NCBI RefSeq assembly: GCF_000143415.4
Contig: NW_003314262.1
Span: forward strand, 3,725,799 to 3,789,798
Length of the DNA stretch: 64,000 nucleotides
Direction: 5' to 3'
Source: Selaginella moellendorffii
Taxonomy: Eukaryota > Plantae > Lycopodiophyta
Under the pieces are notes generated by a model. The model was not told where the DNA came from, did not search any database, and was given only the letters and a program-made list of their open reading frames with translations. A program made the position numbers and the translations under genes. Every line of letters starts with the position of its first letter. Positions within the stretch are counted from its first letter, which is position 1. Below are positions 1-64,000 of the stretch, one piece after another.

Positions 1-706
1 TCTTTTAGTAACCGACAACAAATAGGAACCTTGATTAAATGAATATCCCCCATTAGAATAGGATGACATATTTCAATCTTGGATCTACACGATAGGTCAA
101 ATTCAAAGAGATCGACATACTCCTTTATGAGCCAGTCAACTACTACAACACAAAGACCGTTCAAAGGATCAGAAAAGAGAATAGAGGAACAAGATTAAAA
201 TATAGAAAGAAGTTATAAGAAGACATAAATGATGAAAGTAAAGGTAAAAGTAGAGGGATGAAGAAGAATAGAAGTGAGAGGAATGAAAGAAATATAAAAA
301 AGTATAAGAGAAGGGGGAGAAGCCTCAAAGTCACACTTAGCATGATTGCTTTACAACTAATCCATATCAAGAATAAGGTCAAAAGCTTAACTCAACACCA
401 CTTGCAATGATTGAGTTCAAATCATTTGCACAATTAGATCTGCCCCATCCCATGCATATGTATGTGTACAACTGTTGCCATAAAGAATAAAAATTGGCTC
501 TGCCGCACGATATAAATATAGATGGCAATATGTGACAAAAGGCTAAGCAATAGAAGATAAACTTAAGTATATATCAATCAATATAAAGAGAATAATAGAA
601 AACTTTTTATTATTAAAATGAGTTTAGAAAGTAAACATTGGATGAATTGGTGCCAAATGAACCTTTTAATGATATTCCCGAAAATAAGCAAGGAAGGGTC
701 ATTAAC

Positions 707-1330
707 TTATTCACATAAGGACCCTCCACTACTTGCATGATTTTTCATTTCCCAAAAGCATTTCAATGTCCAAACCTTCCACTGCAACAGCACTAACAAA
801 AAGTTGTTAATGTCAAGGTCTCCACAAAAGAAATGAAGGACACCAATCTGAAAAACATTGACAATGCTGATATATATTACCAACTTTATCATGCACCCAA
901 TAGTGGTTATCACAGCTACGACCACGTCCTCACCCTTGTCCTTGAACTTGGGTAGCAGTAGCATTAACTTCCATTGGAACATAACCATCTCCCATAGGAA
1001 TTGGAGTTGAAGGACATATAGTGAGAAGTGGAAGTAATGATGTCTCATAACATTGCCAAGTGAAGAGCATCATCAAGGGTGGCTAGAGCAAGTGCTTACA
1101 TAAGTCTAATAAAATCTTGACTAAATGCTAGCCATAACATTCTCAACTTGATCTGCTCTAATATATTTAGCTATACAAGAAGTAAGAAGCTTTAGAAACA
1201 AATGCCAAATTGCATCATTGATAAAGATAATGCAATTGTTAGAAAGCATTATTACAATCATTAGTATATCCAAATATGCATTTGAAGATGTTCAAAAGAA
1301 TGTTCCAATTCGCATGAGTGGCTACACTTA
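707..1330 (-). pseudogene. Gypsy gag C-terminal remnant
   Basis: Minus strand near 930-985 reads YVPMEVNATATQVQGQG*GRGR: a PMEVD-like motif followed by a GRGR tract, typical of the end of gypsy gag. Interrupted by stops. Confidence 0.45.
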
Positions 1331-1670
1331 AACCATTGTACCATTACTACACCAACCCTTGTAAACATGTGGGAAACTCACACGAATTCTAAACATCATC
1401 TCAAAAATGATATATGACCATCAATGTAAATGATTAAACTAATGGTACACATCATCCTTAGGATTCCCACAGAAAAACTTTGGCCAGACACTGTAAGACA
1501 CAAATCCCTAAACCCCAAAGTGGAGTCGAAAGGGTGCCATATGGTAGTGGCCGAGGCAAAAGCCAAATGAGCATAACACATTTGAACTAAAAACTCTAAC
1601 TCAAAAAGTTGAAAGCGAGAGTGGAACTCCCAACGAAGTGTTCGAGGGCCGAGCATAAAGTGAGTAATAA

Positions 1671-2830
1671 TGTAGCTTATGTGGTTTTCACCCTTTATCC
1701 TAACAACCACGAAACAAAATCTAAACCTTCTATGTGCTATGTGTCATATGCCACATATTTAAAGGATAGTGGAGTGGAACCCAAATTTCAAGGCCTTGGG
1801 CCACTAAATGAACGAACAGAACCAAACTCCTAAGCATGGAGCAAAGGAGTGAAAGTATTAAAACACAGAGTAACTCTCAAGTGTACAACCTAAGGGGTGA
1901 ATTGCTAAGGCCCACAGAGATATGCTTGCCGTCAAGCGCCCAAGCAATGCTAGTCATAGGACTGTCCTCCTCGTTTGCTTGCATGAGCTCTTCAATGTTA
2001 CTTGTGCTCGCATTCCAGAGGTAGATGGTGTATCCAAGAGCGACCGTGACCACATTGTTTGATCCCTAGTTGAGCAAGTTGAGGTAGTAGTCATCTAGAA
2101 TCTTAGGTGCGTCGAGAGTTCTCTCTAAAGCCTGAAAGAAGAAAACAAGTGTGAGAAGAGAAGATTTCTAAACCCATGAACAAATGGATGGAAGAAAGAA
2201 AAAGGAGAGGAAACATACCTAGGGAATGTGTCTAAACATCTTGTGAGGCCTGGAAGCACATAGAACCGTGTTCTTGCTGTACAAGAGCCTGGATTCCTTG
2301 TCAAATCCCTTGGGAGGCGGCAGAGGCCTATTCTTGAAGGCAAGAATCCAGTTCTCCTTATGGAGGATGTTGGTGTCTTTCAAGAGATTCTTGGCAAGTT
2401 GCTTCTTGTACTCTTCCTAGCAGCAATCGCACCTCAGATGCTGTTGCGGTTGTTGCTACTGCTAAGAATGCGAGTTCTCCTTGCCGAGCACAAGCATATT
2501 TGCAACATCGAAATTCATGGCACTGCGATTTGGGATGAATCAATCGCTCTAGAGCTGGAGCTTCTCCGGCGTTTTCCTAGGGATAGGAGCACAGAGTGAC
2601 TTGGAATAGTCTCAGAGCATCCAGCATCCCAATGTTAAGACTGGCACACAAAATAGAGCCAAATAGAGCCAAATAGAGTCTAGCACTATTTCAGCATACT
2701 AGTGGCCTAACACAAGGATATGGGTACTCCACCAACTAGGATAGTATGGAACTTGGGCTTAGACTTAAGTTAGATGTAAAACAAGGATAGACACGCAAGC
2801 GGAAGCTAGACTACACCTCAAGTTTGTTGG
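1671..2830 (-). repeat. LTR, same family as 62687-63190
   Basis: 1671-1900 and 2590-2825 align by eye to the reverse complement of 62687-63190, including the terminal tgtagc/gctaca. About 700 bp in the middle is absent from the right-hand copy. The high-coordinate boundary is uncertain and may extend to 3405. Confidence 0.75.
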
Positions 2831-3399
2831 CTATGCTTGACCTACCCACTATCCCTACTATACATTTGGACCCATAGCTTCCTCCCCCCCCCCAGTACTA
2901 GGAGTTAGTCTCTAGGACAAGCTCAAAACTTGCTAAATATGGAATGTCTTTTTAGATTACGAATTTAGACATAGGACAAATACCATTGTGTTTAAAACAA
3001 TCCCTACATTCTATAAATATCCTAAATGAGTAGATCTAGACACTTTCCATAAACCGAATAGAACTAATATAAGATGCATGATAGCAAGGGTGTTTGGCAG
3101 ACACAATAAGCTATCATCTAGTGTCAATATCATGGGGGTTCCCAACACTAGCAAGTGTAAGTCAACATCATGAGTTTTTTGTCACCATATCAAATATGCT
3201 TGACTAAATGACAACTTAGGATTTCCTTCCTTAGTGCCCTTTTAGTCTAAGAGCACATGTGATGACTAATTTTTCAACTAACTTAGGTGGAGACTAATAA
3301 AGGGTTTAACAATATCGACCTCTTGCCCTCGTGGCAGTAAAGAAAGAATATTCAAAAGAATTAGCCGACAAGTAGCTTTCGATACCCAAAGTCACATTT

Positions 3400-3440
3400 G
3401 CGACACTTTCCCCCCCTTAGGGAAGATCGACGTCCTTGTC
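3400..3440 (-). other. Polypurine tract abutting an LTR start
   Basis: Minus strand reads GACGTCGATCTTCCCTAAGGGGGGGAAAG-TGTCGC, i.e. a PPT directly followed by TG. Confidence 0.55.
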
Positions 3441-3999
3441 AATGCATACTCCAGCTAGACCACTGGCAAGGAAACAACTTTAGAAAGTGATCACACTATG
3501 TGATAAATGCACCAACTTAAATGAGTTAGGGTAACCTCTTTGCCTAATACAGATGCCCTACCAATTCAAACACCTTCTAGCCATTGTCAACAAGGAAATG
3601 ACCAACAGAGTTAGCCACCCTTGCTACTCTAGGTGTCACCCAACTTATAAAAGTGTGATATGAACCTACTTGCAGGTGGCATAGAGAGAGAAGCCATAGG
3701 CCCCAAACCCTTATGAGCAAAGAAATTGTTGGTAAGGTTAAAATAGACTACTGTAAATAGGCAGTTAGAGTTGTTTACATGGTCACGCCCTTTAAACAAA
3801 ATAAGAAACATTAATAGAGAGGTAGGTGATGTGACCAGTCGATAATAGTACCCCATAACTAGAGATCTCATTATGTACATAAAGTGCCAAAGCTAGTCTA
3901 TCTATATTGGCCCAAACTCAAAGATCAATAATTGGACAATATCAAAGTCAAAAACAATAATATTCTAAAAACTTAATTATTAGTGAATAAAGCTTAGAT

Positions 4000-5900
4000 T
4001 AGAACACAAAAGTATTTTAAGTAAATTATCATCCGATAAACCAGAATTATAGTATACAGGATCCACCAAGATCATCATAATTGAAAAATATAGGATTCAC
4101 TATCTAACAAAATTCAATAGTAAAGATATCATCAAGGAAACTCAATGATAAAATTAACTACTAAAGATTGTAAATGGCATACTAAACAACTTACAAAAGA
4201 CAACTCAAAGAATACAAAATATCATCAATTTGGCAAATAAAATGCTTGTGAATATATTGCCCAAAGGAAATAACATTCAACTGATTAGAACCAACTATAA
4301 CAATAACTAACAAAATAGAATGAATATTACAAGACCAACAAACACCCATTTATGCTAATTATTGCACTAGCCAATTCGAATAAATCACGGTCAATAATAT
4401 TAAAGAACCAAAGTTGCTCAAGCAAGTATTAACAACATCTTACTGATATCAATAAAGAGATGCATAATCTTTGTCAAAGAAAAAATCCATCATTATGAAG
4501 AATGGTTAATTATTTTAGACCAATAATATTTGAGTAAAACCTTTGACAAGGATAATCAACTATCTTAGATGATAGTCAATCATCACCAGTGATTACCAGA
4601 TGCAAATACTAACTTCAACATTGAAGCTAATAAACTAAAATGCCTTCTCTAACAACTTTTTACAAATGGAACAAACTTAAAGAACCAAAAGCTCAAAGAA
4701 CTTTATACCCAACAATGATTATGAGTCTTGCATGAATTAACTTTAATGCTAAAGAAGAAAGCATGGTACAACCCACAATATCCTCCTCAACATATTCATA
4801 AGCTAAACTTCATAATGCAAAGCTAATGAAGAGCATGTCTGAATTAATCCAAAAATTAAGCATAACAAAACTATACTCAACAAGTGATCATTTAATATAT
4901 CATCTATGAATCCATCTATAAGAAGACGAAACTTACTTCATAATAAGCATGAGAAGAATCATTAATAATTGATATATCCCCAACTCAAATCTAACAAGGA
5001 CTCAATATCTTCAATATCAATCACTAATTCTTCCTTTCATAAAGTTAGCATAATTTACGACTAAATCATATTTCAAAGAAAAGCCAAAGCTCAATCTTTA
5101 CTAAATAATTTCATCTAGAACATAACTAACTTAACTTGCCACTCAACTCATTTGAATGCCAACATAATTGCTAGCTGGCAAATGCATGAATGTTAATAAT
5201 ATAAAGCTATAACCAACTTATCAACACTATTTGCATCAAAACTAATGAAACTCAATATCAATCCTATGGAGAGACATATCATTTCACTCAAATCTCAACA
5301 ACAATAATGTCAATGATAAGATATCATTTTAATGCTATCAATACCAAAACAAAACTAGAAGAAAGCAAAAGTGAATCATCACTCAAAGCTCTTTAGCAAC
5401 CAAGTTAACCAAAGTTAAAGATACATTAGTGAGTATCTAAGACCAATCCTTTAACAATACTCAGTTTTAGATAACACATCATCAAGGAGTGATTCACCAC
5501 ATCCAAGACTCAATGAAATCCAATACCATGACTAAACACAACCAAATGATATTGACAGAGGTAGAGTCGATATGCTAATATGGAAAAACCATGCAAACTT
5601 ACGATATGATCCTCCGCAACACCATCTAGTAAAGTAAATCTATCACTGCTAAATCTTCATCGAATGAGGCAAGTGTCAATAGTCCTTGACGAAGTCTACA
5701 AGCAATTATTAGTCGCAAAGCAACTAACAATCACTCTTCAATTTGCCTTCACAAGACCCAACACTAAACTCATGCCATCAAGTTATATACTTGTCCAACA
5801 TGAATGTAATACCCTAGATACTAAATAAAGGTTCATGGACAAGTACGAACTAAATGACTACTCAAATCTAACTTAACCACAACAAGCTCACCAACACATT
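4000..5900 (+). pseudogene. Heavily decayed gypsy pol (RT/RNase H/integrase) remnant
   Basis: Near 4590 reads LPDANTNFNIEA, resembling the LPD.SKPF..ETDAS RNase H entry motif. Many stops; A/C-rich and G-depleted. Confidence 0.4.
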
Positions 5901-6804
5901 TAGCCTATATCTTTAATCATGCCTTGAAGAGGTTAGTTATACATGATCAACATTTAGTCAAAACTAAAATGAAAACCACAAAATGAACTTAGTACACAAC
6001 CTTCATGTAAGCCACAAATTTTTCCTTTCCAATTTGCCAGCTTACCTCATCTATCCGACCAACTCTGCCTTGGCTTGTGCTAAGTTCCCTCGCTAAGGTT
6101 CCCGCCTATGGTACCAGCTCCTACTTGGTCCTACTTGGTTTCAGCTACTCACTGCATGAGCAACAGAGTGTTAGCCATCCATCTACGGATTCCCAAATCT
6201 CTCCCAATCCCCCTCCCCGGGTTAAACTGGATATAAGGTTCGGCTACACTCCCCGTAGGCACAAGCAGCCAAGCACACCAAGCCTCTAGGTTCCTAACAC
6301 CCTTGGTACCACAAGACTTGATCATGGGACCCTCTAAATCCCAAGTCTTGGGTGTAGCACTTGCTTCGGGACGTCGGGGCGAAACACCGTGGCCTAACGG
6401 CCCGGTATGGGTACCTCTACCCCCCCACTTCCATCCCGAAGGGGAGGCCCAAGCCCCTAGGAAGGGCGAGGACCAATGAGCCACAAGGTACTCAAGTGGG
6501 GCACCACTCCACATGAGCCGGGAGCACCGCAGTCGGTTTCCCTTTCGAGAGTGGGAGCTGCTCTTGAGCACTTCCCTGGGTGGCCCCTCTGGCACCACTC
6601 AAGCCCATGCTCACTCCCACCCAAGGCCCCTCGGCCCCAGTCTCAACCTCAAGTCAGTTTGGAAGCACCACTGAAGAGTTCCTTCAAGACTGGTTCCTAG
6701 ATCTCACTATCCCTACTATACTTTTGGAACCCCCTGCAGCCCCCCCCCCCCTAGGAGACACACGCTTTGGGCTTTCACCCCTTGACCCGTATTAGTATTT
6801 GGAC

Positions 6805-7080
6805 TTAGTCTCTGGCTCGATCTCGGACCTGATTTCGGATCCGACTTCGGATTCGGTCTCGGACTTGATCTCGGACTCGATCTCGGACCCGATCTCGGAC
6901 CCGACCTCGGACTCGACCTCGGACTCGGTCTCGGACCCGATTTCGGATCTCGGACTCCATCTCGAACTCGGTCTCGAACTCAGACTCGAACTCGGTCCCC
7001 GAGTCGGTCTCGGACTCGATTCCGGACTCTATCTCGAACTCAGTCCTAGAGTCGGTCTTGGACTCGATCTTCGACTTGGT
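6805..7080. repeat. Degenerate 6/12-bp minisatellite (TCGGACTCGATC-like)
   Basis: Over 20 imperfect copies of tcggac/tcgatc/tcgaac units within a GC-richer segment (6060-7140) that is probably a younger nested LTR piece. Confidence 0.85.
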
Positions 7081-8569
7081 CCCATCCGATGAACTCTTTG
7101 TCATTTTAGTCATGCTTTTGGGGTTCCTTTAGCCTACGACACTTCGGTGGGTTGGTTCCTTACACTCCACTTAGGCAAAGTTATAATATGAGTACCAACA
7201 TCTCAACTTCAAACAACTAAGTTGGACATCATCATCATCATTAGCCAAGATGCAGAGCCACCAAGACCAAATCAAAATCATTGAGAGCTCACTCCTTTCA
7301 TAAAGTCTAACAAAATACAAAGTGCAACTTGCCACCAAACATAACACTACAAAAGAAAGACACAAGATTCACCTTTCTAAAAAAGTGTAATGGCCATTCT
7401 TTCACACTAACTCTAGACTCTATTCAACTCAATTGCATTAGCCCTAAAGTCAACATCCCTTTCAAGTTGCATCATATAAGTTACATATTAAAGTCTAAGC
7501 TAACCAAAGTCAACTCTAACCCCTTCACTAGTTTGTATTGACTTATGAAAGCAGAATGGTTTTCAATCAATAAATTAGTTATTGGAAAAGTTTAAGAAAA
7601 TTTGTGGAAAATGTTCTATCTTAGAGAAAGAATGACTCTTAGTCCAGGAATACAAACTTTCAAAATTCAATCAACTTCTTTCTACCAACAACTTCATATA
7701 GGTTCACCTCAACACAAATTTTCATGACCCATAATATGCTTAAACCTCAAACATCATGCCCATATTTCTAATATCCAACACTAACATTTACAAAATGCAA
7801 AATAAACATCCAAGACTTGATCATGAAAACTATATCTTCAGATATCCATATTGCACTAACACTCTTTTTCAACCACCTTCATGATCCAATATAAAGCCAA
7901 AACACTAACAAGGAAAATGACATAGAAAATCAAGGTTTAAGGAAAATTCTTTATCACTTGAAATAACAATGCCACTTCCATCAACACAAGTGCTAGTGAT
8001 GTCAATGCTTCAACTACACACCTTCTCCATCCAACAATCTCCTCCAAGTGTTAATAAATAAACAAACAAGTTATAGCAAGTGAATGTTATAACCCTTTCC
8101 AATATCTTATGAGAAACCTTAAGGAAACAAAGTACCAACATATGTTTAGCATATCATAGATCACAATTGAGAACCAAATCAAAATTACTTCAATGCTACT
8201 ACTTGCAAGTAGACTAGTTTTATTATCAACCACTTTGGGGTTGATCATCGTTTAACCAAGCAACTTTGCAAACACATTGCTTATTATCACATGGATATGA
8301 TATAAAATTACAATAACTTAATCATAAATTGAGCAACACCACGAGTAACACCCATGTCATTACTTCAAATATTTATGTGAGTATCAAGTGCTAACTTGAT
8401 TTGACAAAATGCAACATAAATGACACACTCCACCAATAGAGATTTATGACACCTAACACCACTAATTTTTTTCATAACATGGACAAGCTCATGCCACTTT
8501 CTTTCCAACCAAACTCAAAACTAATCCAACACTAAGCTACTCAAGGAGCAATAATAAAGTCCTCTAAAA

Positions 8570-9260
8570 AGAATTAAGCATTGTAACTCAAGTCTTTAAT
8601 AGCAAGTTTAGACAAAATGGTATAGTGTTTCACCACTATCCATCTTATGACTCACCACTTGTAAGATCATCATAACCACTATGCATCAAGATAGGGACTC
8701 TTGATTGCATAATGTAAATACGAGTAGTGAGTTACACTTTGTTGCGAATCATCTCTCCAAAAATAATTTATGTATTTGATTTTTCATCCCTAATGATTCT
8801 TTTTTTGGACTTTACTTTAACCAAACCTCAAGCTTGCGTTAGCACTACTTCAATCCAATCCCAGAAAAATTTATGAGAGGGTACAACAATGACTACTTGA
8901 ACCAATAAACTAATCTTTATAGTCTTGATTGATCCACTTATAATCATGCCTAGGAAGGATTCACTAGTGCTAAACAGCTACAAACTAGCTTATTTGCCAC
9001 CCATAACAAACCCAGGGAAGTTTACTTTTATCCACAGTACAAAGAACAACTCATGGAACAATTGATATATTAACATTAATCCTGCCAACTTAAAGTATAA
9101 TCTTAAGTTCCTAATGTGCCTCATTCATGAACCTAAGTGCAACCTTGTGCAAAATGGTACACCTCAAATCCATTTTGCTAACTCAAAGTGTAACCTTGAG
9201 TTGCTAATGTGCCTCACTCACGCACAAACTCGTGCAAATAGAACATCTCAATCCTTCTTA
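8570..9260 (-). mobile_element. Internal 5' region of the same LTR family as 63191-64000
   Basis: For example gatccacttataatcatgcctaggaaggattcactagtgc (8931-8970) matches the reverse complement of 63592-63631. Homology continues to the window end. Includes a tandem duplication of about 95 bp at 9085-9260. Confidence 0.8.
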
Positions 9261-10197
9261 AATGATTGTGATTTATTTTGTTACTATGGTTTAAAAATCT
9301 TACACTTCTATTGGACCTGTCCTTCACCTTTGCATTTATAGTTCTGAGAGATAATTAGGGTATAAGATTGCCTAAAATACCCTAAAAACTGAGCATTATT
9401 GAACAAAGGCTGCTTAAATTCTCCCTACATGAAGGTAGGAGGAGTTCCTTAGCTATTGTCTAAGTACTTTGGCTATTATTGTCCTGGTGCTCAATAAAGC
9501 TCTCTTCCCTACAAAAGATCAAAATAAGAAGATCCTTTGATTCAATCTCTCTTTCTTTAAGCTATACAAGTTGTTACAAATACAAGGAGATTGAGATTTA
9601 TTTTGGAATAAGGTTAAAGTATTTCCTCTTATGTTTTTAAAGTTTGATTATAATTTCTTTTACATTTGGGAGTGTTTGAAGATATATCAAGTTGGAAGTA
9701 GACTCTAGTTTTGGATATAATTTCTCTTTAGTGTTAAAAATATTAGTTCCCATAATTATTTGTTAGAAGGAGGGTTCGACCTTGTAGTTAACAGCCACCA
9801 GTTGAGCTATTCTAACTTTATAATAATTTTTTTTATGTAAAACAATAACTCGTATAATATCTTCTATTTGAAAAATTTTCTATTTTTAATAAAATATTTT
9901 ATTTTAATCTAAGACATAGTTGGATTCTTTGCTAGTTTGGTGCAATTGTTTCCAACTAATATCTAAAAAAAGATGGGTGAGATTATATTATGATAGACTG
10001 TATTATGGTAGAGCATATATTATGTTGGGATCTTATGCTTCTAGATAGGCATTACAAGATCTAAAACTAATCATATATACATATTACTTATATTGTAATA
10101 TATTAGTAGCAAAGTTGAGTTCCTCCACTTCATATGAATTTAAAAATGTTCAAGTGATCTAGAAAACATTCATCCAAGCTACTCAGAAATTAACAAG

Positions 10198-11499
10198 ATG
10201 AGGTTTTCCTGTATTATTTCATTTTTCAGCATACTATTTTCTTTTGCATTATGCACACATTTACCACCACTACCCCAATGTGTAGATGGAATTATCATAT
10301 TTGGGGATTCTCTTTCAGACACAGGAGCCTCTGCTAATGTGTTTCCAAGTAATCCAGGAAATCAGTCTCCTTATGGTATAACTTATCCAGGAAGTCCAAC
10401 TGGAAGATTTTCAGATGGAAGGCTTATTATTGATTACATAAGTATGGTGTGTGATTATGAACTTTTCTAACAGCTTCTCGTAGGTGCTGGCTTAAAGTTC
10501 AAGTATCCAGAGCCTTATTTTGTGACTATTAATCCAGATTATAGAACTGGTATTAACTTTGCTCAGGCTGGCTCAACAGCACTCAACACCGTTTTTCAAA
10601 ATCCCATATATTTCTCTTACCAGCTGCAACAGTTTTTGCAGTTTAAACAGAGATTAGAATCAGGTTACAATGCAAACAGAGGTAATTATATTATAGAAAT
10701 TATGTGAGTATTAATTTTATTTCTGTTTTTAAACAGATGCATATAGGAAGTCATTACCTCCACTAAAGTTTTATCAAACATTCCTTTATGCTGTAGAAAT
10801 TGGAATTAATGACATTATTAATAATATAATCTACAACAATAAATCTCTATCATATATTGCAAACATTACTATACCACAAGCAGTTGCAGCTATCAAATCT
10901 TCTTTACAAGTGAGGTTATTTTGATTTCCAATAACCAAAACCTTAGTGCTGTTATTTTGTTAGTTACTTTATAACGAAGGTGGTAGAAAATTTTTGGTAT
11001 TCACAATAACACCATTGGGCTGCACTCCACAATTTAAGACTATTTTTGCATCTCCAAATCCGACAGCATATGATTCTTATCAGTGCCTTATTGCATTTAA
11101 TAACATTTCTCAATATTTCAACTCAAAACTTGTGGACGCTGTGGTTTCTCTACGAAATCAATACACTGACGCCAAATTCTACATTGCAGATATGTATAAC
11201 CCTTACTACAAGATCCTTCAAAATAGTTCAGCTTACGGTAAGTCTGATGCTGATATATATGCTATTTATTTAACTTGAAGGCAGGTTTTACGAATATACG
11301 AGATGCTTGCTGCGGAACTGGAGCACCTTATAATTATTCTCCTTTCCAAATATGTGGAACACCTGGTGTATCAAGTTGTCTAAATCCCAGTACTTACATA
11401 TCTTGGGATGGTCTTCACTACACCCAACATTATTATCAAACAGTAGCAGAGTTCTTCTTAAGTGGAATATTTTTAGATCCATCAACGAAAATCTGCTAA
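10198..11499 (+). CDS. GDSL esterase/lipase, secreted, 5 exons
   Basis: Signal peptide, FGDSLSDTG block I, PTGRFSDGRLIIDY, GINFAQAGS and WDGLHYT block V. GT-AG introns, e.g. 10442-10483. Confidence 0.93.
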
Positions 11500-11633
11500 A
11501 CAGTAAGTCAAGAGCTGAATGAAGTTATTAATAATAGCTTGCTGCACACCTTGTTAAACATAAATCAATGTAAAATCTTTATATTGTTTATTATGAACAC
11601 AAAATAAATCTAATTTTTTTGGCCAAGGTTTAT

Positions 11634-13029
11634 CTAATGCTTGCTAATAACGTCAAACGACAAGCCATTGTTTTGCAGCCTCTGCTCGTAGTCCGTGGTT
11701 CCAAACGCAACACCAGGAGTCCACACGCCACCTTTGGGGAGTTTATCGCGGTTTTCCAGCACGAGCAGCGCCGCCTGGACGAGAATGATAGGCGTCGTCA
11801 CGTATCCAATCTCCGGACCTGTTACTCGCGTGATGATCTCCATGTCCGGTTGCTGTTTCTTCCCGGGCGGAACTTTGCTAGCGTCCTTGAAGCCGCGGCC
11901 CACGAACACCATCGAGAAAGAGGAGTTATCAATCTCCTCCTGCGAAGGCCCCGTCTTGCTGAAAACTCCGCCTGTGAAAACCTCCGGATAGCTGAGCAGG
12001 AGCTTTCTACCCCAACCAAAGTTTGCCAGGACGTAGAGAATGAATCCCGTGAGCAGCAGAAAGCAGACCCTCCAGAGCTCCTTGACGCTCAAGTAGACGC
12101 CAAAGAGCACAGGCTTGATGTCCGTCCACTGCCTTAAGGACTGTTCTTGATGCTTGGAAGCCGTAGGAAGGCCGTCTGGGTTCTCAGCTACTGTTGCAAG
12201 AGTCCTACGAACCAGGACTGCGTCGGACGAAGGGATCTTGACGGCCCAGGAATTTACTGCGTCCTCCCAGTGCACCGCAGGGCGTTTCAGCGGCACTCCT
12301 GGAATCTAGTAAACGAACAAAGTTATCCACGGAAAAAAAAAAAAAAACAAGGACGACGCACAAACAAACCTGGAGTCTTGGCGATTTAATTGGCCTCGAC
12401 TTCCTGAGCTTTTGAAGCTCCCCAACGCTCGCAATTCCCAGGACCGCAGACTCAAAAGTTGCAAAGTTGCCTTTCATCCGCGTCGAGGAACGCAGCGTGA
12501 GATAGGCGTCAATGCTGTTGGGCTTCGAAGAGCCTTGCCACTGCTTCGTATTGAAGATGACCCCAAACTCCGCCGGAACACTGTCGAATCCACAAGCGGA
12601 CACCACCAGACTTTCCCTGTCCACGGCCTGCTCGTGGTACTTGGCCCTCATCCTTTCCATGAACTCGGGCTCCCCAGTGATGTCCAAGTAGTCTATTCCA
12701 GCTTCCACGCAAGCAGCCACAACGGGCTCTCCATAAAGCCTGTACGGACCAACGCAGCTGACGAGCAACTTTGTTTTCGAGCACAACCCCCGAAGAGAAG
12801 CCATGTCGTGAACATCAGCCTCGAATATCGGCACGGACGACTTGAGCCTCTGTTCTTCAGACGTATGTCCGAGAGCCCAAGAGAGGGACTCCTCCAGCTT
12901 CTGGCGGCTACGCCCAGCTATGCCCACCTTCCTGTCCTCTGGGAGCTTGCGGAGGAACTCACCCAAAACGCGCTTGCCAGTGAATCCAGAAGCCCCCAAG
13001 ATGATCACGTCTGCCGCAGCGCTCTCCAT
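11634..13029 (-). CDS. Saccharopine dehydrogenase-like oxidoreductase (SCCPDH family), 2 exons
   Basis: GASGFTG Rossmann motif, CVGPYRLYGEPVV, YLDITGEP, ACGFDSVP, GPEIGYVTT and GGVWTPG. Intron at about 12305-12370. Confidence 0.92.
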
Positions 13030-13082
13030 CTTGAACAGACCCTAGGAACTGAACGAAATAAAGAAAAATGCAGATACTTTAG

Positions 13083-14604
13083 CTAGTCCAAGAGTGGTAT
13101 TCGCTCCATGCTTCGATCGCTTCTGTAGCCATACGGTCGTTTTCGAGGATCCATCTTTCTGAAGGTCAGGGAGACTCTGCGGGAAAGCAAATCGTGACGT
13201 CAAACGAGCTGAAAACTCTTTTCAGCTAACCTCTTGGATGGAACAGCAGGAATGCAATGCTTTGCAACGTCAGCACCGTTATCATTGAGAACCAACACCG
13301 ACCTGCAAAAGTTACCGCCATGAGAGAGGCCTCGAACAAAAAAAAAGGTGGAAAAACGAAAGGAGAGGACTTACCCCACCGGCAACTGTGTAGAGAAAGA
13401 TCCATCAAATTCTCCCGGTGCAGCGACGGACAGGCTCGATCCAAATACAATGCTGCACTGGCTGAGCAGCGACACGGTGCAGAACGGCCGTAGAAAGTCG
13501 TGGTGATCAATATGAGGTGGGATACAGTCGCCTGTTTCATAGATGTTGACGATGCAGCTGTCTGGAACGCAGGTGGGAGGGAGGACATGCCAGCGAACGA
13601 GGCGCTTGATGGTCGACTTGAGCAGTGGCGGCAACGGATCAACTTCCTCGTCTTGCAAGATGCCTGGAGTATTTCCAAACTTATCCTGGACAACAAAAAA
13701 GCTTAGAAACTCTTCACGAGAATTCCAAATCTTACGTGAGAATAGTTGTAGCAGCATCCAAACTGAAGCGTGACTCTCCCTTTCCCTTGCATCCACTTCC
13801 GTGGAGCGGAATAAGTGCGTTCTAAAAGCTCAAAAGCCCACGTCAGTACCATCGTTAGAAAATGGATCAAAAACATGACCTTTGAGCTCGTTCCGCTGGC
13901 CTTTGAGCTCAAGCTCGAAAACCATGTCGAGAAGGCGAGACTGTTCCGCGGCACTGAAGATGTTGGTATGTAGCTCTAGACCTTGGAGTATGTTGACTCT
14001 CATGCCTTTGATCCACTCCATGCAGACAAAATCTTTTTTCCTGACGACTTGCAAGTACCTGATGTGCTCCCTTTCTTGAGGCGTCAGCACTTTCTTCTGG
14101 GCCGCCCTTTGAGAAATCGAGGCACTTCCACTCATCACAGACTGCGTTTCCGAGCATTCTTCTCCTTCTTCATCTTCTTCGTCTTCTTCGTCTTCTTCGC
14201 AGTTTTCTTCCTCTTTCTGGACCTTCGCTGTTCTGTGCATTGTACATGCCCCATCGACGCTGGCATACTTCCTGCCGATGACCTCAGCTAGCTCCAAGCC
14301 TGCGACCAAAAGCCACAAGAAAATTTCAACAAGCTCCCAGTTTTCCAAATCAAAGCTTACCTGTGGCGATCCCCGATAGTCTTGTCGACAAGATCTGGCA
14401 GCAGGACGGACACAAATCCTCGAACACGGCCGGAAGGGCGCCTGCGAGGATCTTCATCGCTTGCGAGAGCGCATTATCCGCAAAGATTTCGCCGCTGCGC
14501 CTCGCCTCGCTCCAATCTTTGCCGATCCTTGCCACAGCGGCATAGCATTCCAACGGAGCTGACAGATCCTCCATTACCTCGTCGGGGCGCCCAGCTTCCC
14601 CCAT
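13083..14604 (-). CDS. AlkB-family 2OG-Fe(II) dioxygenase, ALKBH9/10-like (putative RNA m6A demethylase)
   Basis: VNILQGLELH, GKGRVTLQFGCCYNY, PDSCIVNIYETGDCIPPHIDH (HxD) and KRVSLTFRKM across about 6 exons. First ATG at 14604; the 14637 ORF start is TTG. Stop at 13083-13085. Confidence 0.88.
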
Positions 14605-14624
14605 AGCTGGAAGAACCCTAGATT

Positions 14625-16361
14625 CTATCCCGCCCAAAATAAGGAATATCCAAGGTACGTTGTCCAGGCAACGAAGGTTGGCTCAAACGGCATGTGGACA
14701 AGAAGATCTTCGGCATATTCCAGCTGCCCCGTGCGAGCAAAGAGATCGACGATACAGACGTAGTGATCCACCTCGGGCAGCAAATCACAGCCGTCCGTCA
14801 TGCGCTGGAAGAAATCCACGGCATCGCGTACGAGGCCTCCATGGCTGCAAGCAAAGAGAATGCTGTTAAACGCCACATGGTCCGGAGATATGCCTTCGAG
14901 ATCCATCCATCGCCAGATTCGAACAGCGACCTCCTCGTACCCATTCTCGGCATTTGCTCCAATCAGCGCCGTCCACGCGGAGAGATCGCACGGGTGGATC
15001 TTGCGGAAGATGCGCCAGGCATCTTCCACGCCGCCGTGCTTGCCATAGACGTTGATGAGCTCAGCTCCAATCCCAGCCATCCATTCCATGGCAGGTCTTT
15101 TGCTTGAGAAGGCCGCGTGGACGAGCTTTGCCTCGCGCAAGCTATGGCATGCCGGAAGAACTGAAAGTATCGTCACTCTGTTCACTTGGATTCCTTCCAG
15201 ATCCATTCTCTTGAAGAGCTCAAATGCTTCTTTCGTATAACCAGATCGGGTATATCCTCCGATCATAGCGTTCCACGAGGAGATTCCCAGAGAGATTCCA
15301 TAGGTTCCATCAAAGAAGCTCCTTGCATCGTCCAACCGCCCGCATTTCACATACATGTCAATGAGCGAGGTCGTGATTTCCGGACTGTTACTAGAATCGC
15401 CAGCTTCGATCTCATTGTGGATCACTTTTCCAAGTTTTAGATCCCCCATTTGAGAGATCGCTACAAGAACTGCAAGGTAAGTTACTTGAACCGGTGACTG
15501 GCCCTCGAGATCCATGCAACAAAAAGTTCTCACCGCATCTAGAACATGCCCAGTTTGGGCATATGCTGTAAGAAGAATATTCCAGGAGACAACGCTAGCC
15601 ATAGGCATAATTTGTAGCATCTTCTTTGCTTCATAGAAATTATTTACATGTGCGTACACTGTTAAGATAACGTTCCAGGACACCACAGTGTGATGTGGCA
15701 TATTCTCAAACACCCTTCTTGCAGGACACAGATGCCCATTCCTGGCATATGCTAGAATCATCCCCGTCCATAGCACGACATCTCGCCGGGGGTGATCAAA
15801 GACAAGCTTAGCTCTCTCAAAACACCCAATTCTCCCATACACTTTTACCAGAGTAGTTCTCACCTCTAAGCTCGATTCAAGCTCGGGAATCCTTGCCAGA
15901 ATCTGGTGGATCCGCTCCACCTCGATTCGATCCATACACGCTTCCAGCGCAGCAGTTATTGTGATCCTATCGAGATGAATCCCCTCCTCCACCATCATCC
16001 AAAACAATTCGAGAGCTCTATATTCCTTCTCGCCGCTCTTCGCAAAAGCCCCAATCATGGAATTCCAGGACACAATGTCACGCCATGGCATAACGCTAAA
16101 CACCACAAATGCCCGCTCTAGATGGCCGTTCTGGGCATTTGCTGTAAGAAGGATATTCCAGGACCCCACATTCCTTTTGTACATGGAATCAAACGCATGC
16201 CGCGACCTCTCCACGTCTCGTGCGTCTCCGTACATCTTAATCTTCTTATTGCCCCAGGAGCTTGTAATCACTTGCTTGCTGCATCGATTTTTGGTGGCAT
16301 CCATCGATTCTTCCAATATATGATTGCCACATTGCCTAATTCTCACTCCATTCCATCCCAT
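14625..16361 (-). CDS. PLS-class pentatricopeptide repeat protein ending within the E domain
   Basis: 578-aa single ORF with repeated (D/N)VVSWN motifs and LFACSHGGLV...HYVCIVDLFARTGQL...MPFEP. No E+/DYW domain. Confidence 0.88.
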   Translation of the reverse strand: MGWNGVRIRQCGNHILEESMDATKNRCSKQVITSSWGNKKIKMYGDARDVERSRHAFDSMYKRNVGSWNILLTANAQNGHLERAFVVFSVMPWRDIVSWNSMIGAFAKSGEKEYRALELFWMMVEEGIHLDRITITAALEACMDRIEVERIHQILARIPELESSLEVRTTLVKVYGRIGCFERAKLVFDHPRRDVVLWTGMILAYARNGHLCPARRVFENMPHHTVVSWNVILTVYAHVNNFYEAKKMLQIMPMASVVSWNILLTAYAQTGHVLDAVRTFCCMDLEGQSPVQVTYLAVLVAISQMGDLKLGKVIHNEIEAGDSSNSPEITTSLIDMYVKCGRLDDARSFFDGTYGISLGISSWNAMIGGYTRSGYTKEAFELFKRMDLEGIQVNRVTILSVLPACHSLREAKLVHAAFSSKRPAMEWMAGIGAELINVYGKHGGVEDAWRIFRKIHPCDLSAWTALIGANAENGYEEVAVRIWRWMDLEGISPDHVAFNSILFACSHGGLVRDAVDFFQRMTDGCDLLPEVDHYVCIVDLFARTGQLEYAEDLLVHMPFEPTFVAWTTYLGYSLFWAG

Positions 16362-16527
16362 TGGCTGGGCTATTGCTATTGCTCGCTTCTTACTCTAAAC
16401 GTTACACGAATCTTCACGCAAAGAGAAGTAGAATATGCGATATTCGCTGGAAAGACAAACAGTGAACACTTAGATAACCGGCGAGCTTTTAAAAAAAAAA
16501 GAGGAAGAGCGCGCATGGCCTTCTTGA

Positions 16528-18718
<2,191 letters not shown>

Positions 18719-20546
18719 GCTAGCTTGCAATGATTTTTCCGTTCGATCTATCTTCTGTTTGTAAATAATATCAGTGTAATATCTACTGCTCTGCTGTTTC
18801 CATTCTTTCTTTGTTCTTCCGTCCTTGCAAGATCTGACAACAGTTGCAACAGATATTATTCCTGGTACGAAATTTTAAACTATTGTTTCTTTCCTATCTT
18901 ACATTATCATTTGTCTCTTGCACAGGTTATAATCTCTATAGATCGACAATGGCGAGCGAGGAGTGTTCACATATGCAAATTTAAAAGGTTCCCGCTCACC
19001 ATTTTGAGTTGATGACTGACTGTGTGATATTTGCAGTATCTGTGCCATTACTAGGCCTGTCTGGACCATGCTCGTTGCTAAAGCGAAAGGGATGCACATG
19101 GGAACCTGAAGGTTTTTCTTGTTTGATATGGTTAACTCTTAGCTCACCACCAGAGAATATGAAGACAACCCGGTGAGTCGTGTCTCGGCGACGAGCTGTT
19201 CTAGTTTTGTGTAGCTAGATTTCCAACTGGATCATTGATCTGTTATGTGTGCTTTTGCGCAGTGCTAAGGCGACGAGAGGCTGGGAAAAGTGTGTATAGT
19301 AACTGTCGTGTAAGTTTGCAAGTCATTGCTTTAGCTGTGTGCTGTAGTTTCTGGTTTTCAGTTTGATACTGACCATGGTGCAGCCCTTTGAAAGGCAATT
19401 CACGTGAGCGTGTCAGGGAAAGTGAGTTTGGTCGCCATTTAAGAGAGCTGATGGGTGGTCCTTCCTGCATTACTCGTCGTAAACAGGTACTGTTTTGACG
19501 CTGTTTGGATTTCTAGTGATTCCTGTTTTGCTTTCCTATCTAAGCAAATCTGGCTGTCTCATTCAGCCTGTGGATCCACTCGTTAATGCATGTTGGTTGC
19601 CAGGATCTTTGTTAGCGATGAAGTGCAAAGTTGCAAGTAGCGCGTCCCTTCTTTCCGAGTTGGTAGAGCTTTGGCATCGCGGCATTTAGTTCGATTGCGT
19701 AGATCTTTAACCTTTTTCATCGCGCATATCAGGGAGAGGCGAAGCACGACAATTAACAAACGTTTGCAGAAAGTCGCAGGGACATTTACGAGTGGTGGGG
19801 GGATCGTGTGTCACTCAACTTCACTCCTTCAAACGAGATAAGTTGGTTCTAAAATTTTTTATCATGTTGTTGACTTGAACTGGGAGTTCACTCTACAGAT
19901 CACTCGGGGCAAGTAACGAGGTTAAAAATAATGCTCGAAATGGAGAGCGAGCCCGACAAGAAGTAGAAGACGATGCTTCCGGCGATTTAGAAAAAAAGAG
20001 GCCAAGGGCCGAGCGCTGGGATTCCTGCAAATATCACGGTTAAGGCTAAGCTCTGATGCGCATGGCAATCTAACGGCCTGGGTCGTGCCACGCACGTCCG
20101 CCGTCGACGCGCGTGTGGTGACGGGCAGCGACGGGCTGAGTCCAAGCAAGAAAGACAAAGCCCAATGAAGGCAATGCGGTGGAACTCCAGCAGTAGCAGA
20201 GCGGGCGCTCTCTCACAGGGGGATGGCTATGGCCGAGCAGGGAAAAGGGTGTGTGGAGCTGGACTCCGCTCGCTGGAAGATGATTAGATAGAGCGGAATG
20301 GAGGGGGAAATCTCGGAATCTCGGCATTCATCCTCTGCTTCTTGCTGGAATGAAGCGGCGGCTTGGAAGTTCTAGAGCTGAAGTCTCTCAAGCTGAGCAA
20401 GGCCTTGTTCTTGGGAGGCAGAGTAGCGTAGAGCAGGCGAAGCAGTGGGTCATGGGAAAACAAGCTACATTGTTTGGGAAGACAGTGAAGGCCAGGAATT
20501 TGGGTCTGAGGGAGCACAGATTCTAGAGCACGAGAACATAGGCAAG

Positions 20547-23285
20547 ATGCGACACCACGGGTGGGAGCTTCCTTACCATCCTCTGCAGGTAAAAATTGCG
20601 TTTTTTTATGGTTTTTTGCTGATGTCTAGCCTCTAGGTGGTAGCTATTGCAGTGTTCGTGTCTCTAGCATTCGCGTTCTACGTTTTCTTCATCCCTTTTC
20701 TTGGTAGCAAGGTCCTCGAGTACCATGTCATCGCTATCTTCTCTCCATTGGTAAAAATGGCTCCTTTTCTTTGGGTTTTCGAGAAAACACAACTCCTTGT
20801 GCAGGTCATTCTGGTTTTTGCCTTGTACATTCGCTGTGCAGCCGCCAATCCAGCTGATCCCGGTATCGAGAAGCATAAGCTGTATGGAAAAGGTGGTTCC
20901 AACAAGTCGAGCAGTACCTCACTGTCTTTTTCCAAGGAGCACAACAAGAAGAGCCTTGATGTCTCGGCCTCCAGCAATGCAGGGGATAATGCACTCGGCT
21001 TCTGTGCTCCGTTTGGATGTCTTGCCGTGGGCTTGAAGAGGCTGATATGCTGTTCGTGGAGGAGGAACGCAGAGCGATCCAGACATCAGGAGGACTTGCT
21101 TTATTGTAGCTTATGCGAAGCAGAGGTACACTAAGTCTTTCAGGCCAGTGAAAGTTCTAGCCTAAAATCCAGTGTGGCGATCCTGATTTTGTGTCCTGCA
21201 GATTTTCAAGTTTAGCAAACACTGCCGTGCCTGTGACAAGTGCGTCGATGGATTCGATCACCATTGCAGAGTAAGCTCTTGTTTTGTTTATGTTACGTGT
21301 TCTAGAATGTGTCTGGTATGCAGTGGATAAACAATTGCATTGGAAAGAAGAACTACAGAACCTTTGTGTCCTTGATGGTGTCCGGTTTGCTGCTGGTGAG
21401 TAGTTGTTTTTTCTGATGGATTGTCTCAAAGCTTACAACCGTGTGTATCTCGGACAGCTAATTTTGCAGTGGTCAGTAGGAGTTTTCGTGATCGTCAGGT
21501 GCATGCTCAATCGTAAGGAGTTTCAAGACAATATTGTTTCGAAGCTGGGAAGCAGTTTCTCTATCGTGCCGTTTGTCGTTGTAGTGGTAGGCCAACAAGG
21601 CCAGCCATGTTTTTCTCGACTTGACTAACGAAAAGTGAAACCAGGGTCTCTGTACAGTTCTGGCGTTATTGGCAACATTTCCTCTCGGGCAACTTTTCTT
21701 CTTTCATCTCATACTGATTCACAAGGTATGTTCTTCCTAGAATCCTTCCGAACAGCTACAAAGTTGACATGACTACGTGGTACAGGGAATCAGTACATAT
21801 GATTATATTGTAGCAATGAGGGAGCGGGATCAACTACAAGGTGACATGCACAGCTTGCAGTCTTCGCCTGTAAGCTCGGTTGCAACCGCCGTTAGCAACG
21901 TAAGTTCTCTCGGAGCTTTGCAAAGGAGGCCATGGTGTACTCCACCAAGATTGCTGGTGGAGCATCAGGTAAGCTCGCTTCTTTGCATCTCTATGTGAGC
22001 GCCAAGCTGACGTTTGTGAACTTAGGACACGCTTGTGAAAGATCCTCTAGGCGGCGACATCGAGAGCGGCGGCAAGGAGATTGTCCCGCTGCCTCTGAAG
22101 AAAGACGAGGCCGGAAAGAAGGCGAAGAAGCCAGTCAAGATCAGCCCCTGGAAGCTAGCCCGTTTAAACGCAGAAGACGCCTCGAAAGCAGCAGAGCGAG
22201 CTCGAGAGAAGTCCTCGGTGTTGAAGCCCGTGGGGAACGACGCCTCGATCATAACCGAGACGGACAGCAGCCCGGAAAGTTTCGGCAGGAGTCCAGGTGC
22301 CGAGATAGTCCCACTGCCATCGAGCCGAAAGACCAAGAGAAAGCGTGACATATCCCCGGCGATCGCCAAGGACACCAGCGGCAGCAGCAGATCATCGAAG
22401 CAGCACTGGGAAAAGCAGAAACTCCCATCGTCCGTGGCGGAAGGTGGCGGAGTTCCAAAGCATCACAGCACCAAGAAGAGCCTGGGGAGCGATGACTCGG
22501 TGGCACCACTGCAGCTGGAGGCCAGGAGCGCGTTCTTGCCAAGCACTCCAGGGAGCTCCGCGATCGTGCCTTCCACGTCGCTCCTCTCACCGGACGAGAG
22601 CGAGAGCTACCTGGTCGCGGGAGAAGTAGCACCAGCAGCAATACCACCAGACCTCGTGGCAGCATCAACTGGCGTCCATGGGACGTCCTCGCCACCAGCG
22701 ACGAGCTTCTCTCGGCCGTGGCTCCAGAGGTCCGTGAGCGATGGCTACGACGCATCCGGTGGAGAGAGCGCCGACGATAGCGAGCACGGCCGGAGGCTGG
22801 CTCACGCATGGAGCCGCCTCAAGCAGAGCTCCACCTTCATGAACAGGAGCGCGGTGAGGAGCGTGACCGCAAAGCCGCCCCCGTGGGTGGCGGCGAATCC
22901 AGGTGGTGGTGGTGGTGGTGGCAAGGCCCGGTTTAACAGCGCCGCCGCCGCCAACTCGAAGATCGAGGCCAGCATTCTCAAGCACGTGAGTATGGGATGG
23001 TCGGCGCCGCCGCCGCCTCGCAGCAATGGTGGTGGTGCCATCGGCGGGAACTCCACCGAGGAGAGCAACTCGGAGTCCATCTCGCAGTACAACTCCCCCG
23101 ACCGCGACTCGGATTTCTTCAGTGCCGGGGACTCAAGCAGCCGGCATCTCGCGGCGGCGGATGGCCTCCGGCATCACCATCACCACCAGCATCACCACCA
23201 GCACCAGCATCATCACCATGCCCACCACCATCGCAACCGATCTGGAGGCTCGCTCAAAGGCATCGAGGATCATCACCTCCAGTGA
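20547..23285 (+). CDS. DHHC protein S-acyltransferase (PAT19-22-like)
   Basis: [14 protein letters not shown] start, [26 protein letters not shown] zinc domain, [24 protein letters not shown] and [12 protein letters not shown]. Confidence 0.93.
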
Positions 23286-23753
23286 GAGCTCTCGCTCAAC
23301 TTTTACAGTGAAAGATCCAAGCGTCTCCACACTTCCAAGATCATCACCACCATCGTCAAGTTTGGTGAGAGGAGAGAATGGAGAGAGAGGTGTTCTTCTT
23401 CTCTCTCCTCCCTCTCCTCTTCTCTCGGCTACGCGGCTATATCCAATTACTTCTCCATATCGGCTTCTTCGTTACTTGTTTGTTCTTTTTCATTCTAATC
23501 GTTTTGACAATGAAAGGTTGTTATTTCCCTGCGAAAATTTGATTGAAAGGAAGCCATACCTCATCAACTAAACAGGGAAGCTCTCGTAGTAAAGAAATAA
23601 CAAGCACTTTCTCGGGCCTACCTACGAGAACTGCGAATTAGTGGGCGTTTGAATGAATGAAAGCAAACAATCCCACCAGATGAGCTCTCTCCTCGTTCCT
23701 CGTCAAATCAATCGATCCATACTTCGTTGTTATTTACAGTAGCCTGCACCATC

Positions 23754-26494
23754 TCACATCTGAAGGAGCGCGTTGCTTATCTTGCGTAGCTCTGCCAATG
23801 CCACCATTGCCGAAACGTGGCCCTTGCCACCGATGATGGCCTTGGAGATTTGCTCGCCTTCTCTCACTTTCTGGGACAGCACGCCTTCCAAAACCTGTAG
23901 GAAACAAAGCAACTTAAAACATCGCGAAGAAATGTGAGAGTTTTACCTGGATGTGTTCCATCATCGACTGGCCGAGCGACTGCAACGCCACGGGGCCCTT
24001 TGGTCTCCTCGGAGAGTCCCCTACTTCGTCTCTCTTCATCGAAATCTTCCTGAGAGCAGTAAACGGCGACGAGCTCGTGCTGCTGCCGGGTTCCTCCTCG
24101 GACGAGGAGCCGCTCTTCCTTGGTGGAGTCCTTGGAATGCGCAGCCTTGCGCTGGAGCTTACACCGAGAGGGTCATCAACAATGACAACCTCGTCACCAT
24201 TGGTGTTGCTTACGCCGCCTTCTTTCTCGCTCGATCGGCCAGCTATTTTATCAACGTCGTCCTGTGGCGGCACTGCTTCTGCCAATGGAGCATTTGATGT
24301 GGAAGCAACAGCATCCTTCACAGGAACAACATCCGGTGTCTCACCATCCGATGATCCGGCATTCGAAGCAGGAGCGACTAGACCAACGTTCCTCTGCATG
24401 GCTTCTTCGCCATCCGAAGACTCAGACTTCACAGTCTCCTCGACAGGCCCCTTGGCGTCACTGTGTTCGTTGTCCAGATGTTTACTATGAGCTTGGACCC
24501 TGGAGCCGTTTGAGCTGGGCTTTGGCGGAGTTACCGTCTCGGTTCTTTCTCTAGTATTTTCACTTGGACCATTGGAAGTTGATCCCTTTGGCTGTTCTGT
24601 TGTTCGAGAAGCTGGTCTCAAGTCCTCAATACTAGTCCTTTGAAGGACCGAAGTCTTCCACTTTTCTTCCCAATAACCTTCTGCCAGAAACATCTTCAGC
24701 AGCTCTGGCGAACAGCCTGTTGATCCCTGCCGCAAAATGCCAGACTTGGTACTCTTTTGTGGAGACTTTGTAGTCCTGCCGACCTTTGCAACCGCAGGAA
24801 GGGGAGTCCCAGCTGTTTCCAGTGCTAAGTGCTGCAGACTCTTGGCATTCTCCAAAAATTTCCTGACGTCTTGAATGTGAGGTGAGTTTAAAAGCCTTTC
24901 CAAACATCCGGTGGCGTCGGGAGCAGCGAGTAGAGCAGCACGCGAGTGAAGCAAAAGTGACACCGCAATTGCAGAGATGATTGCACTTCTCGACGAAAGG
25001 CTGCCGTCCGCTGCGGAGTCACCAGGCGGGAGAATAGCCTCATTGGATGCAGCAAAAATGGCATCCCAGACCAGAAGCAAATCCTCCAGGCCAAACTCGC
25101 GTCCAAAAAGTAGCCGAAGCCATCGAAGAGCAAAGTACTGAGGTTGCACGCCAAGTGCCACAAGCTGCGTGTAGAGAGCGATGTCGGCAGCGGCTAAGGT
25201 GCGGTAAAGAGCCGATGATGCATCTGGAACACCTGACGTAACAAAGTAGTCGATCATACGAACCGCGCCGCCCCGACCACCCAGCAACGCATCGAACATG
25301 CAGTAAGCGTCATGTTCCATAAACCTCGCCGCGAACAAGGCCCCGAGCTCTCCCTCTGCTCCATAAGTATCACTACCCTTGACGATGACCTTGAGATCGA
25401 CGTTCAACTCATCATGCTCGAAGATCCCCTGACTGTCCTGATAACCATTCACCCCCTGTGAGTCTTCAGCCTCAGAAAGATCGAAAGGTGATTTCATTCT
25501 TGACGACTTGTATTCTCCGTCTTCATCAAACCTGTCGTCGAACAGGTCCTCGTACCGCTTCTTGATTTGTGATAGCTGCATGACATCGACGTGAAGTACG
25601 TAAAGAAGTGGAGCCAGCAGTTCGTGCATTCCTAGAAAAACACAATAAGAAAACAATGGAGAGGAAAGGAAATGCATTACCTTGCCGGTAGCTCAACTGC
25701 GGATGGATCAAAGCCCATACTAAAAGAATTCTCCGGAACATAGCCTGGCAGCCAGAGCCTTGAAAAAAGCTACCATGCTCCGGGTATAACCGAGAAAGAT
25801 CCTTGTCGATCACACGCTCGATCTCAGCGTTTCTGAAATACTTGCCCCACACACTGTCTGCCAAGACAAAGACACTGGCTCAGTAAGAACAAAAGAAAAT
25901 AACCACACATAAGACAAGAACGTATGACACACACAGATAAAGCTAGCTAGTTGGGAGGGACCGCCTTCTTCTCTAGAGCTAAATTCCTCAGCAAGAACAA
26001 CAAGAAAAAAAAAAATCTTACAGTTCCACAAATCTTGCCAATCCATTGACTCATGCACTTCTCCAGCTCTCACCAGGATCTAAAGAAAGTGGATTATCCA
26101 TGCTGACGTCGGGTGGCTTCTGGCCCTCCTCCATGAGATGCGGATCGACCAACAATCGCCTTCGTAGATCTGCGTACCTGCGAAAGCAAGGTCGAGAGGG
26201 ATGAAAAACCACACTGACAAAAGCCCCCTACCTATATTTTAAGCTAGACAATGAAAAAGAGCGCAGTACAAGGAAAGAACTCATCACTCACCTCCGGCGT
26301 CCATCGGCGGCAGCCCTACGCAAGGAATCCACGGAATCGCAGCGGCAGGGAAGAACACCGAGTTGCATTCTCCACAGCAATCCTCGCAGCCTCCACTTGC
26401 TCCTCTCATCCTGCCTCTCGCTCCGGGGGCTGGTGCTCTCCTCTTGATTCTCCACCGCGGCGGCAGCCTCGTTGTAAGGGAGGCGCTGCGGCAT
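23754..26494 (-). CDS. TBC-domain Rab GTPase-activating protein (TBC1D5-like)
   Basis: LRGLLWRMQLGVLP, DKDLSRLYPEHG, YRQGMHELLAP, EHDAYCMFDAL, YFALRWLRLLFGREF and C-terminal ELRKISNALLQM. Likely ATG at 26494. Confidence 0.9.
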
Positions 26495-26808
26495 CGCTCG
26501 CTCGCCACACTCAAATCCGTGGCGTACCTGGACCGAAATCTCGTCACACAATCTAGAATCCACAAACGCGATCGCGGCGCACCTTCCATCCAGAGGGAGC
26601 GCACAAGCCAAGAGCGTGCGTGCCGCCACACAATTCTCCTGGCGCTTCCCCGGCAGCTTCTGCCGCCCCTAGGGTTCCTCTGTCCCACAAAGTTAATTCT
26701 TGAAGGGCCGTGTCCTTAGCGGAGCGTTTACATTGCCGTACACGTCAATGTCCTAGTCATACCAGTCAGCAGCCACGTAATTAAGCTTACCTAGTAGGAT
26801 AATGGCTT

Positions 26809-26809
<1 letters not shown>

Positions 26810-26844
<35 letters not shown>
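26810..26844. repeat. (ATT)n microsatellite
   Basis: About 11 perfect ATT units. Confidence 0.9.
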
Positions 26845-26845
<1 letters not shown>

Positions 26846-27201
26846 ATAAAAGAGGTTTTTAATTTTATCAAAATGAATTAATAAAATTTACTGTGTTGTA
26901 ATAACTATTGCTAAAAGAAAAGTTGATATGAAGTCAAATAAATCAAAATCTAATCTTCACATTCTTAAGCTCACAATGCCGGGGCAATCAATTTCTGTGG
27001 CCCATAGTCAACGCTGTCAAACGGTGAGGACATGCCGTTCAACGCTCCCATCCACGGTCGTGTCCGATTCAGGGTTGAGGTGGAGCATCGTCGAGCTTGG
27101 TGATCTGCAACTTAATCCAGACTCGTTTTTGTCAAGAAGATCGAAGATTTCCCCTTGTTCTCCAGGTAAGCCAGATTTTTTCTCTTTCTATTCGTTCTCA
27201 T

Positions 27202-29814
27202 CATACTTGCATTCTAACCGGTACGATTAATAAAAAATGCCGTTTAAAACGCGCGTATAATACGGCATATAATATGGCGTTTAAACACCAAGAATATTTT
27301 TAAAAAATCCTAAAGAATATGCTTTCTTTTACTTAGGATTAGGGTTCCTGTATCGCAGGATCCAGAAGCGATAGGATTAGGGTTCCTGTATCGCAGGATC
27401 CAGAAGCGAAGCGCTGAGGTAAGTCTGGGATGGGGGCAGGAAGGCAGCCATGCTGGAGTTGGGCTCATGTTCTGAAACTGAGGCCAATATCCGAGACAAG
27501 CCATGGCGTGAGTCCATGGAAGTGTAAGTATTGCTTGAATACTTACACCGGCGCAGCTGAACGAGTTCGCGCTCACCTTGGGGGTGTGAAAGGAAGGAAT
27601 GTAGAGATTTGTACAGGATAGGTGCCACTGGAAGTGGTGAACAAGGCTCGGGCATCTTTTAATCGTGTGGAGCTCACGAAGAGCTCCATGATTGCAGCAA
27701 GTCCCCAAGCGAGACTTGCCTTAGCTCACGAGATTGAGGTCGGTGAGGTGAGCGGCGGTGCCAGCTGCGGGGCAAGTGGTGGGGCTACTGGAGGGCTGGG
27801 CGAGGCAAGCAGCGGCAGCGTTCCACTTTCTGGGAGCAGCAGTCTTAAACGAAGTGCTGCACCAGCGCTGGATGGTGACATTCAAAAGATGATGAAGTCT
27901 GCAAAGGTTCAATGTTTGGATGATGCCGTGGCCAAGTTCTTCTATGTTGAAAATATCCCTTTCAACACCATTCGGAGGCCAAATCTGAGGAAGTTGCTTC
28001 AAGCTGCTATCGACTTTGGCCTTGGAGCTCTTGCACAGATGATGGGATATGAGAAGCTGCGAAGTACACAGCTGAAGAAGGTTTATGATAGTGTCAATGC
28101 TCGACTTGAACCAATCCGTGAGGGGTGGAGAAGATATGGAGTTATCATCGTCACCGATGGCTAGTCTGACAACCGTAGCCGATCCGTGATCAACTTCATG
28201 GCCTCCAACGTCCAGGGTTCGGTTTTCTTGAAGTCTGTAGATTCCGAGGGCAGGACAAAGACGGGAGAGTGGATTTGGGTCGAGCTGAAAAAAGTGATTC
28301 AAGAAGTTGGCGAAGAAAACGTTGTTCAGGTGATCACTGACAATGCATCAAATTGTGTGCAAATGGGAGAACTCATGACAACTGAGTATCCTCACATTCT
28401 CCACAGCCGGTGTGTGTGCCACGTCTTGGACCTTCTCTTCGAAGACATCGGGAGCTTGTCATGGGTAAAACCATTGGTGAAAGGCTGCAACGAGGTGGTA
28501 ACTTTTATCACCAAAAAACCTCGTGTTCTGGCTTTGTTTCGGAAGCTGAGCAATCGGGATCTCATCAAGCCGGTAAGCACAAGGTTCGCTTACATGTTTC
28601 TAGTGATGTCTCAGCTCCTGAATCTGACGACCTTGGAGGCATTGAAGGAGATGGTTGTGAGCTCCGGAGTGGCGGCGATTGGACGTCACAAAGACCGCCA
28701 AAGCCCAGCGCATTCGAACTCGGATCTTAGAAGAGACTCCGAACTCTTTCTGGACTAGGTGCCAGCACTTGTTGGTGCTGCTTGGACCGCTCCTCAAGGT
28801 CTTGAAGCTTGCGGACTGGGAAGGGGCAACTTTGGGTCTCATTTTCGAGGCTATGGACCGGATGAATGAGAAGCTTTCAGAGGCTGTTGAGACTGGGATT
28901 TTAGTCGAGGAAGAGGTCGAGGAGATCAACAGGTTCATGATGGAGGATCATGGTGAGGGAGGTCGGAAAGCAGCTTGTTGGTTCCAGATGCATTCGATCT
29001 TGCATGGAGCTGCTTTTGATTTGAACCCAGCTTTTCTTCATCTCCCTCTCGACCAGGAGGCTCAGGAAGATTTTGTGGAGTACCTAGAGTTGTATTGCAA
29101 AGGAGATCGAGGACTTCAACACAAGCTGCTGCACGAGTTTCAAAGTTTCCATCAACAACTTGGCCGTTTGTTCTCTTCGGAGGCAACAAAGCAGGTGCAT
29201 ATAAATTGTTTGTTTATCAACTTTTTAGACTGATTCTTTTGTATAGATGGAGAACCGAAAACACCTGGTGAGTTGGTGGAGCAACTTTGGTTCAGGCACA
29301 CCAGAACTTCAAAGGCTTGCTTTACGGATCTTAAGTCAGCCAGTTTGTGCTTCACCATGCGAGCGAAACTGGAGTTCATGGAGCATGATCCAGACGAAGA
29401 GGAGGTCTCGACTACTCTTCAAAAACTTGGAGAAGCTGGTTTTTGTGCACACAAATATGTGTGTCATACAGAAGATCAAGTCCAGGAGTTTGAGGCTTAT
29501 CGAGCATGATCTTGATAACCTTGAGCTTGAACCTCAGTGGCAAAGGATCCTTGCACTTCAGGAGGTTGTTGAAGAACCTCTTCAACAACCTGATGACGAT
29601 GGCGCTAGTGGTGATGATGTTCTAGATTCGGAGGATGAAGATTAGATTAAAACTATATTATATTATGTTAAACTTTTTTTAGTAACAGTTAATTATTTTT
29701 TAATTATATTAAAACTGAAAACCATTATACCCGTTCAAAAAAAAGCTAAACAGGTATTAAACATTCAATACCCGTTCGAATCCAGTTGGGTTCGAATGTT
29801 CGGATGCAAGTATG
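27202..29814 (+). mobile_element. hAT DNA transposon, full length, transposase disabled
   Basis: 17-bp TIRs (catacttgcattctaac / gttcggatgcaagtatg, 2 mismatches). Perfect 8-bp TSD gttctcat at 27194-27201 and 29815-29822. Empty-site paralogues at 36477 and 41568. A 39-bp subterminal tandem repeat lies at 27333-27410. Confidence 0.95.
27430..29645 (+). pseudogene. hAT transposase pseudogene (BED finger, DUF659 core, dimerisation domain)
   Basis: WAHV..WKCKYC..AHL, IVTDG*, VVQVITDNASN, CVCHVLDL and WWSNFG..PELQRLALRILSQ..SPCERNWS. In-frame stops at about 27619 and 28162, and a frameshift near 28675. Confidence 0.9.
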
Positions 29815-29964
29815 GTTCTCATTGAGTTTTTCAGCTATTGATTCTCACCATCAGCAATCTCTTTGCTGGAAGGTCTTTCTCCTCAGAATCTAAATCTGAA
29901 TGGAAAAGCTTCGTGTTTTGAAAATAGAGCTACAAAACGATAGCAATGCATCAGCCGTCAAATA

Positions 29965-30332
29965 GCATTCTCTAAATTCCTGTACTCCAGATTCTCCCTC
30001 GATCCTTCACTATAAGAAACCTTCACCATCGCTTCTTTGCGCAATTCAGCTCCAGTGATTCATGCAAATGCGGCGTCTTACAAAGACTATTCTGTGAAGT
30101 TAGAGAAGCCCTCCAGGGACTTCCATTCAAAGCGCCGTGATTCCCGGCAGGAAAGCGTTCTCTCGCTGTGGCAGTTCCAGAATGGTCAGTCGTGATCTAT
30201 ATGCCTCCACCAAGCGCAAGCCCCCAGCGATCGCCCAGCTCCAAACTCGTTTAAAGGTTTGCTAAATCTCTCTGAATTCTTTCCTTGCTTTATACTGCTG
30301 GTGCGAGGCATTGTGCACTGCGATAGCACTAG
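29965..30332 (-). repeat. Inverted partial copy of the array-unit segment 33560-34100
   Basis: For example gcagttccagaatggtcagtcg (30171) is the reverse complement of cgactgaccattctggaactgc (33741). The match extends through the pirin fragment. Confidence 0.85.
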
Positions 30333-31377
30333 AGCATACCAGTGGTAGAAAGACGGCACCAGTGTCAAAGTCATAGCCATGGGCATCTCGTCGCTATATA
30401 CCTTGACGTAAGCATGCAGGAGGTGAGCCACGGTGACGGTGTCGTCATGGTGTGGAACGATTCGGTCCTCGGACACACCTTGTAGGTTCGTGCTCTGCAT
30501 CGCCGGGCAGCCTCTCAACTAGCACGGCCCCTTCGTCATGAACACGCGGGAGGATATAATAATAGAGGGGATCCGGGACTACAAAGGCTTTAGGATTGGA
30601 TTTAGAAGGCTGCTCAGTGCTCTTGCGTGTGATTGTTTTATAAACTTAAGTTTGAAACTAAAAGATTTGGTGCTTGTCGCAAGAGATTTCAATCGCTCAA
30701 GTAGGCGTGCAAGGATCTCGCAGTGAGGATGGACGCGCTGAAAGTGGTATCTTTAAATTCATCCATACTAGTTTCTTTTTTTCCTCTTTAGAATTGTTCT
30801 GTTCATTGCTAAATGTTTGATAAACCGACCCTTGCGGAAAAAAAATTCTGGCTGGGCATCAGGGCGAGAATGCTCTCAGAACCTTTCTTCGTCACGGAAG
30901 CAGCAAGCCACATTGTTGTGGCTTTATATTTCCTGCCAGCCTCGTCTAGAAATTAAGGTGACGGACTGCAGCTCTGAGGGGCTAATAAGACCTTCTTTCA
31001 CTTCGTTGCGTCTTTCTTTGCTCCAGATCAATCTCCTCCTGCACACACCAAACAATCACCACAAGAACTTCGAAGTATCAAAGACAGCGGATTGCCAGAA
31101 ACCAGACATCAAACAATTTTTACTAAAACCGTTCAGCCTGACAAGCCAGAAAATTTTAAACCATGGGTGATCTTGTTGGGATACCTTTCCTGGCCCGCTT
31201 TCTAAATCCTTGAAGAGCAGGAGCTTTAGGCTTCTCAGGCTGGACAAGGCACTAACGCACATACTTCTTCGTTCATCCTCCTCGCCTCAGTGGCTTTCGT
31301 TTCCTGTTGCACTGAGCCTTCGCCTTGGGAGGCCGAAGGACCACTTGGGCTTGATGATCGTTGAGCTCACGACAGTC

Positions 31378-32312
31378 TCTATCATTCGGTTGTATTCGTG
31401 CAATTCGGGCCACCTTGCGAGGCTGAGCAAACGGTGACGAAATGTTCTCGTCCTGAGCCTGATCGACTTGGGGCTGCTGCAGATGCTCAAGCTCTCCTTG
31501 GCACTGGAGTTTACAGTAAAGCGAGCTTTGTGCAGGACCCTCCTGCAGTGGCGGCAGACTACTGAGTCTGGTTGCACGGAGATACAAGATCGGGTTTCTG
31601 TTGATTCTAAATGTTTCCAACCCCAATGTATCGATGACCCGTTTCGCGTCGCATACCTTGATGGCCTGCGACTAAGATCTGCAAAGTGTTCATGTGGTTG
31701 CTTCCATGATCGTCTCTGCATTCTTGGCTGAGTGGCACCTTGCACTCGATGCAGAACAGGTTCTTCCTGGGTGTGGAACTGGAGTGGCGTTTGAGGATAA
31801 TTTAGGTAACCTGGGGCACGACTTCTTGGGCAGCCATGAATTTGCCGAGCATCGGCTATGGCAGCGCAGGAGTCCCCAGACTAGATGCTCACGAGGCGCC
31901 TCCCAATCAAGGACATCCTGGCGGCGGTCCACCCTGGAGGAGAGATTGATCCAAAGCTGGAGACCACGCTGTACACCAGTGCTATCGCAGTGCACAATGC
32001 CAGCAGCCATCCAATAGAAGAAACTATCATGATAAAGCAAGAAAGAAAATCAGAGAGATTTAGTAAACCCTTAAGTCAACCAGCTTGAATAGCTTGAGTT
32101 TGGAGCTGGGCGGGCTTGCGCTTGATGGAGGCATAGATCGCGACTGACCATTCTAGAACTGCCTTGGAGGCCGACCGGGCTTGCGCTTGGGAGGCATCAT
32201 TTCGCTGGCCCCTTGCGAGGTCGACCGTGCTGCGCTTGGGAGGCGTGGCCAATAAGAACGCTTATTGGAGAACGCCTCCAATAAGCAGCGAGAGAACGCT
32301 TTCCTGGCGGGA
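31378..32312 (+). repeat. Extra partial copy of the array-unit segment (also at 32968-33930, 38100-38980, 43190-44050)
   Basis: Near-identical sequence, with shared ORF translations HRLLSLARWPELHE and TGVQRGLQLWINLSS in all four copies. Confidence 0.9.
31935..32020 (-). pseudogene. Pirin exon fragment (further copies at about 33520-33605, 38675-38760, 43765-43850)
   Basis: WM(T)AG.GIVH...GVQRGLQLWINLSS matches the conserved plant pirin segment WMTAGRGIVHSE...GLQLWINL. Internally deleted, and no other pirin exons are seen. Confidence 0.75.
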
Positions 32313-34236
32313 ATAATCTTGCTGGAAAAATAACCCTAAACCCTGAGAAGCAATTAAGAAAATTAAGATACCTCCAAAGCTAATCCACTACTAGTTATGT
32401 GGACCAATATACCAAGCAAGAGAAATCAAAAACCCTAGCAAGGCAAAGAATGAGCGGGGATGATGCATATGGTGGCATGGAATGAGCGTGGGTGATGTAT
32501 GGCATCACCATGAGGGGCATTGATTAAAAAGAATATTCTACTTGGGACATTTAGTTCACACTTTGACCATTCACAAGATCGTCATATATCTTGCTTAGAT
32601 ATACCTTCCCTTTTGGGAGGTATACCTTTCCCCTAATACTTGCAATCACATATTGCTTGCCATACCAAATGACTAATATATTTTTATTACACAAATTTTT
32701 TTCAAATAAACTTTGTAGAACTTTAAAAGTTTATATAGAATAATTACATTAAATCAATTTTCATGTTTATTGCCGCTACCTATAATATAAATTTCTAAGC
32801 ATAGATCATATTCAATTTTGACAAAATTTTTTATGAATATCACCATCCACCACTATATAATAATACTAGAAATCTAAGAAATATTGTAACATTTAAGCTA
32901 AACATAGGTTACAATTAAGTAAATGCATTTGGCTAACTCCCGCTGATGCATTAAAATCTTAAAATCTTCTCTATCATTCGGTTGCATTCGTGCAATTCGG
33001 GCCACCTTGCGAGGCTGAGCAAACGGTGACGAAATGTTCTCGTCCTGAACCTGATCGACTTGGGGCTGCTGCAGATGCTCAAGCTCTCCTTGGCACTGGA
33101 GTTTACAGTAAAGCGAGCTTTGTGCAGGACCCTCCTGCAGTGGCGGCAGAGATACAAGATCGGGTTTCTGTTGATTCTAAATGTTTCCAACCCCTATGTA
33201 TCGATGACCCGTTTCGCATCGCACACCTTGATTGCCAAAAGGCGGCCTGCGACTAAGATCTGCAAAGTGTTCATGTGGTTGAAAGTTCCATGATCGTCTC
33301 TGCATTCTTGGCTGAGTGGCACCTTGCACTCGATGCAGAACAGGTTCTTCCTGGGTGTGGAACTGGAGTGGCGTTGAAGGATAATTTATGTAACCTGGGG
33401 CACGAGCTCTTGGGCAGCCATGAATTTGCCGAGCATCGGCTATGGCAGCGCAGGAGTCCCCAGACTAGATGCTCACGAGGCGCCTCCCAATCAAGGACAT
33501 CCTGGCGGCGCTCCATCCTGGAGGAGAGATTGATCCAAAGCTGGAGACCACGCTGTACACCAGTGCTATCGCAGTGCACAATGCCTCGCGCCAGCAGTCA
33601 TCCAATAGAAGAAACTATCGTGATAAAGCAAGAAAAGAAAATCAGAGAGATTTAGTAAACCTTTAAGTCAACCAGCTTAAATAGTGCCTGTCGACGAGTT
33701 TGGAGCTGGGCAGGCTTGCGCTTGATGGAGGCATAGATCGCGACTGACCATTCTGGAACTGCCTTGGAGGCCGACCGGGCTTGCGCTTGGGAGGGCATCA
33801 TTTCTGGAGCTGGCCCCTTGCGACGTCGACCGTGCTGCGCTTTGGAGGCGTGGCCTCGAGAGAAACCATCTGTGGCATCGTCGCTGCGAGAGATTTCTTG
33901 AGCAGCGGGAGACCGCTTTCCTGGCGGGAATCACGGCGCTTTCAAATACAAACGTGGAGGAATTTGACAAGAAATGCTTCTGACCGAAGCGGGCTTATGC
34001 ATGACTCACCGGAGCGATGGCGGGCAAAGAAGCGAGTGTGAGGGTTTCTTAGATTGAAGGATCGATAGAGAATCTGGAGTACGTGAATTTAGAGAATGCG
34101 CGCGCCAAGTCATTTGGTTTTCTTTTGGTCTATACCCCAGAATCGTCAACCCAGATGCCCACCAGGCGCCTCCCAATCAAGGTCATCCTGGCGGCGCTCC
34201 AGCGGCCCCCGGGCCTCGTCCGCGACGCTTTGAATT

Positions 34237-34301
34237 AAAGCTAAACAGGTATTAAACATTCGATACCCGTTCAAATCCGGTTGTGTTCAGATGCAAGTAT
34301 G
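34237..34301 (+). mobile_element. Isolated right end of the hAT element
   Basis: aaagctaaacaggtattaaacattcgatacccgttc...atgcaagtatg matches 29741-29814. Absent from the equivalent position in units 2 and 3. Confidence 0.85.
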
Positions 34302-34790
34302 CTCCACACCACGCTGCTCAACATGTGCGTGGCCAGGTTAAGGCCCAGAAGCTCTTCGACCAGACGCTCGAGCCCAACAACATCACCTTCTCGACCTACG
34401 GCCACTTTGGAATGGAGCATCGAACAGGACGGCTACAAGCCCGACAGTGTCACCTTCACGCACGTCCTCTACACTTGCAGCCATGGCGGCTTCGTGGACC
34501 TTACAGCGACGCTGGGAAGTGGGACATGGCCGCCAAGGTCCACAAGTTGACATCACCGTGACCAGGGAATAAAGAAGCCCGGCAGCAGGAGCTGGATCGA
34601 GATCAATGGCAAGATGAACGAGCTAATTGTAAGCTATTCCTGGCACCTGTAACTAGATCTACCAGAGAAGTGATGAAACAATACGTCTACATACCTGATA
34701 CAAAGAATAAGGCTGCATGACGCCGAAGAGGATGAGAAGCAAGACATTCTCTACTTCCATAGCTAGAAGCTGGCTATGGGGCAAACTCCT
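34302..34790 (+). pseudogene. PPR C-terminal (E/E+) fragment; copies at 39300-39880 and 44390-44920
   Basis: GYKPDSVTFTHVLYACSHGG, YSDAGKWDMAAKV and GIKKPGSRSWIEINGKMNE, with frameshifts and deletions. Confidence 0.75.
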
Positions 34791-34843
34791 CCAAAGGCGA
34801 CCATCAGATTGATTGTTATTATTTATGTGAGTAATTCTGTTAC

Positions 34844-35659
34844 TTAGCACTGATTATCATTTTTAATATAGTCCACCTCTCCAGAGAAGTAGCTGGCTAT
34901 GGTGTCCCACGGATTTGGAAGACTATCATTGGTCACATAAACCCAGCCCACATTCTGCTGGTACGCACGATCAATAACATCTCCATAGTCAAAGCTTGAC
35001 ACATTCACATCCGTGACATTGTAGAACAGGGCATAAAAGTTATACCTCGAATACTTGCTCGTCCAGGAACTCTGAGTCATAGACAGCCCACCAACACCGC
35101 TCTCAAAAATACAAATCACATCGGCTACCCGAGAACCATTATAGAAGAGGTATGTCTCCAGGGTTGGAGCTCCGGGATTATTAACCACTAGAGAGCTCGA
35201 ATTCTTGGACTTCACGTAGTTGTAGAGGCTTTGATAGTAAGGCTGCTTCCCGTCTGTGTTGGCAACTTCGTCGAAGAAAATTCCATTGATAGTTGGATAG
35301 AAGCGGTACCACGTATCGACGTCGTCTTGGACCAAATTGGAAGCTCTGTTGCTGTAATTAGTCGAGACATAGCCGATAACCAGGCCTGTTTGGCGCTGGA
35401 GGGCCGTAATAACATTCTGGTAGCTTGATTGAGCTGCAGAGCCTGGACCATTGGACGGATTTGCGATTGCTACGATCCGGTTTGGTAGCGTGGTGGCAGC
35501 AGAATTGAGAGAAGACCATGCCTGGGAATTTGAAGTAGGATCGAAGTAGGCTGGTACCATGATCCTCATTTTTTCACATCTTTGGGACCACACTAACTGG
35601 CATGCAAGGCTGAGCACCTGGAAGAACAAGAGAGCAAGAGAAAGCATTTTCCTATTCAT
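34844..35659 (-). CDS. Spherulin-4 / glycoside hydrolase family 135-like secreted protein, copy 1
   Basis: Intronless, 271 aa from ATG 35659 (the track start at 35683 is TTG). Signal peptide plus family motifs VPAYFDP, IANPSNGPG, VIGYVSTNY, GIFFDEV, VVNNPG, ADVICIFE and GWVYVTND..NPWD. Confidence 0.88.
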   Translation of the reverse strand: MNRKMLSLALLFFQVLSLACQLVWSQRCEKMRIMVPAYFDPTSNSQAWSSLNSAATTLPNRIVAIANPSNGPGSAAQSSYQNVITALQRQTGLVIGYVSTNYSNRASNLVQDDVDTWYRFYPTINGIFFDEVANTDGKQPYYQSLYNYVKSKNSSSLVVNNPGAPTLETYLFYNGSRVADVICIFESGVGGLSMTQSSWTSKYSRYNFYALFYNVTDVNVSSFDYGDVIDRAYQQNVGWVYVTNDSLPNPWDTIASYFSGEVDYIKNDNQC

Positions 35660-35843
35660 GATCTTCAGGTTTTTCCTGAACAATGAGCTTCAAGATCAGG
35701 GTAAGATGGCTTAAGAACTCGATACTGAGTAGTTTCAAGCAGGACAGCTGTCATTGAACTTATGGCTCAAGTTAAGTAAGATCAACGGCAACTTCTTAAG
35801 TCAAAGCTCGTTACGTAAGCAAGACCAAACTTCGCAGCGAACA

Positions 35844-36300
35844 TGATAGCTCGACGTACCAGCAGTTCATGCATTGCTAGCAAAACACAATAAAAACACC
35901 ATAGAGAGAAAAGGAAATGCATCACCTTGCCAGTAGCTCAACTACAGATGGATCAAAGCCCATACTAAAAGAATTCTCCGGAACATAGCCTGGCAGCCGG
36001 AACCTTGAAGAAAACTACGGTACAACCGAGAAAGATCCTTCAGCGTTTCTGATTCTCCATCTTGAGGGCTGGTGCTCTCCTATTCTCCACCGCGGCGGCA
36101 GCCTCGTTGGTGGCATCGCTCGCTCGCCACAATCAAATTCACGGTGATGAGATTTGGTTGCCAGGTACGCCGTCAGATAATCTTGAATCCACAAATGCGA
36201 TTGCGGCATACCTTCCATCCAGAGGGAAGCTTCCCTGGTCCCACAAATTTGGGTCCCACAAATGGCTCAATGTCCTAGTCATAGGCGTCAGCCGCCATGT
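35844..36300 (-). pseudogene. Deleted copy of the TBC gene 5' region (upstream DNA, exon 1, exon 3, intron 3); copies at 40934-41400 and partially 45974-46133
   Basis: gatggatcaaagcccatactaaaagaattctccggaacatagcctggcagcc is identical to 25702-25753. The segment 36047-36300 matches 26420-26780. Confidence 0.9.
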
Positions 36301-39300
36301 CAGATCCTCATTAGAAAAGTTGACAAGCCTTTTCTTCAATATTGAAAATATAATTGTCTTTAAGCAGGGGCACCAAAAATCAAGAGTGCAAAGTGTGTAA
36401 ACAGTTTATGAATAAATGAAGATCCAAGATTTCCCCTTGTTCTCCAGGTAAGCCAGATTTTCTTTTCTTTCTATTCGTTCTTATTGAGTTTTTCAATTAA
36501 TTCTAGCAATATCTTCTCTGGAAGGTTTTTCTCCTCCAAATCAAAATCTAAATGGTAAAGCTTCATGTTTTGCAAATAGAGCTAGAAAACAATAGCAATG
36601 CATCAGCCTTCATGGTTTCAGGCTTTGTTGGACATCAAGAACATCCCTGCAAGGTGCCATTCAGCCAAGAATGCAGAGATGATCAAGGGACTTGCAACCA
36701 CACAAACACTTTGCAGATCTCTGTCCTAGGCCACTTTTCCACACTCAAAGTGTGCAATGTGAAGTGGCTCATCGATACATCACATTTATCATCAATAATA
36801 ACCTAATCTTGTATTTCCATGCCAGTTCTAGTGCCAAGGAGAGTTTGTTGGTTGCATTATAGCATGATTTCTTCTTGGCAAGACACTCCCTTACTAGACA
36901 TATAATTATCTTATTTTCATTGAATAGATCTTGACATGATAAATGTAGATAATTGCCATGGCAATAGAAAAAAATTGATTGTTGTCCCCTTTTTTATTCT
37001 GTCCTAGTGAATTTAATTTTTTTCTGGCAGTCCCTGGCCATAAAACAATTATAAGTAAATATGCAACTAAATATGAAACTAAATGTCCAAATTATGTAAA
37101 TATAATATGCAACTAACTTATGAAGAATCTAAAGTTATTTTAGCATCTAAAAAACAAACGGATAAAAAACTTTAAGTTCTAACTTAATATCCCAATATAA
37201 AAATCTTAATGTTCACATATTTAGCACAGATATTGATTTTAGGTTTAGGGCTGTGCCGTGGGCTATACCTTTTAGAAGGATTCAGACAGATAGTTTAGAT
37301 GAGGTGGCATGCCACGTGGCATACATTTTCTACAATATGCAGCCCATGTGGCACACTTTATGTACTCAAAACATGCCACGTGGCAAACCCTTACCTTTGG
37401 ATGCCACGTTGCCACATTATCCTTGCTAGGGTTTTTGATTTCTCTTGCCTGGATTAGGTTGCTGAGCACCATGAGCAAGCCTTTGCTAAGGTATACTGGC
37501 TAGTAGTGGATTAGCTTTGGAGGTATCTTAATTTTCTTAATTGCTTCTCAGCGTTTAGGGTTTAAGGTTTAAGCTCGGGATGATGCATATGATGGCATGG
37601 AATGAGCAGGGGGTGAACCATGAGGAGTTTAGGTGGGAACCCTAAATGCTAAATTGCAAGATGGTGAGCATGCGTCTTTAAACAATTGAAGTAGATGTGT
37701 TTTAAATGCATATATCTTGCCTAGTTATATCTTCTCTTTTGGGAGGTATACCTTTCCTCTAATACCTGCAATCACATATTGCTTGCCAAATATATTTTCA
37801 TTACACACGTAAAACTTTATAAGTTTATATAGAATAATTAGTTTAGATCACATTAAATCACATAATCTATTTTCATGTTTATTGCCGCTACCTATAATAT
37901 AAATTTCTAAGCATAGATCATATTCAATTTTGACAAATTTTTATGAATATCACCATCCACCACTATATAATAATACTAGAAATCTAAGAAATAATGACCT
38001 GTGCCGATTTAGTTTGGTTGTAACATTTAAGCTAAACATAGGTTACAATTAAGTAAATGCATTTGCCTAACTCCCGCTGATGCATTAAAATCTTAAAATC
38101 TTCTCTATCATTCGGTTGCATTCGTGCAATTCGGGCCACCTTGCGAGGCTGAGCAAACGGTGACGAAATGTTCTCGTCCTGAGCCTGATCGACTTGGGGC
38201 TGCTGCAGATGCTCAAGCTCTCCTTGGCACTGGAGTTTACAGTAAAGCGAGCTTTGTGCAGGACCCTCCTGCAGTGGCGGCTACTGAGTTTGGTTGCACG
38301 GAGATACAAGATCGGGTTTCTGTTGATTCTAAATGTCTCCAACCCCTATGTATCGATGACCCGTTTCGCATCGCATACCTTGATTGCCAAAAGGCGGCCT
38401 GCGACTAAGATCTGCAAAGTGTTCATGTGGTTGCAAGTTCCATGATCGTCTCTGCATTCTTGGCTGAGTGGCACCTTTCACTCGATGCAGAACAGGTTCT
38501 TCCTGGGTGTGGAACTGGAGTGGCGTTGGAGGATAATTTAGGTAACCTGGGGCACGACTTCTTGGGCAGCCATGAATTTGCCGAGCATCGGCTATGGCAG
38601 CGCGAGGAGTCCCCAGACTAGATGCTCACGAGGCGCCTCCCAATCAAGGACATCCTGGCGGCGGTCCACCCTGGAGGAGAGATTGATCCAAAGCTGGAGA
38701 CCACGCTGTACACCAGTGCTATCGCAGTGCACAATGCCTCGCGCCAGCAGTCATCCAATAGAAGAAACTATCGTGATAAAGCAAGAAAAGAAAATCAGAG
38801 AGATTTAGCAAACCTTTAAGTCAACCAGCTTAAATAGTGCCTGTAGCTGGGCGGGCTTGCGCTTGATGGAGGCATAGATCGCGACTGACCATTCTGGAAC
38901 TGCCTTGGAGGCCGACCGGGCTTGCGCTTGGGAGGCATCATTTCTGGAGCTGGCCCCTTGCGAATTCCTGGCGGGAATCACGGCGCTTTGAAATAAAACC
39001 CTGGAGGAACTTCATTTGCATGAATCACCGGAGCGATGGCGCGTAAAGAAGCGATGGTGAGGGTTTCTCAGAGTGAAGGATCGATAAAGAGTCTGGACGC
39101 GCTGCAAGCTATTTGGTTTTCTTTTGGTCTATAAGCGAGAAAGAGTTCCAAAGATGGAGGATAATTTAGGTACCTGGGGCACGAGTTCTCGTCGTGGGAG
39201 CCGAGCATCTGCTATGGCAGCGCAGGACTCCCCAGAATCGTCAACCAAGAATCGTCACCAGGCGCCTCCCAATCAAGGTCATCGTGGCGGCGCTCCAGCG

Positions 39301-39934
39301 GCCCCCGGGCCTCGTCCGCGAGGCGGTGGAGCTTTTCTTCCGCCGAGCTCTCCCAGAAGCCCGCCAGCTCCATGCGACGTCGTGCTCCACACCACGCTGC
39401 TCAACATGTACGTGGCCGGGTTAAGGCCCAGAAGCTCTTCGACCAGACGCTCGAGCCCAACAACATCACCTTCTCGGCCTACGCTAGAAACGGCCACTTT
39501 GGCATGGAGCATCGAACAGGACGGCTACAAGCCCGACAGCGTCACCTTCACGCACGTCCTCTACGCTTGCAGCCATGGCGGCTTCGTGGACCTTACAGCG
39601 ACGCTGGGAAGTGGAACATGGCCGCCAAGGTCCACAAGTTGATATCAGCGTGACCGGGGAATAAAGAAGCCCGGCAGCAGGAGCTGGATCGAGATCAATG
39701 GCAAGATGAACGAGCTAATCGTAAGCTATTCCTGGCACCTGTAACTAGATCTACCAGAGAAGTGATGAAACAATACGTCTACATACCTGATACAAAGAAA
39801 AGGCTGCATGACGCCGAAGAGGATGAGAAGCAAGATATTCTCTACTTGCATAGCTAGAAGCTGGCCATGGGGCAAACTCCTCCAAAGGCGACCATCAGAT
39901 TGATTGTTATTATTTATGTGAGTAATTCTGTTAC

Positions 39935-40750
39935 TTAGCACTGATTATCATTTTTAATATAGTCCACCTCTCCAGAGAAGTAGCTGGCTATGGTGTCCCA
40001 CGGATTTGGAAGACTATCATTGGTCACATAAACCCAGCCCACATTCTGCTGGTAAGCACGATCAATAACATCTCCATAGTCAAAGCTTGACACATTCACA
40101 TCCGTGACATTGTAGAACAGGGCATAAAAGTTATACCTCGAATACTTGCTCGTCCAGGAACTCTGAGTCATAGACAGCCCACCAACACCGCTCTCAAAAA
40201 TACAAATCACATCGGCTACCCGAGAACCATTATAGAAGAGGTATGTCTCCAGGGTTGGAGCTCCGGGATTATTAACCACTAGAGAGCTCGAATTCTTGGA
40301 CTTCACGTAGTTGTAGAGGCTTTGATAGTAAGGCTGCTTCCCGTCTGTGTTGGCAACTTCGTCGAAGAAAATTCCATTGATAGTTGGATAGAAGCGGTAC
40401 CACGTATCGACGTCGTCTTGGACCAAATTGGAAGCTCTGTTGCTGTAATTAGTCGAGACATAGCCGATAACCAGGCCTGTTTGGCGCTGGAGGGCCGTAA
40501 TAACATTCTGGTAGCTTGATTGAGCTGCAGAGCCTGGACCATTGGACGGATTTGCGATTGCTACGATCCGGTTTGGTAGCGTGGTGGCAGCAGAATTGAG
40601 AGAAGACCATGCCTGGGAATTTGAAGAAGGATCGAAGTAGGCCGGTACCATGATCCTCATTTTTTCACATCTTTGGGACCACACTAACTGGCATGCAAGG
40701 CTGAGCACCTGGAAGAACAAGAGAGCAAGAGAAAGCATTTTCCTATTCAT
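39935..40750 (-). CDS. Spherulin-4 / GH135-like secreted protein, copy 2
   Basis: Same motifs as copy 1; one amino-acid difference (DPT to DPS) plus silent changes. Confidence 0.88.
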   Translation of the reverse strand: MNRKMLSLALLFFQVLSLACQLVWSQRCEKMRIMVPAYFDPSSNSQAWSSLNSAATTLPNRIVAIANPSNGPGSAAQSSYQNVITALQRQTGLVIGYVSTNYSNRASNLVQDDVDTWYRFYPTINGIFFDEVANTDGKQPYYQSLYNYVKSKNSSSLVVNNPGAPTLETYLFYNGSRVADVICIFESGVGGLSMTQSSWTSKYSRYNFYALFYNVTDVNVSSFDYGDVIDRAYQQNVGWVYVTNDSLPNPWDTIASYFSGEVDYIKNDNQC

Positions 40751-43700
40751 GATCTTCAGGTTTTTCCTGAACAATGAGCTTCAAGATCAGGGTAAGATGG
40801 CTTAAGAACTCGATACTGAGTAGTTTCAAGCAGGACAGCTGTCATTGAACTTATGGCTCAAGTTAAGTAAGATCAACGGCAACTTCTTAAGTCAAAGCTC
40901 GTTATGTAACCAAGACCAAACTTCGCAGCGAACATGATAGCTACACAACATCGACGTACCAGCAGTTCATGCATTGCTAGCAAAACACAATAAAAACACC
41001 ATAGAGAGAAAAGGAAATGCATCACCTTGCCAGTAGCTCAACTACAGATGGATCAAAGCCCATACTAAAAGAATTCTCCGGAACATAGCCTGGCAGCCGG
41101 AACCTTGAAGAAAACTACGGTACAACCGAGAAAGATCCTTCAGCGTTTCTGATTCTCCATCTTGAGGGCTGGTGCTCTCCTATTCTCCACCGCGGCGGCA
41201 GCCTCGTTGGTGGCATCGCTCGCTCGCCACAATCAAATTCACGGTGATGAGATTTGGTTGCCAGGTACGCCGTCAGATAATCTTGAATCCACAAATGCGA
41301 TTGCGGCATACCTTCCATCCAGAGGGAAGCTTCCCTGGTCCCACAAATTTGGGTCCCACAAATGGCTCAATGTCCTAGTCATAGGCGTCAGCCGCCATGT
41401 CAGATCCTCATTAGAAAAGTTGACAAGCCTTTTCTTCAATATTGAAAATATAATTGTCTTTAAGCAGGGGCACCAAAGATCAAGAGTGCAAAGTGTGTAA
41501 ACAGTTTATGAATAAATGAAGATCCAAGATTTCTCCAGGTAAGCCAGATTTTCTTTTCTTTCTATTCGTTCTTATTGAGTTTTTCAATTAATTCTAGCAA
41601 TATCTTCTCTGGAAGGTTTTTCTCCTCCGAATCAAAATCTAAATGGTAAAGCTTCATGTTTTGCAAATAGAGCTAGAAAACAATAGCAATGCATCAGCCG
41701 TCATGGTTTCAGGCTTTGTTGGACATCAAGAACATCCCTAGGTGTTGTTCTGCATTGAGTGCAAGGTGCCATTCAGCCAAGAATGCAGAGATGATCAAGG
41801 GACTTGCAACCACACAAACACTTTGCAGATCTCTGTCCTAGGCCACTTTTCCACACTCAAAGTGTGCAATGTGAAGTGGCTCATCGATACATCACATTTA
41901 TCATCAATCTTGTATTTCCATGCCAGTCTAGTGCCAAGGAGAGTTTGTTGGTTGCATTATAGCATGATTTCTTCTTGGCAAGACACTCCCTTACTAGACA
42001 TATAATTATCTTATTTTCATTGAATAGATCTTGACATGATAAATGTAGATAATTGCCATGGCAATAGAAAAAAATTGATTGTTGTCCCCTTTTTTATTCT
42101 GTCCTAGTGAATTTAATTTTTTTCTGGCAGTCCCTGGCCATAAAACAATTATAAGTAAATATGCAACTAAATATGAAACTAAATGTCCAAATTATGCAAC
42201 TAAATGCCCATATAGCTTTTGTCTTTCTTATATTTTAGCATCTAAAAAACAAACGGATAAAAAACTTTAAGTTCTAACTTAATATCCCAATATAAAAAAC
42301 TTAATGTTCACATATTTAGCACAGATATTGTTTAGGTTTAGGGCTTGTGCCGTGGGCTATACCTTTTAGAAGGATTCAGACAGATAGTTTAGATGAGGTG
42401 GCATGCCACGTGGCATACATTTTCTACAATATGCAGCCCATGTGGCACACTTTATGTACTCAAAACATACCACGTGGCAAACCCTTACTTTTGGATGCCA
42501 CGTTGGCATCTTGGAGCTTAAACCTTAAACCCTAAACGCTGAGAAGCAATTAAGAAAATTAAGATACCTCCAAAGCTAATCCACTACTAGTTATGTGGAC
42601 CAGTATACCTTAGCAAAGGCTTGCTCATGGTGCTCAGCAACCTAATCCAGGCAAGAGAAATCAAAAACCCTAGCAAGGATAATGTGGCAAAGAATGAGCG
42701 GGGATGATGCATATGATGGCATGGAATGAGCAGGGGGTGAACCATGAGGAGTTTAGGTGGGAACCCTAAATGCTAAATTGCAAGATGGTGAGCATGCGTC
42801 TTTAAACAATTGAAGTAGATGTGTTTTAAATGCATATATCTTGCCTAGTTATACCTTCTCTTTTGGGAGGTATACCTTTCCTCTACCAAATATATTTTCA
42901 TTACACACGTAGAACTTTATAAGTTTATATAGAATAATTAGTTTTGATCACATTAAATCACATAATCTATTTTCATGTTTATTGCCGCTACCTATAATAT
43001 AAATTTCTAAGCATAGATCATATTCAATTTTGACATTTTTTTATCAATATCACCATCCACCACTATATAATAATACTAGAAATCTAAGAAATAATGACCT
43101 GTGTTTGGTTGTAATATTTAAGCTAAACATAGGTTACAATTAAGTAAATGCATTTGCCTAACTCCCGCTGATGCATTAAAATCTTAAAATCTTCTCTATC
43201 ATTCGGTTGCATTCGTGCAATTCGGGCCACCTTGCGAGGCTGAGCAAACGGTGACGAAATGTTCTCGTCCTGAGTCTGATCGACTTGGGGCTGCTGCAGA
43301 TGCTCAAGCTCTCCTTGGCACTGGAGTTTACAGTAAAGCGAGCTTTGTGCAGGACCCTCCTGCAGTGGCGGCTACTGAGTTTGGTTGCACGGAGATACAA
43401 GATCGGGTTTCTGTTGATTCTAAATGTCTCCAACCCCTATGTATCGATGACCCGTTTCGCATCGCATACCTTGATTGCCAAAAGGCGGCCTGCGACTAAG
43501 ATCTGCAAAGTGTTCATGTGGTTGCAAGTTCCATGATCGTCTCTGCATTCTTGGCTGAGTGGCACCTTTCACTCGATGCAGAACAGGTTCTTCCTGGGTG
43601 TGGAACTGGAGTGGCGTTGGAGGATAATTTAGGTAACCTGGGGCACGAGTTCTTGGGCAGCCATGAATTTGCCGAGCATCGGCTATGGCAGCGCAGGAGT

Positions 43701-44984
43701 CCCCAGTCTAGATGCTCACGAGGCGCCTCCCAATCAAGGACATCCTGGCGGCGGTCCACCCTGGAGGAGAGATTGATCCAAAGCTGGAGACCACGCTGAA
43801 CACCAGTGCTATCGCAGTGCACAATGCCTCGCGCCAGCAGTCATCCAATAGAAGAAACTATCGTGATAAAGCAAGAAAAGAAAATCAGAGAGATTTAGTA
43901 AACCTTTAAGTCAACCAGCTTAAATAGTGGCTTGCGCTTGATGGAGGCATAGATCGCGACTGACCATTCTGGAACTGCCTTGGAGGCCGACCGGGCTTGC
44001 GCTTGGGAGGCATCATTTCTGGAGCTGGCCCCTTGCGAATTCCTGGCGGGAATCACGGCGCTTTGAAATAAAACCCTGGAGGAACTTGACATGGGGCATT
44101 TGCATGAATCACCGGAGCGATGGCGCGTAAAGAAGCGATGGTGAGGGTTTCTCAGAGTGAAGGATCGATAAAGAGTCTGGACGCGCTGCAAGCTATTTGG
44201 TTTTCTTTTGGTCTATAAGCGAGAAAGAGTTTCAAAGATGGAGGATAATTTAGGTACCTGGGGCACGAGTTCTCGTCGTGGGAGCCGAGCATCTGCTATG
44301 GCAGCGCAGGACTCCCCAGAATCGTCAACCAAGAATCGTCACCAGGCGCCTCCCAATCAAGGTCATCCTGGCGGCGCTCCAGCGGCCCCCGGGCCTCGTC
44401 CGCGAGGCGGTGGAGCTTTTCTTCCACCGCTGCGCCGCCGAGCTCTCCCAGAAGCCCGCCAGCTCCATGCGACGTCGTGCTCCACACCACGCTGGCTGCT
44501 CAACATGTACGTGGCCGGGTTAAGGCCCAGAAGCTCTTCGACCAGACGCTCGAGCCCAACAACATCACCTTCTCGGCCTACGCTAGAAACGGCCACTTTG
44601 GCATGGAGCATCGAACAGGACGGCTACAAGCCCGACAGCGTCACCTTCACGCACGTCCTCTACGCTTGCAGCCATGGCGGCTTCGTGGACCTTACAGCGA
44701 CGCTGGGAAGTGGAACATGGCCGCCAAGGTCCACAAGTTGATATAAGCGTGACCGGGGAATAAAGAAGCCCGGCAGCAGGAGCTGGATCGAGATCAATGG
44801 CAAGATGAACGAGTTCATCGTAAACGATTCCTGGCACACGTACCTCGCCCAGATCCGCTAGAGAAGTGATGAAACAATAGCAAGATATTCTCTACTTCCA
44901 TAGCTAGAAGCTGGCCATGGGGCAAACTCCTCCAAAGGCGACCATCAGATTGATTGTTATTATTTATGTGAGTAATTCTGTTAC

Positions 44985-45800
44985 TTAGCACTGATTATCA
45001 TTTTTAATATAGTCCACCTCTCCAGAGAAGTAGCTGGCTATGGTGTCCCACGGATTTGGAAGACTATCATTGGTCACATAAACCCAGCCCACATTCTGCT
45101 GGTAAGCACGATCAATAACATCTCCATAGTCAAAGCTTGACACATTCACATCCGTGACATTGTAGAACAGGGCATAAAAGTTATACCTCGAATAATTGCT
45201 CGTCCAGGAACTCTGAGTCATAGACAGCCCACCAACACCGCTCTCAAAAATACAAATCACATCGGCTACCCGAGAACCATTATAGAAGAGGTATGTCTCC
45301 AGGGTTGGAGCTCCGGGATTATTAACCACTAGAGAGCTCGAATTCTTGGACTTCACGTAGTTGTAGAGGCTTTGATAGTAAGGCTGCTTCCCGTCTGTGT
45401 TGGCAACTTCGTCGAAGAAAATTCCATTGATAGTTGGATAGAAGCGGTACCACGTATCGACGTCGTCTTGGACCAAATTGGAAGCTCTGTTGCTGTAATT
45501 AGTCGAGACATAGCCGATAACCAGGCCTGTTTGGCGCTGGAGGGCCGTAATAACATTCTGGTAGCTTGATTGAGCTGCAGAGCCTGGACCATTGGACGGA
45601 TTTGCGATTGCTACGATCCGGTTTGGTAGCGTGGTGGCAGCAGAATTGAGAGAAGACCATGCCTGGGAATTTGAAGAAGGATCGAAGTAGGCCGGTACCA
45701 TGATCCTCATTTGTTCACAGCTTTGGGACCACACTAACTGGCATGCAAGGCTGAGCACCTGAAAGAACAAGAGAGCAAGAGAAAGCATTTTCCTATTCAT
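44985..45800 (-). CDS. Spherulin-4 / GH135-like secreted protein, copy 3
   Basis: Same motifs; differs from copy 2 at QRCEK to QSCEQ and SKY to SNY. Confidence 0.88.
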   Translation of the reverse strand: MNRKMLSLALLFFQVLSLACQLVWSQSCEQMRIMVPAYFDPSSNSQAWSSLNSAATTLPNRIVAIANPSNGPGSAAQSSYQNVITALQRQTGLVIGYVSTNYSNRASNLVQDDVDTWYRFYPTINGIFFDEVANTDGKQPYYQSLYNYVKSKNSSSLVVNNPGAPTLETYLFYNGSRVADVICIFESGVGGLSMTQSSWTSNYSRYNFYALFYNVTDVNVSSFDYGDVIDRAYQQNVGWVYVTNDSLPNPWDTIASYFSGEVDYIKNDNQC

Positions 45801-46675
45801 GATCTTCAGGATTTTCCTGAACAATGAGCTTCAAGATCAGGGTAAGATGGCTTAAGAACTCGACCACGAACTTACTGAGTAGTTTCAAGCAGGACAGCTG
45901 TCATTGAACGTATGGCTCAAGTTACGTAAGATCAACGGCAACTTTTAAGTCAGCGCTCGTTACGTAAAACCTCGTGATAGCTACACAACACGACGTAAGG
46001 AAATGGGCCAGCAGTTACTAAAAGAATTCTCCGGAACATAGCCTGGCCGCCAGAACCTTAAAAAAAACTACCATTCTCCGGGTATACCGAGAAAGATCAT
46101 TGTCGATCACATGCTCAATCTCAGCGTTTCTGGTATTCACAATGGAAAATGGTGCTTGAGAGAAAGCAAACCTTGATAGTTAAAAGCTTGGTTTATGGAA
46201 AATGGTGCATGAAATTCCCTGAAAGAAAGCAAGACTTATCTTGGTTTCAAAGAGATTGCCCGTCCTTGGTTCTGAAAGAGATTGGCTGAAGAATAGCTTG
46301 GTTTTGAGACTAACACCTTGGGAGATGATGAATCAAAGGCAGTTGAAACAGGTCGAGATAATTTGGATGAACCGCTTCAGAGTTGTATGGAAGCTCCAGA
46401 GTTGACAACAGAGTGCCAATTAGATCAAAAGCCTTTAATGGTGGTGTTCAAAGTGTCGCGAAGGTGATGTTACTGAGAAGAATAATGTGGTCTTGGGTTC
46501 GATCATATGCGGCGCCAAAGGAATAATTCCATTTGCCAAAATTATCCAGCTAGCATATTCCTTCCCAGCGGGCAATGCGCTAAAATATAGGGCACCCCGC
46601 GCCCGAGGGTTTCCCACACTGTGCCCTTTCTTTCTCTCTTCTGCCTATCGCCGCCTTTCGATCTTCTTCGCAAGG

Positions 46676-47595
46676 ATGCCGCGCAGCCGTGGCGGTGGTA
46701 TGCGCCGCGCAGTGCGATTCCAGTTCCCAGTTCTAAGCGTTTTCTTTTTTCTGGTCTTGCAGCTCGACCAGCTCCTCGCGCCCCAGCCAGGAGGGCCGCT
46801 CCGCCCCCCCAGCCCGGTAAGCGCGTGCTCGAGATTCATTCCTTTTCATCGGCATTTACGGTTTGATTGTTCTGCAGTTCATCACGCGCCAGCGCCTCCC
46901 CCGGCTCCACTTCAGGCTGGAGGCGGCGGGATGATGGGTGGTTTGGCCGGTACCATCGCCCAGGGTAAGAAAAATCTCTCTGAAAAATAGGTCACCATTA
47001 CCTTTAGAAAAAAGAAAAAGACTCCGTTTTTTTCTTCTCTCTCTCTCTCTCTCCTCTAAGATCTAAGGAGATGGTTCTCTCTCTCTCTCCTTTTTTTTCT
47101 CTCTAAGATCTAAGGAGATGGTGAACTCTCGTTTTTTTTCTTCTAAGATCAAAGAACTGATTGAGATGGTGAACGTAGGTATGGCGTTTGGAACCGGCAG
47201 TGCCATCGCGCACCGCGCTGTTGACGGGGTTATGGGACCCCGCACTGTGCAGCATGAGGTTGCTGAATCTGCGGCATCGCCGGCATCGCCGGCGCTTGCT
47301 ACTGTTTCCGCTGATGCCTGCAGCAACCAGATGAAGGCTTTTCAGGACGTAAGTGAGACTAGACCCTCTTTTCTTGCATTATTTTTTTCTTTTTGGCTTT
47401 TCATCACTTTTCTTTTCTTTCTTTTTTTTTTTCCAGTGCATCAGCAGCAATGGTAGCGACATTGGTCGTTGCCAGTTCTATGTTGACATGCTGAACGAGT
47501 GTCGCAGGGCTCCTTCCTCCTCTTCAGGTATCTGTCTACCCAAAAGCGATATTTTCACTTACTGTGCTTGTGTTTTTTTACCAGTGATGCTTTGA
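46676..47595 (+). CDS. CHCHD2/CHCHD10/Mic17-like mitochondrial twin CX9C protein
   Basis: MPRSRGG Arg-rich N-terminus, GLAGTIAQGMAFGTGSAIAHRAVD and CSNQMKAFQDC...CQFYVDMLNEC. About 6 small exons. Confidence 0.9.
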
Positions 47596-47759
47596 GCAAC
47601 TCCGAACAAGTGATAATTTCATAAGCATTAGCAGCATTTGCTTGTGAACTCTAGATTTCAATCTATGTTGTCCTATGTTATGATCTTTTAAACTTTGAAG
47701 AAAGTCCTTGTTGAGCTAAACGACTGATGGTTTCCAGAAATCCATAAAATCCAGGTCTG

Positions 47760-48090
47760 CGATGCCGCGCAAGCCAGCAGCAATACTTGGGTTCCTCGCT
47801 TTGGATCATCGGGCTGGCCTCGATCACCTCCTCTCCTTGTCGACTATAGCCAGCCAAGAAGGCCAGGAGATTCTTGGTGGCTACGGGGATTCCAAGCGAA
47901 ATCTCGTCGTCATTCCCGATGTAGCCGTGGACCCGCATCTCAACCAGAGTTCCAGCGAGGAAGAGTCACAGCCAAGCTTGGAGTGCAAATCCCTCTCGCC
48001 GGGATCTCTAGAGGCCAGAAGCTCCGCAAGCCATGGCAGCCGCAGTGAAAGTGTGGTGATCGGGCGTGGGACAAGCTCCGGTGGTGGTCA
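47760..48090 (-). pseudogene. Degraded PPR-like fragment
   Basis: Minus strand gives PDHHTFTAAAMACG, LAGTLVEM and LAGYSRQG pieces broken by stops and frameshifts. Confidence 0.4.
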
Positions 48091-50589
48091 TCCGTGAGAA
48101 GGGCTGTCATTGCCTGGATGTATCATGGGAAAAAGAAGGGACATCCGTCTATGTTTGTGTGCTCATGCCTTACGAAAAGGAGAAAGCTCTTGGAATTTCA
48201 GGAAACGTTGGAGCATTTGCCCCGCACGGGCACTTCTTCAGGGCTCTTGCTTTGCCTCGTCGCCGCATTGTTTTAACGGGATGGCATGACATTCTTCTCC
48301 ACTGGTCTTGAATTCGTATACACAATGGCGGCCTGCAAGGAAGAGCGTCAAGGGCAGAATTGGTGGGCATGTAGCAAGATGCGTTGCAGCATTTGCCTGG
48401 CTTGGGTATTTTTTGTGGCGCCTGCTGGTTCGTCAAGACTCTTGAGGCGGCATCCAGCTCGCCACGGGCACGGGTCTGGAGCATCATCTCCTGAGCGCCT
48501 TGCTTCTTCTTGACATGCTGAGCGTGGCGCTGCTCATGCTGCTCTTCCTGCGCGTGCTGTCCAAGGCTTACTGGCAGCGGCAGCTGCTGGCCATGGGAAA
48601 GGACGATCATCTTTGGGTGATCGACATACCTGGTCTCTGACGCTTGCGAATGCTTGAAGGAGAAAGTGTGCTAGCTCTGTGGTTCAACAAATGAGCGCTT
48701 TTCTAGATGCAGCATCCATTCTACGGTGGTTACTCTATCGCCTCTCAGCTTGTCAGCTTGTCATAATCGACAACTTGTAGCTCGGGAACGATTGATTTCA
48801 AGGGGTAGGAGATAAATCACTTTATCTTCTCATGGAGCAGAGGAAAACCAGAGCTACAACGGACGTGAAATGCGACGGACAGGTTGATTTGAGTTTAGAG
48901 CAGCAGCTCTGGAGGAGAGAAGTGATAAGTGAAAGCAGGGCACTTCAATGGTGCCAGAGGCACGGAGGATGTTTATCTGGAGACTTTAGACTTGCCACTC
49001 CAAGTCTGGTTATCCGGAGTTGGACAGGGCTTGAGGAAGGCTCTAGGCTGTGGAAAGCTTGCCAATACTGGACAAGGATAAGATAGATGGTACCGGAGTT
49101 CACCCACGCAGTTTGATGCTCAGGGACATCCAGCTTTCAAAGAATAAGCGTGCAATCCCGATCGCAGTATCAGCTGCAAGGTAAGTTTCGTGGCGATGAA
49201 ATTTTCACTGCGATCGTCAACACCATATAGAAAGTCTTGTGGCTTGGAAGAGCCAGCTTCAGGTGGTGACCGCCAGATGGTTCGTGGATTTAGCTGGTTC
49301 ACCGAGAATGAAGAAGTGCTCTAAAACTGGGACTTCTCAACAACCTGGAACATAGAAAAGCAGCCTCGTGTTTTTCCAGGGCGATGTTGATGAAGTCAAA
49401 CACGACGGTGGCTGCAAACCATCACTGATAAGTCTCGCTTTTTCTTTTCCTTTTCTTACCTTGGTTCCTGCTTTCAGGGATGGAGTTGAGCTAGCTCTGT
49501 GCTTAAAGTGCTTCGCGATTGGTCTACCACAGCTGCAGTTACACTTACACAAGCTTGTGGAAGCTTCAACTGGTTCCTCTCGACGTCCAACACCTGATGC
49601 ACAGAGAGATTACTACGGTGGTTACTTTGGTGTGCAGCGACATGGAAAGACAAGCACTCAGGAGTTGCTGCTCATGGATCAGGCGATCTACGGCTCACAA
49701 AATGAAGGTCAAACGGTTTAAACTAAGAGCTCCAACAGGAACAGCAACGAGGTTGTGCCTCTACAGCGAGTGGAAGTTGCTTCCTTGGAAGGCGAGCAGC
49801 TGAGAAAACGACGAGCAGCTTCGAAGAAGCTTGCAACTTCTTCTTCCAAAAGAGCATGGTCTTCATCACAAAGCTGCAGCTCCGACTCTTCTTCTGGAAA
49901 CCCGCCCCAGGGTGGCGTCTCTTCGAGATCTTCTTTCAAATGCGGAGGAGAAGCTACTTCAACTTCCGAGCAATCAATCGCGGGCAGATAAAAGAAGAGT
50001 GGCCAAACCTTGCCTTCCACCACTTGTGCAATAGGTTGTCCTGCCAAGGCTCTCGGAGTCGGGTGCACCGCTTTAAAAGGGAGAAACCCTTGAAGCGAGT
50101 CAATGTTTGAGGCGACACTTGAGAGTTTTCGGGGCGTCCGACGTCCAACGTGTGATCTACATCATCCAGCTTTCGAAGTCAGAATGCTCAACTCCAATCC
50201 GGATGGTGATGGCTATTTGAGGCAGCATCCACATTCTATCATCTTGGTCTCGGAGTTGTCAAGCAACTCGACTCCAATCCGGATGGAAGATATTTGAGAC
50301 GCAGCATGGCTGCACCGCAGCATCGAGATTAGTTTGTGATTTGGAGAAGAGAAGTGATAATGTCGTTGTGGTTCAACAGAAGCGAGTAAAAGAAGATCTT
50401 GGGACGTCAGCATGGAGCGGCTCAACACGAGTTACTAGTTCGTGTTCTTTGGCTACAAGAGATCATATGAAATTTTACTTTTTGTATTGTCACTTCCTTT
50501 TCCAGTTTTTCGCAATGGAGCACAATGCTCTCTTCTATGCTATTACGAGGCTTGGCGGACTCTTCCTCTTCTTCTTCTAGTGGACAGCG

Positions 50590-51512
50590 CCAAGAATCTC
50601 CTCTGGCAGGAAGCTCCATGGATTTCTGCGCGACACCGGGCAAGACCAAGACACATTTCTTGGGAATCTCCTCGTCCAGGTGCATGGGGGCTGCGGTAGC
50701 ACGGATGAGGCATACGCTGCCTTCTCCAGGATTTCCAGGCGGAATGTCTTCTTGTGGAACATTTTAATCACAGCATTTTAATCAAAGCCGGGCATTTGCA
50801 ACGAGCCGAGATTTTGTTCCAGAAAATGCCCAAGCGTGATCAGGTCTCCTGGAATGTGATCATCGCCGCTTTTGCTCGGGCCGGCGACATCGATCGGATG
50901 CTCAGGCTTTTGAACGCGATGGAGCGACAGGGAATCTATCCAAACAGGCTGACTTTCGTGGCTCTTCTCGACGCATTTGATAGCAGCGAGATGGATCCAT
51001 CACGATCTTCTGAGGAATGTAAGCTCCTTCACTCCAAAATCTCGCAGCATGGTTTCCATTTCGATCTCCAGATCCAGACTGCTCTGATCAAAATGTATGA
51101 CAGACTGGGGAGCGTCGAGAAAGCCATCGCGGTGTTTGATCGGATCAGCAGTCCAGACGCCATCGCGTGGAACAGTCTTCTATCAGCGTTTGCTCGGAAC
51201 GGAGATCTCGCCGCCGCAAATGCTTTGTTCCAGCTAATGCCGGAGCGAAGTTTGGTGTCCTGGAACATCGCCATCGCTGCGAACCTCCACTGCGGCCTTG
51301 CAAAGACCGCTCTCTGGTTGCTCTAAGTTATGGATCTCGACGGTGGCGATACCGCAGATCGAGCGATCTTCATCACTGCTCTCTATGCTTGTGGAGTACC
51401 CGACGAACTGAGACTGGGCGAAGCCATCCACTCCGAGATCGCTGCGTCCGGCCTGGGAACAGATGTTTGCATCGGAACAGCCCTGATCAGCATGTATGGA
51501 GCTCGAGATTGA
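50590..51512 (+). pseudogene. PLS-class PPR pseudogene
   Basis: DTFLGNLLVQVHGGCGS, RDQVSWNVIIAAFAR, QTALIKMYDRLGS and IGTALISMYG. Frameshift near 50760, in-frame stop at 51324, 3' truncated. Confidence 0.85.
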
Positions 51513-51829
51513 TAATGGAAGTGGTGAGAGAATGGGAGGAGAGTAAATTGGGCGATTTCGGTGGTGGTTTATAGTGGCTAGAATGACAATCGCTGAAGGG
51601 ATTGACGATGTTTTTGGCGATCGCAGCGATGGGCGTGGTCCACAGCTGGACATGCAAACATCCGCTAGCTGGCTACTATATGAAAAACATTGACCTAAAA
51701 GAAATCTGTGTCATCTACCTTTATGGAACTTACAGATTTTCGTTTATAAGGTGGCAGATCTTTGAGTACCAAAATACTTCTGGAAAAGAAGAGGATTCGA
51801 ACAATTTAAGGGTTTTAGTTATGTCGTGC

Positions 51830-54790
51830 GATGGAGAAGGATGTTGGGATTTTGTGCTTCGCGAATTCCTTCCCCGGTTTTAGAGCTGTTCTCAAGCAAA
51901 GGTATGGACAATGCCGCGCTCTCTCCAACCATGGTTGCATTCTTTCATTCCGTTCTTTCAGGTACTCCGACTTCATCGTTAACAAGGTGGATCTCGATGG
52001 CAATGTGGTGCAATTGACGAGCTTAACAGCGCCACCAGAGGTCCTTTGACGTTTCCATTCTTGATCATGGCTGTTTAGCTTCGTTTTTCTCTTTCGTCTT
52101 TCAGGATGAAACCCGGAGTGATGCCGCTGCCGCGGAGTTTTCCGTGGCTTCATACGAGGCTCAGCTCGATGCTTTCAAGGAACTCGCCGGCAAGGAGAAT
52201 GCTCGTATTGTCAAGCGGCTCCTTGACAAGATTTCTCAGGAAAAGTCCGATGATGGAAACTCACTGGTGGAAACTCTCACGCCAAACGAGGATAAAGGCA
52301 GCCGCACGGTATCTTTGCTGCTTGTCTTTCTTGTTGTCTATGAAAGTAAGTTCTTCGTGTTGCAGAAAGTTCACGCGTTCTTTCGGGAGAGAATGCCGAT
52401 GCTTATAACTGATACTGTGGCGGACAATCGCATTCGCGTGAGATACGGTGGCGGCTCAGTTTCTGACGATCGAGCTGGCAAAAGGAATCGAAGCTGGAAA
52501 GGAAAGCGAGGCCATGAATCGAAGCGACAGAGACAAGACAGTGACAAGTTTGATCGTCGCGCAGGAAACTACTGGCCAGCTGATAGACACAAGTTTTGCC
52601 AGCAAGTTTTTTTTGTTTTCCCTGGTTTCTTTTCTCAAGCTCCGGTTTCTTTTCCTTGTAAGGTTTTACCTATACAAAGAGAACAAGACTACGCAGTCGG
52701 CTTTGATGATTGTAGCTCAGAAGATTGGCGTAAAGGTAACCTGAGCATAACTGTTAGTTTTCCTAAAGGATCTTACCAGGCAAAGAACATGGGTTTTGCG
52801 GGGACGAAAGATAAGCGTGCAGTGACGACACAGCGGGTAAGATCCACCCATTAGAGTTTGGAGAAAAACAAAATGCTATCTTTTGTTCCAGCCCACTGTT
52901 TACAGCAACACAACTCGCAGCACTTAACAAATCCTTGTTTGGTATCAAGCTAGGAAACTTTAGGTGTTTATTCTCTCTACCATTCTTTCCAATTTCATTT
53001 TTTCTTTTCTTTAAATTTTCTTAGCTACGTTGAGAAGGGCTTAGCTCTTGGAGAGCTTTCTGGAAATCGCTTCAGCGTGATTTTGCGGTGATTTCTAGCC
53101 GATTGAAAGCATTCTCTAATGGACTGCTTGCAGTGATGTCGTTGCGGAGTCCGAGAATGCGATCAAGGAAGCAGCTGAGGGCATGGGGAACTCTGGTTTT
53201 ATCAACTACTATGGCTTGCAGGTATGTGATGACTTTGATCCAGAGTACGTACTACCTTTACATTTTTGCAGCGTTTTGGAAGCTGTGGTGTGCCGACGCA
53301 TGCTATAGGCGCCAAGGTGACTGGAAAACCGCAGTCGATCTGATACTCCAAGAGAGAGAAGGAGATATCCTTTTTTTATCTTCTAGTTTTAAATGCTTTA
53401 ACGAAAACTTTTGGTGCCTTAACGCGGTTTACACAGCAGCAAGCAGCTGAGGAATCTCGTAAGATCTTCAAGACTGCCGGTCCTGCCGAGGCCTTAAAGC
53501 TCATGCCGCACCATATGATTGCCGAAAGAGCCATTGTAAGATGCCAAGATTATGACGGGCCTGAACCATGTTTCGTTCTTTGTTGGCGCAGCTTCTTAGC
53601 TTGAAAAAGGATCCTGCAAACTACTTACAGGCCATCCAAAATATTCCCAGGCCAATGCGGATGATGTAAGTTTTGCAAGAGCTTTCTACTTGTTGTGTGA
53701 TGTTTCTTATGCTTGTTCCACAGGTACGTCCACAGCTACCAAAGCTATCTGTGGAACAGCGCTGCAAGTGCGAGGATACAAAAATATGGTAATCCATCAT
53801 TCTCAAACGGTGTCAAAGACGTAGTGTTTACAGGGGTGGATGCTGTTGTGGAAGGTGATCTCGTCTACTGTCAAGAGGATGAGATTTCTAAAGAAGCCGG
53901 GAGGGATGATGTGGATCTTGAGGATCTCGTCGACACGGACGTCCTAGAGGATGACGCTTGCATGGAACTTGCTCGCCCATCTCGGAAGAAAGTAAAGGTA
54001 ACCAGACATGGTAATCTTACCGCTTTAACACCATTTTAGCATGTCCCAGCGGAAGATATCGCCTCAAAAAAGTATGTGATAACCGACGTGGTCTTGCGAG
54101 TGAGCATGCTTGTGAGTTTCGTTTTTTGCTACAGGAGATTGATCTACTTTTTTTGCAGGTCCACCTCCATCAAACGATGTGGCCAATGTCTACCACAAAA
54201 TCATGAAAATGGTTAGTTCCTTTCCAACGTTTTGATGTACAAACAATCGCTCTTTTTTCCCAGGAATCAATAGATTTGAAGTCTTGTACACACAACGTAA
54301 AGTACGTGTTTTGGTCCAACATTGATTTACTTCGTTTTTGATAATTTTTGTAGAGAGTTCTCGGTGGAGTATTTGACAGGAGCATATCTAAACTTACTCG
54401 TGAAGCCTATCGACTTCGAGTGGTAATTTGTCCGGCTGCTTCAATGTCGCAAAACTCACATCTTTCGGTTCCAGGAGATTATCCTCGTACAGCGACTCTC
54501 GGAATCCTCTGACGAAAACGGACATGGATTTGCTCCACGATCCTAGCACTAGCGTTCCAGAAGAAGATGCGAACTCCACTCAAGGCCCCAGCCTTCTGGC
54601 ATTGCAGCTGCAATTCACTCTCCCAACGTCGGCCTATGCCACAATGGCGATAAGAAAGGTCATGAAAATGTCTACCTCGGTAAGTTTGCCATGGTCCTTC
54701 TAGAAAATTTTCTTGAGCTTTGCGATTCACAGGTCTCCGTGTATAAGCTGTTATCACGGCAGCAAGAGCTCCCCAAAAAAGATGGTGATT
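51830..54790 (+). pseudogene. PUS7: Pseudouridine synthase PUS7/TruD-like gene, apparently damaged
   Basis: GFRAVLKQRYSDFIVN, FAGTKDKRAVTTQ, LGELSGNRFSV, GFINYYGLQRFG, YVHSYQSYLWN and FTLPTSAYATMAIR over many exons. Apparent frameshifting deletion at about 53310 (THAIG joined out of frame to QGDWK) and a truncated VLPLPG exon near 54095. Confidence 0.8.
53365..53434 (+). other. U12-type AT-AC intron
   Basis: 5' ATATCCTT, branch site CCTTAAC at 53417-53423 and 3' AC at 53433-53434. Removal restores the frame REG-E-QQAAEESRKIFK. Confidence 0.85.
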
Positions 54791-54808
54791 AACAAGGATT
54801 CTATGTTT

Positions 54809-54811
<3 letters not shown>

Positions 54812-54838
<27 letters not shown>
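54812..54838. repeat. (CTG)n microsatellite
   Basis: About 9 tgc units. Confidence 0.85.
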
Positions 54839-54839
<1 letters not shown>

Positions 54840-54959
54840 TGTTTCCTTCCGCTTGGATTGGAGTATTCGCCGGGATATTCGTTTTAGGGTTCTTGAGATG
54901 ATTATTCCTGGGATATTCTTACTTGAAACAACCGTTAGGGCTCTTGGAGTTTTATTGTC

Positions 54960-56930
54960 GAGAATTTGCTGCTCGTGCCGCCGCGCTCAAGATCTCTGGC
55001 CGCAGCTCCAGGCGGTGATCGACTGCCTTCTCCAGTGTGGGAATTCGAGGGATTTCCGGCGCGCCAGATAGATCCAGGCATGGATTGGGGCGAGCGAGTT
55101 CCACAGGCACAACAGGTTCCTCGCCAATGCGCTGGTTTATGGCCGCTATGGGCGGATCGAGGAGGCGAGGGCGGTGTTCCAGGGGATCGCGAGACCATCG
55201 ATCAGTTCCTGGAATGCTTTGCTCCAGGTCTACAATCGCAGCGGCCAGGTGGAGCGCTCCAAGGAGTGCTTCGATCGGATGAGCGCCAGGAATGTGGTGT
55301 GTTGGACGATTCTGGCGACGGGATTTGTGCAGCACGGGCATGGCCAAGAGGGGCGCTTGGTCTTCCACAAGATGCCCGAGAGGAGCCTAGTCTCTTGGAA
55401 TCTAATGATCGGTGCCAGCGTTCAGGATGGAGATTTGGGCGAGGCCGAGCGATTGTTCTTCGCAGCGCCAGATCGCGGCATTGCCTCGTGCACGACGATG
55501 ATCACGGGATATGCCCAAGTGGGTGATCTTGCCTCCGCGAGGAAAATGTTCGAGGAGATGAGCGAGAAGAACGTTGTTTCGTGGACAGCGATCCTTCAGG
55601 CCTACTTGGAAAATGGGCTTGTCATTTTCGCAAAGATGGTGTTTGATCGAATGCCGGGGGGAAATCTAGTGAGCTTCTCGGCGATGGTAGCAGCGTATGC
55701 CCAGAACGGGCATCTGGATGAGACAAAGGTGATGTTGGCTTTGATCGAAACTTTGTTTTCTGGAATATCATGTTCCATGGATACACCGCAAACCAGAAGC
55801 TTCTAGACGCAAAAGATATCTTTGTCAAAATGCCCGAAAGAGATGTGGTGGCATGGACATCTATGCTTGTAGCCACTGCCCAAGAAGGGCATCGTGAAGA
55901 AGCTAAGGCTGTGTTTGCAGCCATGCCCGAGAGGAATGCCGTGTCATGGACCACCTTGATTTTCTACTGCAACACCATCGTGGACGCGGAGCACTGCTTC
56001 TTCGATCGATGCCCGAAATGGTCGCTCGTCTCCACCAACGTGATGCTCCAAGCATATGCCCAGGCTGGGGATCCCCAGAGAGTTTGGAGCTTGTTCTCCT
56101 CCATGCCGGATCGAGACACCGTCTCCTGGAATCTCTTGCTCCAGTCGTGCGGTGCCAGCGTCGAGGATTCCACCTGGGTCTTCGAGAGGATCCCTCGCAG
56201 GGACGCGGTATCCTGGTTTGAGATGATCCAATCGATCGTGCAGAGCGGGGCTATGGAGTCGGCCAAGATCTGGCTGGAGATGCACAGCACCATGGCGTGG
56301 ACGTGCCTCGCTGGGCAGGATCGAGGATGTTTGATTCCATCCCCTGCCGCGATCTCGTCGCCTGGACCGCCATGATCGTGGGCTACGCGCAGAGCCAGCG
56401 CATCCACGACGTGAAGAAGCTCTTCGATCGGATGCCCCAGTGGGACGCCATCGCGTGCTCGATGCTGCTCGCCTCCATGGATCTCTTCCCGTAGATGCTG
56501 GGCGATCGCTCTTCCATATGATCGAATCCTTCGCTCTTGCGGGGCCGGTGGAGCGGCGCAAGCTGGCGATCCATCTCTTCCACGCGATGCTCGTAGAAGG
56601 TGTCAAGCCCGATGGATCCACGCTCGCTAGCGTCATGCTCGCTTCGGCCAGGGGATTCTTCCTCTCCATCGCTCGATCCGGTCAAAGAACACTACAGCTG
56701 CCTTGTCGATTCGCTCAGCCGCGCCGGGCAGCTCCGCGACGCACAAGATCTCATGGATTCCATGCCCTTTCTTCCATCGCGGCTGGATTGGAGGACGCTG
56801 CTGGGCGCTTGCAAGAGCCAGCCAGATCTGGCCATGGGGGCTCGAGCGGCGGAAAATGTGGTGTCGCTGGAACCCCGGAGTGGAGCGCCGTGGTCTTGTC
56901 GAGCGTCATCGCCGTGGAATCCATAGCTCA
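54960..56930 (+). pseudogene. PLS-class PPR pseudogene with E domain
   Basis: Many short S-type repeats (MPER.VVSW) and KEHYSCLVDSLSRAGQL...MPF...WRTLLGACK, split across at least four reading frames. Confidence 0.85.
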
Positions 56931-57129
56931 CCTTGAGACAATAGGATATACTCCAGAATAACATCAATAGCTAATAGCTAACATCTTGAGACAATAGGAT
57001 AAGTTCATTGTGTGATCTCCATAAGTCAATAGGATTCACATTGAGTGACAATAGTTACTGTTCACCATGAGACAATAGGATTCACATTGCTTACCTTTCA
57101 CGCTCTTTTGATAGGAAGAGTATTTCGCT

Positions 57130-58785
57130 TTAGCCACTCGCGAGCGCTCTCATTCACAAGCGGAGATACCTGATGAGTGAAAGAGTGGTTTCACTGGTAA
57201 TTTCTTATGGAAGCTTACCTTGTCCCAGACTGCAGCGTGATACTTGTTCACCCAAGAGATATCCTCGTCGGACAAGAGATGAAGGGCCATGAGTTTTGTC
57301 TGGAAGAGGAACAGATGAGTGAGGAATTGGATGAATGTGAGTCGCATTACCTGGATTGGAACGAACGACAGGCATTCAAATCCTAGATAGGAAACTCTTC
57401 CAAAGCAGTTTGGTGTCTCCACCTCGCAAACATGAAGTAAATTCTGCACAAAGATTGAAAAAAGAGAGTGTTAAGAGAAAATTTTCTGTCTCACCTCTAT
57501 TCGAATTCCAAAGTTGTGATCTTCATAGTAACCAGCTCATTGCTGATTATCATTCTCGGTTACAAGGCAGTCATGTTTCCGAACCGAAAACTGATGCTTT
57601 GAGGACCTTCATGGACATTGAGAGCAACGCCAACTCCATGACCAGTTCCTACATTTCCACTGCACAGTCAAGAGAGTACTTAATTCACTGCAAATACCGT
57701 GACGATAGTCAAGTCCAATTCTCCATAAGGACGAACGAGCCAGAACGTCGAGTACGAAGCCAGGAGTATTCTCTGGGAAAACTGCTTGATCAATCGATAT
57801 GTGCCCCTAAAATACAAACAAGTCAGCTAAAAAGCCAAGACAAGATCCGGAGCGTACCTGTAAACTCGTGTAAAGCACTCTTTCCGGTAAGCAGTAGGCA
57901 CCCCAAAATGAACAGTCCTGGTTATATCGTTGTTCCATCTGTATATTGCGCGCCACTGTCGAGAAAAAGCAGATTTTCATCGTCCAATAAGGCTCCATTT
58001 GCACCCAATCCTGTAAGGACTGGTAAGAGTCGACAATTTTGCAATGGTAGAAAATACAAACCACAAATTGTATCAAAACTAGTTTCTAGAAATCCTTCCT
58101 TGTTGGAACGAAAGCGGAGAAGTTCATCACCAACTTCCACCTTCGTAAGTTTGGCTTTCTCAGTAACGATTTTTACTTCGAGCCAAGCCCAAAACTCGAC
58201 CAGCGCTGCAGCATCCTAGCTCGGAAAAGACCCAGTTACAATTGCGAAGAAAACGACGGAACTTTTACCTCAAGTGTTCTTGTTTCATCCCTGAGATCTC
58301 AGCAGCAATTTTTATGGCCTTCGGCACAGATAGCGGCGATGGTCTGTGTAATGCAGCCGGTCCATCTGATGTTCCACTTTTCCCGTCGACATCCGCTTTG
58401 GCATAAAAGCTCGTACATCCTTCCGAAAATGCATTCACAATGGCCATGTTGGTTTTGGTTGGATCTAGCCACAATTTTGAGCCCGACTCAGCTAATCTAA
58501 AAGGACATTGCGTTAGCAACTCCCTAACATCAAAATGATAGCACACCTTTGAATAGTTGATAGGAGCACGGAGTACTCTTTGACGGTCACAGAAGAGTTT
58601 TCCAGATGCATCTCAACGTCTGGCGTCACCTTTGACACATCTGTGAAAAGAGTTGCCTTGTCCATCTCGACAAGCGCGTAAGCATAAGCCACTGGAGAAT
58701 GAGGGACATCGCCACCACGCTGAAACATAAAAATTCAGAAGAGAAAAGTACAGACGTTCACTTACAAGATTAAACAGCCATGCAA
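57130..58785 (-). pseudogene. Xaa-Pro aminopeptidase (aminopeptidase P, M24B) remnant, copy 1
   Basis: RGGDVPHSPV, PSPLSVPKAIK, SFDTICG, LDSGAQYTDGTT, LGFECLSFVPIQ and WVNKYH. The 5' part is not seen and there are internal deletions. Confidence 0.8.
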
Positions 58786-59788
58786 CTTCATCAGAGCATG
58801 GTTATCACGATGCCCAGCTTCTTATCAGGAACAAATTCCTTGTCTTTGGCATTCTTCCTCGCAATCCTGACGGACGAAGGCTCTGCCGTGATCCCGGGCC
58901 CCGGATTCCTGGATCCCGAACACAATGCTGTGAGATTTCCTACATTGCCATGGAAATCGAAGAGAAGCGTCTGATTCCGGCGCCAATGCCCCTGTGCGCG
59001 GCAGCTGCGAGAACCGAATGGCGGCCCGGGTGATTGGAAATCCAAATACACCTCAGCAATCATCGCGCGAGGCGAGGAGCCCTGAGAGAATTTGCAAGCT
59101 ACAAAGTGAGCTTTTTTAACTAGCTCTCAGGTCTGGAGCTCGATTCCAAGGACGAAAACAATTCGATGAAAAACTAAACATCATGTTATCCTCGGACCTA
59201 CTCTGGCAGCCTAAAGGAATAGGCAAGGCCCAATCATTTGGGGGAGTGATAGAATAGTTGAGTCTTATGTTTTGGCAGGGTGATCGATGATGAAATCCAT
59301 TAACAGTAGCACCCCTTTAACACTATTCTTTATTTGATCGAAGGAGACAACCATGTCCACTTTTACTTTAGGATTAGACCTAGTTAAGACATAAAAGTGT
59401 TATGTAAAGTAGCTTAGTTTTTGTATTAATCCACATACGTGATCCCCCGACCTAATGGGATTATTTCTCTAAATGTGACAATTGTTCAGTATTTCTGTCC
59501 TGAAATTTCTTATGGGAGCTCGAGAGGATACTTCGTGTGGATTTTTCCGAGTCTTTTTCGCCAGTGGCTAAAATGTCTTCTATAAGAAAATGACTTCTCC
59601 GTCTTGCAGCAGCTTACCAAACTGAGTCCTCAGAATAATACTTCAAATTTGTCATTCAAAAGAAGAGAGAGAAATAAGACTTCACAACAACCGTTCGAAA
59701 GAAGCCAACTGAAGTCTGGTTTGTGCAGGATATATTAGAGAGGCTAATCTCAAACTTGTGGAGTGAGTGCTTCGTTCCTTCTCGCAAC

Positions 59789-61641
59789 ATGGAGCTTTTC
59801 CTGCAGTCCTGGAATGCTCTGTACTTTCTCATGTTTCTACTCTCTTTGTGGCTAATCTCCCAAAAGTTCTACAAATCATCCACGATCAAACTCCCGCCGG
59901 GAAGCCATGGCTTGCCTCTTGTCGGAGAATCTCTCTCTCTCTTTTGGGGATCCCCTCTGGGCTTTCTCAGCACTCGATGCAAGCGGTCCTTCTGTGACTT
60001 TCGCTTCGATCTTGCTTTAACTAACTGTGATCATTCTACAGATTTGGAGGAGTTTTCTGGAGTAACTTGCTTGGATCTCCCACCATCGTTGCAACAACGG
60101 TAGAGTCGGCCAAGTTCTTTCTCAGCTGCGCAGACTGTGGCCCCTCGGGTCTGTTTGCCCGATTGCTTGGGCCAGAAACTATAAACGAGGTCATCGGGAG
60201 TCAGCATGCGCTCTACCGGAGAATCTTTCTAGGGCTGATGGTTCCAGAGGCGCTCAAGTGCCACGTCCAAATGATTGATATCTTGGCTCAGGATACTCTC
60301 GAGTCATGGGGGTCGAAAAAGACGGTGTCGGTTATGGAAGAAACTCTCAAGGTTTTCATCACATCTTTGTGTCGCTTGATCGTTTGATCTGGTTTTATAC
60401 TTTTGCCAGTTCAGCTACTGCACGTTGATTGGATTAGTGTGCAAGAAACTCCTGCCCTCCACTCCGGAGATGATTGATCTCATGAAAGACGCCCAAACGA
60501 TAGAGAATGGGGTGCTCCAGTTTCCAATCGACTTACCCTTCTCACCTTATCGCAAAGCGTTACAGGTTTTTGCGTGGTTTTTTATTTTTCTAATTCTAGA
60601 TCTATTGTTGTAATTGAGCAGGCCAGGGCAAGGCTCCACAGATTCTTGGATGGGCTCATCAACGAGAGAAGGGCCGAACTAGCTGCCAACGGTGAAAAGC
60701 GCAAAGATGCGCTGGACGAGTTTATTACGCACAAAGATGACAAGGTTGGATTCCTCTCGAATCAACAAGTGGAAGACAATCTCGTGACACTGCTGTTCGG
60801 AGGCCACCACACCACAGCCCTTGCTCTCGTGTGGCTGATGAAACACTTGAATGGGAACCCACAGGCTTTCAAGGAAGTGGAGGTTATTATTATTGTTATT
60901 ATTATTATTGTGATTTTCTAAAATTCTATTTTGATTTCTAGGAGGAGCAAAGGAGAATCTTTCTTGGTAAAAGCTCCACCAATTACAACTTAACTTGGGA
61001 AGACACAAGCCAGATGCCAGCTACTCTAAGGGTTGTGGACTAAACTCCAATTTTATGTTAGATTTAATTCGAGTGCTTTTGTAGGCTGTCAATGAAAGTC
61101 TGAGGCTTTCTAATGTTGTGGGGGTGGTGACACGTAAACTCACTAAGGATATCAGCTACAAAGGTTTTATTACATATGATTGAAGCTAATTCCAATTATT
61201 TGTGTACTTTGTTGGTGTTAACAGGTTACACCTTGCCCAAAGATTGGATGGTTCATGTCTATATACCACCAATCCACTTAGATGACAGCATTTACCCTAA
61301 TGCAGCAAAATTTAATCCATCCAGATTTGAAGTATGGTATTTTTCGTGTTTATACTAAACCAAACCTTTTATTTTAGGTTCCAGCTAAAACTGGCACATT
61401 TATTCCATTTGGCTATGGAGATAGAATATGCCCAGGAAGTGCATTAAGTCTGTTAGAGCAAATGATTTTCATACACAGGCTTATCACAAAATACAGGTAA
61501 ATTCTTTTGCTCCTCTTTTCTTGTCAACAAATTGTAATCTTTTATTGAAGATGGGAGCCTGTCAATCCAAACAGTAAAACAAGCTACTGGCCAATGCCAT
61601 CCGTGAAAGATGGATACCTCGTACATGTTATGTCCATTTAG
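59789..61641 (+). CDS. Cytochrome P450, CYP85-clan-like, 9 exons, apparently intact
   Basis: TM anchor, LPPGSHGLPLVGESL, LLGSPTIV, I-helix LLFGGHHTT, ESLR (ExxR), FNPSRF and heme motif FGYGDRICPG. Manual splicing at GT-AG sites gives an open frame to TAG at 61639-61641. Confidence 0.9.
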
Positions 61642-61661
61642 TAAGAAATAATAAGAAAATA

Positions 61662-62692
61662 AAGTAAATTCTGCACAATGAAAAAGAGAATGTTAAGAGC
61701 GCTATTCTGATTAACTTTCTTGTCTCACCTCTATTCAAATTCCAAAGCTGTGATCTTCATAGTAAACAGGCTTGTTGCTGATTATCATGCAGTCATGTTT
61801 CCAAATCGAAAACTGATGAGGGCCTTCATGGACATTGAGAGCGGCGCCAACTCAATGGCCAGTTCCTACATTTCCACTGCACAGCAAGAGAGTACTTAAT
61901 TCACTGTAGGCAAGAAAACACTACCGTGACAATAGTCAAGTTCAATTCTCCACGAGGAGAACAAAGCCTGGAGTATTCTCTGGGAAAACTGCTTGATCAA
62001 TCGATATGTGCCCCTAAAATACAAACAAGTCAGCTAAAAAGACAACAAATGATCCGGAGGGTGCCTTTAAAACTTGCGTATCTCCCATTACACGGACAAG
62101 CCCTGGCACGTTAAGGTTAGCAAAGAATACCAAGGCTTGTCTTTACCAGCAGGACATGCCTGAGGGATGCTATTGCGCGCTTGGAAAAGGTACTCCAAAA
62201 TGAACAGTCCTGGTTATATCATTGTTCCATCTGTATATTGTGCGCCACTGTCGAGCAAAAGCAGATTTTCATCATCCACTAAGGCTCCGTTTGCACCAAT
62301 CCTGTAAGGACTGGTAAGAGCCGACAATTTTGCAATGGTAGAAAATACAAGCCACAAATTGTATCAAAGCTAGTTTCTAGAAATCCTTCCTTGTTGGAAC
62401 GAGAGCAGAGAAGTTCATCACCAACTTCCACCTCCGTAAGTTTGGCTTTCTCAGTAACGCAAGGACATGGGTACTCCACCAGCTAGCATGGAATGGAAGC
62501 CCAAAACTCAACCAGCATCCCTGCTCGGAAAGACCCGGTTACAATTGCAAAGAAAACGACGGAACTTTTACCTCAAGTGTTCTTGTTTCATCCCTGAGAT
62601 CTCAGCAGCATTTTTTATGGCCTTCGGCACAGATAGCGGCAATGGTCTGTGTAATACAGCCTGTCCATCTGATGTTCCATTTTTCCTGTCGA
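61662..62692 (-). pseudogene. Aminopeptidase P remnant, copy 2
   Basis: Direct repeat of 57434-58389 with substitutions and indels; cut off by the LTR. Confidence 0.85.
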
Positions 62693-64000
62693 ACTTGAGG
62701 CATAGTCTAGCTCCTGCTTGCATGCTTGTCCTTGTTCTGCGTCCGGCTTGAGTCTAAGCCCAAGCTCCACACCATGCTAGCTGGTGGAGTACCCATATCC
62801 TCGCGTTAGGCCACCAGTATGCTAAAATAGCACTAGACTTTGTTTGGCTCCGTTTTGCGTATTGGTCCTGGCATTGGGATGCTGGTTGCTCTAGGACTGT
62901 TCCAAGTCACTCCGGGCTCATGTCCCTTTGCTCCTTGGGTTATATGCTCGGGAGTTACTCCATGGTTCGGTTCTGTCACTCCTTGGCTCCATGCTTGGGG
63001 GTTTGGCACCGTTCCTTTGTTCAGTGGCCCAAGGCCCTGGAACTCGGGTTCTGCACCACGTTCCTTTGGACACGTGGCATGTGACACATGGCATTTGTCA
63101 CGTGGCACAAAGAGGGTTTAGGTTCCGCTTCGTGGTGTTATCTTATGGTAAATCACCATAGGATAAAGGGTAAAAACCACGTGCGCTACATTTGGTATCA
63201 GAGGATGAGTCTCAGCAAGTAGTATTCAATGAGATTGGGCAACTAGTCTCGTTACATACGCAAAGATGAAAACGATGATTCGAGTGGGTACACGTTTGGG
63301 TGCAATGACTTCGCAATCGTTCCTTGGGTATGGTTTTGGTTACCGTTTTGTACCGTATTATATGAGCTTGCTCTTGGGCTCATAGGAAGGATTGAGTTGT
63401 TCCAGTAGCACGAGTTTGCGCTTGGGCTCGTGAGTGAGGCACATTAGCAACTCAATGTTACACTTTGAGTTGGTAGGATTAATGTTAGCCTATCGGTGGT
63501 TCTATGAGTTGTTCCTTGTACCATGGGTGAAAGCAAACTCCTTGGGTTTGCTATGAGTGGCAAATAGGCTGGTCCATAGCTATTTAGCACGGCACTAGTG
63601 GATCCTTCCTAGGCATGATTACAAGTGGATCAATCAAGACTGTAGGGATAAGTCTGTTGGTTCAAGTAGTCATTGCCATGCTCTCTTATAAACTTTTCTT
63701 GGATTAAACTGAAGGCAGTGTGAAAGCAAGCTTAAAGTTTAGTCAAAGATGAGACCGAAAAGAGAGTCGTCAAGGATGAAGGATCAAACACGTAAATCAT
63801 TTTCTCTTCTTGAAGAAATGATTTGCAATGAGGTGTTAACTCATTGCTTATATTCACATTATGCAATCAAGAGTCCCTATCTTGATGTGTGTTGGAAATG
63901 ATAATCTTACAAATAGTGAGTTGTGGGATGGATAGCGGTGAAGCACTAAACCATTTTGTCTAGGCTTGCTATTGGAAGACTTGGGTTGCAATGCTCAATT
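62687..64000 (+). mobile_element. LTR retrotransposon 5' end: LTR 62687-63190, tRNA-iMet PBS and internal leader running off the window
   Basis: The LTR ends ...gcgctaCA (63190), followed by tt-TGGTATCAGAG (63193-63203), the canonical plant initiator-Met PBS. Homologous to 1671-2830 and 8570-9260. Confidence 0.88.

What the first reader, a model, noticed from the sequence alone, without database searches (positions are those of the whole stretch)
34844..45800. Triplicated, intronless, secreted spherulin-4/GH135-like glycosidase in a land plant: candidate horizontally acquired anti-biofilm or antifungal system
Seen: three near-identical 271-aa ORFs with a signal peptide and the spherulin-4 motif series, including FFDE and IFE. 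They lack introns, unlike the neighbouring non-PPR genes. Each is embedded in clearly plant-derived DNA, so contamination is unlikely. Established: GH135 (Aspergillus Sph3; Pfam Spherulin4) is a mainly fungal, bacterial and slime-mould family that cleaves alpha-1,4-GalNAc polymers such as galactosaminogalactan, which plants are not known to make. Inference: the gene came from a microbe by horizontal transfer and was amplified for dosage as an apoplastic enzyme against microbial exopolysaccharide or biofilm.
Basis: partly seen in the sequence, partly recalled or inferred. Interest (0 to 1): 0.88.

Follow-up and report, generated by a model that had tools for sequence, protein, structure and literature searches.

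The report
Bacteria-derived GH135 glycosidase array in Selaginella
A spikemoss (Selaginella) carries three tandem, intron-free, transcribed copies of a probably secreted sugar-cleaving enzyme that came from bacteria, apparently before lycophytes and ferns diverged, and that only those two groups have kept; its likely target, a GalNAc-rich microbial slime polymer, is untested.

Summary
Three intact 271-aa ORFs lie on the minus strand (34844-35659, 39935-40750, 44985-45800) in a ~5.1-kb tandem repeat. Each matches Pfam Spherulin4 (the Pfam family of Sph3, founder of GH135) at E~5e-47. An AlphaFold model (pLDDT 93) resembles Aspergillus Sph3 far more than any other solved structure, and the acidic residues D130, E131 and E186 are kept. 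The DNA is Selaginella nuclear DNA, with PPR, RabGAP, CHCH and TruD neighbours and 97.6% flank identity to an S. moellendorffii v1 scaffold. That scaffold has two copies where this window has three.

Contigs from four studies cover only the ORF plus short UTRs and show no splice joints. More than one copy is transcribed.

Selaginella and ferns (Adiantum, Ceratopteris, Pteridium) form one clade (support 100/99). The clade shares an insertion and single-exon genes, splits into lycophyte and fern sides, and nests within bacteria next to Dermatophilaceae-MAG sequences. Liverworts hold a separately acquired clade (AU p=0.00016).

The anti-biofilm or antifungal role is plausible but untested. I found no paper describing this, although databases already label the gene "spherulin-4". 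Two earlier unchecked scan notes report similar genes elsewhere in this genome.

The parts
34844..35659 (-). Spherulin4/GH135 gene copy 1, a single-exon CDS of 271 aa
   Evidence: ORF. Pfam PF12138 E 7.3e-47. Differs from copy 2 by S42T.
39935..40750 (-). Spherulin4/GH135 gene copy 2, a single-exon CDS of 271 aa; reference copy for all analyses
   Evidence: AlphaFold2 model has pLDDT 93.2. Best PDB match is Sph3, TM 0.72-0.77.
44985..45800 (-). Spherulin4/GH135 gene copy 3, a single-exon CDS of 271 aa
   Evidence: Differs from copy 2 by R27S, K30Q and K202N. Its diagnostic 3'UTR and ORF variants appear in the abundant contig of run X2.
39887..40767 (-). Minimum transcript extent of copy 2: ORF plus about 48 nt of 3'UTR and at least 17 nt of 5'UTR, unspliced
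   Evidence: contigs of 827-876 nt from runs X1, X6 and X15 span 39887-40767 with no joints. The X2 contig extends the 3' end to 39546. The rest of the unit has depth near 0.
40676..40750 (-). Codons for the N-terminal signal-peptide-like segment (residues 1-25)
   Evidence: Hydropathy and n/h/c layout. In the model it is a low-confidence helix (residues 4-20, pLDDT 67-74) outside the barrel. All plant-clade members have an equivalent segment. Cleavage and secretion are inferred.
40358..40363 (-). Codons for D130 and E131 (the FFDE motif), equivalent to Sph3 Asp-166 and Glu-167
   Evidence: Translation. HMMER alignment to 5c5g/5d6t. D130 is invariant in 98/98 homologues and E131 is kept in 86/98. 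Sph3 residues are taken from PMC10485009.
40193..40195 (-). Codon for E186 (the IFES motif), the probable equivalent of Sph3 Glu-222
   Evidence: Translation. Conserved in 97/98 homologues. Lies at the C-terminal end of predicted strand 181-187. The equivalence to Glu-222 is inferred, because the pairwise alignment stops just before it.
32583..37411 (.). Tandem repeat unit 1 (contains copy 1; its left part is more diverged, about 91%)
   Evidence: blastn self-comparison
37577..42505 (.). Tandem repeat unit 2 (contains copy 2)
42701..45967 (.). Tandem repeat unit 3 (truncated; ends about 170 bp upstream of copy 3, followed by the unique flank with the CHCH gene)
   Evidence: Flank synteny with GL377581.1.
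31376..32218 (.). Extra partial copy of the unit's non-genic part (corresponds to 38102-38963, 94% identical)

Best explanation
These are three recent tandem paralogues of a Spherulin4/GH135-family glycoside hydrolase gene in Selaginella nuclear DNA.

Shown:
- The gene belongs to a clade found only in lycophytes and ferns.
- That clade is nested within bacterial Spherulin4 proteins.
- The gene is single-exon.
- Its composition matches that of host genes.
- It is transcribed from more than one copy.

Inferred for origin: one bacterium-to-plant transfer happened before lycophytes and ferns diverged. The gene was then inherited vertically and lost in seed plants. Unequal crossing-over of a ~5.1-kb unit later produced two or three copies, depending on the haplotype or assembly.

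Inferred for mechanism: the N-terminal signal-like segment directs the protein into the secretory pathway. The mature (beta/alpha)8 barrel probably acts, like Sph3, as a retaining endo-alpha-1,4-N-acetylgalactosaminidase, using D130 and E186 with E131 adjacent.

Most likely biological role: degrading GalNAc/GalN-rich microbial exopolysaccharides outside the plant cell, such as fungal galactosaminogalactan or bacterial Pel-like polymers. That would make it functionally analogous to plant chitinases and beta-1,3-glucanases.
For: Family:
- Pfam PF12138 at E~5e-47, matched end to end.
- The AlphaFold2 model has pLDDT 93.2 and pTM 0.88, with eight strand-helix repeats.
- Foldseek's top PDB hits are Sph3 5d6t and 5c5g, at E 1e-14 and TM 0.72-0.77. 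The next hits are generic TIM-barrel glycosidases at E around 1e-6 and TM 0.5 or below.
- FFD130E131 aligns with Sph3 Asp-166 and Glu-167.
- D130 is conserved in 98/98 homologues and E186 in 97/98.

Host integration:
- Plant genes lie on both sides.
- The same locus with CHCH and TruD neighbours is present in GL377581.1 at 97.6% identity.
- The fern orthologues lie on 137-Mb and 200-Mb chromosomes.
- Gene GC3 is 0.53, against 0.52-0.55 for neighbouring host ORFs.

Origin:
- The careful maximum-likelihood tree gives the vascular-plant clade 100/99, the lycophyte side 98/84 and the fern side 100/95. The clade is sister to the Dermatophilaceae sequences at 100/99 and nested among Planctomycetota, the FCB group and Verrucomicrobiota (quick tree).
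- A 5-6-residue insertion (DVNVxxFDYGD) is present in all 17 plant-clade members and in no bacterium.
- Forcing all plants into one clade is rejected (delta lnL 107, p-AU 0.00016).
- No seed-plant, moss, hornwort or algal protein appears among the named hits.

Expression:
- Contigs from four studies cover only the ORF plus UTRs, at depth 33-1138, and show no joints.
- Paralogue-specific variants appear in those contigs.

Degradative, secreted role in the donors:
- The closest bacterial genes carry signal peptides or T9SS tails.
- They sit beside TonB receptors, ABC sugar transporters and other glycosidases, not in exopolysaccharide-synthesis clusters.
Against: - No enzyme of this bacterial or plant subclade has been characterised, and identity to Sph3 is only 22-23%. 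Substrate specificity is therefore extrapolated.
- The E186-to-Glu-222 equivalence rests on conservation and strand position, not on a residue-level structural superposition.
- The RNA status of the runs is the tool's guess. I infer it from small contig totals and gene-only coverage.
- Secretion is predicted from sequence only. Sph3 itself is membrane-anchored by an N-terminal helix, so a signal anchor cannot be excluded.
- The paralogues differ at too few sites for dN/dS to show selection.
- The Dermatophilaceae sister gene lies in a GC trough and looks foreign in that bacterium, so the donor phylum is not established.
- The absence from seed plants rests on named database hits, not on a genome-by-genome search.
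- The four unnamed sequences on the lycophyte side have no taxonomic label.
Confidence: 0.72

Rival explanations
1. One reading: a recent, lineage-specific transfer from a microbe (possibly fungal or slime-mould) into this one land plant, followed by amplification for dosage.
For: The copies are 98-99.6% identical and lack introns. The family is mostly microbial, with 4,299 representatives.
Against: Fern orthologues at 58-69% identity share the same insertion and single-exon structure. The gene tree splits into lycophyte and fern sides. Composition is fully host-like. Fungal Sph3 is very distant.
Confidence: 0.04
2. The origin is bacterial, but lycophytes and ferns did not inherit the gene from a common ancestor. 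Either two parallel acquisitions came from closely related donors, or the gene moved plant-to-plant between ferns and lycophytes.
For: The gene is absent from seed plants among named hits, which requires a loss under vertical descent. Within ferns the gene tree does not perfectly follow the taxonomy: Ceratopteris falls outside Pteridium plus Adiantum, support 91/91. Fern-related plant-to-plant transfers are known (neochrome; from my own knowledge).
Against: The shared insertion is absent from every sampled bacterium. The plant clade is monophyletic at 100/99 with a clean lycophyte/fern bipartition. Parallel acquisition would require the insertion to arise twice or to exist in an unsampled donor.
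Confidence: 0.15
3. The enzyme acts on an endogenous lycophyte or fern glycan, in wall or glycoprotein remodelling or in a developmental or desiccation programme as in Physarum spherulation, and not on microbial polymers.
For: Fungal Sph3 and Physarum spherulin-4 act in the producer's own wall or matrix biology (Physarum from my own knowledge). Expression in unchallenged material appears high in run X2, although contig depths are a poor measure and no sample metadata are available.
Against: No glycosyltransferase, deacetylase or epimerase partner lies near the gene. Plants are not known to make alpha-1,4-GalNAc polymers (established knowledge). The nearest bacterial relatives sit in catabolic, uptake-linked loci.
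Confidence: 0.22
4. Contamination or assembly artefact: bacterial DNA mis-assembled into a plant scaffold, or a collapsed or expanded repeat.
For: Copy number differs between assemblies, three against two. Long-read confirmation could not be run.
Against: Plant genes flank the array on both sides. An independent scaffold shows the same locus. Composition is host-like. Transcripts carry paralogue-specific variants. Orthologues lie on fern chromosomes.
Confidence: 0.01
5. Ancient vertical inheritance from the eukaryotic ancestor, with massive loss, rather than horizontal transfer.
For: Spherulin4 also occurs in fungi, Amoebozoa and liverworts.
Against: The vascular-plant and liverwort clades are each closer to different prokaryotic groups than to each other, and a single plant clade is rejected. 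Identity is 58% to a bacterial protein against 22-23% to fungal Sph3.
Confidence: 0.02

Closest known systems
Aspergillus Sph3 (CAZy GH135; PDB 5C5G, 5D6T)
   Same: Same Pfam family and the same (beta/alpha)8 fold (TM 0.72-0.77). The Asp-Glu pair of the FFDE motif is conserved, as is the later Glu. Both have an N-terminal hydrophobic segment.
   Different: Identity is only 22-23%. Sph3 is membrane-anchored, lies in a five-gene galactosaminogalactan synthesis cluster and is needed for synthesis. The plant gene stands alone among unrelated plant genes, is of bacterial descent, and has a short signal-peptide-like N-terminus.
Bacterial Spherulin4 proteins of Dermatophilaceae MAGs and of the FCB group (Bacteroidota, Ignavibacteriota, Kryptoniota)
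   Same: The closest relatives, at 58% and 46-52% identity. Same domain length and catalytic residues, and also secreted (signal peptide or T9SS tail).
   Different: They lack the plant-specific 5-6-residue insertion. They sit in sugar-uptake or polysaccharide-utilisation neighbourhoods. Many carry extra domains. None has been characterised biochemically.
Liverwort Spherulin4 genes (Marchantia polymorpha Mp1g23210 and Mp2g01560, M. paleacea, Riccia fluitans)
   Same: Also land-plant nuclear Spherulin4 genes with signal-like N-termini. Riccia also has two genes on one contig with consecutive locus tags.
   Different: Only about 34% identical. They fall in a different bacterial/archaeal part of the tree (100/100), and a common plant origin is rejected (p-AU 0.00016). 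They have NWG in place of NPG and no insertion.
Physarum polycephalum spherulin 4 (the family's namesake)
   Same: Same Pfam family by name. Associated with encystment walls rich in galactosamine polymer (from my own knowledge).
   Different: No Physarum sequence was available here for comparison. Its role is developmental, in the producer's own wall.
Other endo-alpha-1,4-galactosaminidases: PelA hydrolase domain (GH166), Ega3 (GH114), GH191
   Same: A TIM barrel with an Asp/Glu catalytic pair, acting on GalNAc/GalN exopolysaccharides. They can disrupt biofilms when added from outside.
   Different: Different CAZy families. They prefer deacetylated polymer. No Pfam hit to them here.
Plant pathogenesis-related hydrolases (chitinases GH18/19, beta-1,3-glucanases GH17) and horizontally acquired defence genes of ferns such as Tma12
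   Same: This is the proposed mode of action: a secreted plant enzyme attacking a polymer that only microbes make. Tandem gene amplification is typical of such genes. Tma12 is a precedent for a bacterial gene retained in ferns (from my own knowledge).
   Different: No sequence or fold relationship. Induction by pathogens and antimicrobial activity were not tested for the Selaginella gene.

Membership tests
Pfam PF12138 Spherulin4 / CAZy GH135 | Sequence match to the family profile above the curated threshold, over the full domain | tested here: met
   160-161 bits against a 30.2-bit cut-off, profile positions 1-238 of 239, for all three copies. All 40 best ESM Atlas feature hits are Spherulin4.
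Pfam PF12138 Spherulin4 / CAZy GH135 | (beta/alpha)8 barrel fold like Sph3 | tested here: met
   The model has pLDDT 93.2. Foldseek's top hits are 5d6t and 5c5g, at E 1e-14 and TM 0.72-0.77, eight orders of magnitude ahead of the next hit. The structure is predicted, not solved.
Pfam PF12138 Spherulin4 / CAZy GH135 | Acidic pair equivalent to Sph3 Asp-166/Glu-167 | tested here: met
   One search aligns GIFFDE of the query (D130, E131) with GIFFDE of Sph3 (chain residues 116 and 117, offset 50). D130 is kept in 98/98 and E131 in 86/98 homologues.
Pfam PF12138 Spherulin4 / CAZy GH135 | Glutamate equivalent to Sph3 Glu-222 | tested here: inconclusive
   E186 (IFES) is conserved in 97/98 homologues and ends predicted strand 181-187. 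The pairwise alignment to Sph3 stops at query residue 176, and no residue-level superposition was available.
Pfam PF12138 Spherulin4 / CAZy GH135 | Retaining endo-alpha-1,4-N-acetylgalactosaminidase activity | not testable with these tools
   Needs recombinant enzyme and substrate.
Pfam PF12138 Spherulin4 / CAZy GH135 | Assignment by CAZy's own model (dbCAN GH135 HMM) | not testable with these tools
   No dbCAN library is on hand. Pfam PF12138 is the family to which Sph3, the GH135 founder, belongs.
Horizontally acquired gene in a plant nuclear genome | Recipient clade nested within donor-domain sequences with strong support | tested here: met
   plant clade 100/99, sister to bacterial sequences at 100/99, inside bacterial clades. 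The AU test rejects plant monophyly with the liverwort genes.
Horizontally acquired gene in a plant nuclear genome | Physical linkage to bona fide host genes, in independent assemblies | tested here: met
Horizontally acquired gene in a plant nuclear genome | Patchy distribution: absent from the other major plant lineages | tested here: inconclusive
   The only named plant hits are Selaginella, Adiantum, Ceratopteris and Pteridium, plus the separate liverwort clade. No genome-by-genome tblastn of seed plants, mosses, hornworts or algae was possible.
Horizontally acquired gene in a plant nuclear genome | Expressed and maintained intact | tested here: met
   Gene-only contigs in four studies. Intact ORFs in three window copies and two v1 copies and in ferns.
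Plant pathogenesis-related secreted hydrolase (functional class) | Secretion to the apoplast | not testable with these tools
   Only a signal-peptide-like N-terminus and six N-x-S/T sequons were seen.
Plant pathogenesis-related secreted hydrolase (functional class) | Induction by microbes and antimicrobial or anti-biofilm effect | not tested
   Run metadata are coded, and there was no challenge experiment to compare.

The most novel reading that the evidence does not exclude
Lycophytes and ferns possess a class of apoplastic defence hydrolase that seed plants lack. It would be a bacterium-derived GH135 endo-alpha-1,4-N-acetylgalactosaminidase that degrades fungal galactosaminogalactan and bacterial Pel-type biofilm matrix, and perhaps releases GalNAc oligomers as danger signals. 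Liverworts would have recruited the same enzyme family independently from a different prokaryotic donor, a convergent capture of one microbial weapon by two land-plant lineages.
Probability: 0.3. Interest if true: 0.75.

Novelty: new member of a known kind. Interest (0 to 1): 0.52.

Why it matters
Horizontally acquired microbial glycosidases in early-diverging land plants are a known phenomenon. GH135/Spherulin4 has not, as far as the searchable literature shows, been described in plants. Its only characterised substrates are polymers that plants do not make but that many plant-associated fungi and bacteria use for adhesion and biofilms.

This case is clean: a synapomorphic insertion, a species-tree-like split, and expression. 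It adds a datable example of a bacterial gene retained in lycophytes and ferns and lost in seed plants. It also adds a second, independent capture of the same family in liverworts.

If the enzyme does cut galactosaminogalactan or Pel, it would be a new kind of plant anti-microbial hydrolase. It would also be a ready source of eukaryote-expressible biofilm-degrading enzymes.

The analysis shows too that the public S. moellendorffii gene models for this locus are probably wrong at their 5' ends.

Tried and rejected
1. Fungal or slime-mould donor: rejected on scores and structure identity. No fungal or Physarum sequence could be placed in the tree, because none was returned as a usable protein id and I did not type sequences from memory.
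2. dN/dS among the paralogues and haplotype copies: there are only 1-15 differences per pair and ratios range from 0.14 to 0.85, so the test has no power. Selaginella-fern comparisons are saturated at silent sites and were not attempted.
3. Literature: seven searches found no paper on plant Spherulin4/GH135. Bamford 2015 (PMC4645995) and the Ma et al. 2022 HGT catalogue (Mol Plant) are not held. The Marchantia pangenome paper has no held supplements. A listing in a supplementary HGT table cannot be excluded.
4. Identifying the four unnamed lycophyte-side sequences (P0003, P0005, P0006, P0010): cluster look-up gave no names. P0005's contig has AT-rich, ORF-free flanks, so it is eukaryote-like. 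The taxon remains unknown.
5. Naming Dermatophilaceae as the donor: weakened by the GC trough around that gene.
7. ESM Atlas look-up added only family confirmation.


Full report
**Observation.** The region holds three intact minus-strand ORFs at 34844-35659, 39935-40750 and 44985-45800. Each is 271 aa from the ATG and 279 aa from an upstream TTG. The copies differ from one another at one to four residues. Each matches Pfam PF12138 (Spherulin4) at E 5e-47 to 7e-47, about 160 bits against a curated cut-off of 30.2, over profile positions 1-238 of 239.

The ORFs lie in a tandem repeat with 5.05-5.10 kb spacing. A self-comparison resolves the following:
- three units, at 32583-37411, 37577-42505 and 42701-45967, the last truncated just upstream of copy 3;
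- an extra partial copy at 31376-32218;
- a small inverted segment, 37409-37576 against 42514-42690;
- a fragment upstream of the gene (40959-41327 in unit 2) that resembles DNA at 25614-26598, next to the RabGAP gene.

**Host and context.** The best protein hits are two S. moellendorffii proteins at 97% identity. The public v1 scaffold GL377581.1 is collinear with the window's right flank at 97.6% identity. It carries the same neighbours, a CHCH-domain gene and TruD. It has two Spherulin4 copies where the window has three.

The window also encodes an intronless 578-aa PPR protein and RabGAP-TBC, saccharopine-dehydrogenase and TruD exons. The DNA is therefore Selaginella nuclear DNA, either the other haplotype or a very close accession. 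Contamination is excluded. The gene's GC (0.46) and GC3 (0.53) match neighbouring host ORFs at 0.52-0.55.

**Expression and gene structure.** I laid contigs of four runs from four studies on one repeat unit, 38000-42900 (4,901 letters).
- In every run a contig of 827-896 nt covers 39887-40767. That is the ORF plus about 48 nt downstream and at least 17 nt upstream. One run extends the 3' end to 39546.
- Depths are 33 to about 1,100. The other ~4 kb of the unit is essentially uncovered.
- No joints fall in the ORF.

The tool only guesses that these runs are RNA. Gene-only coverage, together with whole-run contig totals of 20-40 Mb, is what transcriptomes give and DNA libraries do not. I take this as good, indirect evidence of an unspliced mRNA of about 0.9 kb.

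Variant positions in the contigs coincide with sites that distinguish copy 3, copy 2 and the two v1 alleles. More than one copy is therefore transcribed.

The public gene models do not fit these transcripts. Two of them (325 and 284 aa) splice a foreign N-terminus into the signal-peptide region, and a third is a 655-aa fusion.

**What the protein is.** An AlphaFold2 model built on a 98-sequence alignment has mean pLDDT 93.2 and pTM 0.88. It shows eight strand-helix repeats preceded by a low-confidence N-terminal helix, residues 4-20. Foldseek against the PDB ranks the two Aspergillus clavatus Sph3 entries first, at E 1e-14 and TM 0.72-0.77 with 22-23% identity. The next hits are unrelated TIM-barrel glycosidases at E around 1e-6.

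Sph3 founded CAZy GH135. [quoted passage not shown]
- HMMER aligns the query's GIFFD130E131 with Sph3's GIFFDE, chain residues 116 and 117 at an offset of 50.
- Across 98 homologues, D130 is invariant, E131 is kept in 86 and E186 in 97.
- E186 ends predicted strand 181-187 and is the likely Glu-222 equivalent. I could not superpose residues, so this last equivalence is inferred.

The N-terminus is signal-peptide-like, with MNRK, a 15-residue hydrophobic core and then small residues. The mature part has six N-x-S/T sequons. Secretion is inferred, not shown.

**Origin.** The family is very large and overwhelmingly prokaryotic, with 4,299 representatives at E<=1e-3. The close relatives of the Selaginella protein fall into these groups:
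- Ferns at 58-69% identity: Adiantum capillus-veneris, A. nelumboides, Ceratopteris richardii and Pteridium aquilinum.
- Several unnamed transcriptome- or metagenome-derived sequences.
- A cluster that includes a Dermatophilaceae MAG protein at 58%. Its contig is plainly bacterial, with ABC sugar transporters, DeoR regulators and GH4.
- T9SS-tagged proteins of Bacteroidota, Ignavibacteriota and Kryptoniota at 46-52%, sitting next to TonB-dependent receptors and other glycosidases.
- Planctomycetota and Verrucomicrobiota at about 40%.

A 64-row maximum-likelihood tree (LG+C20+F+G4 PMSF; UFBoot/SH-aLRT support) gives these results (the 116-row quick tree agrees):
- a vascular-plant clade at 100/99;
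- within it, a lycophyte-side group (Selaginella plus four unnamed sequences) at 98/84 and a fern group at 100/95;
- the Dermatophilaceae sequences as sister, at 100/99;
- the whole nested among Planctomycetota, FCB-group and Verrucomicrobiota sequences.

All 17 plant-clade members carry a 5-6-residue insertion (DVNVxxFDYGD), and no bacterial sequence does. The two fern genes I could inspect are single-exon. They lie on chromosomes of 137 Mb and 200 Mb.

The simplest reading is one bacterial-to-plant transfer before lycophytes and ferns diverged, followed by vertical descent and loss in seed plants. Parallel or plant-to-plant transfers are less likely but not excluded.

The donor phylum is uncertain. 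The Dermatophilaceae gene sits in a GC trough (53-57% against 62-68%) with long non-coding gaps on both sides, so it looks foreign there too.

**A second plant lineage.** Riccia fluitans (two genes on one contig, consecutive locus tags), Marchantia polymorpha (Mp1g23210, Mp2g01560) and M. paleacea have Spherulin4 genes that are 64-69% identical to each other. They are only about 34% identical to the Selaginella and fern clade. They form a 100/100 clade in a different, well-supported part of the tree, alongside unnamed metagenomic, Woesearchaeota, Streptomyces and cyanobacterial sequences. Forcing all plant sequences into one clade costs 107 log-likelihood units and is rejected (p-AU 0.00016). 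Land plants therefore acquired this family at least twice.

**How it most likely works.**

Shown:
- family membership;
- the predicted fold;
- conserved acidic residues;
- bacterial ancestry;
- transcription.

Inferred:
- The protein enters the secretory pathway and its signal peptide is cleaved.
- It then hydrolyses alpha-1,4-linked GalNAc-rich polymers by a retaining mechanism, as Sph3 does.

No polysaccharide-synthesis genes accompany it. Its nearest bacterial relatives look like secreted catabolic enzymes. Plants are not known to make such polymers. The most likely substrates are therefore microbial exopolysaccharides, namely fungal galactosaminogalactan and bacterial Pel-like matrix.

That role is analogous to plant chitinases and beta-1,3-glucanases. 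Recent copy-number change would fit such a role but does not prove it. The main rival is an endogenous developmental or wall-remodelling function. I put the defence reading at roughly one in three and the endogenous reading at roughly one in five, and neither was tested.

**Novelty.** Public databases already auto-label the S. moellendorffii protein 'spherulin-4'. HGT-derived microbial hydrolases in non-seed plants are a familiar category. Searches of the held literature found nothing on Spherulin4 or GH135 in plants. The main HGT catalogue could not be consulted. I class the finding as a new member of a known kind. It is solid and moderately interesting, with a testable functional hypothesis.

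Two earlier first-reader notes of this scan (s1-361266, s1-402794) report similar genes on other pieces of the same genome. I did not check them.

Noticed in passing
P0097, P0284-P0287 (Riccia fluitans, Marchantia polymorpha Mp1g23210 and Mp2g01560, M. paleacea): Liverworts carry a separate Spherulin4 clade, about 34% identical to the Selaginella and fern clade, that nests with different prokaryotes. A common plant origin is rejected (p-AU 0.00016). This is a second, independent acquisition of the same family.
   Followed up: partly
L005:7600-9000 (Dermatophilaceae MAG DATCNE010000343.1): The closest bacterial relative of the plant clade lies in a GC trough (53-57% against 62-68%) between unusually long non-coding gaps. 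It looks recently acquired in that bacterium, so the true donor lineage is probably unsampled.
   Followed up: partly
L001:10001-11207 and L001:14709-18041 (S. moellendorffii v1 GL377581.1); P0001, P0002: The public gene models look mis-annotated. The 325-aa and 284-aa models replace part of the signal peptide with a spliced upstream exon, and the 655-aa model fuses the second copy to downstream sequence. Transcript contigs support the plain unspliced 271-aa ORF.
   Followed up: partly
window 31376-45967 compared with L001: Copy number differs: three gene copies in the window and two on the 97.6%-identical public scaffold. This is either a haplotype polymorphism or a collapse in the older assembly.
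   Followed up: partly
P0003, P0005, P0006 (unnamed lycophyte-side subclade; L008): These sequences have FFDQ instead of FFDE, so Gln replaces the residue equivalent to Sph3 Glu-167, while D130 and E186 are kept. P0005's contig has AT-rich, ORF-free flanks, so it is eukaryotic. The organism is unknown.
   Followed up: no
window 39124-39642 and 44208-44741 (+): Each repeat unit carries a 172-177-aa ORF with PPR-like remnants (no Pfam hit at E 0.01). Contigs of about 1.5 kb in runs X1 and X2 match only 39390-39587 and run on into unlike sequence, which suggests an expressed relative elsewhere in the genome.
   Followed up: no
window 40959-41327 compared with 25614-26598: The region just upstream of the Spherulin4 gene in unit 2 is 76-90% similar to DNA next to the RabGAP-TBC gene 15 kb away. 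The promoter-proximal part of the unit may therefore derive from a local segmental duplication.
   Followed up: no
window 37409-37576 compared with 42514-42690: A short segment of about 170 bp at the unit junctions is present in inverted orientation (95% identity).
   Followed up: no
L002 (Bacteroidetes MAG JAKAKL010000050.1): This bacterial locus has two T9SS-tagged Spherulin4 genes flanking a TonB-dependent receptor, next to an amidohydrolase and a Melibiase/GHL10-like protein. It is a candidate utilisation locus for a GalNAc-type polysaccharide.
   Followed up: no
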